Origin: an uncultured Verrucomicrobiae bacterium
GTDB taxonomy: Bacteria > Verrucomicrobiota > Verrucomicrobiia > Chthoniobacterales > UBA10450
Length of the DNA stretch: 64,000 nucleotides
Direction: 5' to 3'
Assembly: GCA_963834385.1 (NCBI GenBank)
Contig: CAWIBO010000002.1
Location: 800,001 to 864,000 of the forward strand
The notes under the pieces were generated by a model. The model did no database searches. It was not told where the DNA came from and saw only the letters and a program-made list of their open reading frames with translations. A program made the position numbers and the translations under genes. This document shows, piece by piece, positions 1 through 64,000 of this stretch (position 1 is its first letter; each line of letters opens with the position of its first letter).

Positions 1-1
1 C

Positions 2-553
2 TCCCTCGGAACCGCCTTCGGCGAATCCAACTGGAGCGATGCTCCGACCGGCAGCCTGCTTGGCCGCGGTTACACTAAGAGCGGGCCCCGGCTCCAATCC
101 TCGACTGCCCTGGCCGGACGCCTTCGGAGCGAAGATCCGGCCTTGCGGACCTCACTCTTGAAACTCGACTCCCGCGCCGGCACGGTGGTGGAGGGAATCT
201 CGCTGATGCCGGAGGCGGTGGCTCAGCAGATCAAGGTGCCGGCCCAGCAGCTCATGACGGAGGCGCGTGCCACCGGCCTGACCTTTGCCGAACTCCTGGT
301 AGCCCATTCCATCGCCGGGGCGGACAGCAAATCGTTCTCCAGTCTCCTGGCCGCGCGCAAAGCCGGCCGTTCCTGGACGGCACTGGCGCAACAGGCCAAA
401 ATCAGCCCGGCGTCGATCGCCCGGCGCGCGGATGCCGCGGAAAGCTCGCTGCGGTTCGCCCAGAGCCGTCGTGACCGCCGTCGGGAGCAAAATGTGCGCG
501 ACGAGGGGATTGGCGGCGCCGTTACCACCGGCCCGCTTCCCGGGGGGAACTAG
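2..553 (+). CDS. Hypothetical protein, 5'-truncated by the window edge
   Basis: The frame of ORF 143..553 stays open back to position 2; no recognisable motif. Confidence 0.55.
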   Translation, partial: SLGTAFGESNWSDAPTGSLLGRGYTKSGPRLQSSTALAGRLRSEDPALRTSLLKLDSRAGTVVEGISLMPEAVAQQIKVPAQQLMTEARATGLTFAELLVAHSIAGADSKSFSSLLAARKAGRSWTALAQQAKISPASIARRADAAESSLRFAQSRRDRRREQNVRDEGIGGAVTTGPLPGGN

Positions 554-646
554 TTTCCCCTCGCCCACAGCCCCGCGGACCCTCTCTTCCCGGCCCGTCC
601 TCGCCGGTTTACAAACCGGCGGGGCACGCCATATTGGGCGCTCCCG

Positions 647-1093
647 ATGTCGATCCTGATCAATATTCTCCTGGCCATCTACGTCCTCGTCGCCCTGCTC
701 ATGGTGCTGGTCATCCTGATGCAGCGGCCGAAAAGCGAGGGGCTGGGCGCCGCCTTCGGTGGCGGTGTCACGGAGAACATTTTCGGCGCGCAGACCACCA
801 ATGTCCTGACCAGGATTACCGGCTGGCTCGCCGGAATTTTTCTTGTCCTCACCCTCGTGCTGGCCGTTCTTTATGCGCGCCAAAGCCGTGGCGGGAGTGG
901 TCTTCGGCGCGAATTGATGAAGGACCAGCCGGCGGCAGTGGTGCCGGCCCAGCCCAGTCCCGCAGCTGCGGCCTCACCGGGGGCAACCGTGCTCCCGAAT
1001 GTCTCCGTGACGCCCGCAACGGCAGCGCCCACGGCGGCTTCGGCTCCGGCGGCAGCGAGTCCCGCGGCCAGCCCGGCCGCTTCCCCCCGCTAG
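647..1093 (+). CDS. secG: Preprotein translocase subunit SecG with Ala/Pro-rich C-terminal tail
   Basis: Two TM helices flanking ILMQRPKSEGLGAAFGGG...FGAQTTNVLTRIT. Confidence 0.93.
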   Translation: MSILINILLAIYVLVALLMVLVILMQRPKSEGLGAAFGGGVTENIFGAQTTNVLTRITGWLAGIFLVLTLVLAVLYARQSRGGSGLRRELMKDQPAAVVPAQPSPAAAASPGATVLPNVSVTPATAAPTAASAPAAASPAASPAASPR

Positions 1094-1112
1094 AAAATCC
1101 GGCGCAGGCCGG

Positions 1113-1385
1113 TTACTTCATCGTCCCGGAAAGACCTTCGGGCTTGGGGCCGCCGGCCTTTTCGTTCAGCGCCTGGGTGAATTCCTGCAGGCTGGAAACG
1201 ATCTGCGGCGCCTTGGTCAGCACCGTGCTGGCCAGCTTTTCCGCGTAATCCGGACGCCGCTGCGACATCTCGGAAAGCGCCATCATGACGGCCAGGGCGT
1301 TATTGATCGAGTGCTTGATCTCGCTGAACTTCTGCTGGAGCTGGACAAGTTCCTCTCGGGAAATGGTAGGGGCGGGGTCACTCAT
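1113..1385 (-). CDS. Small helical protein resembling a stand-alone HisKA/DHp domain
   Basis: 90 aa; H-box-like [18 protein letters not shown]; no ATPase domain. Confidence 0.7.
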
Positions 1386-1453
1386 GAATGGCTGATTTCG
1401 CTGGCGAAGCCGGACGAGTGTGATTGACTGACAGGTTCGACATTTTTCGTCCG

Positions 1454-4351
1454 ATGCCAGCCGAAACTATCAAGATCAGTGGGGCGCGCCAGCACAATCT
1501 GAAGAACATCAGCGTGGAGATCCCGCGCGCCCAGCTGGTGGTGATCACCGGCCTGAGCGGTTCCGGGAAGTCGTCCCTGGCCTTCGACACCCTCTATGCC
1601 GAGGGGCAACGGCGCTACGTGGAAAGCCTTTCCGCCTATGCCCGGCAATTCCTCGATAAGATGGAAAAGCCGGATGTCGATTTCATCGAGGGTCTTTCCC
1701 CCGCCATTGCCATCGAGCAGCGCAGTGCCGGCGCCAATCCGCGCTCGACCATCGCCACGACCACGGAGATTTACGATTACCTCCGCATCCTCTTCTCTGC
1801 GGCCGGCCAGCCCCATGATCCCGCCACGGGCGCGCCGGTTCATCGCCAGAGCGCCCAGCAGATCGTCGACCAGATCCTGGATTACCCGGCCGAGACCCGC
1901 ATCGTTCTTCTGGCTCCGCTCGTGCAAAACCAGGCTGGCGAATTCCGCGACGTTATCGAGAAGGCCAGGCGCGAAGGATTTGTTCGTCTCCGGATCGACG
2001 GCGAGATCCTGGAGCTCGGCCAGCCGGAGCCGATCCGCCTCGCCAAATCCAGCCGGCACACCATCGAGGCCGTGGTCGACCGTCTGGTCGTGCGTGAAGG
2101 CATCCGCACGCGGCTGGCCGATTCGGTGGAAACGGCCTTGAAATGGGGCGAACGCCGCCTGCTTGTCCTCCGCCAGCCCCGGGCCGCCGAGACGTGGGAA
2201 GAGCTGCGCTATTCCACCGACTACAGCGCCAACGGGACCGATTTCTCCCTTGGCGAACTGACCCCGCGCCATTTTTCCTTTAATAGCCATCTCGGCGCCT
2301 GCCCCGCCTGTCACGGCCTCGGGACCCAGCTCGTCTGTGACGCGGAACTGATGGTGCCTGATCCGGAGAAATCGCTCGCCGAGGGCGCCATCCTGCCCTG
2401 GCGCCGCGGCACCCGGCGCATGCAGGCTTATTATCGCCAGCTCCAGGGCGCGCTGGTGAAGCATTTCCGCGTCGATGAGGAGACGCCCTTCGAAAAGCTC
2501 CCGGCCGATTTTCGCGAGGCCCTCTACTTCGGGACCGGTGACCGCGCCATCGAGATGAACATGGGGGGCAACGGGAAGGCCGGCCGGTCGCTCAAGCCGT
2601 TCGAGGGGCTCGTTCCCCAGATGCAGCGGCTTTACGAGGAAACAGAGAGCGAGTTCACCCGCAACCGGATTCGCGCCTTCATGAACCGCGTTCCCTGCCA
2701 GGTCTGCCATGGAGCCAGGCTCAAGCCGGAGATTCTCGCCGTCACCGTGAGCGAGACGGATGGGAACGAGATTAACATTCATCAGTTCAGCCAGATGACG
2801 ATTGAGCAGGCCGCGCAGTTCGTGGGGCGGCTTCGGCTGAGCGCCACGCAACGCCTCATCGTCCACGAGGTGGTGCGCGAAATCGCCTCCCGCCTCGGGT
2901 TCCTCGTCGAGGTGGGGCTTGGTTATCTCTCGCTCGATCGGGAGAGCGGCACTCTCTCCGGGGGCGAAGCCCAGCGCATCCGGCTGGCCTCCCAGATCGG
3001 GTCCGGGCTCGCCGGCGTTCTTTACGTGCTCGACGAACCGAGCATCGGTCTGCACCAGCGCGACAACGCGCGCCTGATCGGCACGCTCCGCCGCCTGCGC
3101 GATCTCGGGAACTCGGTCATGGTGGTGGAACACGACGAGGAAACGATCCGGGCGGCCGATCATATCATCGATCTCGGTCCCGGCGCCGGCCCGCGCGGCG
3201 GTGAACTGGTCGCCCAGGGCACGCTGGCCGAGGTGATGAAGGCGAAAAATTCGCCCACGGCGGACTATCTTTCCGGGCGCGCCCGCATTGCCATCCCCCG
3301 CCAGCGCGTCCGCCCCGCCCGCTCGGCGCAGGCGGCGGCGCGCAGCACCGAGGCCTCCGGCTGGCTCACCGTCACCGGCGCCCGCGAGTTCAATCTCAAG
3401 GAGATTGATGTGATGTTTCCGCTCGGCTGTTTCACCTGTGTGACCGGCGTCTCCGGCAGCGGCAAATCGACGCTGGTCGACGACATCCTGCGCCGCGCCC
3501 TTTTCCGCCACTTTTACAACTCGAAGGAGAAACCGGGTGCCTTCCGTTCCTTGATCGGCCTGGAACAGATCGACAAGGCCATCGTGATCGACCAGAGCGC
3601 CATTGGACGGACCCCGCGCTCGAACCCGATCACCTACACCGGAGCCTTCACCCCGATCCGCGAGCTTTTCAGCCAGTTGCCGGCCGCGCGGGTGCGGGGT
3701 TACGACGCCGGCCGTTTCAGTTTCAACGTCAAGGGTGGCCGCTGTGAGAACTGCGAAGGGGGCGGTCTGATCAAGATCGAGATGCATTTTCTCCCGGATG
3801 TCTATGTGGAGTGCGAGGTCTGCCGCGGACAGCGTTACAACCGGGAGACCCTCGAGATCACTTACAAAGGGAAGAATATCGCCGATGTGCTGGCCCTCAC
3901 GGTGGACGAGGCCGCGCGCTTTTTTCGCAATGTGCCCGCCGTGGCCGACCGGCTCGACGCGCTCCTCGATGTCGGTCTTGGCTATCTTCAGCTCGGCCAG
4001 GCCGGCACCACCCTCTCCGGCGGCGAAGCCCAGCGCATCAAACTCGCGACCGAGCTGGCCAAGAAAGCCACCGGCCGCACGCTCTATATCCTCGACGAGC
4101 CCACCACGGGCCTGCATTTTGCCGATATCGAGCGGCTCTTGCGCGTGCTCATGAAATTGCGCGACGCCGGCAACACGCTCGTGGTCATTGAGCACAACCT
4201 CGAAATGATCAAATGCGCCGACTGGATCATCGATCTCGGCCCGGAAGGGGGCTCGGGCGGCGGGCGCATTGTCGGGCAGGGCACCCCGGAGGAAATCGCC
4301 GCGATTTCCGGGAGTTACACCGGCCGTTACCTGCGGCCGCTGCTGCAATAA
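1454..4351 (+). CDS. uvrA: Excinuclease ABC subunit A
   Basis: GARQHNLKN, two Walker A motifs ([16 protein letters not shown]), LSGGEAQRI twice, CxxC zinc fingers. Confidence 0.98.
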
Positions 4352-4353
4352 AG

Positions 4354-6771
4354 GTGAGAACTCTTTTTCTCGTCGTTCTCTTCACGGGCGCGCCCGCTCT
4401 TTCCCAGGCGGCCGACGATCTCGCCCGGGCCATCGCGCCCCTCAGGGAAGGGGTTCCCGAAGTCGCCGTCGCCCGGTTGGAAGAGCTCTTGAGCAAACCG
4501 GGGACCGACCGCGCCGCCATCCTCGTGCGACTGGCCGAGGCCCATACCGCCGCCGGCCGCCCGCAGGAAGCGCTGCCGCTCCTGGCTGATCCCCTCCTGC
4601 GCAACAATCCGGAGGCCAGCTTCGGCAAAGCGCAGGCTTTGGCCGCGCTTGGCCGCTGGTCGGAGTCGGCCCAGGCTTATGCCGCCGTGCTCCCGTCGAA
4701 AAATCCGACGCTTTCCGCCCGCGCCCGCTTCGGGCTGGCCGAGGCGGAGCGCGCCTTGGGCCGGAGCGATGCCGCTCTCTCGAATTATCGTGCGCTGCTT
4801 GATGACCCTGTCCTCGGCACCGAGGCCCGTTTCCGCTCCGTGGACCTTCTCCTCCAAAAAAATAATGTGGCGGGAGCCACCACGACCCTTGAGGCGGTGG
4901 AGGCGAAAACACCCGCAGAACGCAAGGCCCGCCGGTTTTGGCGGGGCCGCGTCGCCGCGGCCGACGGCAACAAGGCGCGCGCCATCGCTTCCTTTCGCGC
5001 CGTCCTCCGGAAACCGGAGGGAGCCAGTCATGAATTGATCCTGGCTGCGCTCCACGCGCTGGCCGGGACGCAGAGTCCGGCCGACGCGGCGGAAACTCTG
5101 GAAGCCTATCTCGATTCGCACCCCGCCGATCGCGCCCTTCCCGAGTTGTTCGCCCGCCTCGAGACAATCTATCAGGGCACCCGCAAGCCGTGGCGAACCG
5201 AGTTTCGCCGCTGGATTCGTGATCCGGCACAGCCGCGGCGCGCTTTCGCGCAATGGTATCAGGCCCGGGCCGAACTTAAGGCGGGGCGCCCGGCCGAGGC
5301 AGCCGCCCTTTTCCGACAGATGCAACGCGAAGGATTCAGGCACCCCGCCCTGGCGGTGGCGTATCTCGGGGCCGCCCGCCTGCAGGCTGCGCAGGGCCAG
5401 CCCGCCGCGGCGCTCGAGTTGCTCGAGGCCGCGGCCGGTCTCTCGCCGGAACCCGCTTTCCGCCATGAAATCGAATGGCTGCGCGCCGCCACCATTTATC
5501 AGGCCGGTGATTTCGCCGGTGCCGCGGAAGCCTTCGCCGGCGTCGCCGCCGCCGGGCGCGACCGGGCCGAGGCCGCTCGTTTCAATTCCGCCCTGTCGTG
5601 GCTGCAAGCCGACGCGCCGGAAAAATTCCGGGAGGCTTATCGCCGGGTCGCGAACGAGAAGGACGCAAAAGCAGGCGACCTCCTTCTGGAAGAAGGCCTT
5701 TCGCTGGCGGCCAAAAACACGGCGAAGGCCGAGGAGGCGCTGCGCCGGTTCACCCGCGATCATCCCGATCACGCCCGCATCGATGAGGCCTGGCTGGCCC
5801 TGGCGGAACTCGCTTTCCATCGGCAGCCGCCCGGGATCAACGAGGCGCGCCAGCTCCTTAAACGGCTCGACCCGGCCCGGTCCGGCCCGCGCGTCCGCGA
5901 AGACGCCGCCTTTCTTCGGGTTTGGCTGGAAGAGGCGCGCCCCGAAGCTTCGGAGAACGCCGTCCGGGCGCGGGCCCTGGATTTCCTGCGCGAGTTTCCT
6001 GAATCGCCCCGCGCACCTGAGGTCCGGATGAAACTGGCCGAGCTGTATTGGGACCAGCAGGATTTCGCGAATGCCCAGACGCAGTTTGAAACCCTGGCGC
6101 GCCGGCATCCCCAGCATCCGTTGGCGGAAAAGGCGCTCTTTTTTGCGGGGCAATCAGCCCGTTCCACCATGGGCCCGGATGCACTCGACCGGGCCCTGTC
6201 CCTGTTCAATGAAGTGGCGGCCCGCCAGGGGGAGCTGCAATGGACCGCGCGCAACGAACAGGCCATGATCGAGCGGAAGCTGGGGAAGAATGACGAAGCC
6301 CTCCTGCTTTACGAGCAGGTTCTGGCGCAGAGCGGGAAGGCCGCCGATCGCCGCGAGGCGCTCACCGGCAGCGGGGATGTCCATTTTGAACGCGGCACGG
6401 CCAATCCGGAGGATTACCGGCGCGCCCTCCAATTTTATGAGCGGCTCATCGCAGACACGCAGGCCGGCTCGCACTGGCGAAACCAGGCGCTCTACAAAAA
6501 GGCGCTGGCCCTGGACAAGCTGGGCGAGACCGCGGCCGCGCTGGCAGCCTACTACGAAGTGCTGGAACAACCCCTGCGCGCCGAGCGCGCCCCGGAACTC
6601 TTCTGGTATTACAAGGCCGGGTTTGATGCCGCGCAGCTCCTCGAACGCCAGGAGAAATGGGAATCGGCTGCGGCCATCTACGAGAAACTGGTCGGGGCCG
6701 CCGGCCCGCGCAGCGCGGAGGCTGCCGCCCGCCTGAAGAGGCTGCGCCTCGAGCATTTTCTCTGGCCCTGA
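4354..6771 (+). CDS. Exported tetratricopeptide-repeat protein
   Basis: GTG start 2 nt after the uvrA stop, signal-peptide-like N-terminus, TPR-like helices throughout. Confidence 0.8.
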   Translation: MRTLFLVVLFTGAPALSQAADDLARAIAPLREGVPEVAVARLEELLSKPGTDRAAILVRLAEAHTAAGRPQEALPLLADPLLRNNPEASFGKAQALAALGRWSESAQAYAAVLPSKNPTLSARARFGLAEAERALGRSDAALSNYRALLDDPVLGTEARFRSVDLLLQKNNVAGATTTLEAVEAKTPAERKARRFWRGRVAAADGNKARAIASFRAVLRKPEGASHELILAALHALAGTQSPADAAETLEAYLDSHPADRALPELFARLETIYQGTRKPWRTEFRRWIRDPAQPRRAFAQWYQARAELKAGRPAEAAALFRQMQREGFRHPALAVAYLGAARLQAAQGQPAAALELLEAAAGLSPEPAFRHEIEWLRAATIYQAGDFAGAAEAFAGVAAAGRDRAEAARFNSALSWLQADAPEKFREAYRRVANEKDAKAGDLLLEEGLSLAAKNTAKAEEALRRFTRDHPDHARIDEAWLALAELAFHRQPPGINEARQLLKRLDPARSGPRVREDAAFLRVWLEEARPEASENAVRARALDFLREFPESPRAPEVRMKLAELYWDQQDFANAQTQFETLARRHPQHPLAEKALFFAGQSARSTMGPDALDRALSLFNEVAARQGELQWTARNEQAMIERKLGKNDEALLLYEQVLAQSGKAADRREALTGSGDVHFERGTANPEDYRRALQFYERLIADTQAGSHWRNQALYKKALALDKLGETAAALAAYYEVLEQPLRAERAPELFWYYKAGFDAAQLLERQEKWESAAAIYEKLVGAAGPRSAEAAARLKRLRLEHFLWP

Positions 6772-6829
6772 GCCGCGCCCGGCCCGAATCGGATTGCCGG
6801 CGCCGGTTTTTTCCGGCAAAATCTCTTCC

Positions 6830-7120
6830 ATGAAGAGAACACGCAGGGGTGCCCTGGTGCGACCCTCGTTCTCGACCCTCGCGGTCGTTGTCCTGCTCGC
6901 CTGGGGCGGGCCGGCCCTGGCCGCGGACGTCAGTAAGAACGTGGCGGCTCCGTCCAAGAACGTGATCGCCGCCAGGGGGCAGCAGGCCCAGCAGCCCAGA
7001 AAAGTAAAACGCTACGTGATGACCATTGCGTCGGCCATCCCCGTGCCGGAGGAGCGCTACCTCGGCACGCCGACCACGCCCTCGCCCGTCATCATCGTCC
7101 AGCGCGCGCCCGGCCGGTAA
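6830..7120 (+). CDS. Small secreted hypothetical protein
   Basis: Signal peptide (..LAVVVLLAWGGPALA); TTGCCG-17-CAAAAT promoter-like motif 7 nt upstream. Confidence 0.65.
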   Translation: MKRTRRGALVRPSFSTLAVVVLLAWGGPALAADVSKNVAAPSKNVIAARGQQAQQPRKVKRYVMTIASAIPVPEERYLGTPTTPSPVIIVQRAPGR

Positions 7121-7154
7121 GGCACGGGTGAGAGCGCCGGTTTACGGCGAGCGT

Positions 7155-8171
7155 TTACGCCCGCCGCGCGCCTCCCTTTTTCTTCGACCAGCCGAGCTGT
7201 GCCCGCAGTCTCTTCCCCGTTCGTTCCAGCGGATGCTTCTCCGCGGCCTCGCGCAGACGGCGCAGGTTCTTTCCGCCAGTCCGCGTTTCCCGCAGCAAAT
7301 CGCGCGCGAATTTTCCCTGCCGAATCTCCGTCAGGATCCGATTCATCCGGCGGCGCACAGAGGCATCAATCACCCTTGGCCCGATCGTGAGATCACCCCA
7401 GAGCGCCGTCTCGGAAATGCGCGCGCGCATTCCGGCCACGCCCCGTTCGTGCATCAGGTCGACAATGAATTTCAGCTCGTGCAGGCATTCAAAATAAGCC
7501 AGCTCCGGCGCGTAACCCGCCTCCACCAGCGTCTCAAACCCGGTCAGGACCAGGCGGGTGACGCCGCCGCACAACACCGCCTGCTCGCTGAACAGGTCAG
7601 TTTCCGTTTCTTCCCGGAAGGTGGTCTCGATCACACCCGCCCGGGTGCAGCCGATCGCCGCCGCCCAGCCCAGCGCCACCCGGCGGGCCCGGGCGCTGCT
7701 CCCTTTTCCCACCGCGATCAACCCGGGCACACCGCGCCCCGCAACAAACTCGCTCCGCACCATCGGCCCGAGACCTTTCGGCGCCACCATCACGACATCA
7801 ACCCCGCGCGGCGCCCGGACCAGGCCGTAGGTCACGGCAAAGCCATGGGCAAAAAGCAGGGTCTGCCCCGGCCGGAGGGCCGGCCGAATCTGCTCCGCGA
7901 AAACGCTCTCCATCCGCGTGTCCGGCAGCGCCAGGAAAATGACTTCGCCGGCCCGCACCGCTTCCGTCGTGGAGAGGACATGGAAGCCCTCCTGCCGCGC
8001 CGGTCGCCGTGACCTGCTCTTCGGCGGGAGCCCAATCACGACGGTGAGCCCGCTGTCGCGCAGGTTCAACGCCTGGGCGCGGCCTTGCGAACCGAAGCCG
8101 AGGATGGCGCAAACCTTGTCGCGCAGCACACGACGATCAGCCGCTTTCTCGTGAAGGATCCGGGCTGCCAT
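7155..8171 (-). CDS. ilvC: Ketol-acid reductoisomerase
   Basis: GFGSQGRAQALNLRDSG, MVAPKG, ETDLFSEQAVLCGG, AYFECLHELK. Confidence 0.97.
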   Translation of the reverse strand: MAARILHEKAADRRVLRDKVCAILGFGSQGRAQALNLRDSGLTVVIGLPPKSRSRRPARQEGFHVLSTTEAVRAGEVIFLALPDTRMESVFAEQIRPALRPGQTLLFAHGFAVTYGLVRAPRGVDVVMVAPKGLGPMVRSEFVAGRGVPGLIAVGKGSSARARRVALGWAAAIGCTRAGVIETTFREETETDLFSEQAVLCGGVTRLVLTGFETLVEAGYAPELAYFECLHELKFIVDLMHERGVAGMRARISETALWGDLTIGPRVIDASVRRRMNRILTEIRQGKFARDLLRETRTGGKNLRRLREAAEKHPLERTGKRLRAQLGWSKKKGGARRA

Positions 8172-8232
8172 GGGGAGGCGATGCTACGCCGCCCGAAGCG
8201 CCAAGCAAAGCGGCAACGATGATCGCCCGCCT

Positions 8233-10317
8233 CTACTCGGCGGCGGCGCGCAGTGCGCCCACCCGGGCGAGGGCGAGCCGCGCCTCCTGCGTCCGGCCCA
8301 TCCGTTCCAGGATATCGGAAAGAATCAGGAGCTGACGCGGCTGATCCGGCTGCCGGGAAACGGCACGTTCCTGGAGACGACGGGCCTCCTCGAGCCGGTT
8401 CTGCCGCACTTTCATCCCCGCCATCAAATTCAAGGCCTGCACCTCGTGAATATCAAGGCGGCTGGCGTGCCGGAGTGCCTTCTCCGCCGCCGGAATATCA
8501 TCCTGTTCCGCGTAGACTCGACCCAGCGCGACCGCCGCTCCATAGTGCCACCAGTTTTTCCGGGCATACTCTTCCACCAGGCGGAGCGCCGCGTCGGGCC
8601 CCTCGGTCATCCGCACCACTTCGGCCTGAAAGCTGACCAGTTCCCAGATGCCGGGATAATCATGACGCGCCCGCTCGAGCACCGGAAGGGCGGCCCGCGG
8701 ATTCTCCTTGAAGCGAAGGTGAGCCAGGTTTAGCGCGGCAATCCAGGTGCGCGGATAATCCTTGCGCGCCTGTTCCGCCGCCTGGGCGGACTCGGCAAAA
8801 ATTTTCTCCGCCTCAGCCCGCTTGCCCTGGCGAAAAAGAACGTCAGCCAGGTTATTGCGCGCGATCGGATAACCGGGCAGAAGCTGGAGCACCTCCCGGT
8901 ACATTTTCTCGGCCCGGCCATACTCGCCGCGGGCGGCATAGATCTGGGCCAGGTTGACGGCCACGCGGGTGCTGCGGCCACCGGCGGCCAGTGTTCGCTG
9001 GTAAAATGTCTCCGGCGTGACCCAGTCGGTGCTGCGCACATAACTGCGCGCGCCGAATCCGGTCGCTGCGACCAGCGCCACCACCAGGGCGTGCCGGTGA
9101 TAACGCACCGGCAAATCGAGCGCGGCTCCGGCCAGGAAAAGAAGGAACCCGACACTGGGAAGATAAAGCCAGTGTTCCGCCACGCTGGCATTCAGATCGA
9201 CCACGTTCGAGATCGGGAAAAACGCGGCCAGAAACCAGACGACACCAAGGACGCGCAGGGAATGTCCGCGTCCGCGGCGGGCGCAGCCCCAGGCCGCGAG
9301 GCCGGCGCAGAGCAAACCGCCGAGCGAGAGATATTCGCTCCGGACCGAGCCGCGCCAGCTTTGGTGTCCCCGGTAGTTGGCCGGATCAACCACGGTGCGT
9401 TCCATGTGAAGATTGGCCGGGTAGAGCATGAGGCGGCCGTAATCGCCGAGCGCGCGGAAGACGAGCACGGCGCGGGTGGGCGCGGTCCAGCCGTGCGAAG
9501 CATTCTCGGCCGAACGGCTGCCGGGGAGTTGCCGGAGGCCAACGTAAGTTCCGAGCAGGAGAAGAGCGCAGGCCAAAACGGCCAGGCGGGTGCGCCATGA
9601 AATCTGCGGGCGCAAGAAGCAGGTGTGCACCGCGAAGATGATCACCCAAACGCAGGCGATCTCACGCGAGCAAAGGGCGAGGAGACCGCAGAGAAAGGCG
9701 GCCAGGTAACCCGCCAGGCGAAGTTCCCCACGGGCGCACGCGTTCGCCCGGAGAACGATGAGCCAGGCGGCGCTGCCAAAGAGAAAGGAAAGGCTGTCCG
9801 CCCGGCCCGAGATGTAATCGACCGCGGCGCTGTGCACTGGATGCACCAGCCAGAGCAGCGCGACCAGGAAGGCGACCAGGTCCGGCCCCGGGCCGGCCCC
9901 GGGCTCCGCCCCTGCGGGAACCAGCAGCTTCCGGAGCAGGGCGAAGAGGAGCAGGCCGCTGCCAAGGTGGAGCAGGACGTTGGTCAGGTGGAAACCGAAG
10001 GTGTTCGTGTTCCAGAGAAAGTAGTCGAGGACAAAGGAAGCGTTCTGCACCGGACGATAATGTCCGGAGAAGGAATCGAGGAAGAGATGATGGCGAAAGG
10101 CTTCCAGGAGCAGAAGCGGGCTCTTCATGAAGGGGTTGTCGCGGGCCAGATACTGGTCGTCCCAGAGCAGCTCGCCGGAGAGGGCGGGCAGGCGCACGAC
10201 AAAACCGCAGAAGGCGAGGAGAAGGCAGCGGCCCCAGAAGCTGCCGATGAGCCAGCGCAGGCCGGCCCGGAGGTCACGGGCGGATTTCGGGGAGGCGGAG
10301 GCGGGGTTGAGCGCCAT
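8233..10317 (-). CDS. TMTC-like GT-C membrane glycosyltransferase with C-terminal TPRs
   Basis: LLWDD, HYRPV, FHLTNVLLH, HPVHSAAVDYISGRAD and AEHWLYLPS motifs in a multi-TM domain, followed by TPRs. Confidence 0.85.
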   Translation of the reverse strand: MALNPASASPKSARDLRAGLRWLIGSFWGRCLLLAFCGFVVRLPALSGELLWDDQYLARDNPFMKSPLLLLEAFRHHLFLDSFSGHYRPVQNASFVLDYFLWNTNTFGFHLTNVLLHLGSGLLLFALLRKLLVPAGAEPGAGPGPDLVAFLVALLWLVHPVHSAAVDYISGRADSLSFLFGSAAWLIVLRANACARGELRLAGYLAAFLCGLLALCSREIACVWVIIFAVHTCFLRPQISWRTRLAVLACALLLLGTYVGLRQLPGSRSAENASHGWTAPTRAVLVFRALGDYGRLMLYPANLHMERTVVDPANYRGHQSWRGSVRSEYLSLGGLLCAGLAAWGCARRGRGHSLRVLGVVWFLAAFFPISNVVDLNASVAEHWLYLPSVGFLLFLAGAALDLPVRYHRHALVVALVAATGFGARSYVRSTDWVTPETFYQRTLAAGGRSTRVAVNLAQIYAARGEYGRAEKMYREVLQLLPGYPIARNNLADVLFRQGKRAEAEKIFAESAQAAEQARKDYPRTWIAALNLAHLRFKENPRAALPVLERARHDYPGIWELVSFQAEVVRMTEGPDAALRLVEEYARKNWWHYGAAVALGRVYAEQDDIPAAEKALRHASRLDIHEVQALNLMAGMKVRQNRLEEARRLQERAVSRQPDQPRQLLILSDILERMGRTQEARLALARVGALRAAAE

Positions 10318-10340
10318 GGGGTTGGAGAAGCTGCTAAACA

Positions 10341-10376
10341 GGAGAGCGTCCTTCCGCAGGCGAAAGGACGCTCCCC
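10341..10376 (-). terminator. Terminator-like hairpin between the last pilin and the TMTC-like gene
   Basis: GAGCGTCCTT/AAGGACGCTC stem followed by only a weak CCTGTTT tail on the minus strand. Confidence 0.6.
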
Positions 10377-10397
10377 ATTGTTCAGTTTACGAATCCC

Positions 10398-10799
10398 TTA
10401 CGGGGCGTAAGGCGACCAGAAACCGGTGTCGGCCACGTCGGAGAGAGCGGCGAAGGTATTCGCCGGCACTTTCGGAATGGAATCGACCGTCTGGTCTCCG
10501 TAGGTCTCGCCGAAGAGATCAGCTCCCGTCGCGAAGAGGACGCTGTCCTTCTTGACGTAGTTGGTCCAGTCGACCACGGCCACGGTGTCCCCGGTCTTTT
10601 TCCCGGTCTCGATGGCGTATTGGTCGACCGCGGAATCAATCATGCGCAGATCGTTCAGGACCTTGGAGGCCTGGGAACGTTTGCGGGCACGAAGAAACCC
10701 GGGCACCGCGATCGCCGCGAGCAGGGCGATGATCGCCACGACGATCATGATTTCCACCAGCGTAAAGCCGGCGCGTTTTTTGTTCAGTTTAGTCAACAT
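10398..10799 (-). CDS. Type IV pilin-like protein (divergent copy C)
   Basis: Class III signal KKRAG|FTLVEIMIVVAIIALLAAIAVP; 133 aa. Confidence 0.93.
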   Translation of the reverse strand: MLTKLNKKRAGFTLVEIMIVVAIIALLAAIAVPGFLRARKRSQASKVLNDLRMIDSAVDQYAIETGKKTGDTVAVVDWTNYVKKDSVLFATGADLFGETYGDQTVDSIPKVPANTFAALSDVADTGFWSPYAP

Positions 10800-10865
10800 A
10801 GTGCGTTTTCTTTCTTGTTAGTTGTATTCCTGAGGTGCGAGCCGCCGGCTTTGTCTGTTCCTGTT

Positions 10866-10922
10866 CTCACAACTCACTCCCTGCCGGCGGAGCCCGCCGG
10901 CAGGCGTGTGAATCGTCAGTTC
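10866..10922 (-). repeat. 57-bp inter-pilin stem-loop element, copy 2
   Basis: Matches 11395..11451 at 55 of 57 positions; core stem CCTGCCGGCGG/CCGCCGGCAGG. Confidence 0.9.
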
Positions 10923-11327
10923 TTAGTGATGACCGTAGGGCGAGAAGAAGTCGGTGCCGGCCACGTCGGAAAGCGCGTTCCAGGCGCCCGCCGGAGCTTT
11001 CGGCAGCGAATCGACGCTCTGCGCGCCGTAGCTGTTTCCGAAGATGTCCTGGCCCGTCTCGTAAAGGGTCGTCCCCTTCTTCAGGTAGTTGGTCCAGTCA
11101 CCCACGGCCACGGTCGTGCCGGTGGTCTTGTTGGTCTCGATCGCATACTGGTCGACCGCGGAGTCGATCAAACGGAGATCGTTCAGGATACGGCTGGCCT
11201 GCGAACGCTTACGGGCCCGGAGGAAACCGGGGACCGCGATCGCTGCGAGCAGCGCGATGATCGCCACAACGATCATGATTTCAACGAGGGTGAAGCCCCC
11301 GCGCTTTTTGTTGAACTTGTTTAACAT
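10923..11327 (-). CDS. Type IV pilin-like protein (copy B)
   Basis: MLNKFNKKRGG|FTLVEIM; 134 aa; 5 aa differences from copy A. Confidence 0.93.
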   Translation of the reverse strand: MLNKFNKKRGGFTLVEIMIVVAIIALLAAIAVPGFLRARKRSQASRILNDLRLIDSAVDQYAIETNKTTGTTVAVGDWTNYLKKGTTLYETGQDIFGNSYGAQSVDSLPKAPAGAWNALSDVAGTDFFSPYGHH

Positions 11328-11394
11328 CTTCTTGGTCTTTCTAGGTTTGTTTGATGGCAGAGAAGCAAGTCCCCGAAGTTTTCCTCTTCGTGGG

Positions 11395-11451
11395 CTCACA
11401 ACTCACTCCCTGCCGGCGGAGCCCGCCGACAGGCGTGTGAATCGTCAGCTC
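11395..11451 (-). repeat. 57-bp inter-pilin stem-loop element, copy 1
   Basis: Immediately follows the pilin A stop codon; near-identical to 10866..10922. Confidence 0.9.
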
Positions 11452-11856
11452 TTAGAGGTGACCGTAGGGCGAGAAGAAGTCGGTGCCGGCCACGTCGGAG
11501 AGCGCGTTCCAGGCGCCCGCCGGAGCTTTCGGCAGCGAATCGACGCTCTGCGCGCCATAGCTGTTCCCGAAGAGGTCTTTGCCCGTCTCGTAGAGGGATG
11601 TCCCCTTCTTCAGGTAGTTGGTCCAGTCACCCACGGCGACCGTGTTGCCGGTGGTCTTGTTGGTCTCGATCGCATACTGGTCGACTGCGGAGTCGATCAG
11701 ACGGAGATCGTTCAGGATACGGCTGGCCTGCGAGCGTTTGCGGGCCCGGAGGAAACCGGGGACCGCGATCGCTGCGAGCAGCGCGATGATCGCCACAACG
11801 ATCATGATTTCAACGAGGGTGAAGCCCCCGCGCTTTTTGTTAAACTTGTTTAACAT
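11452..11856 (-). CDS. Type IV pilin-like protein (copy A, promoter-proximal)
   Basis: MLNKFNKKRGG|FTLVEIM; 134 aa. Confidence 0.93.
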   Translation of the reverse strand: MLNKFNKKRGGFTLVEIMIVVAIIALLAAIAVPGFLRARKRSQASRILNDLRLIDSAVDQYAIETNKTTGNTVAVGDWTNYLKKGTSLYETGKDLFGNSYGAQSVDSLPKAPAGAWNALSDVAGTDFFSPYGHL

Positions 11857-11936
11857 TTTGATCTTACTTTCTGTATGTTTGCTTGGTTTGTTTGATTGCG
11901 ACCCGCGATACCCATCACGGATGTGGAGGTGTAGGA

Positions 11937-11952
11937 AGCAGGCGTGATGCCA
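11937..11952 (-). promoter_or_regulatory. Candidate sigma54 (-24/-12) promoter of the pilin array
   Basis: Minus strand TGGCATCACGCCTGCT = GG-N10-GC, 80 nt before the pilin A start. Confidence 0.7.
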
Positions 11953-12071
11953 AAGCGTCGGGTGATTACAATTTCTAGAAAACGCGTAAACCTCTGCGCC
12001 AGCGGGCCCCGGCTCGCGTCGTCCTTCCGTTTCCCTCGCCCCAGCCCTTTCCCCGTCTCCCCGTTTTCCCG

Positions 12072-13917
12072 GTGAATTTCCTCCGCCGTTTTTCCCGGCA
12101 TTCCCCCGGGCTCCCCCTTTATCTCTTTGCCGCCGTGCTGTGCCTGCGGCTTTTCGTCCTTTTGCGACTCACCGCCTCGCCCTTCCTCCTTCCACAAGGG
12201 GGCGACATGTTCTTCTACAACGAGTGGGCGCTCCGCATCGTCCGGGGCGCCTGGACCGATCATCTCGCTTTTTACGGGCTGCCCGGCTACCCCTGGCTCC
12301 TCGCCGGCCTTTATGGGCTCTTCGGTTATTCCCCTTTCCTGCCCGCCTTTCTCCAAGCCTGTCTCGAGGCGGGGACCGCAGTGCTCATCCTGAAACTGGC
12401 AGAAATCGTTTTCGCTCGAGAAGGTTCCGACCTCTTCCCGGCCCGCGTAATCGGGACCAGCGCCGCGGTCGGGTGGGCCTTCTTCGTTCCTGCCCAGGTC
12501 TACGCGGCCATCCTCATGCCCACCGCCTGGCTGGTCTTCGTCTTTTGGTTCGTGGTTTGGGCGGTTCTCCGGCGCCCGTATGCTCCCGGCTGGCCCGGCG
12601 CGGCCGCGCTCGGCCTGCTGATTGGTCTCACCGCCACCGGCGTCGCCACCATTCTTTTCCTTCTTCCGCTTCTCTTCGCCGCGCTTTTCTTCCGCGCGCG
12701 CCCGGGTGCCCGGGCGTGGCGACCGCTCGCGGCGGCCCTGGCCCTTGCGGCCGGGCTTCTCCTCGGCACCTCACCGGCCTGGGCCCACAATTATTTCGTG
12801 GCGCGCGACCCGGTTTTCCTTTCCGCGCACAGCGGGATCAATTTCTGGATCGGCAACAATCCGGAGGCCAGCGGTTACCCGCGGTTCCCGCCCGGTCTCC
12901 GCGCCGGCCAGGCGGCCATGCTGCAGGACTCGATCAGCGCCGCCGAGACCGCGGCGGGACGTCCTCTCCGGCGTTCGGAAGTTTCACGCTACTGGTCGGC
13001 CAGGGCCAGGGAATACATCCAGGCCGAGCCGGGGGCGTTTCTGCGGCTGCTCGGGCGCAAGATCCTCAATTTCTGGAGCGCCTTTCAATATGATGATCTT
13101 AGCATCATCACCAGTTTCCGGGAGAACGGCATCGTTTGGCCGGGACCGGCCTTTGGCCTTGTGGCCATCCTGGCCTGGCCCGGAATGGTTCATGGCCCTG
13201 CGGGCGTTCCCGCGTTCGCGCTGGATCATGGCCGCGGTTCTTTTGCACCTCGCGGCGCTCCTCCCGGTCTTCGTGACCGAACGCTACCGGCTCGCCGCCG
13301 TGCCCGGCCTGCTGCTTTTCGCCGCGGCCGGGCTTTTTCTTCTTTGGCAGAGCATGGTGCAGCGCTCCTGGGCGCGCGCGGCGGTTTATCTTGGCGTTCT
13401 CTTTGCCGCTACCGCGCTCCTGGCGCGTGCGCCCCGCGAGCCTTCGCTCTGGGCGCTCGACGCCTATAATTCCGGATGGCAGGCGCTCGCGGCCGGCAAC
13501 CTTCCCCTTGCGGAAACGAAACTGGAACGCGCCCTCGCCTATGTGCCCGACAACGCGGAATCAAACTTTGCCCTCGGCAATCTCCGGCATGCCCAGGGAA
13601 ACCGCGCCGCCGCGCGCGCCCGCTACCAGGAAACCCTCTTGCTTGAGCCCCGGCACAAAGGCGCGCTGAACAACCTTGGGCTGCTTGCCCTTGATGAAAA
13701 CAGACCCGGCGAAGCCGCGGACTTTTTCGAGCAGGCCCTGGCGGTCGCTCCGCTGGAACCCAAAAGCCATTACCTGCTCGCACAGGCCCGCCTCGCGCTC
13801 GGAGATTTCGACGGGGCCCGGGCCGCGCTTACGCGGGCGCAGGCGCTGCGATCGCTCCCTGAATTCGAGACGCTCGCGCGCGAGATCGACGAACGATCAG
13901 GGAACGGCCGGCGCTGA
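12072..13917 (+). CDS. GT-C (PMT/ArnT-like) membrane glycosyltransferase with C-terminal TPRs; one +1 frameshift near 13187
   Basis: GDMFFYNEWA, PGYP, NFWIGNNPEASG, ERYRL, then TPRs. ORFs 12072..13469 and 12622..13917 join if one G is removed from ATGGTTC. Confidence 0.8.
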
Positions 13918-15435
13918 GACCGGGGCTTGGTCCAGCTTCCCGCCCTTGCGCGCCAGCACCACGAAGTGCCCCTCGGGCGTGGCGCGGATGAAGCGGTAAT
14001 GGGCGTTGCACCAAAGGACGAATGGATGGTCGGGCGGAGTAAAGGCGCGGGCCTTGGCCTCCAGAATGATCACTTCCGGACGCGCGCGTTGCAGTTCGCG
14101 TAGCAGACGCCCGGTGAGCGGACGAATCAGCGGTCCCAGCAGGACTGGATAATTGAAAATCACGCCGGAAGGCGGGGTGCGCCGGGTTTCAAAGTAAAAC
14201 CCGGTTTCGTTGCCCCATTCATAAAGGAACGCGTCCTCCGGGAGGGACGCGTCCAGTTGCCGCGCGAGATCCCGCGCCTCGTTGAAAATGTTGCCATACT
14301 TGAGCCGGGACCATTCGCGGGCGGGCAGGCGATAGAGGGGCGCTTCCAGGAAGAGCAGGGCGACAAGCAGCCCGGCCGTGGCTAGATGGCGCGGACCGAC
14401 GGGAAACTTTCCCCGGCCCGGGAGACCGGCCACGGCCAGGGCGGCCCCGATGGCCAGGAGCGGCAGCCAGAGCTGAAAATAATGAGGAAAGAACTTACCG
14501 GTCGCGGCCACGGCCAGATAGGTCGAACCCGCCCAGCTCAGGAGAAGAAGACCGCTGCGAAATTCGCGCCGGATAAAGGCGGCGACGAGACCAAGCAAAC
14601 TGAAGGCGCCGAGCAGGCCGAGGAGAAGCAAGGCGCCCAGCGGCAGCTCGGCCCGCCAGGCCTGCTGGATGTTGTGCAGGATATTGCCCGAATAAGCCCG
14701 GTTATAGGTAAAGACCGCCTCGATAAACGGAGCAAGACGCCCGGTGATCGCGAAATAGCCGAAGATGAAGATCCAGGCGAGCAGCCCGGCTGACCCAATC
14801 ACGATCAGGCCGAGGAGGAAACGCCCCGGCCGCCGGGGGAACGACAGGAGGCACCAGGTAATCCCCATGAGCACGGCATGGATGACCACGATCTGCTTGT
14901 AGAGCGAGGCGATGGCGAAAAGGGCCCCGACCGCGAAAAACCGGCGCCAGCCGGGCGGATGAGCGTGCCGGCTCACCATGAGGGCAAAGGCGAAGGTCAG
15001 GAAACCGTTGAGGAAAAGTTCCGTGTTGGGCTGGTTGCCTTCGAGCCAAAGATCACCGCTGGCCAGGGTCCAGATCGCGGCGGCCAGGAGCCCCGCGCTC
15101 CGGCTGCCGGAAGCCGAGGCCGCGGCGCGGTAACAGCCGAGGAGGACGATGACGCCGAAGCCGACATTGAGCAGGTAGATGGAAGCTGGTCCGTAGCTGG
15201 AGAAGATCTCCGCCGCGGCAAAAGTGGCGTGCAGAATGGGCGGCTTATGGTCCCAAAGATCGGTGTAAAGCTGGCGGCCCTGGAGTAGCTCATGCGCGAT
15301 CACCGCATAGGTGGTGATGTCGCGTTCGAGCGCTTCGCCATAGGTATGAGCGCGCAGCGCGGCCAGTACCGCCGCCAGCGCGAGCAGGGCCACCAGCAGG
15401 CTGCGCTCCCGCTGCGCCCATTCCCACACCCGCAC
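13897..15435 (-). CDS. GT-C (ArnT/PMT-like) membrane glycosyltransferase
   Basis: ERDITTYA..LYTDLWDHKPP loop, NTELF, FFPHYF, many TM helices. Confidence 0.8.
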   Translation of the reverse strand: MRVWEWAQRERSLLVALLALAAVLAALRAHTYGEALERDITTYAVIAHELLQGRQLYTDLWDHKPPILHATFAAAEIFSSYGPASIYLLNVGFGVIVLLGCYRAAASASGSRSAGLLAAAIWTLASGDLWLEGNQPNTELFLNGFLTFAFALMVSRHAHPPGWRRFFAVGALFAIASLYKQIVVIHAVLMGITWCLLSFPRRPGRFLLGLIVIGSAGLLAWIFIFGYFAITGRLAPFIEAVFTYNRAYSGNILHNIQQAWRAELPLGALLLLGLLGAFSLLGLVAAFIRREFRSGLLLLSWAGSTYLAVAATGKFFPHYFQLWLPLLAIGAALAVAGLPGRGKFPVGPRHLATAGLLVALLFLEAPLYRLPAREWSRLKYGNIFNEARDLARQLDASLPEDAFLYEWGNETGFYFETRRTPPSGVIFNYPVLLGPLIRPLTGRLLRELQRARPEVIILEAKARAFTPPDHPFVLWCNAHYRFIRATPEGHFVVLARKGGKLDQAPVSAPAVP

Positions 15436-15457
15436 GGAAAAGATGGAAGGAGCGGCT

Positions 15458-16219
15458 TTAATGCGCTCCAGCCTGCGCCGGGCGCGTGTTCGTCACCAGC
15501 CAATTTTCGCGGGCGCGCACCCGGGAAAAATCGCGCAGCATGTGGAAACCCATCCGCGCGATCTTGCGAAAGTTGATGCTGTTTTCGCCGCCCTGGCGCG
15601 CGCGGAAATGGATCGGGTGATGGATCCAGCGCAGGCGCGGTTGCTGCGAGAGGGCGTAGGTCACGGCGATGTTTTGAATATCGAAATCGGGCGGAACCAC
15701 CTCGAGCGCGCGGGCCAGGACCGTTCCCCGCATCAGGCGATAAGGCACGTTGGCGTCGCGCATCCAGGTGCCGGTGGCGAGAAAAAGCAGGGCACGACAT
15801 CCGCGTGAGACGATCAACCGGCCCAGGCCGTCGCCGCGCGACCGGCGAAAGCCGAAAACGCAATCGCTGTCCTGCCGGGCTTCCCACATGTCCGCAAAAT
15901 ACGCCGGGTCGCATTGCCCGTCGGAGTCGAGCTGGAAGATCCATTTTGCGCCCGCGGCCACTGCCAGGTCGTAGCCTTGGCGGCAAGTGCGGCCATGGCC
16001 GGAGTTGGATTTGTGCACCACCTGCAGACGCGCGCCGAACCGTGCCGCCAGTTCGTCCAGGACCGGCCCGGTCGCATCACGCGAGCCATCGTTCAGGGTA
16101 ATGAGCTGGAAATCCGGGCAGGCCTTTCCCAGACATTCCATCCACTCGGTAACAACGGAGGCAATGTTGGCCTCCTCGTTGTAGACGGGCATGACCGCGA
16201 CCAGCCGGGGTGAATTCAT
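15458..16219 (-). CDS. GT2 polyprenol-phosphate glycosyltransferase (DPM1-like)
   Basis: MPVYNEE, NDGSRDAT, NSGHG, DSDGQ motifs. Confidence 0.88.
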   Translation of the reverse strand: MNSPRLVAVMPVYNEEANIASVVTEWMECLGKACPDFQLITLNDGSRDATGPVLDELAARFGARLQVVHKSNSGHGRTCRQGYDLAVAAGAKWIFQLDSDGQCDPAYFADMWEARQDSDCVFGFRRSRGDGLGRLIVSRGCRALLFLATGTWMRDANVPYRLMRGTVLARALEVVPPDFDIQNIAVTYALSQQPRLRWIHHPIHFRARQGGENSINFRKIARMGFHMLRDFSRVRARENWLVTNTRPAQAGAH

Positions 16220-16304
16220 CCCCCACGGCAGAGCAGGAACTTTGCCGCCGCGGGACGCAGGCGCGCCATTGTTTTTCCCGCCCGCCTGCGACAGGCTAGC
16301 GGGC

Positions 16305-17567
16305 ATGTCACCCGTCTCCTCGCGTTCCCTGACCGCCGCCCTGGCCCTGGTTCTCGTTCTTGGGTTTTTTCTGCGATTGCCTCCCGGTCTTTTCCACAGC
16401 CCCGACGCGCCCCTGTCCGCAATCGAGTTTCTGCATCCCGAGCCGAAGTGGGACCGGCTTGGCTTCGATGAAGGCCTTTACCGCAATTATGTCGAGAGCG
16501 TGATCAAGGTCGGGCTCGGGAACTATCCTTCGATCGTCGATCGTTACATCGAGGTGCAGAAGACCCTCACCGGCTCCATCCTGCCGCCGCTGCGCTTCCT
16601 TTACATCGGCACCTCCTATCTCTGGCATTGTCTCTTCGGCACCGATGCCATGGCGTCACTGAATGCGGTCGCTTCGTTCTTCAGCATGCTTACCCTGCTG
16701 CTCTCGACCGTTTTCGCGTGGCGGCTCAAGGGCGAACGCTTTGCCCTCGGGATCGCCCTGCTCGTGGCGGTGGCGCCCACCCAGCTCCACATGTCGCAGC
16801 ATGCCCTGGTGGACGGTTTCTTCACCTTCTGGGCCCTGCTCGTTCTCTGGCTTCTCTGGGAAAATCTGCAGAACCCCCGCCGGCTCCCGTTCCTCGCGGG
16901 CTACACCGTGGCGCTTTCCCTGCTCGTCCTGACCAAGGAAAACTCATTCTTTGTCTTTGTTGCGCTCTGCGTCTTGCTCCTGACCAATCGCTGGCTTCGT
17001 TTCGGCACCGTCACACGCGAGCTGCTCGTCGCCACTTTCCTCGGTCCCCTCCTCGGCGTGGTCATCCTCGTTTTCCTCGCCGGCGGCCTGGAGACCATGC
17101 GCGCCAGCTACACCCTTTCCGTCGGCAAAAATTATCACCTGCAATACGCCCTCCTCACCGGAGACGGTCCCTGGCACCGTTACCTCGTTGATCTCATGCT
17201 GGTCAGTCCGGTCGTTGTCCTCCTGGCCGTGGCCGCGATCTTCCGGCTGCGGCGCGAGCAAAAGCCGGAGCTTTATCTCACCGTCTTCGTCGCCACCAGC
17301 TACCTGATCATGTGCAACCTGCGTTACGCCATGAACCTGCGTTATGCCAACATGTGGGATTTCCCTCTGCGCCTTCTTGCCCTGGGCCTGATCGCCGCGC
17401 TTTGTTCCGCCCTGCCGCGCGGCCGCGTCGTCGCCCTGGTCGTCGCAGTCCTTGGTCTCGCGGCGCTCGAGTTCCGCCAGTACACCATTCTGTTCGTCGA
17501 TTATCCGCTCTACGAACTCGTCACCGAAGGATTGCTCCGGGCCCAGAACATCCTCAAAACACGCTGA
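16305..17567 (+). CDS. Probable GT-C membrane glycosyltransferase
   Basis: GFDEGLY acidic motif after TM1, LTKE motif, polytopic membrane protein. Confidence 0.7.
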   Translation: MSPVSSRSLTAALALVLVLGFFLRLPPGLFHSPDAPLSAIEFLHPEPKWDRLGFDEGLYRNYVESVIKVGLGNYPSIVDRYIEVQKTLTGSILPPLRFLYIGTSYLWHCLFGTDAMASLNAVASFFSMLTLLLSTVFAWRLKGERFALGIALLVAVAPTQLHMSQHALVDGFFTFWALLVLWLLWENLQNPRRLPFLAGYTVALSLLVLTKENSFFVFVALCVLLLTNRWLRFGTVTRELLVATFLGPLLGVVILVFLAGGLETMRASYTLSVGKNYHLQYALLTGDGPWHRYLVDLMLVSPVVVLLAVAAIFRLRREQKPELYLTVFVATSYLIMCNLRYAMNLRYANMWDFPLRLLALGLIAALCSALPRGRVVALVVAVLGLAALEFRQYTILFVDYPLYELVTEGLLRAQNILKTR

Positions 17568-17575
17568 CGCCGCCT

Positions 17576-18679
17576 CTATTTCAACGCGGGCGCGGCGAGT
17601 CCGCGCTGCGTGACGAGGTAGACGGCGAAACTCCCGAGCCAGTGGCCCCCCTCGTAGTGTTCGCCCGTCACCGCCGCCAGTCCGGCCCGGCGATGGGCCG
17701 CCGCCGCCGTCGCGAGAGCCTGGCGCCGCGGATCTTCCGCGGGCAGGCCTGCACGTATGCCCTCCAGCATCCAGGCCCGGCTGAGATTCAGGCCGTCCAG
17801 ATGCGCCAGTTTCGGGTCGCTCGGATCGGGCGAGACCGCCACCGGCAGCCATTCCTTTTCGTCGCCCGCCGGGATTTGCGGAAGGAACTCGCGCAGCCAC
17901 TTTGCAAACTCCGCCGGGGTGAGGACGCGCCGCACTGCATCGGCTTCCCCGAGGCATGGGGAAAGGAAATCTTCCCCCGAGGGTTCGTAAGAGAGGGGAC
18001 AGTTCCGGTCGGCCAGGTAGAAATCCCTGATCCGGCCAGTCAACAGGGTGACCAGGCCGGCATCCTCCCGGCTTCGGGCGTAATCCAGCAGCAGGCCAAG
18101 GGCGAAGGCCGTCTGGTTATGTTCGCCGATCCGGACCGGGTGCGAAAGCTTCGGCAGCCATTGTGTGAGACGTTCGTGCGCGGCTTTTTCCAAAGGCTGC
18201 AGACTGGCCAGGAGTCGCCGGCCCAGCGGATCGTCCCATTCGCGGAGTTCCGCGCTCAACTGCATCAGCCAGGCAAGGCCGTAGGGGCGTTCAAAACTGC
18301 TCCGGCCGGCGCCACGCAGGTAGGCGGCTTCCTTCTCCAGATTCTCTTTGCTCAGACTTCGCGCCAGGGCAGCGCGCGCCTCCTCGGCAAAAGGCGCGTC
18401 CGGGAAGGTGCGAACCAGACGCACCAAAAGCCAGTGCCCATGCACCGAGGAATGCCAGTCGTAGCAGCCGTAGAACGCCGGGGTCAGTTCGCGCGGCGGC
18501 CGTGCGTCCGCGTCGCCTTGGAGGACATGGCTGATCTTGTTTGGATATTCCTTCGCCACGCAATCGAGCGCGAGCCGGGCAAAGCGTTCCCCTGCCGCGA
18601 CATCAAACCCGGCGGGTTCGGCGGCCTGGAGGCGGGCGAGCAGGCAGAAGATAGGGAAAAGCAGGGCAACCCGTTTCAT
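17576..18679 (-). CDS. Exported DUF2891-family protein
   Basis: EYPNK, FYGCYDWHSSVHGHW, FERPYGLAW, HLDGLNLSRAW, YEGGHWLGSFA. Confidence 0.85.
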   Translation of the reverse strand: MKRVALLFPIFCLLARLQAAEPAGFDVAAGERFARLALDCVAKEYPNKISHVLQGDADARPPRELTPAFYGCYDWHSSVHGHWLLVRLVRTFPDAPFAEEARAALARSLSKENLEKEAAYLRGAGRSSFERPYGLAWLMQLSAELREWDDPLGRRLLASLQPLEKAAHERLTQWLPKLSHPVRIGEHNQTAFALGLLLDYARSREDAGLVTLLTGRIRDFYLADRNCPLSYEPSGEDFLSPCLGEADAVRRVLTPAEFAKWLREFLPQIPAGDEKEWLPVAVSPDPSDPKLAHLDGLNLSRAWMLEGIRAGLPAEDPRRQALATAAAAHRRAGLAAVTGEHYEGGHWLGSFAVYLVTQRGLAAPALK

Positions 18680-18751
18680 TCCCGACTCATACGCCCAAAA
18701 CCGCCCTCTGGCACGCGCGGGGCCGGGTCGTGACGTTCTGCCGGTTCCTGT

Positions 18752-20290
18752 TCAGGCCACCTCGGCCAGGACGCGTTCGCGGAGCGAGGCGCTGCTGGCG
18801 ATCGTTTCCCGCAGCAGATGGCGGGACTCCGGCAACGGACGGACGCGCAGGCAGATCTGGTAGGCGAAGAGCGACCGCGAAAATCGGATCAGGAGACGAT
18901 TCAGAAAGAGAAGCGCGCGGCTGGCGCGATGGTGGCCAAGCGCGAGCGGGAACGGCGCCGGGACGCCGCGGGTCTCGAGCACTTCGTAGCCGGCCTGTTC
19001 CACGAGCGCGCGGAGCGAGCGGAAAGTGAAGAGGCGCCGGTGACCCAGCCCGAGAATGCCTTTGCGGCTGTAGTTGAACTGGCCGCAGGCGAGCATCCCT
19101 CGGGTGACAAAGAAGGCGACGTTGGCCGCGGTCAGGATCACCTCAGGCCGGCGGCCCTCCATGCGCCGGCGCATTTCGTCCATGAAACTTTCCGGATCGT
19201 GCATGTGCTCGATCAGGTCCATCAGCAGGATGTGATCGTAGCGCCCCAGGTCGCGGGGGAGGCGCGGGGCCGGGACGGAAGGGGCGGCCCCCTCGCCCGC
19301 AATCTCGTTCGCGGCAAAGTCGATGGCCTCCACCTTGCAAAGACGCTCTCTCAGCTCCGCCGCGACATTGGCGTGCCCGAGCCCGAGCTGCAGCACGTGT
19401 CGGCCGGCCGGGCAGGACTCCACCGCGAAAGTTTGCGAGGAGCAAAAGCCGAGCTTGTCGCTGTGCGGGCCGGTGGAGGGATTGACGTCAAATTTCCGGT
19501 CGTAAAAGAGATGAATCCCGCAAAGGCGCGCCTTGACCGTGGAACGGAAGACATCCCAGGCATATTTCATCCCGTTGACGTGACAAACCTCGTCGCCATA
19601 AAAGGTCGGGATCGGGAGTTCCGCGATCCGGAGCTTGCGCAGGACGAACTGGATGATGATCTCCGTGTCGAAATGGAAATCGCCGGTGTTCCGCTCGAAC
19701 GGGACCTCCCTGAGGGCGCGGGTGGTGTAAAGGCGGTAGCCGGTATGGAACTCCGAGAGCCGGGTCCCGAGCATCCGGTTCTGGAAAGCGGTCAGGATCT
19801 GGTTGCCGATCCACTTGTAGGCCGGCATCCCGCCCGCCCGGGCGGCCCGCTTGTCGATCATGCGCGAACCAAAGACCGCATCGGCCTGGTCGTGCAGGAG
19901 CGGCGGGAGCAGGTCCGGGAGTTTTTCCGGGGCATACTGGCCGTCCCCGTGCACCAGGGCGACGATATCGAAGCCGTGATCGATGGCGTAGCGATAACCG
20001 AGTTTCTGGTTGCCGCCGTAGCCCTGGTTTGAGGGGGTGCGCAGGACCGTGATCTTGCAGGCAGCGTGGCGCTCCTGAAACCGAAGTCCGCGGGAGAAAG
20101 TGCTGTCCCGCGAGGAATCGTCGATGATCAGGACCTCGACATTCTCCTGCTGCAGCGAGGCCGGGATGCGCCGGAGAACCTGTTCGATGGTGCTCTCGGC
20201 GTTATAGGCGACGATGAAGATAAGCAGGCGTTTTCCGCGAAGATCCAGGCGATCAGCGGCGGCCGCGGGGTTGAGCAGCGGGTGGCGCAT
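18752..20290 (-). CDS. Bifunctional GT2 glycosyltransferase / class I SAM-methyltransferase-like protein
   Basis: N-terminal VAYNAE, IDDSSRD, NQGYGGNQK, HGDGQY; C-terminal VLQLGLG...MDLIEHMHDP. Confidence 0.85.
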   Translation of the reverse strand: MRHPLLNPAAAADRLDLRGKRLLIFIVAYNAESTIEQVLRRIPASLQQENVEVLIIDDSSRDSTFSRGLRFQERHAACKITVLRTPSNQGYGGNQKLGYRYAIDHGFDIVALVHGDGQYAPEKLPDLLPPLLHDQADAVFGSRMIDKRAARAGGMPAYKWIGNQILTAFQNRMLGTRLSEFHTGYRLYTTRALREVPFERNTGDFHFDTEIIIQFVLRKLRIAELPIPTFYGDEVCHVNGMKYAWDVFRSTVKARLCGIHLFYDRKFDVNPSTGPHSDKLGFCSSQTFAVESCPAGRHVLQLGLGHANVAAELRERLCKVEAIDFAANEIAGEGAAPSVPAPRLPRDLGRYDHILLMDLIEHMHDPESFMDEMRRRMEGRRPEVILTAANVAFFVTRGMLACGQFNYSRKGILGLGHRRLFTFRSLRALVEQAGYEVLETRGVPAPFPLALGHHRASRALLFLNRLLIRFSRSLFAYQICLRVRPLPESRHLLRETIASSASLRERVLAEVA

Positions 20291-20349
20291 ACGGCGGAAA
20301 AACAGCTAGAACCGGGCCATAAAGCGCCCCGGCGACTCCCTCCTGGAAA

Positions 20350-20507
20350 GGTAGGGCGAGACTCCGTCGAGCCTGGGAGCAGGCGAACCAGGAGATTTAC
20401 CGCAGAGGGCACAGAGGAAGACGAAGGGCCGGGAGTTAGCCCTCGTCGCGACTTCGCTTCACAGGTGGCGGCGCGTGCTCTCAGGCTCGACGGAGTCTCG
20501 CCCTACC
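20350..20507. repeat. REP-doublet/REPIN-like element with 32-bp terminal inverted repeats
   Basis: GGTAGGGCGAGACTCCGTCGAGCCTGGGAGCA (20350-20381) is inverted at 20476-20507 with 1 mismatch. Confidence 0.9.
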
Positions 20508-20529
20508 GGAGAAGCCAGCCGCCCCTACG

Positions 20530-20557
20530 ATTCACCATTCACGACTCACGATTCACG
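20530..20557 (+). repeat. Heptamer tandem repeat (ATTCACG-like x4)
   Basis: attcacc attcacg actcacg attcacg. Confidence 0.75.
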
Positions 20558-20577
20558 CCCTCGTTCCCCAGGAAACC

Positions 20578-22392
20578 TTACCCGCTGGCCCCGTTCCGAC
20601 CCGGTCCCGCCGATTTCCCGAGGACGACGTCGGCCGTGGCCAGCAGCGCCTCGTCGTCGTTCTCGCCCAGCCCGGCGAGCATTGTCCGGATCCGGCGGAA
20701 AGAACGGCGCAGGAAAAGATCGGCCACCTGGCCATCGCGCGGCGCGCTTCCCCCATTCCGGTGCGCGGCTTTCAGCTCGGCGTCGCGCCGGCTCAGCACG
20801 CAGGCCGAGGCAAACATCTCCATGGCCGCGCCGGCAATGCGTTCCTGCAGCAGCTGCATGTCGAGGATCGGCTCCCGGTAGGTGATCAGGGCCTTGTTCA
20901 CCGCGAGGTTGAAACGCCAGATCAGGCGGCCAAGCTGGCCGGCCTGGCCGCGCAGTTCTTCGCTTTCCACCGGCACGCCCGGGATCCTGACCGAGGAAAG
21001 ACGGGCCATCCCCGCCTGCCACGCTTTTCCGATACCGCCGCCGCGCGTGGGCGACATCATGGTGTCGTAGATCTCCTTGAATTCCATGCCCGGTCCGCGC
21101 ATCCCGACCAGCGCGATAAACGAGGTCAGGACTTCGTTGCTCCCCTCGCCGATCTGGTTGATCCGGGCGTCGCGGAGCATGCGCCCAAGCGGCGAATCGT
21201 CGAAGTAAGCCGAGCCGCCATGAATCTGGAAAGTGTCGTTGACCGCATCCCAGAGGCGCTCGGTCGTGAAGACCTTCAACATCGCCGTCTCGATCATGTA
21301 ATCCTCCAGGCCGCGGTCGATGAGCGACGCCGTCACCGAGGTCATCGCCTCCATCGCGTAAAGATCAGCGGCCATTCGCCCGATCTTCTGTTTCACGAGG
21401 TCGAAATCGCCGAGGGTTTTATTGAACTGCCGGCGCTGGTTGGCGTGTTCCACCGCGAGACGGAGGCAGGTGCGCGCCGCGCCGGTGCAACAGGCGCCGA
21501 ACGTGGTCCGCCCGAAATCGAGCACGGTCAGGGCCACCCGCAGGCCTTTGCCGATCGGGCCGAGCACATTTTCCTTCGGCACCCTGACGTTGCGCAGGGC
21601 AAAACGTCCGGTGGCGGTGCCGCGAATGCCGAGCTTCGGCATGCGCGGCTCCAGCATGGTGAACCCCGGCATGTCGGGCGTGACCAGGAAGGCCGTGATC
21701 GCGGTTTTGCCCGGCTTGTCCGGCACAGGCGTGCGCGCCATGACGGTCAGGACCTGCGCGATGGAGGCGTTGGTGATGTAACGCTTTTCACCGTTCAGAA
21801 CATAATGACTGCCATCCTCGCTCGGGACCGCCTGCGTCTGGACATTGGCCGCATCGGAGCCCGCCTGTTCCTCGGTCAGGGCAAAGGCGGCGAGCTTTTC
21901 GCCCGAGACGAGCGGCGGGAGCCAGCGCGCCTTCTGGTCACGCGTCCCAAAAAGAAGCAAGGCGCGGATGCCGATGGAATGGTGCGCGTTGGTGAACACG
22001 GAGGTGGAGGCGCAGCGGGCCCCGATCTCCTCCAGGACCCGGCAATAGGCCATCTGCGAGAATCCGCGGCCGCCGAACTCTTTCGGCGCGGTCATCCCGA
22101 GCACACCGGTCCGGGCCAGGCCCTCCACCACGTGCGGCGGAATGTCCGCCGTCCGGTCGATCTCCACCGGGTCGAGCTCGGCCTCGAGAAAGGCGGTCAC
22201 TTCCTTCAAGGCCTGGTCCAGCTCCGTTTGCTGGGCCGCAGGCAGGCGCGGATACGGCATGGTCCAGTCGGCGATGAATTTTCCGAGAAAAAGGCCCTTC
22301 GCGAAACCGAGTTCCTGGCGCCCGGCGAAGAGAAGTTCCTCCGCCTGCTGCATCTCTTTCTCGCGCTGAATTTCCGCCTCGGTTTTTGCCAT
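20578..22392 (-). CDS. Acyl-CoA dehydrogenase (VLCAD/ACAD9-like, extended C-terminus)
   Basis: AFALTEEQAGSD, LNGEKRYITN, KLGIRG, FQIHGG, RINQIGEGSNE. Confidence 0.92.
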   Translation of the reverse strand: MAKTEAEIQREKEMQQAEELLFAGRQELGFAKGLFLGKFIADWTMPYPRLPAAQQTELDQALKEVTAFLEAELDPVEIDRTADIPPHVVEGLARTGVLGMTAPKEFGGRGFSQMAYCRVLEEIGARCASTSVFTNAHHSIGIRALLLFGTRDQKARWLPPLVSGEKLAAFALTEEQAGSDAANVQTQAVPSEDGSHYVLNGEKRYITNASIAQVLTVMARTPVPDKPGKTAITAFLVTPDMPGFTMLEPRMPKLGIRGTATGRFALRNVRVPKENVLGPIGKGLRVALTVLDFGRTTFGACCTGAARTCLRLAVEHANQRRQFNKTLGDFDLVKQKIGRMAADLYAMEAMTSVTASLIDRGLEDYMIETAMLKVFTTERLWDAVNDTFQIHGGSAYFDDSPLGRMLRDARINQIGEGSNEVLTSFIALVGMRGPGMEFKEIYDTMMSPTRGGGIGKAWQAGMARLSSVRIPGVPVESEELRGQAGQLGRLIWRFNLAVNKALITYREPILDMQLLQERIAGAAMEMFASACVLSRRDAELKAAHRNGGSAPRDGQVADLFLRRSFRRIRTMLAGLGENDDEALLATADVVLGKSAGPGRNGASG

Positions 22393-22514
22393 AAGTAAAA
22401 AATGTGACCCCGCCGTCGGCGGTGGGGAACCTTAGTCAGCACGGCTGGCCTGTCCACCGGGGCCGCGTTTTCGGGGATGACCGCGCGGCATTGCCGACTA
22501 CCTTGTTCCCCCTC

Positions 22515-24293
22515 ATGAGAACCCTTCTGCTTGCCCTCTCCCTTTCCTTTTTTCTTGGCCACGTCGTGCGCGGGGAAGCGGACCCGGCGGCGACCAAGGC
22601 GTTGCACGCCTTCCTCGAGGCGGAATGGGAATATGCGCTGGAACAAAATCCGACCTTTGCCTCGTCCCTCGGTGACCGGCGCTGGAACGATCGCTGGAAC
22701 GACGTCAGCCTCGAAGCGGTCCAAAAACGCCAGGAGCACACGCGCGCGGCGTTGGAGCGGCTGCAGGGGATTGACCGGGCCAAACTCAGCCCGGCGGACC
22801 AGCTTAACCACGATCTCTATCGCAAGGAGCTGGAATACGACATTGCCGGGTTTCGTTTTCGCCAGGAACTGCTCCCGATCGCCCAGCAGGGCGGCGTGCA
22901 GACCGCCGACGAACTGCGGGAACAGCTCCGGTTCCAGACAGTGAAAGATTACGAGGACTGGCTTGCGAGGTTGCGGGCCCTTCCCACCCTGGTCGACCAG
23001 ACCATCGCGCTTCTGCAGGAGGGAGTGAAGGAGAAGATCGTCTGGCCCCGCGTAGTTCTGGCGCGCGTCCCGGCACAGATAGACAAGCAGATCGTCGAGA
23101 ACCCGGAGACCAGTCCGTTCTTCATCCCTTTCCGCAAGTTCCCCGACGAGATCAGCGAGGCCGACCGGAAACGCCTTGCCGGGGCCGGGCGCGAAGCGAT
23201 CGCGCAGCGGATCGTCCCCGCGATGAAGAAGCTGAAGACCTATTTTACGGAGGAGTATTTGCCGGCCGCGCCGGAGAAAGCCGGCATCTGGCAATGGCCG
23301 GCCGGCGGGGATCTTTATTCCTATCTCGCCGCCCGGTTTACCACCACGAACCTGACCCCGGAGGAGATTCATCAGCGCGGCCTGACCGAGGTGGCCCGCA
23401 TCCGCGCCGGGATGGAGAAAATCAAGGAGCAGGTCGGGTTCAAGGGGACGCTGGCGGAATTTTTCACCAAGCTCCGCACCGATCCGCAGTTCTTTTGCAA
23501 AACGCCGGAGGAACTCCTCGAAACCTACCGGGCGGTTTCCAAGCGAATCGACCCCGAGCTGGTGAAATGTTTCAAGACCATGCCGCGCATGCCTTACGGG
23601 GTGACCCCGATCCCGGCCAACATCGCGCCCGACACCACCACGGCCTATTACAACCAGCCAGCGGCGGACGGCTCACGGGCCGGCCAATATTACGTCAATC
23701 TCTACAAACCGGAGACGCGACCCAAGTGGGAGATGATGGCGCTTTCGCTCCACGAGGCCGTGCCCGGCCATCATTTCCAGATCGCGCTCGCTCAGGAACT
23801 TGGGGAAATCCCGAAGTTTCGCCGCTACGGCTACGGTTACACCGCCTACGTGGAAGGCTGGGGTCTCTACGCGGAATCGCTCGGCGAAGAGATGGGACTC
23901 TACGAGGATCCCTACGACAAGTTCGGGCAGCTCACCTACGAAATGTGGCGGGCGGTCCGCCTCGTGGTCGACACCGGCCTGCACGAGATGAAATGGGATC
24001 GCCAGCGCGCCATCGATTATTTCAAGGAGAACGCGGCCAAGGCGGAGAACGACATCGTCAACGAGATCGACCGTTACATCACCAACCCGGGCCAGGCGCT
24101 GGCCTACAAAATCGGCGAGATGAAGATCAAGGAACTGCGCGCGCGCGCGACCGGCACGCTCGGCGACCGCTTTGACCTCCGCGAATTCCACGACGTCGTC
24201 CTTCTCTCGGGCGCGGTCCCGCTCGACGTCCTCGAGGGCCGGGTGAACGACTGGGTCGGTTCGGTCAAAACCGGCGCGACGGTTCCTCGCTGA
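22515..24293 (+). CDS. Exported DUF885-family protein (putative metallopeptidase)
   Basis: LHEAVPGHHFQ, YVEGWGLYAE, RAVRLVVDTGLH, PGQALAYKIG. Confidence 0.9.
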   Translation: MRTLLLALSLSFFLGHVVRGEADPAATKALHAFLEAEWEYALEQNPTFASSLGDRRWNDRWNDVSLEAVQKRQEHTRAALERLQGIDRAKLSPADQLNHDLYRKELEYDIAGFRFRQELLPIAQQGGVQTADELREQLRFQTVKDYEDWLARLRALPTLVDQTIALLQEGVKEKIVWPRVVLARVPAQIDKQIVENPETSPFFIPFRKFPDEISEADRKRLAGAGREAIAQRIVPAMKKLKTYFTEEYLPAAPEKAGIWQWPAGGDLYSYLAARFTTTNLTPEEIHQRGLTEVARIRAGMEKIKEQVGFKGTLAEFFTKLRTDPQFFCKTPEELLETYRAVSKRIDPELVKCFKTMPRMPYGVTPIPANIAPDTTTAYYNQPAADGSRAGQYYVNLYKPETRPKWEMMALSLHEAVPGHHFQIALAQELGEIPKFRRYGYGYTAYVEGWGLYAESLGEEMGLYEDPYDKFGQLTYEMWRAVRLVVDTGLHEMKWDRQRAIDYFKENAAKAENDIVNEIDRYITNPGQALAYKIGEMKIKELRARATGTLGDRFDLREFHDVVLLSGAVPLDVLEGRVNDWVGSVKTGATVPR

Positions 24294-24462
24294 GACGGTC
24301 CGGCGGCAGGGAGGGCACCGCCACTGTCTTCGGGCGAAACACCCCGGATCCGCTGAGGACAACGGACGCTACCGTGCGCCCACGCTCCGCCACCGTTGTC
24401 CGCTCTTCCACGCTGTAGCGTGCGCCGTCCCCGGCGCATCCCCCACCCGATTGACGTTGAAC

Positions 24463-27400
24463 TTAGCTGCAACCCTGGCTGGTCCCGCACTCGGTGCAGA
24501 CCCCGCAGGCGCCGGCCCGGATCACCTTGTCGCTCCCGCAATGCGAGCAGGCCACGTCCATGAACATGTTGCCCAGCGCTTCCTTCACCCGGTCGGCATA
24601 CGTCTCGAGATGTCCGTTGCTCGGTTTCCCCTCGTTCGGGGCGTGGTTCATGACCACGTCGAGCACCTCTTTCTCGGCGGTCCGGGAAAGATCGGCCACC
24701 GGACGATTGAGCGCCTTCTTCTCCATCTCGGGAATTTCCTTCATCGGCAGCTCGCTCTGGCCGCGGTGCGGCGAGGTCGCCTCCTTGTAGCCCTTGATGA
24801 ACTGGCAGCCGAGCCAGCGGAAAACGTAATCGGTGATGCTGGTCGCGTTCCGGATATCGGGGTTCTTGGTGAACCCGCTCGGCTCAAACCGCTGGTAGGC
24901 GAATTTCTTCACCATGCTCTCCAGCGGCACGCCGTATTGGAGCGAGAGCGAGGTCAGGGTCGCGACGGTGTCCATCAGGCCCCCAATCGTGCTGCCTTCC
25001 TTGGCCATCTGGATGAAAAGCTCGCCCGGCTGGCCATCCTCGTAGAGGCCCACCGTGATATAGCCTTCGTGCCCGGCAATCTCGAACTTGTGCGTCAACG
25101 ACATGCGCGTGTCCGGCATGCGATGCCGCACCGGTCGCCCGCGCAGCGCGGCGATCTCTTCCTCCAGCTCGAGGATGCGCTGGTCGAGCATCTCCCGGCT
25201 GACCCCGGCGTCGAGGGCCGGGTCGCCGGCGGTTCCGCCCATGTCGCGCGTTTTCTTCACGTTCAGCGGGGCCGAGCGCTTGGAGTTGTCGCGGTAAATG
25301 GCAATCGCCTTCAGCCCGAGTTTCCATCCCTCGATGTAGGTGTGCATGATCTCGTCCACGCTCGCGGCTTCCGGCATGTTGACCGTCTTGGAGATGGCGC
25401 CGCTCAGGAACGGCTGGGCCGCCGCCATCATTCGCAGGTGCCCCATGTAACCGAGGCTGCGTTTGCCGTTGGCCGGCTTGAAAGCGCAGTCGAAAATCGG
25501 CAGGTGCTCGTTCCTTAACCCGGAGGAAATGGTGGAACCGTCGGTGTCGAGCACGTCCTCGATCGTGTCGAAAGCGTCGATGTGGGCGATGATTCCTTCC
25601 ACCTCCTCGGAATTGTAGCCCAGCTTCTCCAGCGCCGGCTTGACCGTCTGGTTCACGATCTTGAGCATGCCGCCCCCGGCCAGGAGCTTGTATTTCACCA
25701 GGGCGATGTCGGGCTCGATGCCGGTGGTGTCGCAGTCCATCAGGAAACTGATCGTGCCGGTGGGGGCGAGCACGGTGACCTGCGCGTTCCGGTAGCCGTG
25801 CCGTTTCCCGAGCGCGGCCGCCCGGTCCCAACTGGCAATGGCTTCCTCTTTCAGGAAGGCGAACTCCTCGCTCGCGCCGATCTCCGCCGTGGCCGCGCGA
25901 TGCAGCTCGATCACTTCCTGCATGGCGGCGACGTTGTCCTTCGCTTCCGGCTTGTCCACCCCGCTGCAGCGCGCGTCCCGGTAGCCGGCAAACGGTCCCA
26001 TGGCCCGGGCCAGGGCCGCACTCTGGTGGTAGGATTCGCCCGTCATGATCGCGGTGATGGCGCCGCAGAGGGCGCGCGCCTCGTCGGAATCGTAACCGTA
26101 GCCGTAGCTCATGATGAGCGAGCCGAGGTTGGCGTAGCCGAGCCCGAGCGTCCGGAAAATGTGCGAGTTCTCCGCGATCTCCTTGATCGGGTAACTGGCG
26201 TTGTCGACCAGGATCTCCTGCGCGGTGATGTAGATGCGCACCGCGGCCTTGAACCGTTCCGCGTCGAAGTGGCCCTCGGCATCCTTGAACTTCATCAGGT
26301 TAAGCGAGGCCAGGTTGCAGGCGGTGTTATCGAGAAAAAGATACTCGCTGCAGGGATTGGTCGAGTTCTGCCGGGCCGTGCCCTTGCAGGTGTGCCATTT
26401 GTGGATGGTGCTGTCGAACTGCATCCCGGGATCGCCGCAGACATGCGTCCCTTCCGCGATCTTGCGCAGGAGCGTCCGCGCGTCCTTGGTCTCGCACAGT
26501 TTTCCGTCGATCACCCGGCGGGTCTGCCATTCGCGCCCTTCCACGGCCGCTTCCATGAAATCGTCGCTCACGCGCAGGCTCAAATTCTCGTTCTGGTACA
26601 TGACCGAGCCGTAGGCGTCGCCATTGTAACTGCCGTCATAGCCCTGCTCGATCAGCGCCCAGGCCTTGCGCTCTTCCCGCTGTTTTGCCTCGATGAATTC
26701 CTCAACGTCGGGGTGCCAGTCCTTCAGGGTGTTCATCTTCGCGGCGCGCCGGGTTTTCCCGCCGCTTTTCACCACGTTCGCGACCTGGTCGTAGACCTTG
26801 AGAAAGGAAAGGGGGCCGCTCGGCTTGCCGCCGCCGCTCAGTTTTTCCCGGGTGCTGCGCAGGGTGGACAGATCGCTCCCGGTGCCGCTGCCGTATTTGA
26901 AGAGCATCGCCTCGCTCATGGCCAGGCGCATGATGTCTTCCATGGTGTCCTGGACCGACTGGATGAAGCAGGCGCTTCCCTGCGGATATTCGTACTGGCT
27001 CGCGGCGCGCTCGGCCTGGCCGGTGGACCGGTTGTAATAGTAGTTCCCGGCGCCGGCGTCGCGGCCGATCCCGTATTGGTGGTAAAGGCCGACGTTGAAC
27101 CAGACAGGCGAATTAAAGGCGCCATGCTGGTTCAGGCAGAGCCAGGTCAGCTCGTCGTAGAAGGTCTCCGCCGTCTCGCTGTCGGCAAAATAACCGTCAG
27201 CTATGCCCCAATCGGTGATGGTGCGGGTGACCCGGTGGATCAGTTGCCGGACGGAGGTTTCCCGGCCGCCTTTGTGCGGGTCGGTCCCGTTGGCGATGTC
27301 GCCGTAGAAATACTTGGAAACGGCGATTTTGGTCGCGAGCGGGCTCCAGCTCTTGGGCACCTCGATCTTTTCCTGCTTGAAGATCACTTTCCCGCTGTCG

Positions 27401-27597
27401 TCCGTGATCTCGGCCGTGCGCTCCTCCCAGTCCACCTGGTCGAACGGCGCCACGTTCCCCGAGGAGAACACCCGCTTGAAACGGAGCCCGCTACTTTTCT
27501 TCTTCGACTGGCGCGAACTGGTCGTTTTGCTCCGCGCGCTTTTCTTGGTCGACTTGGTCAGGGTGGAAGGTTGGAGACCGGCTTTAAGTTGGATCAT
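24463..27597 (-). CDS. nrdJ: Class II (B12-dependent) ribonucleotide reductase with C-terminal TSCPD and Zn-ribbon region
   Basis: FNSPVWFN, SACFI, TNPCSEY, APTGTISF, GAISKTVN, C-terminal CxxC...CxxC..GCS. Confidence 0.96.
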   Translation of the reverse strand: MIQLKAGLQPSTLTKSTKKSARSKTTSSRQSKKKSSGLRFKRVFSSGNVAPFDQVDWEERTAEITDDSGKVIFKQEKIEVPKSWSPLATKIAVSKYFYGDIANGTDPHKGGRETSVRQLIHRVTRTITDWGIADGYFADSETAETFYDELTWLCLNQHGAFNSPVWFNVGLYHQYGIGRDAGAGNYYYNRSTGQAERAASQYEYPQGSACFIQSVQDTMEDIMRLAMSEAMLFKYGSGTGSDLSTLRSTREKLSGGGKPSGPLSFLKVYDQVANVVKSGGKTRRAAKMNTLKDWHPDVEEFIEAKQREERKAWALIEQGYDGSYNGDAYGSVMYQNENLSLRVSDDFMEAAVEGREWQTRRVIDGKLCETKDARTLLRKIAEGTHVCGDPGMQFDSTIHKWHTCKGTARQNSTNPCSEYLFLDNTACNLASLNLMKFKDAEGHFDAERFKAAVRIYITAQEILVDNASYPIKEIAENSHIFRTLGLGYANLGSLIMSYGYGYDSDEARALCGAITAIMTGESYHQSAALARAMGPFAGYRDARCSGVDKPEAKDNVAAMQEVIELHRAATAEIGASEEFAFLKEEAIASWDRAAALGKRHGYRNAQVTVLAPTGTISFLMDCDTTGIEPDIALVKYKLLAGGGMLKIVNQTVKPALEKLGYNSEEVEGIIAHIDAFDTIEDVLDTDGSTISSGLRNEHLPIFDCAFKPANGKRSLGYMGHLRMMAAAQPFLSGAISKTVNMPEAASVDEIMHTYIEGWKLGLKAIAIYRDNSKRSAPLNVKKTRDMGGTAGDPALDAGVSREMLDQRILELEEEIAALRGRPVRHRMPDTRMSLTHKFEIAGHEGYITVGLYEDGQPGELFIQMAKEGSTIGGLMDTVATLTSLSLQYGVPLESMVKKFAYQRFEPSGFTKNPDIRNATSITDYVFRWLGCQFIKGYKEATSPHRGQSELPMKEIPEMEKKALNRPVADLSRTAEKEVLDVVMNHAPNEGKPSNGHLETYADRVKEALGNMFMDVACSHCGSDKVIRAGACGVCTECGTSQGCS

Positions 27598-27618
27598 GGG
27601 TGTCGGGAGGGCTGAAAA

Positions 27619-27671
27619 TGTGGATAACTGCCTGGGATCTGCGCACAACCCCGCCAACAACCTGTGGACAA
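27619..27671 (-). promoter_or_regulatory. DnaA boxes upstream of nrdJ
   Basis: Perfect TTATCCACA at 27619-27627 and 1-mismatch TTGTCCACA at 27663-27671, both on the minus strand. Confidence 0.65.
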
Positions 27672-27678
27672 CGTCCAA

Positions 27679-27725
27679 CAACAAGCTATTGGGGAGCCAT
27701 CCGCCGGACGCACAAGATGCAGCAG
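27679..27725. promoter_or_regulatory. Tandem NrdR boxes
   Basis: caaCAAgcTaTTGggg (27679-27694) and gcaCAAgATgcAGcag (27710-27725), starts 31 bp apart. Confidence 0.7.
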
Positions 27726-28109
27726 TGGCGGCCCGGGCGGCAAGCCAGAAATTGTTACATTTTTTCCAGAATCGTTGCGAAAAAATGGCGGTTTTTAGAA
27801 ACGGCTGCCCAGGGGCTGATCCGGCCGCGGCAGGAGCTGCGCGGCGAACTCTGTAGGCCGTTCAGGATTAGTCACATGGGAGTTCACGGGTTCTCTCTTG
27901 CGTCTCGCTCCCGGCGCCTTTTTCCCGACTTTCCCGCCCCTGCCGTTGCCCTTGGCCGTTCCTGGCCCGCCCCTTTTCTGAATCTGCACGGAGCCTCCGG
28001 CCAAGACTTCAGCGTCGTACTGCTGCGGTCGTCAGGCAGCCGCATCTCGCCGCTCTCGCGGCGGTTGATTTCCGGGCGTCTTGTTGGATGGTCCTCCTCC
28101 GGCAAACCA

Positions 28110-28198
28110 GGAAGGGTGGCTGAGTCCGGTTTAAGGCACTCGACTCGAAATCGAGCGTGGGGTTAAACTCACCGTGGGTTCGAATCCCACCCCTTCCG
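28110..28198 (+). tRNA. tRNA-Ser(CGA)
   Basis: GGAAGGG/CCCTTCC acceptor stem, CTCGA-CT CGA AA-TCGAG anticodon arm, long variable arm, GGTTCGAATCC T-arm; CCA not fully encoded. Confidence 0.97.
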
Positions 28199-28257
28199 CC
28201 GGGGAATTCTCGATTGGCGATTCGATCGCACCGGCCTCCTTCTTCTCCACCGGTTTC

Positions 28258-28376
28258 CTCTGCGTCCTCAGCGTCCTCTGCGTCTCCGCGGTGAAATGCC
28301 TGGCGTGGCTTGCTCCCAGGCTCGACAGAGTCTCGCCCTACCTTCTCTGTGCCCTCTGTGATCTCTGTGGTGAACG
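28258..28376. repeat. Composite repeat: CTCTGYG-like short repeats flanking a third copy of the GTAG REP-like unit
   Basis: 28311-28342 matches the reverse complement of 20350-20381 with 1 mismatch. Confidence 0.85.
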
Positions 28377-28389
28377 CAGGGCTTGCCTT

Positions 28390-28405
28390 TGGCACTGCTG
28401 ATGCT
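28390..28405 (+). promoter_or_regulatory. Candidate sigma54 promoter
   Basis: TGGCACTGCTGATGCT = GG-N10-GC, 15 nt before the ATG at 28421. Confidence 0.65.
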
Positions 28406-28420
28406 CATGGTTGCTCCTCG

Positions 28421-29116
28421 ATGATTCAGGCGAATTGTCGGGCGCGGTTTACCGCGGAGGATTTCGATTTTGTCGTGCGCGCCCTCGCGCGTTCCCGGTC
28501 GGACCGGGTTTCCCTAGTTGACCTGCTGGGCGACGGCGAAACCCGCGACCAGATCCTGGATCATCCCCGCCTGGTCGAGGCGATTCTTTCCGGCCCGAGT
28601 CATCTCGCCATCTCCTCCCAATTTTACTTTTACGTCCTGGCCCGGCACGTCCTGCAAAAGGTCGGAGTGCGCGACCGCAAACTTTGCGATTACATCGCTT
28701 CCCTGCTCGAGACTTTCTCGCGGGTGAACAAACTGCGGGTGCCGCTCATCGCCGACGAACGCGGCCGGCAGTACATCTCCGACCTGCTCATTGCCCTCAG
28801 CCAGGCCACCCCGGAGCAGGCCTTTCTCATCCGGGTGCACGTGGGCAACTACGCCCTTTTTGTCACCGGCATTTTTCACGAGAACACCGAATGCCGGAGT
28901 CGAAGGGGCGCGCCTGACCTGAAATTCTACGAGGAGATCGGGCGGACGAACTACGGCCTGGTGGCCTCGCACGCGACCGCGCGCCGGTGTGAGCTGAACG
29001 ATGTTTACGAGGAGCTGGCGGCGCGGTTTCGCGAGGTCCGCCTGGCCCTGAACCGGCTCTCGGAGGAACTGCTCAACCTGGACGGTGATTTCATCCCGCG
29101 GCTCACGGGCCCATGA
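28421..29116 (+). CDS. Conserved-type hypothetical protein
   Basis: Good ORF with VGNYALFVTGIF and FYEEIGRTNY segments; overlaps the next gene by ATGA. Confidence 0.8.
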   Translation: MIQANCRARFTAEDFDFVVRALARSRSDRVSLVDLLGDGETRDQILDHPRLVEAILSGPSHLAISSQFYFYVLARHVLQKVGVRDRKLCDYIASLLETFSRVNKLRVPLIADERGRQYISDLLIALSQATPEQAFLIRVHVGNYALFVTGIFHENTECRSRRGAPDLKFYEEIGRTNYGLVASHATARRCELNDVYEELAARFREVRLALNRLSEELLNLDGDFIPRLTGP

Positions 29117-29844
29117 ACAACGAAACACTTTTTTCCCAGATCCAGCGGCTTTTCGAGCGCACCTATGTGCAGGTCGGGATCAACCTCGAGGATTGCCTGA
29201 TCGACCAGGCCCGCTGCCGGCAGCTGACCCGGGCCGCGGGCGCCTCGGCCCGGGAGTTGAGCGAGCTGGCCCGGACTTTCCTGCGTCGGGCAGACGACCA
29301 GCTTTACGTCGGCATCTACTATTCGCGCTGGCTGATCGAGCAGCTCGAGCGGCACGATCCGCGGCTGGGCCTGAGCGACCGGAACATTCGTTCGCTCATC
29401 ATGTTCGTGGAGGAGATCAACCATGCCCTGCACGCGGCGATCGAGTTCAAGAACGGGCGGCGCGAGATCGCCGGCGAGGATTTTGCGCGCAACCTCGAGC
29501 TGCAGGCGCGGGTCGACACTTATCTCGTCCTGCTTCTTTTCGTCGCTTTCTTCCGGAAAACCCAGCGGGTTTCCCGGGCCGATCGCCGCTGGCTGCGGTT
29601 TCATCTTTTCACCGCGCAAACGCCCAATGCCTACTGCGATGAAACGCTCCGGGGGCGTTACCTCGAGACCACCCGGCTCGCCTCAAGTTACACCCGTTAC
29701 CTCGACACCATCAACGGCCTGCGCCGCCTCGAGGAGATCCGGCGTTTTCGTTCACTCGATTACGCCGCGAAAAAAGAGCGCGTCCTTGCCCTCATGGATG
29801 CGCCCCCGGCTCCCGGTGAAGCGGCCCCGCCGCCCGCTCCCTGA
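29113..29844 (+). CDS. Hypothetical protein with zincin-like EExNH...ELQ motif
   Basis: FVEEINHALH...NLELQARVDTY; translationally coupled to the upstream gene. Confidence 0.8.
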   Translation: MNNETLFSQIQRLFERTYVQVGINLEDCLIDQARCRQLTRAAGASARELSELARTFLRRADDQLYVGIYYSRWLIEQLERHDPRLGLSDRNIRSLIMFVEEINHALHAAIEFKNGRREIAGEDFARNLELQARVDTYLVLLLFVAFFRKTQRVSRADRRWLRFHLFTAQTPNAYCDETLRGRYLETTRLASSYTRYLDTINGLRRLEEIRRFRSLDYAAKKERVLALMDAPPAPGEAAPPPAP

Positions 29845-29846
29845 CC

Positions 29847-30317
29847 TCAGGGCGCTTTCTTCGGCGCTTCCTCTTTCTTGGCGCCACCGGTAATGGCCGA
29901 CTCGAGTTCCGGGAGATTGGCCTGGACGCGGCTCTGACCCAGTTGCGCCCCCTTGGTCATGAGCACCGGCATTTTCTCGACCATCTTCCGGCCGGTCGGC
30001 GTCTGGTAAAACTTGTTCATCTCGTTCAGTTCCGCCTCCGTGAACTCAGCCGTGTAGAGGTTGATCACGTCGTTCTTCAGTGCGGCCCAGCCCATGTGCT
30101 TGGTCAGGAAGGCCCGGATCTTTTCCTGGTGCGGAGCGAGCTGCGGATTGGATTGCACCTGCAGCGCCAGCATCTGGTCGATCGATTGGGTCAACATCTT
30201 CTCCATGTCGAGTGTGACGAGGAACACCTCGGCGGCCTTGCGCTGGCTGGCGTCGTCAGCGCGCGCGGGCAAAACAAAAAGACAAAGGGCAAGGAGAAGG
30301 AGAACCGGATTTTTCAT
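29847..30317 (-). CDS. Exported DUF2059-family protein
   Basis: Signal peptide; YTAEFTEAELNEMNKFYQTPTGRK. Confidence 0.85.
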   Translation of the reverse strand: MKNPVLLLLALCLFVLPARADDASQRKAAEVFLVTLDMEKMLTQSIDQMLALQVQSNPQLAPHQEKIRAFLTKHMGWAALKNDVINLYTAEFTEAELNEMNKFYQTPTGRKMVEKMPVLMTKGAQLGQSRVQANLPELESAITGGAKKEEAPKKAP

Positions 30318-30426
30318 GGGCGGATGCTGCGTGCTCCCGGGGCCGGCGGCAAGCTATTCTTCCGCGGAATTGCTGCCCGGGCCGTTTCCGTTTGTGCCGG
30401 GCGCGGCCTTCGTTTAAAACAGGGCG

Positions 30427-31299
30427 ATGTTCTCCCTCACCACGCTCGGCAGCGGCAGCGCGGGAAACAGCGCCCTGGTCCAGACGTCGCATTGCCGCAT
30501 CCTCGTGGACGGCGGACTGAGCGCGCGGCAACTGACACAGCGGCTCGAGCTTTGCGGGCTGAGGCCGGACCAGCTCGATGGCGTCCTCCTGACCCACGAG
30601 CATGGCGACCATGTCTGCGGGCTCGAGGTGCTATGCCGGAAACACCACGTCCCGATCTACACCAACGCCCTCACGGCCGAGGCGATCCGCTGCGGGAGCA
30701 CGCTCGACCAACACCGCAACTGGCGCATCTTCCAGACCGGCGCGGAATTTTCCATCTGCGATATCACGGTGCAAACGTTCCCCGTGCCGCACGACGCGGT
30801 GGATCCGGTCGGGTTCGCTTTTCATGCCGGGCGCAGCAGCCTCGGTTTCATCACCGACCTTGGTTACCCGACGAAGATGCTGGTGGAACGCCTGCGCGAA
30901 GTGCACACCCTCGTGATCGAGACGAACCACGATGAAAAACTGCTCCAGGCCGATCCGCATCGGCCCTGGCCGGTGAAACAGCGGATCATGTCGCGCCACG
31001 GCCATCTCTCCAACGTCGCCGCCGCCGGCGTGATCGAGCAATTGCTCCCGGGAAAAGTGCGGCGCATCGTCCTGGGCCATCTCAGCCGCGACTGCAACAC
31101 CCCCGCTCTCGCCGCCGGGGCCGTGCAGGCGCTCCTGCAAAAGACCGACCGGACCGAGATCGAAGTTTTCTGCGCCGATCAACGCCAGCTCAGCCCCTGT
31201 TTTGCCATCGGCGAAACGGGCGGCGGCGCTTTCCAGTCTTCGTTTGACGGTCTCTTCCTGCCGGGACCGGAGACGGTCCGTTCGCGCCGGGCGGCCTAG
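30427..31299 (+). CDS. MBL-fold metallohydrolase (YycJ/WalJ-like)
   Basis: LGSGSAGN, THEHGDH, PHDA, TDLG, GHLSN, GHLSRDCN. Confidence 0.9.
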   Translation: MFSLTTLGSGSAGNSALVQTSHCRILVDGGLSARQLTQRLELCGLRPDQLDGVLLTHEHGDHVCGLEVLCRKHHVPIYTNALTAEAIRCGSTLDQHRNWRIFQTGAEFSICDITVQTFPVPHDAVDPVGFAFHAGRSSLGFITDLGYPTKMLVERLREVHTLVIETNHDEKLLQADPHRPWPVKQRIMSRHGHLSNVAAAGVIEQLLPGKVRRIVLGHLSRDCNTPALAAGAVQALLQKTDRTEIEVFCADQRQLSPCFAIGETGGGAFQSSFDGLFLPGPETVRSRRAA

Positions 31300-31305
31300 G
31301 GAGAG

Positions 31306-31680
31306 CTAATCCTCGTCGCCCACCACGAGGTGGATCGTGCCGGCCGGGCTCGAGACCCAGAACCCGTCGAAATCCTCCCGCAACTGCTCCACTTCATCCC
31401 GGCGCGGAACGCCGTTCACTTTTAAATAGGAAGCGGCCGCCTCGGTGTCGTTGGTCTGCAGTTCCAGCCAGATATCGGGATGGCTCAGGTTGGGGACCCG
31501 GTCGAGCCAGAGCCGGATGTTGCCGAACTGAAAAACGCTTCCCTCCGGTTCCTCCTCCAGCAACGGCAACCCGATGGTGTCCCGGTAAAAGGCCAGGGTG
31601 GCCTCGTAGGTATGGTAGGGGCACTTGATGGCGATGTTCACGCCCCCGGAAAACTGCGGGTTGTTGAAATTGGCGACCAC
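31306..31680 (-). CDS. VOC/glyoxalase-fold protein
   Basis: AFYRDTIGLP...FWVSSPAGTIH. Confidence 0.75.
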   Translation of the reverse strand: MVANFNNPQFSGGVNIAIKCPYHTYEATLAFYRDTIGLPLLEEEPEGSVFQFGNIRLWLDRVPNLSHPDIWLELQTNDTEAAASYLKVNGVPRRDEVEQLREDFDGFWVSSPAGTIHLVVGDED

Positions 31681-31711
31681 GGGAAAACTATAAGCGACGG
31701 CGGCCGACCTG

Positions 31712-33130
31712 CTAGCCCCCGGCCGATCCTTCCCCGCCCGGCTCGGTCATCGACCAGGGATCAAGCGCCGCGTTCAATTCCTCTTCCGGCAGCACCTTTT
31801 TTTCCCGGCAAAGCTCGCGCACGGTGCGCCCGGTTTTCGCGCTCTCCTTGGCGATCTCGGCCGCCCGATCATACCCGATCCTGGGGGCGAGGCTGGTGAC
31901 CATGGCCATGGAAAGTTCCACCAATTCCTGGCAGCGTTCCTCGTTCGCCTCGATCCCGCCTACGCATTTATCGCAGAGAATGCCGGCGACGTTGGCCAGC
32001 AGGCGGATGCTCTCGAGAAGATTGTGCGCCATCACCGGCATCATGACGTTGAGCTCAAGGTTGCCGTTGGCTCCACCCCAGGTGATGCAGGCATCGTTCC
32101 CGATCACCTGCGCGCAGACCATCATGGTCGATTCGCAAATGACGGGGTTGACCTTGCCCGGCATGATCGAGCTGCCGGGTTGCGTGGCCGGGAGCCGGAT
32201 CTCGCCAATCCCGCAGCGGGGACCGCTGCTCAGCCAGCGCAGGTCATTGGCGATCTTGAAGAGACTGACCGCGATGGTCTTGAGCTGTCCACTTGCCTCC
32301 ACCACGGCGTCCTTGCCGCCCTGCGCCTCAAAATGGTTGGCCGCTTCCCGGAACGGCAGTCCGGTGCGCTGCTCGAGGTGGCGCATGACCCGGGCCGGAA
32401 ATTCAGGAGGCCGGTTCAACCCGGTCCCCACGGCGGTGCCGCCCAGCGCCAGTTCATAAAGGGCTTCGCGGGCGCGCGCGGCCCGGGCCTGCCCCAGGCG
32501 GACCTGCCGGGCCCAGCCCCCGAAATCCTGACCCAGGCGCACCGGGGTCGCGTCCATCAGGTGGGTCCGGCCGATCTTGATGATCCGGTCGAACGCCTGC
32601 GCCTTTTCCTCAAGCGCGTCGCCCAGCCGGGCCAGGGCCGGTTCCAGACATTCGTGCAGCTGTTCCGCCGCGCTGATGTGCATGGCGGAGGGGATCACGT
32701 CGTTGCTCGACTGGCCCATGTTCACATGGTCGTTCGGGTGCACCGGGTCGCGCGCGCCGATCGCCTTGCCGTCGAGCTGGCAGCTCCGGTTGGCGATGAC
32801 TTCGTTCGCGTTCGTGTTCGTGCTCGTGCCCGAGCCGGTCTGGAAAATGTCGAGCGGGAAATGCTCATCCAGTTTTCCCTCCACCATCTCCTCGGCCGCC
32901 TGGACGATGAGGGCGGAGCGATGCGCCTCGAGCAGGCCGAGATCGTGGTTGGCCTGCGCCGCGGCCCACTTCACCAACCCGAGCGCGCGCAAAAACGGCC
33001 GGGTAAACCGATAGCCGCTTACTGGAAAATTCAGGACCGCGCGCTGGGTCGAGGCGCCGTAGAGCGCCTCGGCGGGCACCACCATCTCGCCCATCGAATC
33101 CCGCTCCGTGCGAGAGTCGCCGGGATTCAT
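31712..33130 (-). CDS. fumC: Class II fumarate hydratase
   Basis: QTGSGTSTN, HPNDHVNMGQSSND, GRTHLMDA, GSSIMPGKVNP. Confidence 0.96.
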   Translation of the reverse strand: MNPGDSRTERDSMGEMVVPAEALYGASTQRAVLNFPVSGYRFTRPFLRALGLVKWAAAQANHDLGLLEAHRSALIVQAAEEMVEGKLDEHFPLDIFQTGSGTSTNTNANEVIANRSCQLDGKAIGARDPVHPNDHVNMGQSSNDVIPSAMHISAAEQLHECLEPALARLGDALEEKAQAFDRIIKIGRTHLMDATPVRLGQDFGGWARQVRLGQARAARAREALYELALGGTAVGTGLNRPPEFPARVMRHLEQRTGLPFREAANHFEAQGGKDAVVEASGQLKTIAVSLFKIANDLRWLSSGPRCGIGEIRLPATQPGSSIMPGKVNPVICESTMMVCAQVIGNDACITWGGANGNLELNVMMPVMAHNLLESIRLLANVAGILCDKCVGGIEANEERCQELVELSMAMVTSLAPRIGYDRAAEIAKESAKTGRTVRELCREKKVLPEEELNAALDPWSMTEPGGEGSAGG

Positions 33131-33765
33131 GCGCGTGATTCGGAGGGAAACACCCCGCGCCGGTCGTCCGGCACATGCTGGCGGCCGGGCCCGCTGCTGC
33201 CGTTCCGGCTCGCGTCCTTGTGAAAGACGGTGATGAACATCGGCGGAATATTCTGCAGAAAATACTCGGAGTCAGCCCGGTCGAAAAGAGTGGCGTGCTG
33301 CCGCAGCTCGTTGGTCACCTGGTAAATGATGAAACGTCCGCCCGGGCGGAGCGCGTCGCAGATTTCGCGCAGCAGGGCCCGCTTCTTTCCGATCTCCAGG
33401 ATGCTGAAGGGGATGCCGGAAAGGATGTAATCGCAGCTGTCGATCCCACGCCGGCGCAGCTCGTCGCGGAGATGCGCCGCGTCGCAATGCAGCACCTCCA
33501 CCCGCGGATCATGCGCAAACTGCCGGGTCAGTTCCTTCGAGAAGGCGGCATCAAGCTCAAACAGGAAAAGACGCGATTCCGGGTGCATCCGGCGCGCGAT
33601 CTCGCGCGAGTGCACCCCTTCGCCGGGGCCGAACTCCGCAATCACCGCCGGCCGGCTCAGGTCCATCTTGCCGGCCACCCGTTCCACCAGCGCCTTGGAA
33701 CTGGGAATGATGGACGCGACCTGAAACGGACGTTGCAAAAAGCGCTTAAAGAACAGGACGCTCAT
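33127..33765 (-). CDS. Class I SAM methyltransferase (PmtA-like phospholipid N-methyltransferase)
   Basis: ASIIPSS, EFGPGEG, ILSGIPF, NIPP. Confidence 0.8.
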   Translation of the reverse strand: MSVLFFKRFLQRPFQVASIIPSSKALVERVAGKMDLSRPAVIAEFGPGEGVHSREIARRMHPESRLFLFELDAAFSKELTRQFAHDPRVEVLHCDAAHLRDELRRRGIDSCDYILSGIPFSILEIGKKRALLREICDALRPGGRFIIYQVTNELRQHATLFDRADSEYFLQNIPPMFITVFHKDASRNGSSGPGRQHVPDDRRGVFPSESRA

Positions 33766-33953
33766 CGAGAGGGTCGCACTGTCGGCTGGACGCCGCGCCT
33801 TGTCTACCCGCATCTCCGCCCTCGCCGGGCGCCCGGCGCAGGCCCGGAAAAACCCCAAAAAGATGCGTCGTTGACTTTAATTATGAAATCTATAAGGCTG
33901 AGGGGTGCGAAAAATGTCTTGCCGACTTTCGGGCGACCTGCTGAATCTCAGCC

Positions 33954-34505
33954 ATGCATAACCTCCTGACGGTCAAGGAAACCGCGAAATATCTCCGGAT
34001 TCCCCTTCCGACCGTCTATTATCTGGTTCAGCGCGGCCAACTTCCTGCCATTCAGATCGGGGGCCGCTGGCGCATCAAGAAGAACGCGCTCGACAAGGAT
34101 ATCCTCAAGGAGGACAAGTCCGGCCAGCCCACCGTCCTCGTCGTCGATGACGACGAGAGTTTGCAGAACCTTTTCAAGCTCTTCCTTAAAAAAATCGGCT
34201 TCAGCCGGGTGGTGGTCGGCACGGTGAAAGAGGCCCTGGCCGCCCTGGAGAAGCAAAAGTTCGATCTCCTCTTTCTCGACCTGAAACTGCCGGACGGCGA
34301 GGCCGACGACGTCTATGACGCGGCCAAGGAGACCGATCCGGACCTGCCCATTATCATCATCACCGGGTATCCGGACAGCGAGATGCTCGATCGCATCCTG
34401 GCCAAGGGTCCGATCACGGTGCTGAAAAAGCCGCTCCAGGTGGAGCAATTGCAGCAGACGGTGCGCATCCTTGGGCACAAGGACGCCGCCAAGCTCGCGG
34501 CCTGA
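33954..34505 (+). CDS. Excisionase-like HTH fused to a C-terminal receiver domain
   Basis: LLTVKETAKYLRI...GGRWRI followed by VLVVDDD, LDLKLPD, ITGY, KKP. Confidence 0.9.
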   Translation: MHNLLTVKETAKYLRIPLPTVYYLVQRGQLPAIQIGGRWRIKKNALDKDILKEDKSGQPTVLVVDDDESLQNLFKLFLKKIGFSRVVVGTVKEALAALEKQKFDLLFLDLKLPDGEADDVYDAAKETDPDLPIIIITGYPDSEMLDRILAKGPITVLKKPLQVEQLQQTVRILGHKDAAKLAA

Positions 34506-34510
34506 TTCCC

Positions 34511-34536
34511 CGCCCGGAGCTTCCGGGCTTTTTTCT
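34511..34536 (+). terminator. Intrinsic terminator
   Basis: GCCCGGA-GCT-TCCGGGC followed by a T-run. Confidence 0.75.
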
Positions 34537-34590
34537 TCCCGCGCTTGCGAACTTCCTCCGCGGCGCGATAATTCCCGCCCGGCCCAGCTT

Positions 34591-34665
<75 letters not shown>

Positions 34666-34766
34666 TTCTTTCCCGCCTTACATTCTTGTAACGCTGGCGC
34701 GAGCTCGTTTCGGACAAAACCAACCGTAACAATCTGCAGGTCCGCCTCCGCTGGCGGGCCTGTTCT

Positions 34767-35912
34767 TTATCTCCGGGCGCTCTTTGTTTTGCGCCTGGTT
34801 CCGCCCGATTTTTTCGCCTTCTTTTTGCGGGTCGCCCCGGCCCGTCTCGTGGACGCGCGCAGCGGACGTTTAGTCTTCGCTCGCCGCTTTGTTTCCGCCG
34901 GCTGCTTTTCCTTCCGTTTCGCGGACGCTTTTTTCCGGCGCGGTGTTTTCGCCGGCGGGCCGACCACCAGGACCGGGCAGGGCCCATGCCGCACGACCTG
35001 TTCCGCGGTGCTTCCCAGAAAAATCCGTCGCACCCCTTTTCGTCCGTCGGTTGAAATGATGATCAAATCGGTTTTCCGCTTTTGCGCGGCTTCCACCACC
35101 GCCCACGCGGCGGACCCCTCGGCAATCAGGGTCTGGTAAGGGACACGGCCGAAGACCATGCTCTGCACCAGCTCATCCATGCGCACGCGCGCAGCGCTAC
35201 GTTCCCGCGCCCGGAGCGCACTGACATCGTGCGGGACATAACGGGGGCTGCTGCTGCCGGGCGGGATGGAAATGACATGCATCAAGGTCAGGCGCGCCCC
35301 CGCCGCTCGCGAAAACTGCACCGCGTAATCAAGGCCGAGGCCCGATTGTTCGGAGAAATCGACCGGGGCCAGGATGTTCCGGACAGGCCACTGCTTCCCG
35401 GGCGTTTTCACCTTCGGGAGCAATTCCTTCTCGCCGCGCACGACCAGCACGGGGCAGGAAGCCTCGCGCACCACGCGCTGCGCCGTGCTTCCGAGAATGA
35501 CGTCGCGCACATGGGCGATCCCCTGGGTGGCCAGGATAATCAGGTCGGCCTCGCGTCGCTGGGCCTCGTGGCAGATCATTTGATACGCTTTCCCAGTCCG
35601 CAAATGGCACCGGCTCGCCGGAATGGGGGGCGCGGCCTTACGCGCGGTGGCGTGCAGCCGGCGCCGCAGCCTGTCTTCCAGTTCCGCTGCGGTCAGGCCC
35701 CAGGGCGCCAGCTCCGGGTCGACCTGCCGCAGGTCGACCACGTGGATCAAGTGCAAGATGGCCTTGAATTGACTGGCCAGAGCCTGGGCGTAACGGAGCG
35801 CCTCCAGTGAGGCTGCCGAGAAATCGGTCGCGACCAGAATGGTGCGAAGCGCCAGTTTCTGCCGCCCGCGCGCGGCCGGGTCAGGAAGGTTGCGTTGGGG
35901 CCGCTTCTTCAT
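34767..35912 (-). CDS. Tandem-domain universal stress protein with Lys/Arg-rich C-terminal tail
   Basis: ILVATDFS...LGSTAQRVVREASCPVL and ILAPVDFS...LGSTAEQVVRHGPCPVL. Confidence 0.92.
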   Translation of the reverse strand: MKKRPQRNLPDPAARGRQKLALRTILVATDFSAASLEALRYAQALASQFKAILHLIHVVDLRQVDPELAPWGLTAAELEDRLRRRLHATARKAAPPIPASRCHLRTGKAYQMICHEAQRREADLIILATQGIAHVRDVILGSTAQRVVREASCPVLVVRGEKELLPKVKTPGKQWPVRNILAPVDFSEQSGLGLDYAVQFSRAAGARLTLMHVISIPPGSSSPRYVPHDVSALRARERSAARVRMDELVQSMVFGRVPYQTLIAEGSAAWAVVEAAQKRKTDLIIISTDGRKGVRRIFLGSTAEQVVRHGPCPVLVVGPPAKTPRRKKASAKRKEKQPAETKRRAKTKRPLRASTRRAGATRKKKAKKSGGTRRKTKSARR

Positions 35913-36015
35913 GGTTCAAGCTCAAGACACCGGACCGTGACGCGGATGGCGAGACTTTTCACGCGGACCAATTCCCCGCTTCTGACCACGCCGCGCCACC
36001 CATTCATTTCTCATC

Positions 36016-37011
36016 TCAGGGTTCGGGTTGCAGCTCATTTCCCGAGAGGGTGCCGGCGGCAAAAGCCAGGATGTTTTGTGTCGTCGTCGTGGCGATGTTT
36101 TCGAGCGCTTCCCGCGTAAAGAACGCCTGGTGGCCGGTGATCAGGACATTGGGAAAGGTCAGGAGCCGACTGAAAACATCGTCCGGGATGATCAGGCCGG
36201 AGCGATCCTCGAAAAAGAGATCGCTCTCCTCCTCATAAACGTCGAGCCCGAGCGAACCGAGCCGGCCCTTCTTGAGCGCATCGATCACTGCCGGGGTGTC
36301 GAGCAACGCGCCCCGGCTGGTGTTGATCAGCATCGCGCCCGCCCGCATTTTCCGCAGGGCCTCGGCGTCAAGCAGATGCCGGTTCGAGTGGGTGAGCGGG
36401 CAATGCAGCGTGACGATGTCAGCTGCCGGGAGCAGCCCATCCAAATCGACGTAATCGACGCCGGCTTTCTCGCAGTCCGGGTTTGGCGCCGGATCGAAGG
36501 CGAGCACGCGGCAGCCGAACCCGAGAAAAATTCTGGCCACGATCGCCCCGATGCGACCGGTCCCGATGATGCCCGCCGTTTTCCCGTGGAGATCGAAGCC
36601 CAGCAGGCCGTCGAGGGCGAAGTTTCCCTCCCGCACCCGGTTGTAGGCGCGATAAAGTTTCCGGTTCAGCGCCAGGACCAGCCCCAGCGTGTGCTCCGCG
36701 ACCGCGTGGGGCGAGTAACCCGCTACTCGCACAACAGTCAGGCCGTCTCGCGTCGCCGCGGCCAGGTCGACATTGTTATGGCCGGCACAGCGTAACGCCA
36801 CCAGCCGTGTTCCGCCCTCGGCCAGCGCCTGCGTCACCGGGGCGTCGACGCGGTCGTTGACAAAGACACACACGGCCGGGAATCCACGAGCCAGGGAAAC
36901 GGTTTCCAGGGTGAGACGCGGCTCGAGAAACCGGAACTCATGGTGATCACCCCCGGCCGCCTCGAGGAATTCGCGGTCATAGGGTTTGCTGCTGAAGACG
37001 GCAACTTTCAT
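36016..37011 (-). CDS. ldhA: D-lactate dehydrogenase-like 2-hydroxyacid dehydrogenase
   Basis: [36 protein letters not shown]. Confidence 0.88.
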
Positions 37012-37026
37012 CGGCGCAAGACCATC

Positions 37027-38019
37027 CTATCTCAGCCAGTAGAGCGCGGACAGGGCCCCTGTCACCAGCACGATGATCAGGAGAGCGTCCGGTTCGACGA
37101 TGACGCGGCGCCGTTCCATGTGATAAAGCTGCCCCATCACGGCCACGGCGGTGACAAGAATGGCGGCCAGGCAGGTAAAAATGTGGAGAGGTGAGACCAT
37201 GCTCAGAAGCGGACCGGTTTGCGCGAGGTCCAGCGGCAGGAGCAGGAGCATGTTAAAGGCGTTGCTCCCAAAGATGTTTCCCAGGGCGAGGTCAAAGGCC
37301 CCGAGACGAACCGCGGCGTAACTGGTCACGATCTCCGGCAGAGAGGTGCAGAAGGCCACCGCCGCCGTCCCGATGAAGGTCGTCCCGAGTCCGGAGGCCA
37401 CGGCGAGGTCGCCGGCGGCGCTCGAGAGAAAAGGAGCAGCCAGGAAGATGGAGGCACCGGCCACGAGATAAAGCCCCACGGCCTTCACAAGCGTTTCTTT
37501 CCCCTCGGAGGATTTCTCTGCCACGCTGGCAAGCGCCGACCGCTGATCATAAAAGACGAGGCGCAATCCCAGCAGGTAAGCCACCGCCACGGCGCCGCTC
37601 CCCAGGCCGATCCCGGCGGGCTCGATCCCGGAAAGACGCGGGCCCAGGAGCAGACCAATCCCCGCCAGGGCATAAAGTGTCATTGTCATGGTCGCGGAGA
37701 GAGCGTGTGCCGCCGCCGCATGCGAAAACATGCGGCGGCGCGAGCGATGACTCAGATCCAGCACGGCGAGAATGAGCAGGTTGAACAGGCAACTGCCAAA
37801 GAGGTCGCCCACGGCCAGGTCGGGCAATCCAAGCCGAATGGCGCTGAGGTCCACGCTCAGCTCCGGCAGCGAAGTGGCGCCGGCGAGAAAAACACCGCCG
37901 ACCAAGAGCCGGCCCCATCCGGTGCGGCGGGCAATGGTGTCCGCCGCCCGGGTGAGGAACGTCCCGGCTACGACAATGGCCAGGCCCGCCAGTCCAAACT
38001 GCAGAAGCGGGGCCAGCAT
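37027..38019 (-). CDS. Sodium:calcium (CaCA) antiporter
   Basis: Two alpha repeats: ATSLPE...GDLFGSCLFN and TSLPE...GNIFGSNAFN. Confidence 0.9.
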   Translation of the reverse strand: MLAPLLQFGLAGLAIVVAGTFLTRAADTIARRTGWGRLLVGGVFLAGATSLPELSVDLSAIRLGLPDLAVGDLFGSCLFNLLILAVLDLSHRSRRRMFSHAAAAHALSATMTMTLYALAGIGLLLGPRLSGIEPAGIGLGSGAVAVAYLLGLRLVFYDQRSALASVAEKSSEGKETLVKAVGLYLVAGASIFLAAPFLSSAAGDLAVASGLGTTFIGTAAVAFCTSLPEIVTSYAAVRLGAFDLALGNIFGSNAFNMLLLLPLDLAQTGPLLSMVSPLHIFTCLAAILVTAVAVMGQLYHMERRRVIVEPDALLIIVLVTGALSALYWLR

Positions 38020-38023
38020 GAGT

Positions 38024-38398
38024 TCAGGCTGCCGCGAGGAGAGGCTTGGCAGCTCCCAGCCTCTCCACCACTGCGGCAAACTCGTCCGCGCGGAACGGTC
38101 GGGCCAGGCAGGCCGCCGCCCCTTCCGCATAGGCCAGGCCGGCGGCATGATATCGGTCCCGCGCCGTTACCGCGATCACGGGAATGCCCGCGCCGCAGCT
38201 CTGCACCGCGGCCAGCAACGTCATCCCATGGCAGCCTTCGGGAAAATCGAGAACCACGAGATCCGGTCGGGTGCGGAGCCGCGTGATCACCTCATCGATT
38301 TCTTCCCGCACTGTCACCGTCGCCCCACCGGCGCCCGCCCTCACTAACGCGCGCAACGCGGGATCCCTGGTCAGCAAAAGAATGCTTCGTGCCTTCAT
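38024..38398 (-). CDS. Atypical stand-alone receiver-domain protein
   Basis: ILLLTRD, PDLVVLDF, IAVTA, LARPF pattern; RBS GGAGG upstream. Confidence 0.7.
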   Translation of the reverse strand: MKARSILLLTRDPALRALVRAGAGGATVTVREEIDEVITRLRTRPDLVVLDFPEGCHGMTLLAAVQSCGAGIPVIAVTARDRYHAAGLAYAEGAAACLARPFRADEFAAVVERLGAAKPLLAAA

Positions 38399-38595
38399 AG
38401 GTTTTCCTCCTCCTTCCCAGTATACCGGAGTTTTTCGTGCCCGGCAGGCACCGCTTGTCAATTTCCGACCGCCCTTTGTGCCCCCGCCAGCCCACGAAGG
38501 ACGCAGCCTGCGAGCTGTTGCCGCTTTCGGCGGACACTCCCGGCATCTGCTGATTTTCCCCTCCCGCTTCACGTCGCCCTGTGACACAGTCCGGC

Positions 38596-39171
38596 ATGGA
38601 TAGCGTCGCGGAGCTTCTTCGGCAGACCATTGCCTCGGCCACCGGGGTTTTTACCAGTCTGTCCGGCCTGAGCGACCCGCTGGCACGCGCGATTGATGTT
38701 CTTGAGGAAGCCTTGCGCGCGGACCACAAAATCCTGGTTTGCGGGAACGGCGGCAGCGCGGCGGACGCCTCCCATTTTGCCACGGAGTTCGTGGTTCGCT
38801 TTGTCGACGATCGCCCTTCCTACCCGGCCATCTCGCTCGCGGCCGAGGCCGGCCTCCTCACCGCGGCGGGCAACGATTACGGGTTTGACGAGATTTTTGC
38901 CCGGCAGATCTCGGGTCTTGGCCGGCCCGGCGATGTTCTCCTGGCCATCAGCACCAGCGGCAATTCACCGAACATTGTTCGGGCGCTCGAGACCGCCCAG
39001 GCTGCCGGGCTTCGCACCATTGCCCTTCTTGGAAAAGAGGGCGGGCGGGCGCGCGGATTCGCCGAGGTGGAACTGGTGGTGGAACACGACGAGACCGCCC
39101 GGATTCAGGAGGCGCATATCCTCCTCCTGCACGTCATCTGCGCCGCCGTCGAAAAACGCCTCGCCGCCTGA
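38596..39171 (+). CDS. gmhA: Phosphoheptose isomerase
   Basis: CGNGGSAADASH, GNDYGF, ISTSGNS, RIQEAH. Confidence 0.92.
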   Translation: MDSVAELLRQTIASATGVFTSLSGLSDPLARAIDVLEEALRADHKILVCGNGGSAADASHFATEFVVRFVDDRPSYPAISLAAEAGLLTAAGNDYGFDEIFARQISGLGRPGDVLLAISTSGNSPNIVRALETAQAAGLRTIALLGKEGGRARGFAEVELVVEHDETARIQEAHILLLHVICAAVEKRLAA

Positions 39172-39184
39172 GCGGGTACGCCGT

Positions 39185-40127
39185 TCAATTCTTCCGCAGG
39201 GGAAGATGAATCGTCGCGATCATGCAGCGCGCGCTGCCGCCGCCCAGCTCGATCGTGGGCAGATGGAGCTCCACCAGTTTCGCGTGGTGCTGGATTTTTT
39301 CCCGCTGCGCCGGTGACAGCGCCGCCGCCGCCCGCTTCGACAGGACCAGCAGTTTCTCGCCGGCGTGATGCAACTCGATCGCGTTCCCGGCGAACTCGCC
39401 AATCTGGGCCGCGCTCAGGAGAATCACTTCCTTCCCGGTCGACTCGAGCAGATTCTGCACGCCCACCCGCTCGGCCTCGTCCGGGATGGTCTCGGCCCCG
39501 AGCAGGGCAAAATGCGTGCCCACGCACATCATCACGTTCGTGTGATAGATCGGTTTTCCATCCCGGCTCGCGCTCCGGAACGTCACCGGCTCATAATCAA
39601 AGTCCTGGCAAAACTGCTGCAGCACGGCCGGGTGCGTCCGTTGCGAGAGAGAGGCGTAAGCCACCTTGTTTTCATGGTCGAGCACCATGCTCCCTGTTCC
39701 TTCCAGGTGTTCGCCCCGTTCCTCCGTGCTCGAATAATCCACCACCTCCGTGACCTCGAAATAGCGTCGCAGCTCGTCGATGACATCGGGACGCCGTTCC
39801 AGGCGACGCGCCGCCGCCTGCATCGGATAAAGCGCCACCCGCCCGTCATGATGCGTCGAAAACCAGTTGTTCGGGAAAACCGCATCCGGCTTTTCCGGCG
39901 TGGCCGTGTCGTCCACCACATGAACGACCACGCCCGCCTCCTGCAAAGTTTTCACCGCGGCATCAAACTCCGCCGCGCGCCCGGCGCGACGTCTCCTCCC
40001 GATTTTCGGCCTGGACCGTTCCCTGGAAAGCGTTGTCCGCCGCGGTCTCCGGGTTCGGATAAAAACCGTGCGGCCGCACCATGAGGACGGCGTTGGTGCT
40101 TTGCGTGACGGAAACGGACTGGCCCAT
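39185..40127 (-). CDS. Amidinotransferase/arginine-deiminase-related protein (CtlX-like); +1 frameshift near 39975
   Basis: N-terminal VLMVRP..NPETAADNAFQ in one frame; PDAVFPNNW, LEGTGS, YHTNV, GGGSARCM in the next. Confidence 0.85.
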
Positions 40128-40135
40128 GCTCAACC

Positions 40136-41902
40136 TCACCCGGCGGTGACGCCTTCACCCGGGATTGCCGCCGGAGTCGCGGATCCCATCATTTTCCGGC
40201 TTCGCCGATAGCGCCAGACGGCCACGCCGACGAAAGCCAGGTCGGCCAGGACAAAGGCGCCGACGTAATTTTCGCCGCCAATGCCGAACCCGTAACTGTG
40301 CAACCCTTTGCCCAGGACAAAATTCACTCCATACCAGGCCATGAGCACGGTCAGGAAACAAACCACGCTCGCCACCACCAGCCCGAACTGGGTCCACCAG
40401 CCGGCCAGGCGGCCGTGCAGCGTGACGATATAGGAGAGCAGCGCGATCAGCGCCCATGTTTCCTTCGGGTCCCAGCCCCAGAATCTTCCCCAGGAATAGT
40501 TTGCCCAGACGCCACCGAGAATTGTCCCGGCGGCGAGCAGCAAAACGCCCAGCTGCAGAACGCGGTAAAGCCAGAAGTGCATCGGCTGGTCCGCCCGGGC
40601 GGCGACCGGATCGCGCGCGTAACGCCAAAGCAGGATGTGCCCAAAACCCATGGCCAGGGCAAAGGCGCCATAGCTGAGCGTGATTGTGAGCACATGGACC
40701 GTGAGCCAGAAATTGTCGCGCAGGACCGGCACCAGGGGATCGATGCTGGAGGGCATGGCAATCGGCATCTGGTGCACCAGGAGGAGCGAAAGGAGGGAAA
40801 CCGGCAACGCCGCCAGAAGATAGATCGTGGTGCGATAACGCAGGAAAAAGAGCAGCCCGAGGATCGAGACCGTGATCGAAACCCAGATGACGGACTCATA
40901 CATGTTTGTCACCGGAGGACGCCCGGCGATAAGGCAGCGCAGGACAATGGCGGTGGCATGGAAACCAACGGCGAGCACCGCGGTGATGATTCCGGCCATC
41001 CGAAGCCAGCCGGTCCGCCCGCGAAACGAAGCGATGCCCAGGAAGACCAGCGCCAGGCCGTAGCCAAGGGCCGCGCGGTAAAACCCGTCAAAATGATTGT
41101 AGAAATATTCCCGCTGCAATTCGCCTTCGCCCGGATAGATCGTCGGGCTTAGAGCCCGCAAAGTTTCGCGCAGACGGGTCGAGGCGAGCGAAAAATTGAA
41201 CTTGTCGCCCCGGGTATAGGCCTGGGCCATGGCCTGGAGGTGCGGTTGCACGGGCGCAAACTGCGCCTCGGTGTAATAGGTGGAGAAGGCCGGTGGGACC
41301 ACCCAGGGTTGGACCGCCGACTCCTTCCCGGGGACCAGCAGAAAAGCGCTCCCTTCCTGCATCCGGGCAAACCGGATCAGGCGATCGCTCACGTTCATGA
41401 CCTCGTTTTGCAGCCGCGAAAGCGGCTTGTCCGCCTGGCGCAGCGCGTGCGCCTCGTTCGCCAGTCGGTTTAACTCCGGCAACGGGCTGAGCTGCGCGAA
41501 GGAGAACCGGCGTTGCTGCGCCGGCAGGCCGAGCGCCTCCTTTAATTCGCCGAGCGAGACCAGGATCATCGGTTCCTCCTGCCACTTGTGCGTGTCGAGC
41601 AGCATGGAGAGCGCCCAGTCGCTCGCCGACCAGCGCCGGCCGGCGGCTTTTACGCTCGATTTGCCGGTGATCCGGACCAGCGTCTCCCGCGCAAAAGTGT
41701 CCACCGGTTTGCGCCGGCCCCCTTCCTGGATCGCGAGCAGCCCGAACTGACGGAAGTTCAGGCCCGCTGAATCAACCCGTTCCGGTTCCTGCGCCGGGAG
41801 GGAAAGCAGGGGCCAGAGGAGGAGAATGGCGAGGGGGAACCAGCGATTTTTCAAAGCCGCCCAATCTACGGGCAGACGGCTCCCGCGCCAGCCCGGTTTC
41901 AT
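40136..41902 (-). CDS. ccsA: System II cytochrome c synthase CcsA/ResC with extended N-terminal periplasmic domain (start uncertain, possibly TTG 41854)
   Basis: WWD motif WGRFWGWDPKETW, LVPVLRDNFWLTVH, GLHSYG. Confidence 0.9.
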   Translation of the reverse strand: MKPGWRGSRLPVDWAALKNRWFPLAILLLWPLLSLPAQEPERVDSAGLNFRQFGLLAIQEGGRRKPVDTFARETLVRITGKSSVKAAGRRWSASDWALSMLLDTHKWQEEPMILVSLGELKEALGLPAQQRRFSFAQLSPLPELNRLANEAHALRQADKPLSRLQNEVMNVSDRLIRFARMQEGSAFLLVPGKESAVQPWVVPPAFSTYYTEAQFAPVQPHLQAMAQAYTRGDKFNFSLASTRLRETLRALSPTIYPGEGELQREYFYNHFDGFYRAALGYGLALVFLGIASFRGRTGWLRMAGIITAVLAVGFHATAIVLRCLIAGRPPVTNMYESVIWVSITVSILGLLFFLRYRTTIYLLAALPVSLLSLLLVHQMPIAMPSSIDPLVPVLRDNFWLTVHVLTITLSYGAFALAMGFGHILLWRYARDPVAARADQPMHFWLYRVLQLGVLLLAAGTILGGVWANYSWGRFWGWDPKETWALIALLSYIVTLHGRLAGWWTQFGLVVASVVCFLTVLMAWYGVNFVLGKGLHSYGFGIGGENYVGAFVLADLAFVGVAVWRYRRSRKMMGSATPAAIPGEGVTAG

Positions 41903-41943
41903 CCCTGGCTTGCGGCAAACCTTTTCCTCCGCGAGAGACGCCG

Positions 41944-42582
41944 ATGCCGAAGCGGCCTCTTTCACCCTCACGCATCGCGCCCGGTTTTACCCCGGCCGAA
42001 CTGCGTTCGCTGCGCGCCTTGAAAACACCGCGCGGGGTGCAGCAGTTTCTCGATCGCATGCCGTATCATCTCGCCGGCACCGCCTGGTCGCCCCGGCGGG
42101 TGCTCCGCGAGCGAACCGCCCATTGCCTCGAGGGGGCCCTCTTCGCCGCCGCCGCCCTGCGCGTCCTCGGTTATCCGCCCCTCATCCTCGATCTCGAGGC
42201 GGACCAGGACACCGACCATGTCCTTGCGGTCTACCGCGTCGGCGGGCACTGGGGTTCGGTGGCCAAGTCGAATTTCACCGGCTGCCGGGATCGGCTCCCG
42301 GTCTATCGCACCCTGCGGGAACTCGCCCTCAGTTATTTCCACACCTATTTCAACCTGCGCGGCCAGCGCACCCTCCGGCGTTTTTCCCGCCCGGTGAACC
42401 TGGCCCGCTTTGATCGGCGGCAATGGATGACCACGGACGAAGACCTCTGGTTCATCGCCGAGCATCTGGTCGATCTGCCGCATCGCGCACTTTTCTCTCC
42501 CTCCGTGGCCCGCCGGCTCACTGTGGTCGATCCGCGCACTTTCGAGGGGGAAATGGTGGGCCATCGCCGGAAATCGGAATGA
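41944..42582 (+). CDS. Hypothetical protein, transglutaminase-like Cys/His pattern
   Basis: SPRRVLRERTAHCLEGA, DTDHVLAVY. Confidence 0.75.
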   Translation: MPKRPLSPSRIAPGFTPAELRSLRALKTPRGVQQFLDRMPYHLAGTAWSPRRVLRERTAHCLEGALFAAAALRVLGYPPLILDLEADQDTDHVLAVYRVGGHWGSVAKSNFTGCRDRLPVYRTLRELALSYFHTYFNLRGQRTLRRFSRPVNLARFDRRQWMTTDEDLWFIAEHLVDLPHRALFSPSVARRLTVVDPRTFEGEMVGHRRKSE

Positions 42583-43250
42583 AGCTCGATTTTTCCCGCT
42601 GGCGCGGGCCGCTCCTTTTTGCCCTCCTGCTCCTCGGGCTCTTCCTGGCCGCGCGCCAGTTCCCCCTCCTCGGGTGGATTGAATCGTTTCGGGTCTGGGC
42701 GGCCGGCTTCGGTTTCCTCGGCGTCCTCATCTACGGCCTGGTTTATGGCCTGGCCGCCCTGCTCCTCATGCCCTGCCTGCCGTTCTCGGTCTTTGCCGGC
42801 TTCACCTTCGGCTGGCTCGGCGGCCTTCTTGCCGTCAACCTCGGCATCGCCCTCGGCGCCGCCGGCGGTTTCCTGATCATCCGCGCCACCGCCCGCGGAA
42901 AACTGGCCCGGCGGATCGAGAAGAATCCCCGTTTCCGCGCCATCGACGACGCCATCGCGCGGGAAGGCTGGAAAATCGTGGGGCTTCTTCGCATGTGCCC
43001 GGTGCCGTTTGGCCTGACCAACTATCTTTATGGGCTGACCGCGATCGAGTTCTGGCGCTATCTCGCCGCGACCATGGTCGGGATGCTGCCCGGAAACGCC
43101 CTCTTCGTTTACCTTGGGGTCATTGGAAAAAAGACGCTCGACGGCCCCCGGCATCCGCTTGAATACGGCGCCGCCCTGCTCGCCCTCGCCGCCATGATTG
43201 CCGTGGTGATCATCCTCCGGCGGATTGCCCGCCGGACGGCCCGGCTCTGA
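42579..43250 (+). CDS. TVP38/TMEM64 (DedA/VTT) membrane protein
   Basis: AGFTFG, LLRMCPVPFGLTNYLYG, GMLPG. Confidence 0.88.
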   Translation: MKLDFSRWRGPLLFALLLLGLFLAARQFPLLGWIESFRVWAAGFGFLGVLIYGLVYGLAALLLMPCLPFSVFAGFTFGWLGGLLAVNLGIALGAAGGFLIIRATARGKLARRIEKNPRFRAIDDAIAREGWKIVGLLRMCPVPFGLTNYLYGLTAIEFWRYLAATMVGMLPGNALFVYLGVIGKKTLDGPRHPLEYGAALLALAAMIAVVIILRRIARRTARL

Positions 43251-43318
43251 ACGAACGGAATACGCGCGAGGGCGTCGTCCTCCCCGCGCTTTCGTGCGAA
43301 GGTTCGCTCGTCGCCCCC

Positions 43319-44371
43319 ATGCCGGTCCCGCCTCGCGCCATCATTCACCTCGACATGGATTGCTTCTACGCGGCCATCGAGGTGCGTGATCAACCCCGGC
43401 TCAAGGGCAAACCGGTCGGCGTCGGCGGCGCGCGTGACCGGCGGGGCGTCCTGACCACCTGCAATTATGAGGCCCGCGCTTTTGGGGTCCGCTCGGCCAT
43501 GCCGACCTTCATGGCCCTGCAGCGTTGTCCCCAGCTGATCATCGTGCCTACCCGCTTCGATGTTTATCGCCGGGAATCGGCCGTGATTCGCGCCGTTCTC
43601 CACCGTTTCACTCCCCTGGTGGAGCCGCTCTCCCTCGATGAAGCCTACCTCGATGTCACCGCTCATCCGGGCGCGCCCGGCCCGCTCGCCGAGGTCATTC
43701 GCCGCCTCATCTTCCAGAAAACGCGCCTGACCGCCTCCGCCGGGATCGGGCCCAACAAACTCGTGGCCAAGATCGCGAGCGATCTCAACAAGCCGAACGG
43801 CCAGTGCGAGGTCGCCCCGGAAGCTGTGCCGGAATTCATGGCGCCTCTCCCGATCCGGAAACTGCCGGGCATCGGCGAAGTGACCGGGCGAAAACTCGAG
43901 CGCCTGAAAATTGTCACCTGCGCCGACCTGCAGCGGCTCGGGCGCCCGGAACTGATCGAGCGCTTTGGCCGGTTCGGTTACGAACTGTTCGATCTCAGCC
44001 GCGGTCTGGACGACCGGCCGGTCGAGCCCGACCGCGAGCGCAAATCGCTCAGCAACGAGGAAACCTTTTCGCGCGATCTCGCCACGCTGCGTGAGGCGGA
44101 GGAAAAGCTGCCTGAACTTTTCGAGGAACTGATGGCGGAACTGGCCGTGAAAGAACCGGGCCGTGTCATCGCCGGGATCGTCCTCAAACTCAAGTTCAAC
44201 GATTTCACCCGGACCACGGTCGATCGCGCCGGCCTGGAACCGACCCTGGAGAATTATCGGCTCCTGCTGGGGGAAGGCTTCGCGCGCACCGGCAAACCCG
44301 TCCGGCTCATCGGCGTGGGAGTCCGCTTCGCCCCCGCCGCCCTCGCCCAGGAACAACTGCCGCTCCTCTAA
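43319..44371 (+). CDS. dinB: DNA polymerase IV
   Basis: HLDMDCFYA, CNYEAR, SLDEAYLD, AKIASDLNKPNG. Confidence 0.96.
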   Translation: MPVPPRAIIHLDMDCFYAAIEVRDQPRLKGKPVGVGGARDRRGVLTTCNYEARAFGVRSAMPTFMALQRCPQLIIVPTRFDVYRRESAVIRAVLHRFTPLVEPLSLDEAYLDVTAHPGAPGPLAEVIRRLIFQKTRLTASAGIGPNKLVAKIASDLNKPNGQCEVAPEAVPEFMAPLPIRKLPGIGEVTGRKLERLKIVTCADLQRLGRPELIERFGRFGYELFDLSRGLDDRPVEPDRERKSLSNEETFSRDLATLREAEEKLPELFEELMAELAVKEPGRVIAGIVLKLKFNDFTRTTVDRAGLEPTLENYRLLLGEGFARTGKPVRLIGVGVRFAPAALAQEQLPLL

Positions 44372-44377
44372 CACTCA

Positions 44378-44430
<53 letters not shown>

Positions 44431-44631
44431 TTCCAATCTCATCGTCGCTGCTGCTCACACGCGCTTCGCCCTATCGAATGCTTTAAGCATTCGATCCTCA
44501 ACCGGGCCATCTCGAATTTCCTGCTCCACCCAGAGTCTGATTAGCACATTCCCGTGGCAACAATCCCCTTGCCCCGGCTCCACTCCTCGAGGTCGCATGA
44601 CGGGGGGGCTCCACAGGCGCCGCCCGCAATC

Positions 44632-45225
44632 TCACCGCACCTGCCAGTACTTGTGGTCCTGCCGCGAAAGGGCCCAGTCAGGATGGGTCTTCATGAACTC
44701 GAGGCATTGCGCAAGGGAATCGGGGTCCTCGTTCCCGTCGCGCCAAAGCGGCTGCACGTAGCGATACATGAAGGAGGTGGTCCGGAGCGGCTCCTCCCAG
44801 TCCTGCAGACTCAGCCCGTTCAGGCCGGGCACGAGCTTGATCTCGTTCCCGTAGCGCTGCAGGAAATCGGTCCGGTGAGGCGAGACCGAAATCCAGTCCA
44901 CCGGCGGAATCACTCTCTTTTGTCCGCTCGTCGCGATCGCAAGGGAGAAACGTTTGGCCCGGAGCGCCCGCAGCAGCGGCAGCAGGTCGTGATCGGTCGG
45001 TTCGCCTCCCGTGATCCAGGCCCACGGATCGATCATGGCCGGGGTCAGGGCCGCGGCGCGCTCGGCGATCTCTTCCGCGGTCAGCGTTTCCTTGCGCGAA
45101 TAATCGGTATCGCACTCGGGGCACCCGACCGAGCAGCCCGCCAGCCGAATAAAAGTCTGCTGGAACCCGCGCAGGTGGCCCTCGCCCTGGATGGTGAAAA
45201 ACAGTTCGGCCACGGGATACTTCAC
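44632..45225 (-). CDS. queE: QueE-like radical SAM protein (7-carboxy-7-deazaguanine synthase family)
   Basis: FFTIQGEG, FIRLAGCSVGCPECDT, ITGGEP, QDHKY. Confidence 0.8.
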   Translation of the reverse strand: MKYPVAELFFTIQGEGHLRGFQQTFIRLAGCSVGCPECDTDYSRKETLTAEEIAERAAALTPAMIDPWAWITGGEPTDHDLLPLLRALRAKRFSLAIATSGQKRVIPPVDWISVSPHRTDFLQRYGNEIKLVPGLNGLSLQDWEEPLRTTSFMYRYVQPLWRDGNEDPDSLAQCLEFMKTHPDWALSRQDHKYWQVR

Positions 45226-45390
45226 GCCGTTCCCTAACGCAGGAGAGGCGGCGCGTCGAAGAGTTTGCGCGCCCCCTTCCCGGGCGCTTCTCCCCGGCCA
45301 GCCGCCCATGGCTAAGTGTTCCCCCGGATGAGCAGTTGCAGAGGACCCCGGGTTGAGGCTACCATGTCCTGCCTCGAAGGCCTCGATCCT

Positions 45391-45855
45391 ATGCAAATGT
45401 TCAATCCCAATCGCCGTAACGAACCTGCCACTCCGCCGCCCGCACCTCGTCCGGCCGGGACTCCCGCTGCCGCTGCCGGGGCGGGACCAGCCGCCCAGCC
45501 AACCGCCGGGCGCGCCTCTCTCTCGCGCGGGGTTTCCATCAATGGCTCGCTCAAGTTTCGCGATGAACTGGAGATCGATTGCGAGGTGGAAGGCACGATC
45601 GATTCCGCCGGCCGCCTGACCGTGGGCAAAAACGCGCACGTTAAAGGTGATATCAAGACCAAGTCTGTCGTGGTTCAGGGCATGGTCGAGGGCAATATTA
45701 CCGTGACGGAACGCTGCGAGCTTCGTGCCGGGTGCACCCTGCACGGCGATATCGAGGCGCCCCGCCTGGTGGTGGACGATGACGCCACCTTTATGGGGAG
45801 CGCCAAGATCACCAGCAAAGGGCGCCCCTCAACGGCTCCTTCGCAAGGCTCGTAA
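45391..45855 (+). CDS. Bactofilin (polymer-forming cytoskeletal protein)
   Basis: Pro/Ala N-terminus, then beta-helix repeats INGSLKF..VEGTI..VKGDI..VEGNI..LHGDI. Confidence 0.9.
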   Translation: MQMFNPNRRNEPATPPPAPRPAGTPAAAAGAGPAAQPTAGRASLSRGVSINGSLKFRDELEIDCEVEGTIDSAGRLTVGKNAHVKGDIKTKSVVVQGMVEGNITVTERCELRAGCTLHGDIEAPRLVVDDDATFMGSAKITSKGRPSTAPSQGS

Positions 45856-46011
45856 CAGCGCGGCTGTTTCAGAAGCGCAGACCGGTCGCCGGCCCGCACA
45901 GACGTGGCGGGGCTCCGCGTGCCTTTCGCTTCTCGCCCTCCTCCTTGGAGGCGGGAGAGTGACGGCCATCTCCCTCGGCCGGAACGGATTTCAACCCTGG
46001 CAGCGGGGATC

Positions 46012-46027
46012 AGGCACGCCCCTTGCT
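46012..46027 (+). promoter_or_regulatory. Near-consensus sigma54 promoter
   Basis: AGGCACGCCCCTTGCT vs consensus TGGCACGNNNNTTGCW. Confidence 0.7.
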
Positions 46028-46038
46028 CTATGATATTT

Positions 46039-46263
46039 ATGGCATTTGTAATCGGATTCCTGCTGGCCACCGTGGTCAGTGGCATTCTTATGATCGCTGC
46101 CGCCTGGCGTTTCGGTGAATACCGTGCCGCCTCCGGCCCGAGCCTCCAGGGACGCGACACCAGTTATCGCGCCCTCGGCACTTCCGCCGCCTTCTCCCCG
46201 GAGAACGTCGTTTGTGCCCGCCCGGTCCATCGGCAGTTTGGTCCCCCGCCGCTGGTCCTTTAA
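46039..46263 (+). CDS. Small single-TM hypothetical protein
   Basis: MAFVIGFLLATVVSGILMIAAAW; ATG lies at the predicted sigma54 start site. Confidence 0.55.
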   Translation: MAFVIGFLLATVVSGILMIAAAWRFGEYRAASGPSLQGRDTSYRALGTSAAFSPENVVCARPVHRQFGPPPLVL

Positions 46264-46379
46264 GGCCGCGGCGCCGCGCTTTTGCAGGGACGGTTTTCGA
46301 ACCGTCTCTGCCTTCGGCGCTTTCCGTTCGCGACCCCGTCACGAGCTTGCCGGCGGGCTTCCCTGCGCCACACTCCTGC

Positions 46380-46826
46380 ATGACCGCGGCGGACAAGCTC
46401 GAAGTTGAACGTTTCCTGCACGAGCAAATCCCGCTTACGCAAACCATGGGTCTCCGCGTGGTGGACGATCCCCGCGGGTTCGCCCTCACGGCTCCCGTCG
46501 CCCTGAATTCAAACCATCTCCGGACGGCTTTTGGCGGCAGCATCAACGCCCTGGCCCTCCTGGCCGGCTATGGGGCGCTCTGGTCGCTGCTGCGCGATCG
46601 GTCGGACGCCCATGTGGTTGTCCAAGCCAGCTCAATCAAATACCTGCGACCGGTGCGCCAAGAAATCCGCGCAGTCTGTCTCGACCTGACCTCCGCCCGA
46701 AGCGAGGAATTTGAGCGTGACCTCCGGCGCGGCCGAAAAGCCCGTCTTTCCCTCAGGGTCGTGGTGGAGGAGGAAGGCGAGACGGCGGCGGAATTCGACG
46801 GCCGTTTTGTCGCCCTGAAGGATTGA
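46380..46826 (+). CDS. YiiD C-terminal-like hotdog thioesterase
   Basis: LHEQIPL, NHLRTAFGGS, IKYLRPV. Confidence 0.85.
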   Translation: MTAADKLEVERFLHEQIPLTQTMGLRVVDDPRGFALTAPVALNSNHLRTAFGGSINALALLAGYGALWSLLRDRSDAHVVVQASSIKYLRPVRQEIRAVCLDLTSARSEEFERDLRRGRKARLSLRVVVEEEGETAAEFDGRFVALKD

Positions 46827-46876
46827 AACAAGTCCGCCCGGGGGCCCGGCGCCGAATAGGGGTCGGAGGCACTGCC

Positions 46877-47077
46877 ATGAGATTCATGATTTATATGCTC
46901 GGTTACCTGATCCTGATTGCGGGGCTTGCCTGGGCGGCCATGACCGCCGGGGTTCCGCCGATCTGGGTCCTGATTGGCGCGGTCATCCTGCTTGGCCTTG
47001 GCATCGTGACGGGCGTGACCCGAACAAGCCGGGGTGGCGGGGACGGCGGCCAAAACGTGACCGTGGTCAAAGACTAG
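46877..47077 (+). CDS. Small two-TM membrane protein
   Basis: GGAGG RBS; two hydrophobic helices. Confidence 0.7.
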   Translation: MRFMIYMLGYLILIAGLAWAAMTAGVPPIWVLIGAVILLGLGIVTGVTRTSRGGGDGGQNVTVVKD

Positions 47078-47086
47078 TCGCGCCGA

Positions 47087-47707
47087 TCACGGCGGGCCGC
47101 TGGCGGCGCGGGCTTCAATTTCACGGAGGTCGGGCTGGGTCCGCGTGATCCATTGCTGGACCTCATCCACGTCTTCCGTCGTCACCGTGGTGGGACGCTG
47201 CGCCGGCAGCACGGCGGGCGGCCGTTCCCCGGCCGGCACCGGCGCCGCCCGCGGATGATCCCAATGGCGACCGTAACGGACGAGCGCGTAATACATGGTC
47301 TTGGCCGTGATGGCGTTCACCCCGCTGCAGCGCATCGCGTTGTAAAACATGCGGTCCACTTTCCGCCACGGCTTGGTCTGCTCGGTGTAAGCCACATCGT
47401 GCAGGACGGAGGCGTTCCGGTATTTCCCTTCAAACGGTCCCCCGATGAACGACCAGAGCGCACGGGGGATGGAAGCGCCATTGACGCGCGAACCGGCCGG
47501 CGCCACCCAGACTTCGCCATCAGGATCGGTGTAGCGCAGTTCGTTCAACAGGACCATGTGCACGCCATCCTCTTCCCACTGTGTCCGGATCGGGCCGCTG
47601 AAATGACCCCAGCTGTTGCCGCGCGCGGCCGGCGCCTCTGCCTTCTTCTCCTCCGCCCCGCAGGTGGCAAACGAAACGGCAACAAGACCAAGAAGAATGA
47701 TTTTCAT
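47087..47707 (-). CDS. DUF1353-family probable lipoprotein
   Basis: GASIPRALW, ASVLHDVAY; FATC lipobox-like signal. Confidence 0.8.
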   Translation of the reverse strand: MKIILLGLVAVSFATCGAEEKKAEAPAARGNSWGHFSGPIRTQWEEDGVHMVLLNELRYTDPDGEVWVAPAGSRVNGASIPRALWSFIGGPFEGKYRNASVLHDVAYTEQTKPWRKVDRMFYNAMRCSGVNAITAKTMYYALVRYGRHWDHPRAAPVPAGERPPAVLPAQRPTTVTTEDVDEVQQWITRTQPDLREIEARAASGPP

Positions 47708-48663
47708 TTCACGACGTCAGGCTTCGCCAACGGAGGAAGACCGGCTTCAATCTCCGCGCGCCTTCCTTCCAGGAACGGCGGCAGCGACAGGCGCTCTCCC
47801 AGTTTCTCCGCCGACTCGTCCACGGCAAAACCGGGACCGTCGGTGGCGATCTCGAATAAAATCCCATTGGGTTCGCGGAAGTAAAGGCTGCGAAAATAGA
47901 AGCGATCGATGGCCCCGCTGGTTCGCACCCCCTTCTCCGCGAGATGTTCCAGCCACCAGTCGTGCGCCTCTTTGTCCGGAACACGCAGGGCAACATGATG
48001 CACGCCGCCGGCGCCGGCCCGGGCGCGCCCGGCCTCCTTCTCTTCCAAAAGCTGAATTTCACCGGCGGCCCCTTCGGCTTCCATGCGCCAGACCGCGACC
48101 ACCGTGTTGTCCGGCCCGGTCTCCTCACGCGTCCGAACCATCTGCAACACTCCGCTGAGCAGGCGTTCCATTGCGGCCAGGTCAGGCACACTCAGAATGA
48201 CCGGGCCAAGGCCCCGCACCTGATGTTCCTCCGGCACCGGACTCCCCCGCCAGGGCACGGCGGTGCCCGCTTCATCGACGGTGAGCGAAAGACGCTGCCC
48301 TTCCGGATCCTCGAAATCGATGGCGGTGCGCCCCTCCCGCAGCGCCCTCTGCGAGAACGTCACCCCGTGCTCCGACAACCGCCCTTCCCACCAAACAAGA
48401 CTTTCCTTGCTCCCCACGCGAAACCCCGTCCGCACCACACTGCCGGTCCCGCGTTCCTCCCGCCGGGCGCGCCAGTGGAAAAAAGTGATGTCGGTCCCGG
48501 GCGTGCCGGCGGCGTCAGCGAAGAAAAGGTGATAGGCCGAGACGTCATCCTGGTTCACCGTTTTCTTGACCAGCCGCAGCCCCATGACCCCGGTGTAAAA
48601 GGCGATGCAGCCCGGCGCGTCGGCCGTGACCGCGGTCAGATGATGAAGCCCTTTTAACTGCAT
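47704..48663 (-). CDS. Ring-cleaving dioxygenase, VOC family (MhqO-like)
   Basis: GLHHLT, KKTVNQDD, VHHVA, DRFYFRSLYFREPNGILFEIATDGPGF. Confidence 0.92.
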   Translation of the reverse strand: MQLKGLHHLTAVTADAPGCIAFYTGVMGLRLVKKTVNQDDVSAYHLFFADAAGTPGTDITFFHWRARREERGTGSVVRTGFRVGSKESLVWWEGRLSEHGVTFSQRALREGRTAIDFEDPEGQRLSLTVDEAGTAVPWRGSPVPEEHQVRGLGPVILSVPDLAAMERLLSGVLQMVRTREETGPDNTVVAVWRMEAEGAAGEIQLLEEKEAGRARAGAGGVHHVALRVPDKEAHDWWLEHLAEKGVRTSGAIDRFYFRSLYFREPNGILFEIATDGPGFAVDESAEKLGERLSLPPFLEGRRAEIEAGLPPLAKPDVVK

Positions 48664-48678
48664 GGCCGGGGGGCGAAG

Positions 48679-50655
48679 TCAGCGGCTGCCCACGGTCGCC
48701 GGTTCCGGCGCCGGCCGGTTCTCCACTCGGGCCGGGCGCGTAACCGGACTGCCCGCGCTCTGGCGCCGGAATTTTTTTACGTAGAACAACAGGAAGACGC
48801 CGACGCAAATGAGGAGCGACCCGATCCACTTCAGCGACCAGCCCGGGTCACGCAGAATCTGCACGGTGCTCTGGCCAAGGTTATCCGGGTTCCACGACGC
48901 CTGCGACATCTTGTAAGTGTGCCCGGTGAATGGCCGCCACCAATCGTCAGGGAAACTGAAGGGATTGTTCATCCAGCATTGTCCCACCGCGGTGCGACCA
49001 TCCAGGGCCGTGACCCGGACGGTGCTCTTAAACCCGGCCGGGCTGTCGCTCCCTTCGTTCCGCGTCACCTCGAAGCCGAGCAGCTCCAGGCCGATCGGGA
49101 GCTGCAGGCTGCGCCAGCCGTAGCTCACCTGAATGGGTTGCGGTTCGGTCGCGACCATGATCTGCCAGCCTGCCGGGACCCATTGTTCCAGCGTTTTTCC
49201 TTCCTGCTCCACCCGAATCTTGACGCCATCCGGCAGCCGTTCGGCCCGGGGCGGCTGGCCGGCCGGCAAAGGCCGGAATTCCATCCAGTGTTCCGCCCGC
49301 GGCATCATCTCATCGACGGTCAGCGTCCAGTCAGCCCAGCCGGTCGCGAGCGACTGGTTGCGCTCCAGGGCGCCGGTTTTCTTTCCTCCGGCCCGCGAGC
49401 TGAGCTCGTAGCTGAGGGTGCCATCGTCCGCCACAAACAGGACCAGGCTGTTCGCCCCGGTGCTTTCGCCTGCCGCAGCCGCGTGCGGATCGTCCGCCTT
49501 TTCGGACGGCACCGGCACGCCACGCCCGCGCAGCGAGACGAGCACCGCGGGGTTGTTCGGCTGCGCCGTCGCGCTCGACGGTTTTCCTTCCACGATGCGG
49601 AAGTCGGGCCAGTAATTTTCGATCCGGAGCACAAAGGGACTGCCCTCCAGCGGAAGATCCTTCGTGTGCAGGTGATCGCCGTGGCTTTCCCCGAGGTTGG
49701 CAGCCACGTCGAACGTCCAGCTCTTCCCGCTGAGCGCCACCGTCAGGCTCCCCTTGTTTCCGCCGGTCGGTTCGGTCAGCGTGACCTTCGCGCCTGTGCT
49801 CCCGCCGCGCGCGACCCGGCCGACCTGCTGGTCCGGCGCCTTTTGGAAGGCAAAAATCGATTCCTCGATCTCGGTCTCGCCGGTGGCGGGCGGGGCGGCC
49901 TTCGCCTCCTGCGGGCCATCTTCGCCGGCGGCCCGGCCGCGTTTCAGCTCGATCCGCGCCAGCCCCATGTCAAAGCGGGCGTTCTGGCCTTCATCCGCGA
50001 GAAGCCACGATTCCAGTTTCTGCCCCATCATGGCGGTGGCGACGCGGACGTGCACGGCCGGCACCCCGGTTCCCTCCCGCGCGGGACGCGGCTGCAGGCG
50101 CCCCTCGATTTCCTCCGCGTAATCGACCAGGCTGAGCCGCGCACCGGAAGCGAGTGTCCCGAGGTCGCGCGGATCCTCCGGGGTCGGTTTCCGTTTCAAA
50201 AACTCGGCCGGATATCCCTTGGTGATGTTGTCCGTGTCACGCACGCGCAGCTGATGCTGGTCGAGCAACAGGCGGTTGCTCGGCGGATCCCCTTTAAAAA
50301 GGGTGATGGTGCCTTCAATGCCCCAGACGCGACCGATCAACGACCCTGCCAGGAGCGTGATGATCCCGAGATGCGTGATCAGAAAGGCCACGTGGTGCCG
50401 CCGCCAGGGCCAGCGCGAAAGCGCGGAGACCGTCAGGTTGGTCGCGAGCAGGATCAGCCAGATGTTGAACCAGGGCGCGCCGTAGACGTAGGCCCGCGCC
50501 ACTTTGGCATCAAAGCTCGATTCGTAGAGGGTGCCGACGATGCTGGCGATGATGAGCACCGCCAGCAGGACCACGGCCAGCTTGACCGAGGCGAAAAATT
50601 GGAAAAACGAATTGCGCTGCCAGCCCGGCCGGCCCGCGGGGGAAGTATTGCCCAT
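48679..50655 (-). CDS. ResB/CcsB-like cytochrome c biogenesis protein
   Basis: FASVKLAVVLL, ITHLGIITLLAG, MNNP, RDPG plus C-terminal TM helix. Confidence 0.82.
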   Translation of the reverse strand: MGNTSPAGRPGWQRNSFFQFFASVKLAVVLLAVLIIASIVGTLYESSFDAKVARAYVYGAPWFNIWLILLATNLTVSALSRWPWRRHHVAFLITHLGIITLLAGSLIGRVWGIEGTITLFKGDPPSNRLLLDQHQLRVRDTDNITKGYPAEFLKRKPTPEDPRDLGTLASGARLSLVDYAEEIEGRLQPRPAREGTGVPAVHVRVATAMMGQKLESWLLADEGQNARFDMGLARIELKRGRAAGEDGPQEAKAAPPATGETEIEESIFAFQKAPDQQVGRVARGGSTGAKVTLTEPTGGNKGSLTVALSGKSWTFDVAANLGESHGDHLHTKDLPLEGSPFVLRIENYWPDFRIVEGKPSSATAQPNNPAVLVSLRGRGVPVPSEKADDPHAAAAGESTGANSLVLFVADDGTLSYELSSRAGGKKTGALERNQSLATGWADWTLTVDEMMPRAEHWMEFRPLPAGQPPRAERLPDGVKIRVEQEGKTLEQWVPAGWQIMVATEPQPIQVSYGWRSLQLPIGLELLGFEVTRNEGSDSPAGFKSTVRVTALDGRTAVGQCWMNNPFSFPDDWWRPFTGHTYKMSQASWNPDNLGQSTVQILRDPGWSLKWIGSLLICVGVFLLFYVKKFRRQSAGSPVTRPARVENRPAPEPATVGSR

Positions 50656-50754
50656 GATAAGGGCGCCAATTTCCACGCGGAGACCGGCCGGTTCAATGGC
50701 AGTCTGAGCGATTTCAGGCAGGCCGCCCGAAAAAGCGGCGGAAGAAGGGAGCGC

Positions 50755-51249
50755 CTAGTTGGTCCAGGCTTCCCACCGCTTCCGCATCGGCTTGGTGTAG
50801 CGGCGGACGTCGACGTCCTTGACCCGATCAACCCCGTCACGGAGCGCGTCCGCCCCGTCCTCGTAGCGCCGTTTCACCGATTTGAAGAACGGCCAGAGAA
50901 ATGGCAGCGAGACCCAGCTCCAGTCGGCGTCCGCCAACGGCAGGCGCGAGGCCAGACTCTTTTCTTCATGCTGGGAGGAATAGCGAATGGCCAGGCCGAT
51001 GGCGAGGCCCGCGGCCAGCGCACCGAGGATCATCGGGACCGGGTTTTCCCGCAGGAAAAATTCGGTTCGCTCACGTGCCACCGCCATTTTATCCCGGGTT
51101 TCGTCCCAGGCCGTCCGGCCGGTCCGGCCTTCGCCGGAGATGACATCGCCGGCATGTTCGCCCTGAAAATCAGATGGCATCCGCTCGCCGCCGGAGAGCC
51201 CGCTCCGCGGATCGTTTTTTATGAAGTTTTCGTCGTTCGGATTAATCAT
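50755..51249 (-). CDS. Hypothetical protein with ElaB/YqjD-like membrane anchor
   Basis: FLRENPVPMILGALAAGLAIG. Confidence 0.7.
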   Translation of the reverse strand: MINPNDENFIKNDPRSGLSGGERMPSDFQGEHAGDVISGEGRTGRTAWDETRDKMAVARERTEFFLRENPVPMILGALAAGLAIGLAIRYSSQHEEKSLASRLPLADADWSWVSLPFLWPFFKSVKRRYEDGADALRDGVDRVKDVDVRRYTKPMRKRWEAWTN

Positions 51250-51353
51250 ATATTAGTTTCGAACCTCAGCGCCTCTTTGCGTCCTTCGATTCGCCCTCCG
51301 GCGACCGGCCGGTCGACGTCTTCGAGGGAGGAGGGAGGGTTAAAGGAGAATAT

Positions 51354-51875
51354 ATGGAAGAAAAACCAAAAGAACAGGATCGGGAGAATCGGGATCCCAT
51401 CACCGGACAACCGGGCTCACACCCGATGGGTGCCGGGCTTGGGGCCGCGGGCGGCGGCGTGGCCGGGGCCGCGATTGGGGCGGCCGTGGGCGGTCCGCTC
51501 GGGGCGGCGGTTGGCGCGGTCGTGGGCGGCGTGGCGGGCGCCTTTGGCGGCCGCGGCGTGGCCGAGGCCATGCACCCGACGCATGAGGAAAGCTACTGGC
51601 GGGAGCACCATTATCATCAGCCCTCTTCCTCGGATAAATTCTCGTTCGAGGATTTCGAGCCGGCCTACCGGACCGGTTACGAGGGCGTGCTGAAGTATGC
51701 CGGGCAGCGCTATGAAGATATTGAGGGCGACCTGGCGCTGGACTACGAGCGCAACCGGGCCGGCTCCGCCCTGCCCTGGGACGAGGCACGCCATGCCACC
51801 CGGGCCGCCTTCTCCAAGGTGAGCAATGTGGTCGCGCCCCGCGATACCTCGCGCGGGATGCGCGGCGGAATCTAG
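51354..51875 (+). CDS. Glycine-zipper hypothetical protein
   Basis: NRDPITG..GAAGGGVAGAAIG..; EESYWRE, PAYRTGY; AAGGAG RBS. Confidence 0.85.
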   Translation: MEEKPKEQDRENRDPITGQPGSHPMGAGLGAAGGGVAGAAIGAAVGGPLGAAVGAVVGGVAGAFGGRGVAEAMHPTHEESYWREHHYHQPSSSDKFSFEDFEPAYRTGYEGVLKYAGQRYEDIEGDLALDYERNRAGSALPWDEARHATRAAFSKVSNVVAPRDTSRGMRGGI

Positions 51876-51896
51876 GGCGCCGCGCCGACGGGAGCG

Positions 51897-52562
51897 TTAC
51901 GCCGCAGCCACGGCCGCGGCGGGGGCGGTGTATTCATCGACCAGGGCGAGAAACGGGTCGATATCGAAAGGCTTGGTCAGGTAGTTGCGCGCACCGGCCC
52001 CGAGAAGACGCTCGATCTGGCTCGAGGTGGCGTCGGCGCTCAGCACCACGACCGCGATGTCCCGGGTGCTGCCCTGCAGTTGCAGCGCCTGGAGCACGTC
52101 GGAGCCATGCATGTCCGGCAGGTTCAGGTCGAGGAGGATCAGCTTCGGCTGCAGGCTGCGCGCCATCTCGAGTCCGGCAGCGCCGTGGGTGGCGTGAAGA
52201 ACCTTCAGCTCCGGTCGGAATTCCAGGATCCGGGCCACGAGGGTGAAGTTCACCATGTCATCTTCAATGTAGAGAACGTCGCACGCCGGCGCTTCCTCCT
52301 CGCCTCCCGGGAGCATGCGCATCCCGGGGGCCGAGCCGCCCAGTTCGCTCTCGATCACCTGGAGCAGGTCGCGCGCGGAACGAAGAATCTGCTGCACGTC
52401 GCCGGTATGGCGGTAATTCGCCGGACGGAGGGAAAGCAGCTCGGCGAATCCGATGATGGCGTTTAACGGGGTGCGCAGTTTTTCGCTCAGCTTCTCGCAA
52501 AACTCCGGCGTTGCCCCCGGTTGCGCGTTTTTATCGTCTGTCTTCCGTTCCATCGTCATCAT
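51897..52562 (-). CDS. His-less HisKA-like segment fused directly to a receiver domain
   Basis: LSEKLRTPLNAIIGFAELL, then YIEDD, LLDLNLPD, SADA, TKPF. Confidence 0.85.
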   Translation of the reverse strand: MMTMERKTDDKNAQPGATPEFCEKLSEKLRTPLNAIIGFAELLSLRPANYRHTGDVQQILRSARDLLQVIESELGGSAPGMRMLPGGEEEAPACDVLYIEDDMVNFTLVARILEFRPELKVLHATHGAAGLEMARSLQPKLILLDLNLPDMHGSDVLQALQLQGSTRDIAVVVLSADATSSQIERLLGAGARNYLTKPFDIDPFLALVDEYTAPAAAVAAA

Positions 52563-52569
52563 TCCACGT

Positions 52570-53740
52570 TTAGCCAAAGGCAGTCAGGACCGGGCTGTCC
52601 AGTTGGAGCCCGGAAGGTTCGTCAAAAGTCTGGTAGCGAAGCTTCTTCAGCATGTCGATGTCGCGCCGCATCTTGTTCTTGTGCGCGCAGTAGATCAGCG
52701 CCGTCTCGTCGCTGATCAGGTCCTTCTTGTAGGCGTCGAGCAGGTTCTGGTCGAAACTGTGCCAGCCCATCGTTCCGCCGGCCTCGATGATCTCATGGAA
52801 GGTCCGGTTCTCGCCCTCGCCGTAGAGCAGCGTCTCCCGGGTGCGCAGGCTGCTCCCCATGATCTCGGTCACCAGGAGCCGGCCTCCCTCATTCTTGTTC
52901 ACCAGCCGCTGGCTCACCACGTAGCGGACCGTGTCGGCCAGGCGCTGGCGAACCTGCTGTTCCTCGTCCTTGGAGAACATGCCGAGGATGCGGTTGATCG
53001 TCTGCCCCGCGTTGATCGTATGCATCGTGGTGAAGACAATGTGGCCCGTCTCCGACGCAGTCAGGGCAATCTCCATCGTCTCACGGTCACGAATTTCACC
53101 GACGAGGATCGCTTTCGGCGCCTGCCGCAACGCCGCGCGCAGCCCGGTGGCGAAGTCGGGGAAATCCTTGCCCAGTTCACGCTGGCTGAAGAGCGCTTCC
53201 TGGTGCGGATGCAGAAATTCAATCGGATCCTCCAGGGTCAGGATGTGCACCCGCTGGGTCCGGTTCAGCTCGTTCAGGATGGCGGCCAGGGTCGTGGTCT
53301 TGCCGCTCCCGGTCGCGCCGGTCACGAAGATGATCCCATTCTTCTCCATGGTCATTTCCTGGAAAATGGGGGGAAGCCCGAGGCCTTCGAGGGTCGGGAT
53401 CTCGGTCTGCAGCTTGCGCATGACGATGGAGGGTCGCCCGTTCTGCCGGAAAATATTCACGCGAAAACGGGCCACGCCCGGGAGCGCATAACTGCAGTCG
53501 CACGATCCCGCCCGGGTCAGGTCGCCGGTCAGCCGCTCTTCCCCGGCGGTGACATGGCGTCCGATCATGTCGATGTGCTCCTCGCCCGAGGACAAAACCG
53601 GGCGGATCGATCGGGAACTCCTCCAGGGCGCCGTGCTGCTCCACCATGGGAGGCTTGCCGACCGCGAAGAGCAGGTCGGACACGCCGGCATGGCTCTGCA
53701 CCATGGCTGTAAGCAGGGCATCTATGGTTTCAGGACTCAC
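52570..53740 (-). CDS. pilT: PilT/PilU-family pilus retraction ATPase; +1 frameshift near 53586
   Basis: SDLLFAVGKPP, RFRVNIF, GATGSGKTTT, TLEDPIEF, LVGEIRD, ETGH. Confidence 0.88.
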
Positions 53741-53766
53741 GGAGAAGCTTTCGAGCCTTCTTCCAT

Positions 53767-53782
53767 AGCGGAAACCGTGCCT
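53767..53782 (-). promoter_or_regulatory. Candidate sigma54 promoter of pilT
   Basis: Minus strand AGGCACGGTTTCCGCT = GG-N10-GC; -12 element is weak. Confidence 0.45.
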
Positions 53783-53802
53783 CGCGGACCCCCGCGACCG
53801 AA

Positions 53803-56329
53803 TTAGCGCCACTCGTGTTTCGGATACCGCCGCTGCAGTTCCTTTTTCAGTTTCGGGTAGGTCTCCTTCCAGAAACCCCCCAGGTCCTCCGTTACCTGGA
53901 TCGGGCGATGATTTGGGGCCAGGATTTCCAGGCGCAACGGGATCCGGCCACGCCCCAGCGCCAGGCTTCGGTCCACGCCGTAGAGGTCCTGGATCCGCGC
54001 CGCCACCGTCGGGGGCAAACCCGGCCGGTAACTCACCCGGGCCATTCTCCCGCCGGGGAGTTTGACCCGCTCGGGAGCCAGTTCCTCCAGCGCCTGCAAG
54101 TTGGCCCGGGCTGAGCCAGGCCCGCAGTGTCGGCCAGACCGGCCGTTCTTTGATCTCCTTGTAGCCGGTTGCACCCTGGCAGATTTGTTCGAGAAGCAGC
54201 TCGCGGTCGGAGGGGCCCAGCGCGGGCAGATGCGCCTCCGGGAATCGCGTGGCGGCAAAGTTGAGCCGCTCGATCCATTGTTCCACCTCGTGGTTCCAGT
54301 TCTTCAGGACCAGGTTCCCGGCCGTTACTTCGCGGGCGAGCAGCGCCGCCGCTTTCGCCGGGTTCACCTTCTCCGAAATTTTCTCGGCCAGCACCAGGTC
54401 GTGGAAAAGAAGGCGTTCGCGCGCCGTGACCCGGCGCGTGCCCGGGATCGAAGACCGTTTCCGTGGCCTCGGCGTAGCCCGCCAGCTCCTCAAGCCAGGC
54501 GGGCTTGATCGCCGTGGCCAGGGTGAGCAGAACTTCGCGGTCGCCCGCGCCCGTCTCGATCTCGCGAATCTCGGAAGCGACCAGCAGTTCGGCTTCGCGC
54601 ACGGCGCTTTCACGCGCCAGAACCCCGCGCCGTCCGTGCACCAGCGCGCAGCGGAGCGTGCCGCGATCGAGCCGCACCGCCACCTGGTCCGGGAAACCCG
54701 GCCAGGGTGCATCGCTCCAGGGCATCCGGCCCTGTCTCCGTTTCCTCCACCGACAACCGCTGCTCCCGCGCAATGCGCAGAAACTGTTCCCAGAGTTGCG
54801 CCGCCTCGCGCGCGGCCGCGGCGTTGATCCCCAGTTTTGCGCAACGCTGCGGCTGGAAATTGTTTTTCTCCGCGAAGCGAAACGCGCGGATGAGGGTGAA
54901 CAGGTCGGAGGTGCCTGCGCTCGCGAAAAGATCCTCGCGGTCTTCGCGGGCCTGTTTGCTCTCCAGCCGGCGCAACAAATTTCGTCCCTGGGTCAGCGCC
55001 GCCACCAGCGCAATCGCGCGCACGCATTTTTCCTGTTCCGCCGCGAGGAGCATCCGCGCGTAACGGGGATGCACCGGGAACGCCAGCATGCGGCGGCCAA
55101 GCGGGGTGATTTTTCCCTGGGCCACCGCGCCCAGGTCGAAGAGGAGCTGCTCCGCCCGGCGCAGCGCCCGTTCCTCGGGCGCCTCCAGCCACCGGAACGC
55201 GGCCACCTCTTCCACCCCCGTCGCCTTGAGCGTCAGGACCACCTCGGCGAGGTCCAGCCGTTTCACCTCCGGAAGTTCCTGGGCCGGGCGTTCCAAATGT
55301 TCTCGCTCCGTCCAGAGCCGCAGGCAATGACCCGGCGCGGTCCGGCCCGCCCGGCCGGCCCGCTGCTCGGCCGCAGCCCGGCTGATCTTCTCCACCAGGA
55401 GGGTGTTGATTCCCCGGCGGGCGTCGAACCGCGCGATCCGCGCCAGGCCGCTGTCGATCACGGTCCGCACCCCCTCGATCGTCAGGGAAGTTTCCGCCAC
55501 GTTGGTGGCGACGATCGCCTTGCGCTTCTCATACCGGGCCAGGGCGGCATCCTGTTCCGCCGGGGTCAGCTCGCCGTAGAGCGGCAGGGCCACAAACTGC
55601 CCGCCAACCGGCGAGGCGGAAATGGCGGCCAGGGTGCGCTGGATCTCGTATTTGCCCGGCATGAAAACCAGGACGTCCCCCTTGGTGCTGCGCGCGATCC
55701 GGCTCAGTTCATCCGCGCGCCAGATCCCAGACCGGGTAGTCATCGCCGCGCACCGGCCGGTCGAGATACTCGACGGTGACCGGGTGCTGGCGCCCGGCCG
55801 AGGCGAGGATGGGACAGGGCGCGAGAAACTTCTCGAGCCGGTCGGTCTCCAGGGTCGCGGACATGACGATGATCCGAAGATCGGGGCGCGCACCGGCCTG
55901 GAGATCGAGGGCGCGGGCCAGGGTGATGTCGCCGTAGAGATGCCGCTCGTGAAACTCGTCGAAGATCAGGACGCCCACCTCGCGCAGGGTCGGGTCGTCA
56001 ATCAATTGGCGCAGCAGGACGCCCTCGGTGACAAACCGAATGCGCGTCTCCCGCGAGGTGACATTCTCGAACCGGATCTGATAACCGACCTCCGCCCCGA
56101 TTCGGCCCCGCCGCTCGGCGGCCACGCGTTGCGCGAGCAGACGGGTCGCGAGTCGCCGCGGTTGCAGGACCACGATGGAACCGGCTCCCGGCACCCCGTG
56201 GTCGAGCAGGATTTGCGGCACCTGGGTCGATTTCCCGGAACCGGTCGGCGCCTGCAGGATCAGCCGCGGTTTGTGGCGAAGTGCGGAGACGATGGAGTCT
56301 TCCAGTTCGTAGATCGGGAGGCGCTCCAT
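53803..56329 (-). CDS. hrpB: ATP-dependent RNA helicase HrpB; several frameshifts (~55715, ~54695, ~54450-54480, ~54100-54120)
   Basis: APTGSGKST, DEFHER, MSAT, TNVAETS, QRAGRAGR, RYPKHEW spread over consecutive frames. Confidence 0.9.
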
Positions 56330-56337
56330 CGGGAACG

Positions 56338-56369
56338 GAACGTCGAACGCCCAACGCCGAACGTCCAAC
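56338..56369 (+). repeat. Heptamer tandem repeat (SAACGYC x4)
   Basis: gaacgtc gaacgcc caacgcc gaacgtc caac. Confidence 0.75.
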
Positions 56370-56649
56370 ACCTTACGGAGGCCGGGTTTGTAACCCGGCA
56401 GTTTTCCCTTTTCTTCCCTTTCTCGCCGGTTGAAAACCCGGCCTCCATACCGTCGGCTTAAAACACGAGCGCGTTGACCAGCGCGTTCCCGACCCCGACC
56501 AAGGCGGCCGTCCACCACCTTACGGAGGCCGGGTTTGTAACCCGGCATTTTCCCGTTTTCTTCGCCGGGTTGAAAACCCGGCCTCCATACCGTCGGCTTA
56601 AAACACGAGCGCGTTGACCAGCGCGTTCCCGACCCCGACCAGGGCGGCC
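56362..56649. repeat. Tandem ~145-bp duplication containing a REP-like inverted-repeat pair and the 3' end of the OPT gene
   Basis: Copies at ~56362-56509 and ~56509-56649; each has GGAGGCCGGGTTT...AAACCCGGCCTCC and encodes AALVGVGNALVNALVF* on the minus strand. Confidence 0.92.
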
Positions 56650-58584
56650 CCGGCGATGAGGCCGGCGCAGATCGGTTCCAGCCCTTCCACCCAGAGACGG
56701 TGACCGGGGGTGCCGGGCTGCTGGCCGCGGCCGCGCCACCAGAAAAAGAGGCCGCCCAGCCACATGGTGAAGCAGTACTCGGGCGGCAGGATGACGCCGA
56801 GACCGATTGAGACCGAGGAAAGCGGGAACGGTTTCCGCCGGATGATGGTCATGATCTCGATAAACGCGGCGAAGAGCGCCGCCACCGCCATGGAAACCAC
56901 GGCGGAGGTGGGCAAACTGGAGATTCCCCGCGCGATAAGGTCGGCCACGCCTTTCCACTGGAGGGCCGCCGGCATGGGAAACTGTTCCGAGGCGATGGTC
57001 GCGGCGGAAAGCGCGCCCGTCGCGTCCGGGCGCAGGAAAAGAACAAAGAAGAGCGGCGTGGCCGCGAGCGCGCCCGCGAAAATGCCGATGACATGACCCA
57101 TGGCCTGCTGGCGCGGTTTCGCGCCGAGCATGTAACCCGGCTTGATATCGGAAAGGAGGTTGCCGGCGTTGGAGGCCACCTCCGCCGTCATCCCGGCGGT
57201 GATGAGGTTCGAAGCCGGGTTGGTCCGGTCAATCGCCCCGATGGTGAACTGCGTGATCTTGCTCAGCGAACCCGTCGGCGTCCACGAGGTCAGCGCCATC
57301 GAGTTCGTGCAGATAACGGTCAGGACAATGATCAGCGGCAGGGAAAGCAGGGCGAGCCAGAAGGGAACGCCAAAGAAAATGTGCGTGAGCCAGCAGCCAA
57401 ACACGCTCACCAGGGGCACGCCGACATAGGAGATCCAGAGGGGGACTTCGATGTGCTTGAGGACGTCGCCGTTCTTCGGCTTGTCCTTCTCCGAGCGGCG
57501 AAGGTTCTTGAAGACGCTGGTGAAAATTTCCGGCTTCCCGGCCAGCGCGATCAGTGAACCGACCACCATCATGGTCACGCCCCACCAGAGGGACCATTGG
57601 TTCACGATTTCCGCCCGGTTCAGCGGCACGATCGACCCGTCGGCCGCCGTCCGCGCAACGATGTCGCCCCGGGCGATCATGATCGGAGCGAGGACGAGGA
57701 AGTTTACCGCGGCGCCAAGCATCACGCTGGTGGCGACGCGGATGCCCATGAGCCCGCCCACGCCGAGCATGGCGGCGTCGAGGGTCAGGCGAAGACCGAG
57801 CGTGCGAAAATCGGTCCCGAGAATCTTCGGGATGCCCAGCTCCCACTTGGCCGCGAGAGCATAATAATATTCATCGAGCCGCTCGTGAAAAGTCCAGGGC
57901 TCGGTCCAGCCCCGCCAGCGATCAAGTCGCAGGAGCCGGAACTGCGCCAGACGTTGCAGGCCGTCGCTGATGAAAAACTGGTAAAGGCCGGTGAGACCGG
58001 CCGTGATCCCGAGCAGCCTGGCCTTGTACATGCCTTCGTCGGCCGCGCCGTGATAAAGGGCGTCCAGGACCACGCCACAGGCGCGGCCCTCCGGGAAAGG
58101 GCAGCTGGTCTTCGTTGATGAACCGGCGTTTGAGCGGAAAAGCGACCAGCACGCCCACGATCGACATCACCGACATCCAGACCAGCATCTGCCACCAGGG
58201 CACGATGATGTTGGTCACCATCATGTAGGCCGCCAGGCTCGAGATCAGCGGCACGGTCATGTAGCCGGCCGCGGTCGCGATCGATTGCATGGCGTTGTTC
58301 TCCAGGATGGTGAAATCCTTGCCCAGACCGACGCGCGCCATCGCCCGGTAAAGGGCAAACGCGAGGATCACCGAGGTCAGCCCCACCCCGAGAGTGACCC
58401 CGGTCTTGCCGCCGACATAGAGATTGGTCGCGGAAAGAATCCCGCCGAGCAGAAAACCGGTCAGCCCCGAGCGCAGGGTGAGCTGCGGCAGATCGCCGCG
58501 ATAAACGTTCTCCAGCCACCAGCGGTCTTTTTGTTCCCGGGTCCAGGTGCGGGTTTGTTCGTCCGTCAGATGCGCAAGAGCCAT
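56598..58584 (-). CDS. OPT-family oligopeptide transporter; +1 frameshift near 58095
   Basis: QLTLRS, NLYVGGKTG, LENNAMQSIATAAG, LPFP|EG, DIKPGYMLGAKPRQQ. Confidence 0.9.
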
Positions 58585-58636
58585 GGCGGCCCATACCTCA
58601 CCCGTTCCCGCGGCCCGCGTAAACCGAAATTTTCGG

Positions 58637-59417
58637 TCAGGCCGGCACCCCGGGCTTGTGGATCAAGCCCAGCCCGCAGGCATCCTTGTAAGGCGGCCGC
58701 GGCAGGGACATCGCGCGGGACCGGCCATTGAGCAGAAATGTTTCCGCCTCGGGATGCTGCTGCCGCCATTCGCGAAAGGCTCTCCCCACCCCGCCTTCCC
58801 GCGTCACGTCGAAATCGACCGCGAACTCGCTCACGTCGTGCAGCATCATCAGTCCGCCCACCTCGAGGGCCGGGTACCAGAGCGCCAGTTCCTCCATCGT
58901 CTGCCCGTACTCGTGCGAGCTGTCGATGATCACCAGTTCCGGTGCGCCGCCGAGATACGCCGCGGCCTTCCGCCGGCGCGGAGGAATCGCGCGAGTTTAC
59001 CATCTCCACCTGCACGAAATCCTGGAGGCCGGCGCGTTGCAGCCATCGGCGCGACAGTTCACCCAGCTCCGGGTCAATCTCGAGCGTGAACAGGCCCCGG
59101 GCCGCCCCCATGCGCCGGAGCATGAACCCAAGCAGGAGCGACGAGTACCCCGCATGCGTGCCGAGCTGGACGATCCGCGCCAGCCGGTTTCCCGTGACCA
59201 GGCCCTGCAGGAGCGCGATCAGCGGCACCACGCACTCGCCGATCTGGCCGCTCCGGTCGGTCTCATCAAACCAGGCGCGCACAATCTCCCACTCCTCATC
59301 GTTGAGATCGGAGTAAATCGGCGGGACAAAATTCATCCCGGGCAGGCGATGCCACCAGTAACGCGGGTGTTCGCGTTCGCCCCAGGACCGGGAACGTTCG
59401 TCGTTATTCCGGTTCAC
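58637..59417 (-). CDS. Class I SAM methyltransferase (Methyltransf_24-like); +1 frameshift near 58970
   Basis: IVQLGTHAGYS, IIDSSHEY, GGLMMLHD; GTGA overlap with the pdxH stop. Confidence 0.8.
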
Positions 59418-60061
59418 GGCGCCAGGCGTTCGATGCTCCATTCCTCCCCCGCGTCACGCCGGTAACGGAAACGGTCGTGCAACCGGTTCGGGCGTCCCTG
59501 CCAGAATTCGACCCGGTCCGGCAGGATCCGGTAACCGCCCCAGTTCGACGGGAGGGGAACCTCGTTCCCCTCGTGTTGCGCCGTTAGCTTCTCCAGCTCC
59601 GCTTCGAGCACGGCCCGGTCCCTGATCACCCGGCTCTGCCGGGAGACGGAGGCGCCCAGCTGGCTGCCGCGGGGCCGGGCATGAAAATAACGTTCCGATT
59701 CCTCCCGCGAAACGCGCGCGACGCGGCCCTCGAGGCGGACCTGCCGCTCCAGTTGCGGCCAGAAAAAAACGGCGGCGCAGGCGGGGTTCTCCTCCAGCTG
59801 CCGGCCTTTGTCGCTCTCGTAGTTGGTGAAAAAGGTGAACCCGTCCTCGTTGAAACCTTTGAGGAGGACGACCCGCGCAGCCGGTGCGCCGCCGGGTCCG
59901 ATCGTGGCCAGGGTCATGGCGTTGGCGTCGCGCAGGCCCGTCTCGACCGCGGCGGTGAACCAGAGCGCGAACTGTTTTACCGGGTCGGGATCAAGATCGG
60001 CCCGGCGCAGGCCGCGCGCGGCATACTCGGTGCGTAGACTGGCGATCTCGGCGGGATCCAC
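59414..60061 (-). CDS. pdxH: Pyridoxamine 5'-phosphate oxidase
   Basis: ARVVLLKG, FTNYESDKG, RQVRLEG, EFWQGRPNRLHDR. Confidence 0.97.
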   Translation of the reverse strand: MDPAEIASLRTEYAARGLRRADLDPDPVKQFALWFTAAVETGLRDANAMTLATIGPGGAPAARVVLLKGFNEDGFTFFTNYESDKGRQLEENPACAAVFFWPQLERQVRLEGRVARVSREESERYFHARPRGSQLGASVSRQSRVIRDRAVLEAELEKLTAQHEGNEVPLPSNWGGYRILPDRVEFWQGRPNRLHDRFRYRRDAGEEWSIERLAP

Positions 60062-60092
60062 GTTCTTCTTCTAGGCCATTTCCCGGCACGGG

Positions 60093-61419
60093 TTAAAGCT
60101 GGGAACGAAACGGGATGGCGAGAAACTCGGTGGCCCGCTCGAGAAGCGAGCGGTTGTAAAACTCGCCCAGGGTGTATTCGCGCGACTTTTCCAGGTCCCG
60201 GGCAAAAGACCTCCTCCATGGTCCGGCCGAAACCTGCACGTCGTAGACCACCAGGTCCAGCTCCTCGTTGATCTCAGAGGAGCGCGCATCAAGGTTGGAG
60301 GAGCCGATCATGGAAAAGAGTCCATCCACCACCATGGTCTTCGAGTGGATCATGGTCGGCTGGTACTCATAGATCCGGACACCGCCCTCCAGCAGCTTGC
60401 CGTAGGCGGTGCGGCCGGCTGATTGCGTCAACGGCTGGTCGTTGTGCGGGCCGGGCAGGAGCAACCGGACATCCACGCCGCGCGCCACCGCTTTCACCAA
60501 CAGCTCCACCTGGTCGTCGGTCGGCGTGCAATAGGGATTGGCAATCCAGATCCGCTTCAGGGCTGCGGAAAAAGCCGCGGCCTGCACCAGGGGGATCGGC
60601 GCATAGGAAAACGAGGTGGAGGTCACGATCTGCGCCTTCTGCGTGCCCACGCGGGGCAAAGCCCGGGAATTGGCCCGCCCCGGTCAGCGCTTCGCCGTAA
60701 CTCTTGATCCAGTGTCCCTGGAAAGCGGCCTGGAGCGCCGCCACCACCGGTCCCTCCATCTTCACGTGCGTGTCCCGCCAATGGTCCGGGTCCTGCGCGT
60801 TCCCGGACCACTCGTCGGAAAAAGCCGCCCCGCCGGTGAACCCGACCTTTCCGTCAACCACGAGCACGCGCCGGTGCGAACGCCGGTTGGTCCGGTCGAG
60901 TCGCCACGAGGAAAGCGGGTGGTAATAGGCGAACTTGCATCCGGCTTCCTCCATCATCCGGACATCGGAATTATCCAGCGACCAGCCAGAGCCGATCCCG
61001 TCGAGCAGTACGCGCACGGCCACCCCGGCCCGCGCGCGTTCGCAGAGCGCATCCCGGAAAAGATGCCCGGTGGCGTCCGACTTCATGATGTAAGACTCGA
61101 AGTTGACGGTCTCCTTCGCGCCGCGGATGGCTTCGAGCATGGCCGGAAAATATTCGTCCCCGTTCTGCAGCAGCTCGAACCTGTTCCCCTCGATCGGCAC
61201 CGGATGACTCATGGCCAGGGCCGACCCAAAAAACTCGGGCGCCTCCACGGTGAATCCGTGTTCCAGCCGGATCTCCACCGTCTGGCGCCGGACAAATAGA
61301 AGTGCGAAGACCACGACCAACCCCAGCACGGTCAGCGTCAGCGAAACCCATTCCCCCAGGGTGAGCTTCCAGTATTTCCGGTTCAGCCAATCGGAGGCTG
61401 CGGCGCTTTTGCGTGCCAT
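60093..61419 (-). CDS. cls: Cardiolipin synthase-like phospholipase D; frameshift near 60665 plus a compensated shift at ~60205-60240
   Basis: LQNGDEYF, SHRRVLVVDG, WRDTH, NPY, IHSKTMVVDG, GSSNLDARS. Confidence 0.85.
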
Positions 61420-61436
61420 CCCTTTTAATCGTGCCG

Positions 61437-62618
61437 TCAGGCGGTCGCGGTCTCACGCACCGGACTGGTCGCGCGGATTTTTTTCACGGCGGCCACGACG
61501 CGGTCAAGCCCGTGGGTGAGATCGGTTTCCTTGTTAAAACGGCCGAAGGAGAACCGCACGCTGTTGCGGGCGCGATCGTCGCCGAGCTTCATCGCCGCGA
61601 GGACGTGCGAGGGCGTGAGCGAGCCGGTGCGGCAGGCGGAAGCAGCGGAACAACAGACCCCGGCCTGGTCGAGCAGGAGAAGCAGGGCTCCCGAATCGAC
61701 CCCGGCAAAGGCAAGGTTGGTCGTGTTCGGCAGGCGGGACCGGGTGCTGCCGTTGATCTCCACCCCGGAAATCTTTTCGCGCAGGGCGGCCTCGAAACGG
61801 TCGCGCATCTCCCGCACCCTCCCTTTTTCTTCCTCCACTTTTGCCGCCGCCAGCTCCGCGGCTTTTCCCATGCCGACGATCGAGGCCACGTTCTCCGTCC
61901 CGGCCCGGCGCTTGTTCTCGTGGCTGCCGCCGAACAGGAGAGGACGGAACCGGGTCGAGCCGCTCACGTAAAGCGCGCCGATGCCTTTCGGCCCATGAAA
62001 TTTGTGCGCGGCCACCGAGAGAAAATTGATCGGCGTGCCGCTCAACTGCAGGCCGAGCTTGCCCGCCGCCTGGACGGCGTCGGTATGGAACAGCACCCCT
62101 TTGCGCCGGGCCAGTTCGGCCGCCTCCATGACCGGAAAGATGACGCCGGTCTCGTTGTTGGCCCACATGACGGAGACCACCGCGGTCGCCGGGGTGATGG
62201 CGCGCTCGAGCTCGGCGAGGTCGAGCTCGCCCGCCGCGTTCACGCCGACCCTGGTGACGGTGGCGCCGAGTTCCGGACCGAGCGCCTCGGCGCAGCGAAG
62301 AACGGCGCTGTGTTCCACCGCCGTCGTGACGATATGCCGCCGGGCGGGGTCGAGCGCGAGGGCGGAGCGCAGGGCGGTGTTGATTGATTCCGTGCCGCTG
62401 CTGGTGAAGATGATCTCAGCCGGGGCGCAGCCCAGCAGGCCGGCCACGCGGCTCCGGGCCAGTTCGAGCGCCTCGCGCGCCTCCCGCGCGAGCCGGTAAC
62501 CGCTCGAGGGATTGGCAAACTGGTCCTCCAGGAAAGGCAGCATTTCCGCCACGACCGCAGGGTCCACCCGGGTGGTGGCATTGTTATCGAGATAGATCAG
62601 CTGGGATGAATCGATCAC
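61437..62618 (-). CDS. iscS: Cysteine desulfurase (IscS/NifS group I)
   Basis: YLDNNATT, ANPSS, ANNETG, HTDAVQ, AHKFHGPKG, SAASAC. Confidence 0.9.
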   Translation of the reverse strand: MIDSSQLIYLDNNATTRVDPAVVAEMLPFLEDQFANPSSGYRLAREAREALELARSRVAGLLGCAPAEIIFTSSGTESINTALRSALALDPARRHIVTTAVEHSAVLRCAEALGPELGATVTRVGVNAAGELDLAELERAITPATAVVSVMWANNETGVIFPVMEAAELARRKGVLFHTDAVQAAGKLGLQLSGTPINFLSVAAHKFHGPKGIGALYVSGSTRFRPLLFGGSHENKRRAGTENVASIVGMGKAAELAAAKVEEEKGRVREMRDRFEAALREKISGVEINGSTRSRLPNTTNLAFAGVDSGALLLLLDQAGVCCSAASACRTGSLTPSHVLAAMKLGDDRARNSVRFSFGRFNKETDLTHGLDRVVAAVKKIRATSPVRETATA

Positions 62619-62664
62619 GCCGGGAGCAGGGTAAGCCTCTCGTTTGCGATGGGCAACGCCGCGC

Positions 62665-63024
62665 TCAGTCGCGGCGCTTCGTCTCTTCCGCCGGGCGCGG
62701 GGCGTTCCCGGGATGTTTCGGTTCCCGGTGGGTGTAGCGGAAGTAGAGATTGCGCAGGTAAATCGGAAGCGGCATCGCCGTGCTCAGGACGCCGACCGAA
62801 TCCCGCTGGTAAATGGCAAAGTAACTAAGCATGAGAAGGCTTCCAAGGGCGCTGCATTCCCAGAAGCCGAAGGGGATGACGCTTTTGCGGGCGCGTTCGG
62901 AGGCCAGCCACTGGATCAGGAACCGCAGGCCGAAAACAACGCTGCCGCTCAGGCCCACCACTTTCCACGGGTGAAAGGCGATGCCGAACACCGTGACCTC
63001 GGCGAAAATACTCAGGCTGCTCAT
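62665..63024 (-). CDS. Lipid-A-disaccharide synthase N-terminal (LAB_N) domain membrane protein
   Basis: RFLIQWLASERARKSVIPFGFW, IYLRNL. Confidence 0.88.
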   Translation of the reverse strand: MSSLSIFAEVTVFGIAFHPWKVVGLSGSVVFGLRFLIQWLASERARKSVIPFGFWECSALGSLLMLSYFAIYQRDSVGVLSTAMPLPIYLRNLYFRYTHREPKHPGNAPRPAEETKRRD

Positions 63025-63111
63025 AGGGCGATACCGTCAGGCAGCGCCGGGCGCGAGAACAGCTTTTTCCTCGCGTTGTGAGGCGAAGCCTTTCGGATAA
63101 AGTCAGGCCGC

Positions 63112-64000
63112 ATGAAACCCATCTGGGACATGGCCAATCCGCAGCTGCGCGATCTTGCCGTCTACGAGCCGGGCAAACCGATCGAGGAAACCGCCCGCGA
63201 AGTGGGCGCGAGCGCGGACGAGATCATCAAGCTGGCCTCGAACGAAAACCCGCTCGGCCCTTCCCCCCACGCGCTTGCCGCCATCGCGGCCGCCTTGCCT
63301 TGCCTCCACCTCTATCCCGACGGCGGGGCTTTTTACCTGCGGGAAGCGCTCAGCCGCAAACTCGGGCTCCCGGCTGACCAGTTCATCTTCGGCAACGGTT
63401 CCAACGAAATCATCGAGTTCCTGGCGCACGCTTTTCTGCGCGAAGAAGATGAAATCGTCACCTCCGAGCACGCTTTTGTGGCCTACAAGCTGGTGGCCAA
63501 GGTCTTCGGCGCCCGGACAATCGAGGCGCCCAGCCCCGAGCATCGGCATGATCTCGAGGCGATGCTGGCAGCGATCACCCCGCGCACCCGGCTCGTTTTC
63601 ATCGCGAACCCGAACAATCCCACCGGTTCCCTCCTCGCGCAGGAGGAGATCGACCGGTTCATGGCCGCCGTGCCGGACCACGTCGTGGTCGTCTTCGACG
63701 AGGCCTATTACGAATATGTCGAGAATCCGCCCGACACGCTGAAGTTCGTCCGGGAAGGGCGGCCGGTTATCGTCCTGCGCACTTTTTCGAAGATGTATGG
63801 ACTGGCGGCGCTTCGCCTCGGTTTCGGCATGGCCCCGCGTGACCTGATCGCCGTGCTCCAGAAAACGCGGCAACCGTTCAATATCAATGGTCCGGCACAG
63901 GCCGGCGCTCTCGCGGCGCTGGACGACAGCGCACACCAGGAAGCCACCAGGAAACTCACTGATGAAGGGCGCTGCTTTTTCGAGCAGGAGCTGTCCGCGC
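63112..64000 (+). CDS. hisC: Histidinol-phosphate aminotransferase, 3'-truncated
   Basis: Own translation from ATG 63112: YEPGKP, KLASNENPLGPS, GNGSNE, NPNNPTG, DEAYYEY, RTFSKMYGLAALRLG. Confidence 0.95.
   Translation, partial: MKPIWDMANPQLRDLAVYEPGKPIEETAREVGASADEIIKLASNENPLGPSPHALAAIAAALPCLHLYPDGGAFYLREALSRKLGLPADQFIFGNGSNEIIEFLAHAFLREEDEIVTSEHAFVAYKLVAKVFGARTIEAPSPEHRHDLEAMLAAITPRTRLVFIANPNNPTGSLLAQEEIDRFMAAVPDHVVVVFDEAYYEYVENPPDTLKFVREGRPVIVLRTFSKMYGLAALRLGFGMAPRDLIAVLQKTRQPFNINGPAQAGALAALDDSAHQEATRKLTDEGRCFFEQELSA

Follow-up and report, generated by a model that had tools for sequence, protein, structure and literature searches.

A pilin gene block between two predicted GT-C/TPR membrane proteins in Chthoniobacterales as a likely multi-enzyme counterpart of Pseudomonas TfpW

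Do the glycosyltransferase-like membrane proteins encoded beside an array of pilin genes act on these pilins? The question is raised by a locus in the 64,000-nucleotide stretch of DNA analysed here (the window), from an uncultured soil bacterium whose closest relatives are Chthoniobacterales, where pilin genes lie between two membrane proteins combining a predicted GT-C fold with TPR (A and B), beside variable sugar-handling genes. The first-pass annotation had read positions 8233..20290 as a pilin array embedded among four GT-C and two GT2 enzymes, and every gene it named was found in its place. The array stood in its layout, but not in an unbroken B, which is frameshifted at about 13187, nor as a block of glycosyltransferases throughout, as a DUF2891 gene lies inside it.

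Layout and setting of the pilin block

8233-10317, minus strand: gene A, 694 aa, membrane domain of GT-C fold with C-terminal TPR, on the strand of the pilins and starting 80 bp past the last of them
10318-10397, minus strand: hairpin in the gap that separates A from the last pilin (-38.7 kcal/mol, z -5.2, equalled by 0 of 200 shuffles)
10398-10799, minus strand: pilin 1, prepilin with cleavage site G/FTLVE, mature 122 aa, no Cys
10800-10922, minus strand: intergenic hairpin after pilin 2 (z -3.7), with a near-identical copy after pilin 3, duplicated together with pilins 2 and 3
10923-11327, minus strand: pilin 2, true start the Met at 11327
11328-11451, minus strand: intergenic hairpin after pilin 3 (z -4.4)
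11452-11856, minus strand: pilin 3, first of the array, with a Ser/Thr-rich globular domain
11938-11952, minus strand: sigma54-type -24/-12 promoter motif, 96 nt upstream of the pilin array
12072-13917, plus strand: gene B, membrane domain of GT-C fold with TPR, divergent from the pilins, single copy in the genome
13897-15435, minus strand: gene C, polytopic, no TPR, part of the variable cassette and usually paired with D
15458-16306, minus strand: gene D, GT2 (PF00535, E 1e-15), likely start Met30 at about 16219
about 16305-17567, plus strand: gene E, polytopic, no TPR; the longest ORF runs from 16191, homologs favour Met39
17576-18679, minus strand: DUF2891 gene (PF11199, E 5e-134), between E and F
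18752-20290, minus strand: gene F, GT2 fused to a SAM methyltransferase (PF00535, E 4e-19; PF13489, E 1e-11)

All three prepilins match the Pfam model N_methyl above its cut-off. Pilin 1 is 76% identical to pilin 3, and the DNA of pilins 2 and 3 is 94.8% identical over 405 nt; pilin 2 is a recent duplicate of pilin 3. Mature position 58 is occupied by Ser or Thr in 44/44 same-family pilins (27 T, 17 S), a hydroxyl residue being kept at position 75 in 98% and at position 96 in 86% of them, and we infer these three positions to be candidate glycosylation sites. The motif upstream of the array is of the sigma54 type. It precedes 39 of 50 first pilins versus 9 of 40 later ones, as well as 34 of the 36 B-adjacent pilins in other families, at a genome background of 0.003 per 260 nt. 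The hairpin at 10318-10397 likely attenuates read-through into A, and terminators of this kind follow major pilin genes, as described in the available part of one source (PMC11841053).

The claim that the locus holds no pilus assembly gene, no O-antigen-ligase-type gene and no flippase was upheld, as no locus protein matched the pilus-assembly, Wzy_C, flippase or GtrA families in Pfam/NCBIfam profiles. The pilus-assembly genes and three Wzy_C-domain genes (over cut-off) are encoded elsewhere in the genome. A pilT gene lies inside the window at 52570-53721, outside the pilin block, and the type IV pilus machinery encoded away from the locus includes PilB/PilC-like genes, PilT and an Amuc_1098-1102 cluster, the latter two over cut-off; a separate GspG, also over cut-off, is the major pseudopilin of the type II secretion system and a gene distinct from the locus pilins. 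The pilins of the block combine a class III signal peptide with Glu5, a sigma54-type promoter, a genome with type IV pilus machinery and distinctness from GspG, all of which mark major pilins, and the block probably encodes the major type IV pilins in these Chthoniobacterales.

Fold and motifs of the predicted enzymes

The assignment of A and B to the GT-C fold was supported by structure models, which fit STT3, Pmt4 and ArnT with Z of 18-21. In the model of A (pLDDT 90.9), residues 16-448 match STT3 8age (Z 19.4, rmsd 4.9, 335 aligned), Pmt4 9i5l (Z 19.2, rmsd 4.2, 343 aligned) and ArnT 5f15 (Z 17.8, rmsd 4.7, 341 aligned); about 11 TM helices are read from the model and 7 from a strict hydropathy scan. 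The TPR of A is matched by Pfam, and none of 17 A-family membrane domains matches any GT-C Pfam model, DUF1736 included, at E up to 1. D53-D54 and Y293-x6-P300 are invariant in 106 sequences, and several A homologs bear the JGI label 'protein O-mannosyl-transferase'. The animal O-mannosyltransferases TMTC1-4, of family GT105, are the eukaryotic proteins to which A can be likened. As characterized in the available part of PMC7801869, they share with A an 11-TM GT-C domain followed by TPR and, by motif order and not by alignment, D53-D54 and H86-Y87-R88-P89 (versus SHKSYRP) in EL1, D174 in EL2 and R218-E219 (with K read as R) in EL3. Unlike them, A is bacterial, lacks the EL4 DW in its loop-4 consensus and has A380-E381-H382-W383 in place of the AERV ahead of TM10, whose Arg binds the donor phosphate in TMTCs according to the same text, so that His stands there in A. 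A is a candidate pilin-targeting transferase resembling TfpW and TMTCs.

In gene B, one extra base near 13187-13188 splits the gene into two frames in this assembly. The orthologs are uninterrupted in most relatives, none of the public contigs spans the spot, and the frameshift may be an assembly error or a real lesion. Other genes, namely pilB-like genes and hrpB, are split likewise in this assembly. The fold match of B was made on the intact ortholog from locus L031 (model pLDDT 88.2), which is closest to ArnT 5f15 (Z 20.7, rmsd 4.0, 309 aligned), followed by Pmt4 9i5k (Z 19.3, rmsd 3.5, 332 aligned). Residue D43 is invariant; a weak PMT_2 match is found in 5/13 members of the family and a TMEM260-like one in 2/13, and PMT_2 is also carried by B's Atlas neighbours.

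For C and E, the GT-C label is carried by weak Pfam matches and motifs. Gene C itself has no Pfam match; 17 of 75 members of its family match PMT_2 (best E 1e-6), the family has invariant acidic residues, and its homologs are labelled ArnT-like by JGI. Gene E has a PMT match at the cut-off (E 8e-5), 17 of 26 family members match PMT (best E 2e-9), and D93-E94 and K249-E250 are invariant. Acidic first-loop residues are invariant throughout the A, B, C and E families. Both C and E are probable GT-C enzymes without TPR, E being in addition a conserved companion of the block. The first-pass annotation had called D a DPM1-like GT2 and F a GT2-methyltransferase fusion; their nearest matches are polyprenyl-phosphate sugar synthases, but all scores stay below cut-off (E 1e-6 to 1e-18 against the AglJ, PpgS, ArnC and dolichyl-phosphate hexose transferase models). 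For D, which has no TM helix by hydropathy, the NCBIfam matches include ArnC and PpgS, and for F the best are AglJ and dolichyl-phosphate hexose transferase. Judged by sequence, D is a candidate lipid-phosphate-sugar donor synthase and F a candidate donor synthase with sugar methylase activity. The DUF2891 gene, present in 0/28 relatives' loci, is neither a glycosyltransferase nor a member of the conserved block.

ArnT is the lipid A aminoarabinose transferase, supplied by an ArnC-type GT2 donor synthase. The likeness of the locus to this system extends from the fold of B to the similar acidic/basic loop motifs of C and E and to the weak matches of D and F to polyprenyl-phosphate glycosyltransferase models; unlike ArnT, B bears TPR, and the genes keep company with a pilin. 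The locus has no recognisable arn biosynthesis operon.

Linkage across relatives

Glycosyltransferase-type genes abound in the genome: PMT_2 is matched 16 times over cut-off and GT2 36 times, and there are about seven A-like paralogs. Because of this wealth a lone adjacency of pilin and glycosyltransferase genes could be due to chance. The adjacency is argued not to be chance because of its conservation across relatives. In 301 genomes of the order, B and the pilin occur together in 107, B only in 1, the pilin only in 12 and neither in 181, as tallied by hand from tables of genomes that are kin to each other; the pilin is present in 86/86 genomes with an A ortholog. Within the family, A is directly downstream of a pilin on the same strand in 27 of 28 loci. 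The synteny inside the family proves little alone because uvrA (24/28) and ilvC (19/28) are about as syntenic as E (24/28). In four other families (f5, f6, f8 and f12), where uvrA, TPR852, ilvC and acd are found at 0/40 B loci, a divergent pilin lies 120-473 bp from B in 36/40 loci, with A-type genes in 26/40 and E in 29/40. In metagenomes, a divergent pilin stands within 600 bp in 46 of the 50 B loci having at least 700 bp upstream. All four genomes of genus g10 have an empty site, TPR852/ilvC adjoining acd with no pilin or glycosyltransferase between, and retain pilT; the block was probably lost in a single event. The first-pass annotation had named loss of the pilin-GT-C linkage in relatives as grounds for giving up its reading, and the linkage proved to be kept across five families, a single genus having lost the block as a whole.

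The same survey left its proposal of a sequential pathway tentative as far as all six enzymes are concerned. Among same-family loci, C is present in 3/28 and D in 2/28 within about 10 kb, F is found in 12/28 of these loci and in 15/40 other-family B loci, and 4/40 other-family B genes have no prepilin nearby. The cassette shows 27 crude arrangements among 28 loci, accessory genes differing in almost every genome and including GT87, PMT_2, DUF2079, DUF7657, GT2, methyltransferase, epimerase and acyltransferase genes, and each locus holds one to four tandem pilins. Orphan pilin paralogs have no A, B, C or E adjacent (16/16), and the same is true of the best pilin loci of genomes G038, G057 and G047. 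A-like genes of 41-44% identity without a pilin occur in loci L087, L089 and L113.

Candidate function of the block and its alternatives

We consider it probable that the block is a pilin O-glycosylation island, in which A and B likely modify pilin Ser/Thr residues with sugar in the periplasm and the cassette likely supplies donors and additional decoration. The nearest known system is TfpW, described in the available part of a preprint (bioRxiv 10.1101/2020.04.19.049825) as the pilin D-arabinofuranosyltransferase of P. aeruginosa group IV strains Pa5196/PA7. The same text (bioRxiv 2020.04.19.049825) reports a protein of 646 aa with 11 TM helices, a DDx motif and C-terminal TPR, whose gene immediately follows pilA and which is needed for pilin glycosylation. 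The analogy drawn to it by the first-pass annotation holds for A as regards its position, its architecture and its DD motif: A lies on the same strand directly 3' of the pilin and has a GT-C domain of about 11 TM helices, a first-loop DD, Y-x6-P and C-terminal TPR, as judged from layout and motifs, and in the pilins the loop following the long helix carries Ser/Thr. Where the Pro-rich loop-4 motif of TfpW reads Y-x6-P-F-x7-P, no F-x7-P comes after Y-x6-P in A, and unlike the TfpW system the locus has a second, divergent GT-C/TPR protein (B) that is linked even more tightly, one to four tandem pilins, further GT-Cs, GT2s of its own and a variable cassette. No TfpW model appears among the NCBIfam matches of the locus proteins. 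As donor genes for D-arabinofuranose, the genome (89.6% complete) yielded a partial DPPR-synthase-like match below cut-off at C2:412406 and no ALO- or DprE1-type domain, nor was a GtrA flippase found in it. We regard A as a probable counterpart of TfpW in position and architecture, with B and the cassette as additions, and by this analogy the whole is likely a multi-enzyme counterpart that coats pili with sugar. The oligosaccharyltransferases TfpO/PilO, TfpM, PglS and PglL offer a more distant comparison: according to the accessible text of PMC12645811, the substrate-specific ones are closely linked to their own pilin substrates, as are the enzymes here, and they transfer preassembled glycans en bloc, unlike this locus, which has neither a Wzy_C domain nor a flippase.

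In a pathway whose stepwise order we infer, F, and D where present, would load sugars onto undecaprenyl phosphate in the cytoplasm, the methyltransferase of F possibly methylating the sugar, and a putative flippase would carry the lipid-linked sugar across the membrane. A and/or B would then bind the membrane-anchored pilin via TPR and begin the glycan on it, the candidate sites for this first sugar being S/T58, S/T75 and S/T96. The GT-Cs without TPR, E being constant and C, GT87-like, DUF2079 and other proteins variable, could extend or branch the glycan, which would result in strain-specific pilus coats.

An unlikely alternative confines pilin glycosylation to A and/or B, which would add a single sugar or a short homopolymer in the manner of TfpW. 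C, D, E, F and the cassette would then have no more than their location in common with the pilins and would act on a different envelope glycan. Such a division of labour would agree with the rarity of C and D, with the absence of E from 11/40 and of F from 25/40 other-family loci (within the stretch fetched), with the lack of TPR in C and E and with TfpW being by itself sufficient for polymerisation and transfer in PAO1, according to the available part of the preprint (bioRxiv 2020.04.19.049825); however, E stays by B across families with different housekeeping context, and the empty site of g10 is without E, F and the cassette as well as the pilins. We also find it improbable that the enzymes act on lipid A or LPS, glycolipids or many periplasmic proteins and not mainly on pilin. 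On that view the island would serve surface variation, with the pilin as one of its genes, and an unlinked Wzy_C-type oligosaccharyltransferase would make whatever glycan the pilin carries. The closeness of B to the lipid A modifier ArnT, the ArnT-like label of the C homologs, the many GT-Cs of the genome, the three Wzy_C-domain genes that could serve the pilin and the 4/40 B genes without an adjoining pilin point in this direction, against which stand the almost one-to-one co-occurrence with a single pilin subfamily, and the head-to-head placement beside it, in five families, and the TPR of A and B, which, by comparison with TMTC and TfpW, suggests a protein acceptor. None of the other A-like paralogs lies by a pilin, and some adjoin genes for other surface proteins (a collagen-repeat protein, an outer-membrane barrel). 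Highly improbable, finally, is a role of A and B in pilus assembly or as chaperones, with a GT-C-like scaffold and TPR and no sugar transfer, like TfpY-type accessory genes. Genes after pilA need not encode glycosyltransferases (TfpX, TfpY, TfpZ; PMC11841053, as far as its available part goes), A has His for the Arg that binds donor phosphate in TMTCs, and inactive proteins of the GT-C fold such as PIG-U are mentioned in the accessible text of PMC7801869, but the catalytic-type DD of A and D43 of B are invariant, and GT2s of the donor-synthase type travel with A and B. For the preferred reading, pilin O-glycosylation, the fold of B, the missing motif half and the His of A, the unlinked Wzy_C genes, the frameshift of B, the rarity of C and D, the B loci without prepilin, the A-like genes without a pilin, the pilin loci with no A, B, C or E adjacent, the GtrA flippase and DprE1-type domain not found in the genome and the kinship of the genomes compared remain points against it.

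More tentatively, the block may represent a 'pilus serotype' locus that extends through the order in these abundant Verrucomicrobia of soil, in which the two TPR-bearing GT-Cs start pilin glycans and swappable GT-Cs, methyltransferases and acyltransferases add single sugars outside the cytoplasm from lipid-linked monosaccharides. If this is true, a bacterial TMTC-like enzyme would gain a named substrate, and a Gram-negative bacterium would be seen to build protein glycans stepwise in its periplasm with several enzymes. In the literature searched, TfpW was the sole GT-C pilin glycosylase found, and nothing tied TMTC-like proteins to pilins or dealt with pilin glycosylation in this lineage. A variable cassette next to so conserved a pilin would point to soil bacteria that alter the sugar coat of the pilus and leave the protein as it is, perhaps as a defence from phages that bind pili, by analogy with Pseudomonas as presented in the available part of bioRxiv 10.1101/150227. 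The shielding from phages or predators that the first-pass annotation suggested would be no more than this analogy. A small conserved pilin beside its likely enzymes makes the targets of bacterial TMTC-like GT-C/TPR proteins directly testable. In relatives' loci L066 and L067, a distant TMTC-like gene (23% identical) occupies the slot of A.

Organisation of the pilin block

The block lies in a 2.9 Mb genome that is 89.6% complete, and the two genes that flank its pilins and the promoter-like motif between them are placed as follows.

8233-10317, minus strand: A, membrane protein with TPRs and a predicted GT-C fold
11938-11952: sigma54-type motif
12072-13917, plus strand: B, second membrane protein with TPRs and a predicted GT-C fold

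The gene order of the first-pass annotation, with A, three prepilins, the divergent B, and then C, D, E and F, was recovered in full at the places it had assigned, and two additions were made to it: B is split into two frames by one extra base near 13187-13188, and the block includes a DUF2891 gene, which is not a glycosyltransferase and is absent from 28/28 relatives' loci. The frameshift in B is likely an assembly error, since the same kind of split affects further genes, i.e., hrpB and pilB-like genes (window 54610-56548, minus strand, and G000:C2:32284-35298 of the source genome) and some A-like paralogs, and this assembly seems rich in indel errors; three public sequencing runs contain small shares of the genome, none of them or of the public contigs spans the frameshift, and no RNA run was listed as containing any. 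The nearest named relatives of gene A belong to Chthoniobacterales/Spartobacteria MAGs, and one homolog carries the label Candidatus Udaeobacter sp. Further along the window, an ordinary class II (B12-dependent) ribonucleotide reductase with a TSCPD domain is encoded at 24463-27684 on the minus strand.

All three prepilins share the cleavage site G|FTLVE and give mature chains of 122-123 aa that have no cysteines, and the genes of pilins 2 and 3 share 94.8% DNA identity. A sigma54-type motif precedes 39/50 first pilins as against 9/40 later ones (background 0.003 per 260 nt), and a strong hairpin lies 3' of each pilin gene. Elsewhere, the genome encodes PilB/PilC-like proteins, several PilT, an Amuc_1098-1102 cluster and a separate T2SS GspG, and together these features lead us to read the array as a putative major type IV pilin locus. 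A PilT/PilU-family ATPase gene over the TIGR01420 cut-off (52570-53721, minus strand) adjoins a response-regulator gene and lies 32 kb away from the pilin block, and a 755-aa protein with two fused PilT domains is encoded at G000:C3:242539-244806. One more pilin of this subfamily, the fourth, is 55% identical and lies between pbpC and a thioredoxin-reductase-like gene (G000:C2:525523-525975) with no glycosyltransferase neighbours.

Among same-family pilins, mature position 58 is Ser or Thr in 44/44, and a Ser or Thr is kept at position 75 in 98% and at position 96 in 86%; the two residues replace each other at these positions. This conservation suits O-linked sites but may also have a structural basis. 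N-glycosylation of the pilin was also considered and is unlikely, because N-sequons are not conserved among same-family pilins and no STT3 match was found in the 89.6%-complete genome.

Linkage across the order and the empty site

In 28 same-family loci, hand-chosen as one array per genome with the orphan pilin paralogs L040, L058 and L069 counted apart, B is present in 28/28, A in 27/28, E in 24/28, F in 12/28, C in 3/28 and D in 2/28. The neighbours uvrA (24/28) and ilvC (19/28) are comparable to E in synteny, so that linkage within the family is by itself a weak test. A TPR protein of 852 aa that includes a YfiO-like segment (window 4213-6771, plus strand) has uvrA as its constant partner across the family.

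The pairing of pilin and GT-C genes, for which the first-pass annotation had suggested a synteny check in related genomes, is kept across families. Among 301 genomes of the order, which include one unpublished genome (G007) and kin that are not independent, B occurs in 108 genomes, pilins of the subfamily in 119 and an A ortholog in 86, all 86 with pilin; by hand count, B and pilin occur together in 107 genomes, B without pilin in 1, pilin without B in 12 and neither of them in 181. Beyond the family, 40 B loci, from 40 of the 64 B-carrying genomes in four families and chosen for score and flank, show a divergent pilin head-to-head with B at 120-473 bp in 36/40, together with an A-type gene in 26/40, E in 29/40 and F in 15/40; uvrA, the gene for the 852-aa TPR protein, ilvC and the acd gene at the far flank of the block occur in 0/40. 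The best 80 of 589 metagenome B loci included 50 with enough upstream DNA, of which 46 had a head-to-head pilin. Sampling across the phylum found the pilin subfamily only inside the order at E 1e-28 (4/351), and a contig titled Prosthecobacter carries pilins and A. In five loci of one family (f6; L252, L254, L256, L259, L263), pilin and A are followed by another pilin and by a TMTC-like gene that is convergent and more distant, and in two genomes of the family the slot of A is held by a TMTC-like gene just 23% identical to A.

In a genus without the block (g10), pilin, A and B are absent in 4/4 genomes, and the gene for the 852-aa TPR protein, or ilvC, directly adjoins acd, i.e., both flanks of the block are joined. 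This absence is probably one event. The genomes retain pilT and lack the pilin subfamily (L281-L283, L285). A fifth genome, G574, shows no block within 7 kb after the TPR gene and no PilT over the cut-off.

The content between B and acd is variable: sorted crudely, 28 loci show 27 arrangements, drawn from a pool of GT87-like, PMT_2, DUF2079, DUF7657, GT2, methyltransferase, epimerase and acyltransferase genes. DUF2079 membrane proteins, candidates for a further GT-C, recur in it (L043:8610-10535, L056:7326-9290, L061:13154-15370, L064:2850-4724, L034:4158-6143), and the gene in L043 sits between two pilin copies.

Folds and families of the enzymes

Pfam detects only TPRs in A and B, Foldseek alone gave only TPR matches for their models among the matches listed, and PDB sequence searches, whether with A itself or with the profiles of A and E, gave TPR matches only or nothing relevant. 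The model of A (pLDDT 90.9) aligned with STT3, Pmt4, AglB and ArnT at Z 17.8-19.4 across 326-347 residues, and that of an intact B ortholog (pLDDT 88.2) with ArnT (Z 20.7) and Pmt4 (Z 19.3); these matches, which came from a second look (VIA), resolve a predicted GT-C fold for both proteins. Profile-profile comparison among A, B, C and E was weak (probability 1-8%), hence none of these proteins is a close paralog of another. For C and E the GT-C call is probable and less well grounded than for A and B: 17/75 members of the C family match PMT_2 and 17/26 of the E family match PMT, with acidic loop residues invariant in each. D and F are GT2s whose best NCBIfam matches, all below cut-off, are mostly polyprenyl-phosphate sugar synthases, and F carries a fused SAM methyltransferase domain. 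Such genes are plentiful in the genome (PMT_2, 16 matches over cut-off; GT2, 36 matches; A-like paralogs, about seven), and B, C and E are each single-copy; a plasmid search found no A homolog.

The pilin glycosyltransferase TfpW (AAM52060.1) is described as a 646-aa GT-C that has 11 predicted TM segments, a DDx and a Pro-rich motif as well as a TPR; its gene directly follows pilA, and it is required for adding D-Araf at Thr64/Thr66 (bioRxiv 2020.04.19.049825). By these described features A matches it in position and build, but A lacks the full Pro-rich motif and an arabinose pathway is not evident in the genome. For these two reasons, and with a comparison drawn from the description of TfpW, we do not file A as TfpW. 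A is, by its motifs, TMTC-like: it keeps the DD, the HYRP motif, the EL2 Asp and the RE pair, all in TMTC order, but His stands in place of the AERV Arg, and there is neither a DW (motifs from PMC7801869) nor a DUF1736 match. Of the TMTC-type A-like paralogs in the genome, L109 neighbours a collagen-repeat protein and a GT2, L108 an outer-membrane barrel, L107 a GT2, L110 a PRC-barrel protein and L106 a Ku gene, and some may adjoin their own substrates.

Acceptor of the glycosyltransferases

The block is real and conserved and is likely a pilin glycosylation island; that the modification is O-linked to the pilin we hold with moderate confidence. The GT2s would load sugars onto undecaprenyl phosphate, a flippase would move the lipid-sugar across the membrane, A and/or B would dock through their TPRs onto the membrane-anchored pilin and attach the first sugar, and the TPR-less GT-Cs would extend the glycan. 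Against this count 4/40 other-family B loci without a prepilin, A-like genes of 41-44% identity without a pilin (L087, L089, L113), and the lack of any A, B, C or E neighbour at 16/16 orphan pilin paralogs and at the best pilin loci of G038, G047 and G057; in other phyla, no prepilin was seen in the available DNA around seven distant relatives of A (L098-L104). Searches of the 89.6%-complete genome for a GtrA flippase and a DprE1-type domain found neither, which likewise counts against, as does a DPPR-synthase-like gene that falls below cut-off.

The B loci that lack a prepilin, three Wzy_C genes elsewhere in the genome and the nearest fold of B, the lipid A modifier ArnT, would agree with LPS, lipids or other proteins as acceptors, an unlikely reading beside the head-to-head pilins of other families. 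We give a similarly low chance to a division in which only A and B serve the pilin: the rarity of C and D would suit it, and E, which stays with B in 29/40 loci of other families, speaks against it. Lower still, and quite improbable, is that A and B are non-catalytic assembly factors.

With pilin glycosylation as the preferred reading, phage shielding in this lineage would be an analogy with P. aeruginosa, where pilin glycosylation blocks pilus phages (bioRxiv 10.1101/150227). No report of such a locus in Verrucomicrobia was found in the literature covered, which leaves out most subscription journals. To known systems the block adds a second GT-C+TPR protein with tighter linkage, a link that spans the order and has a clean empty site, and a cassette of hypervariable content. 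Apart from the block, a HAD-UbiA fusion resembling DPPR synthase, below cut-off (G000:C2:411845-412975, L111), clusters with an exosortase, a UDP-galactopyranose mutase and a Wzy_C gene.
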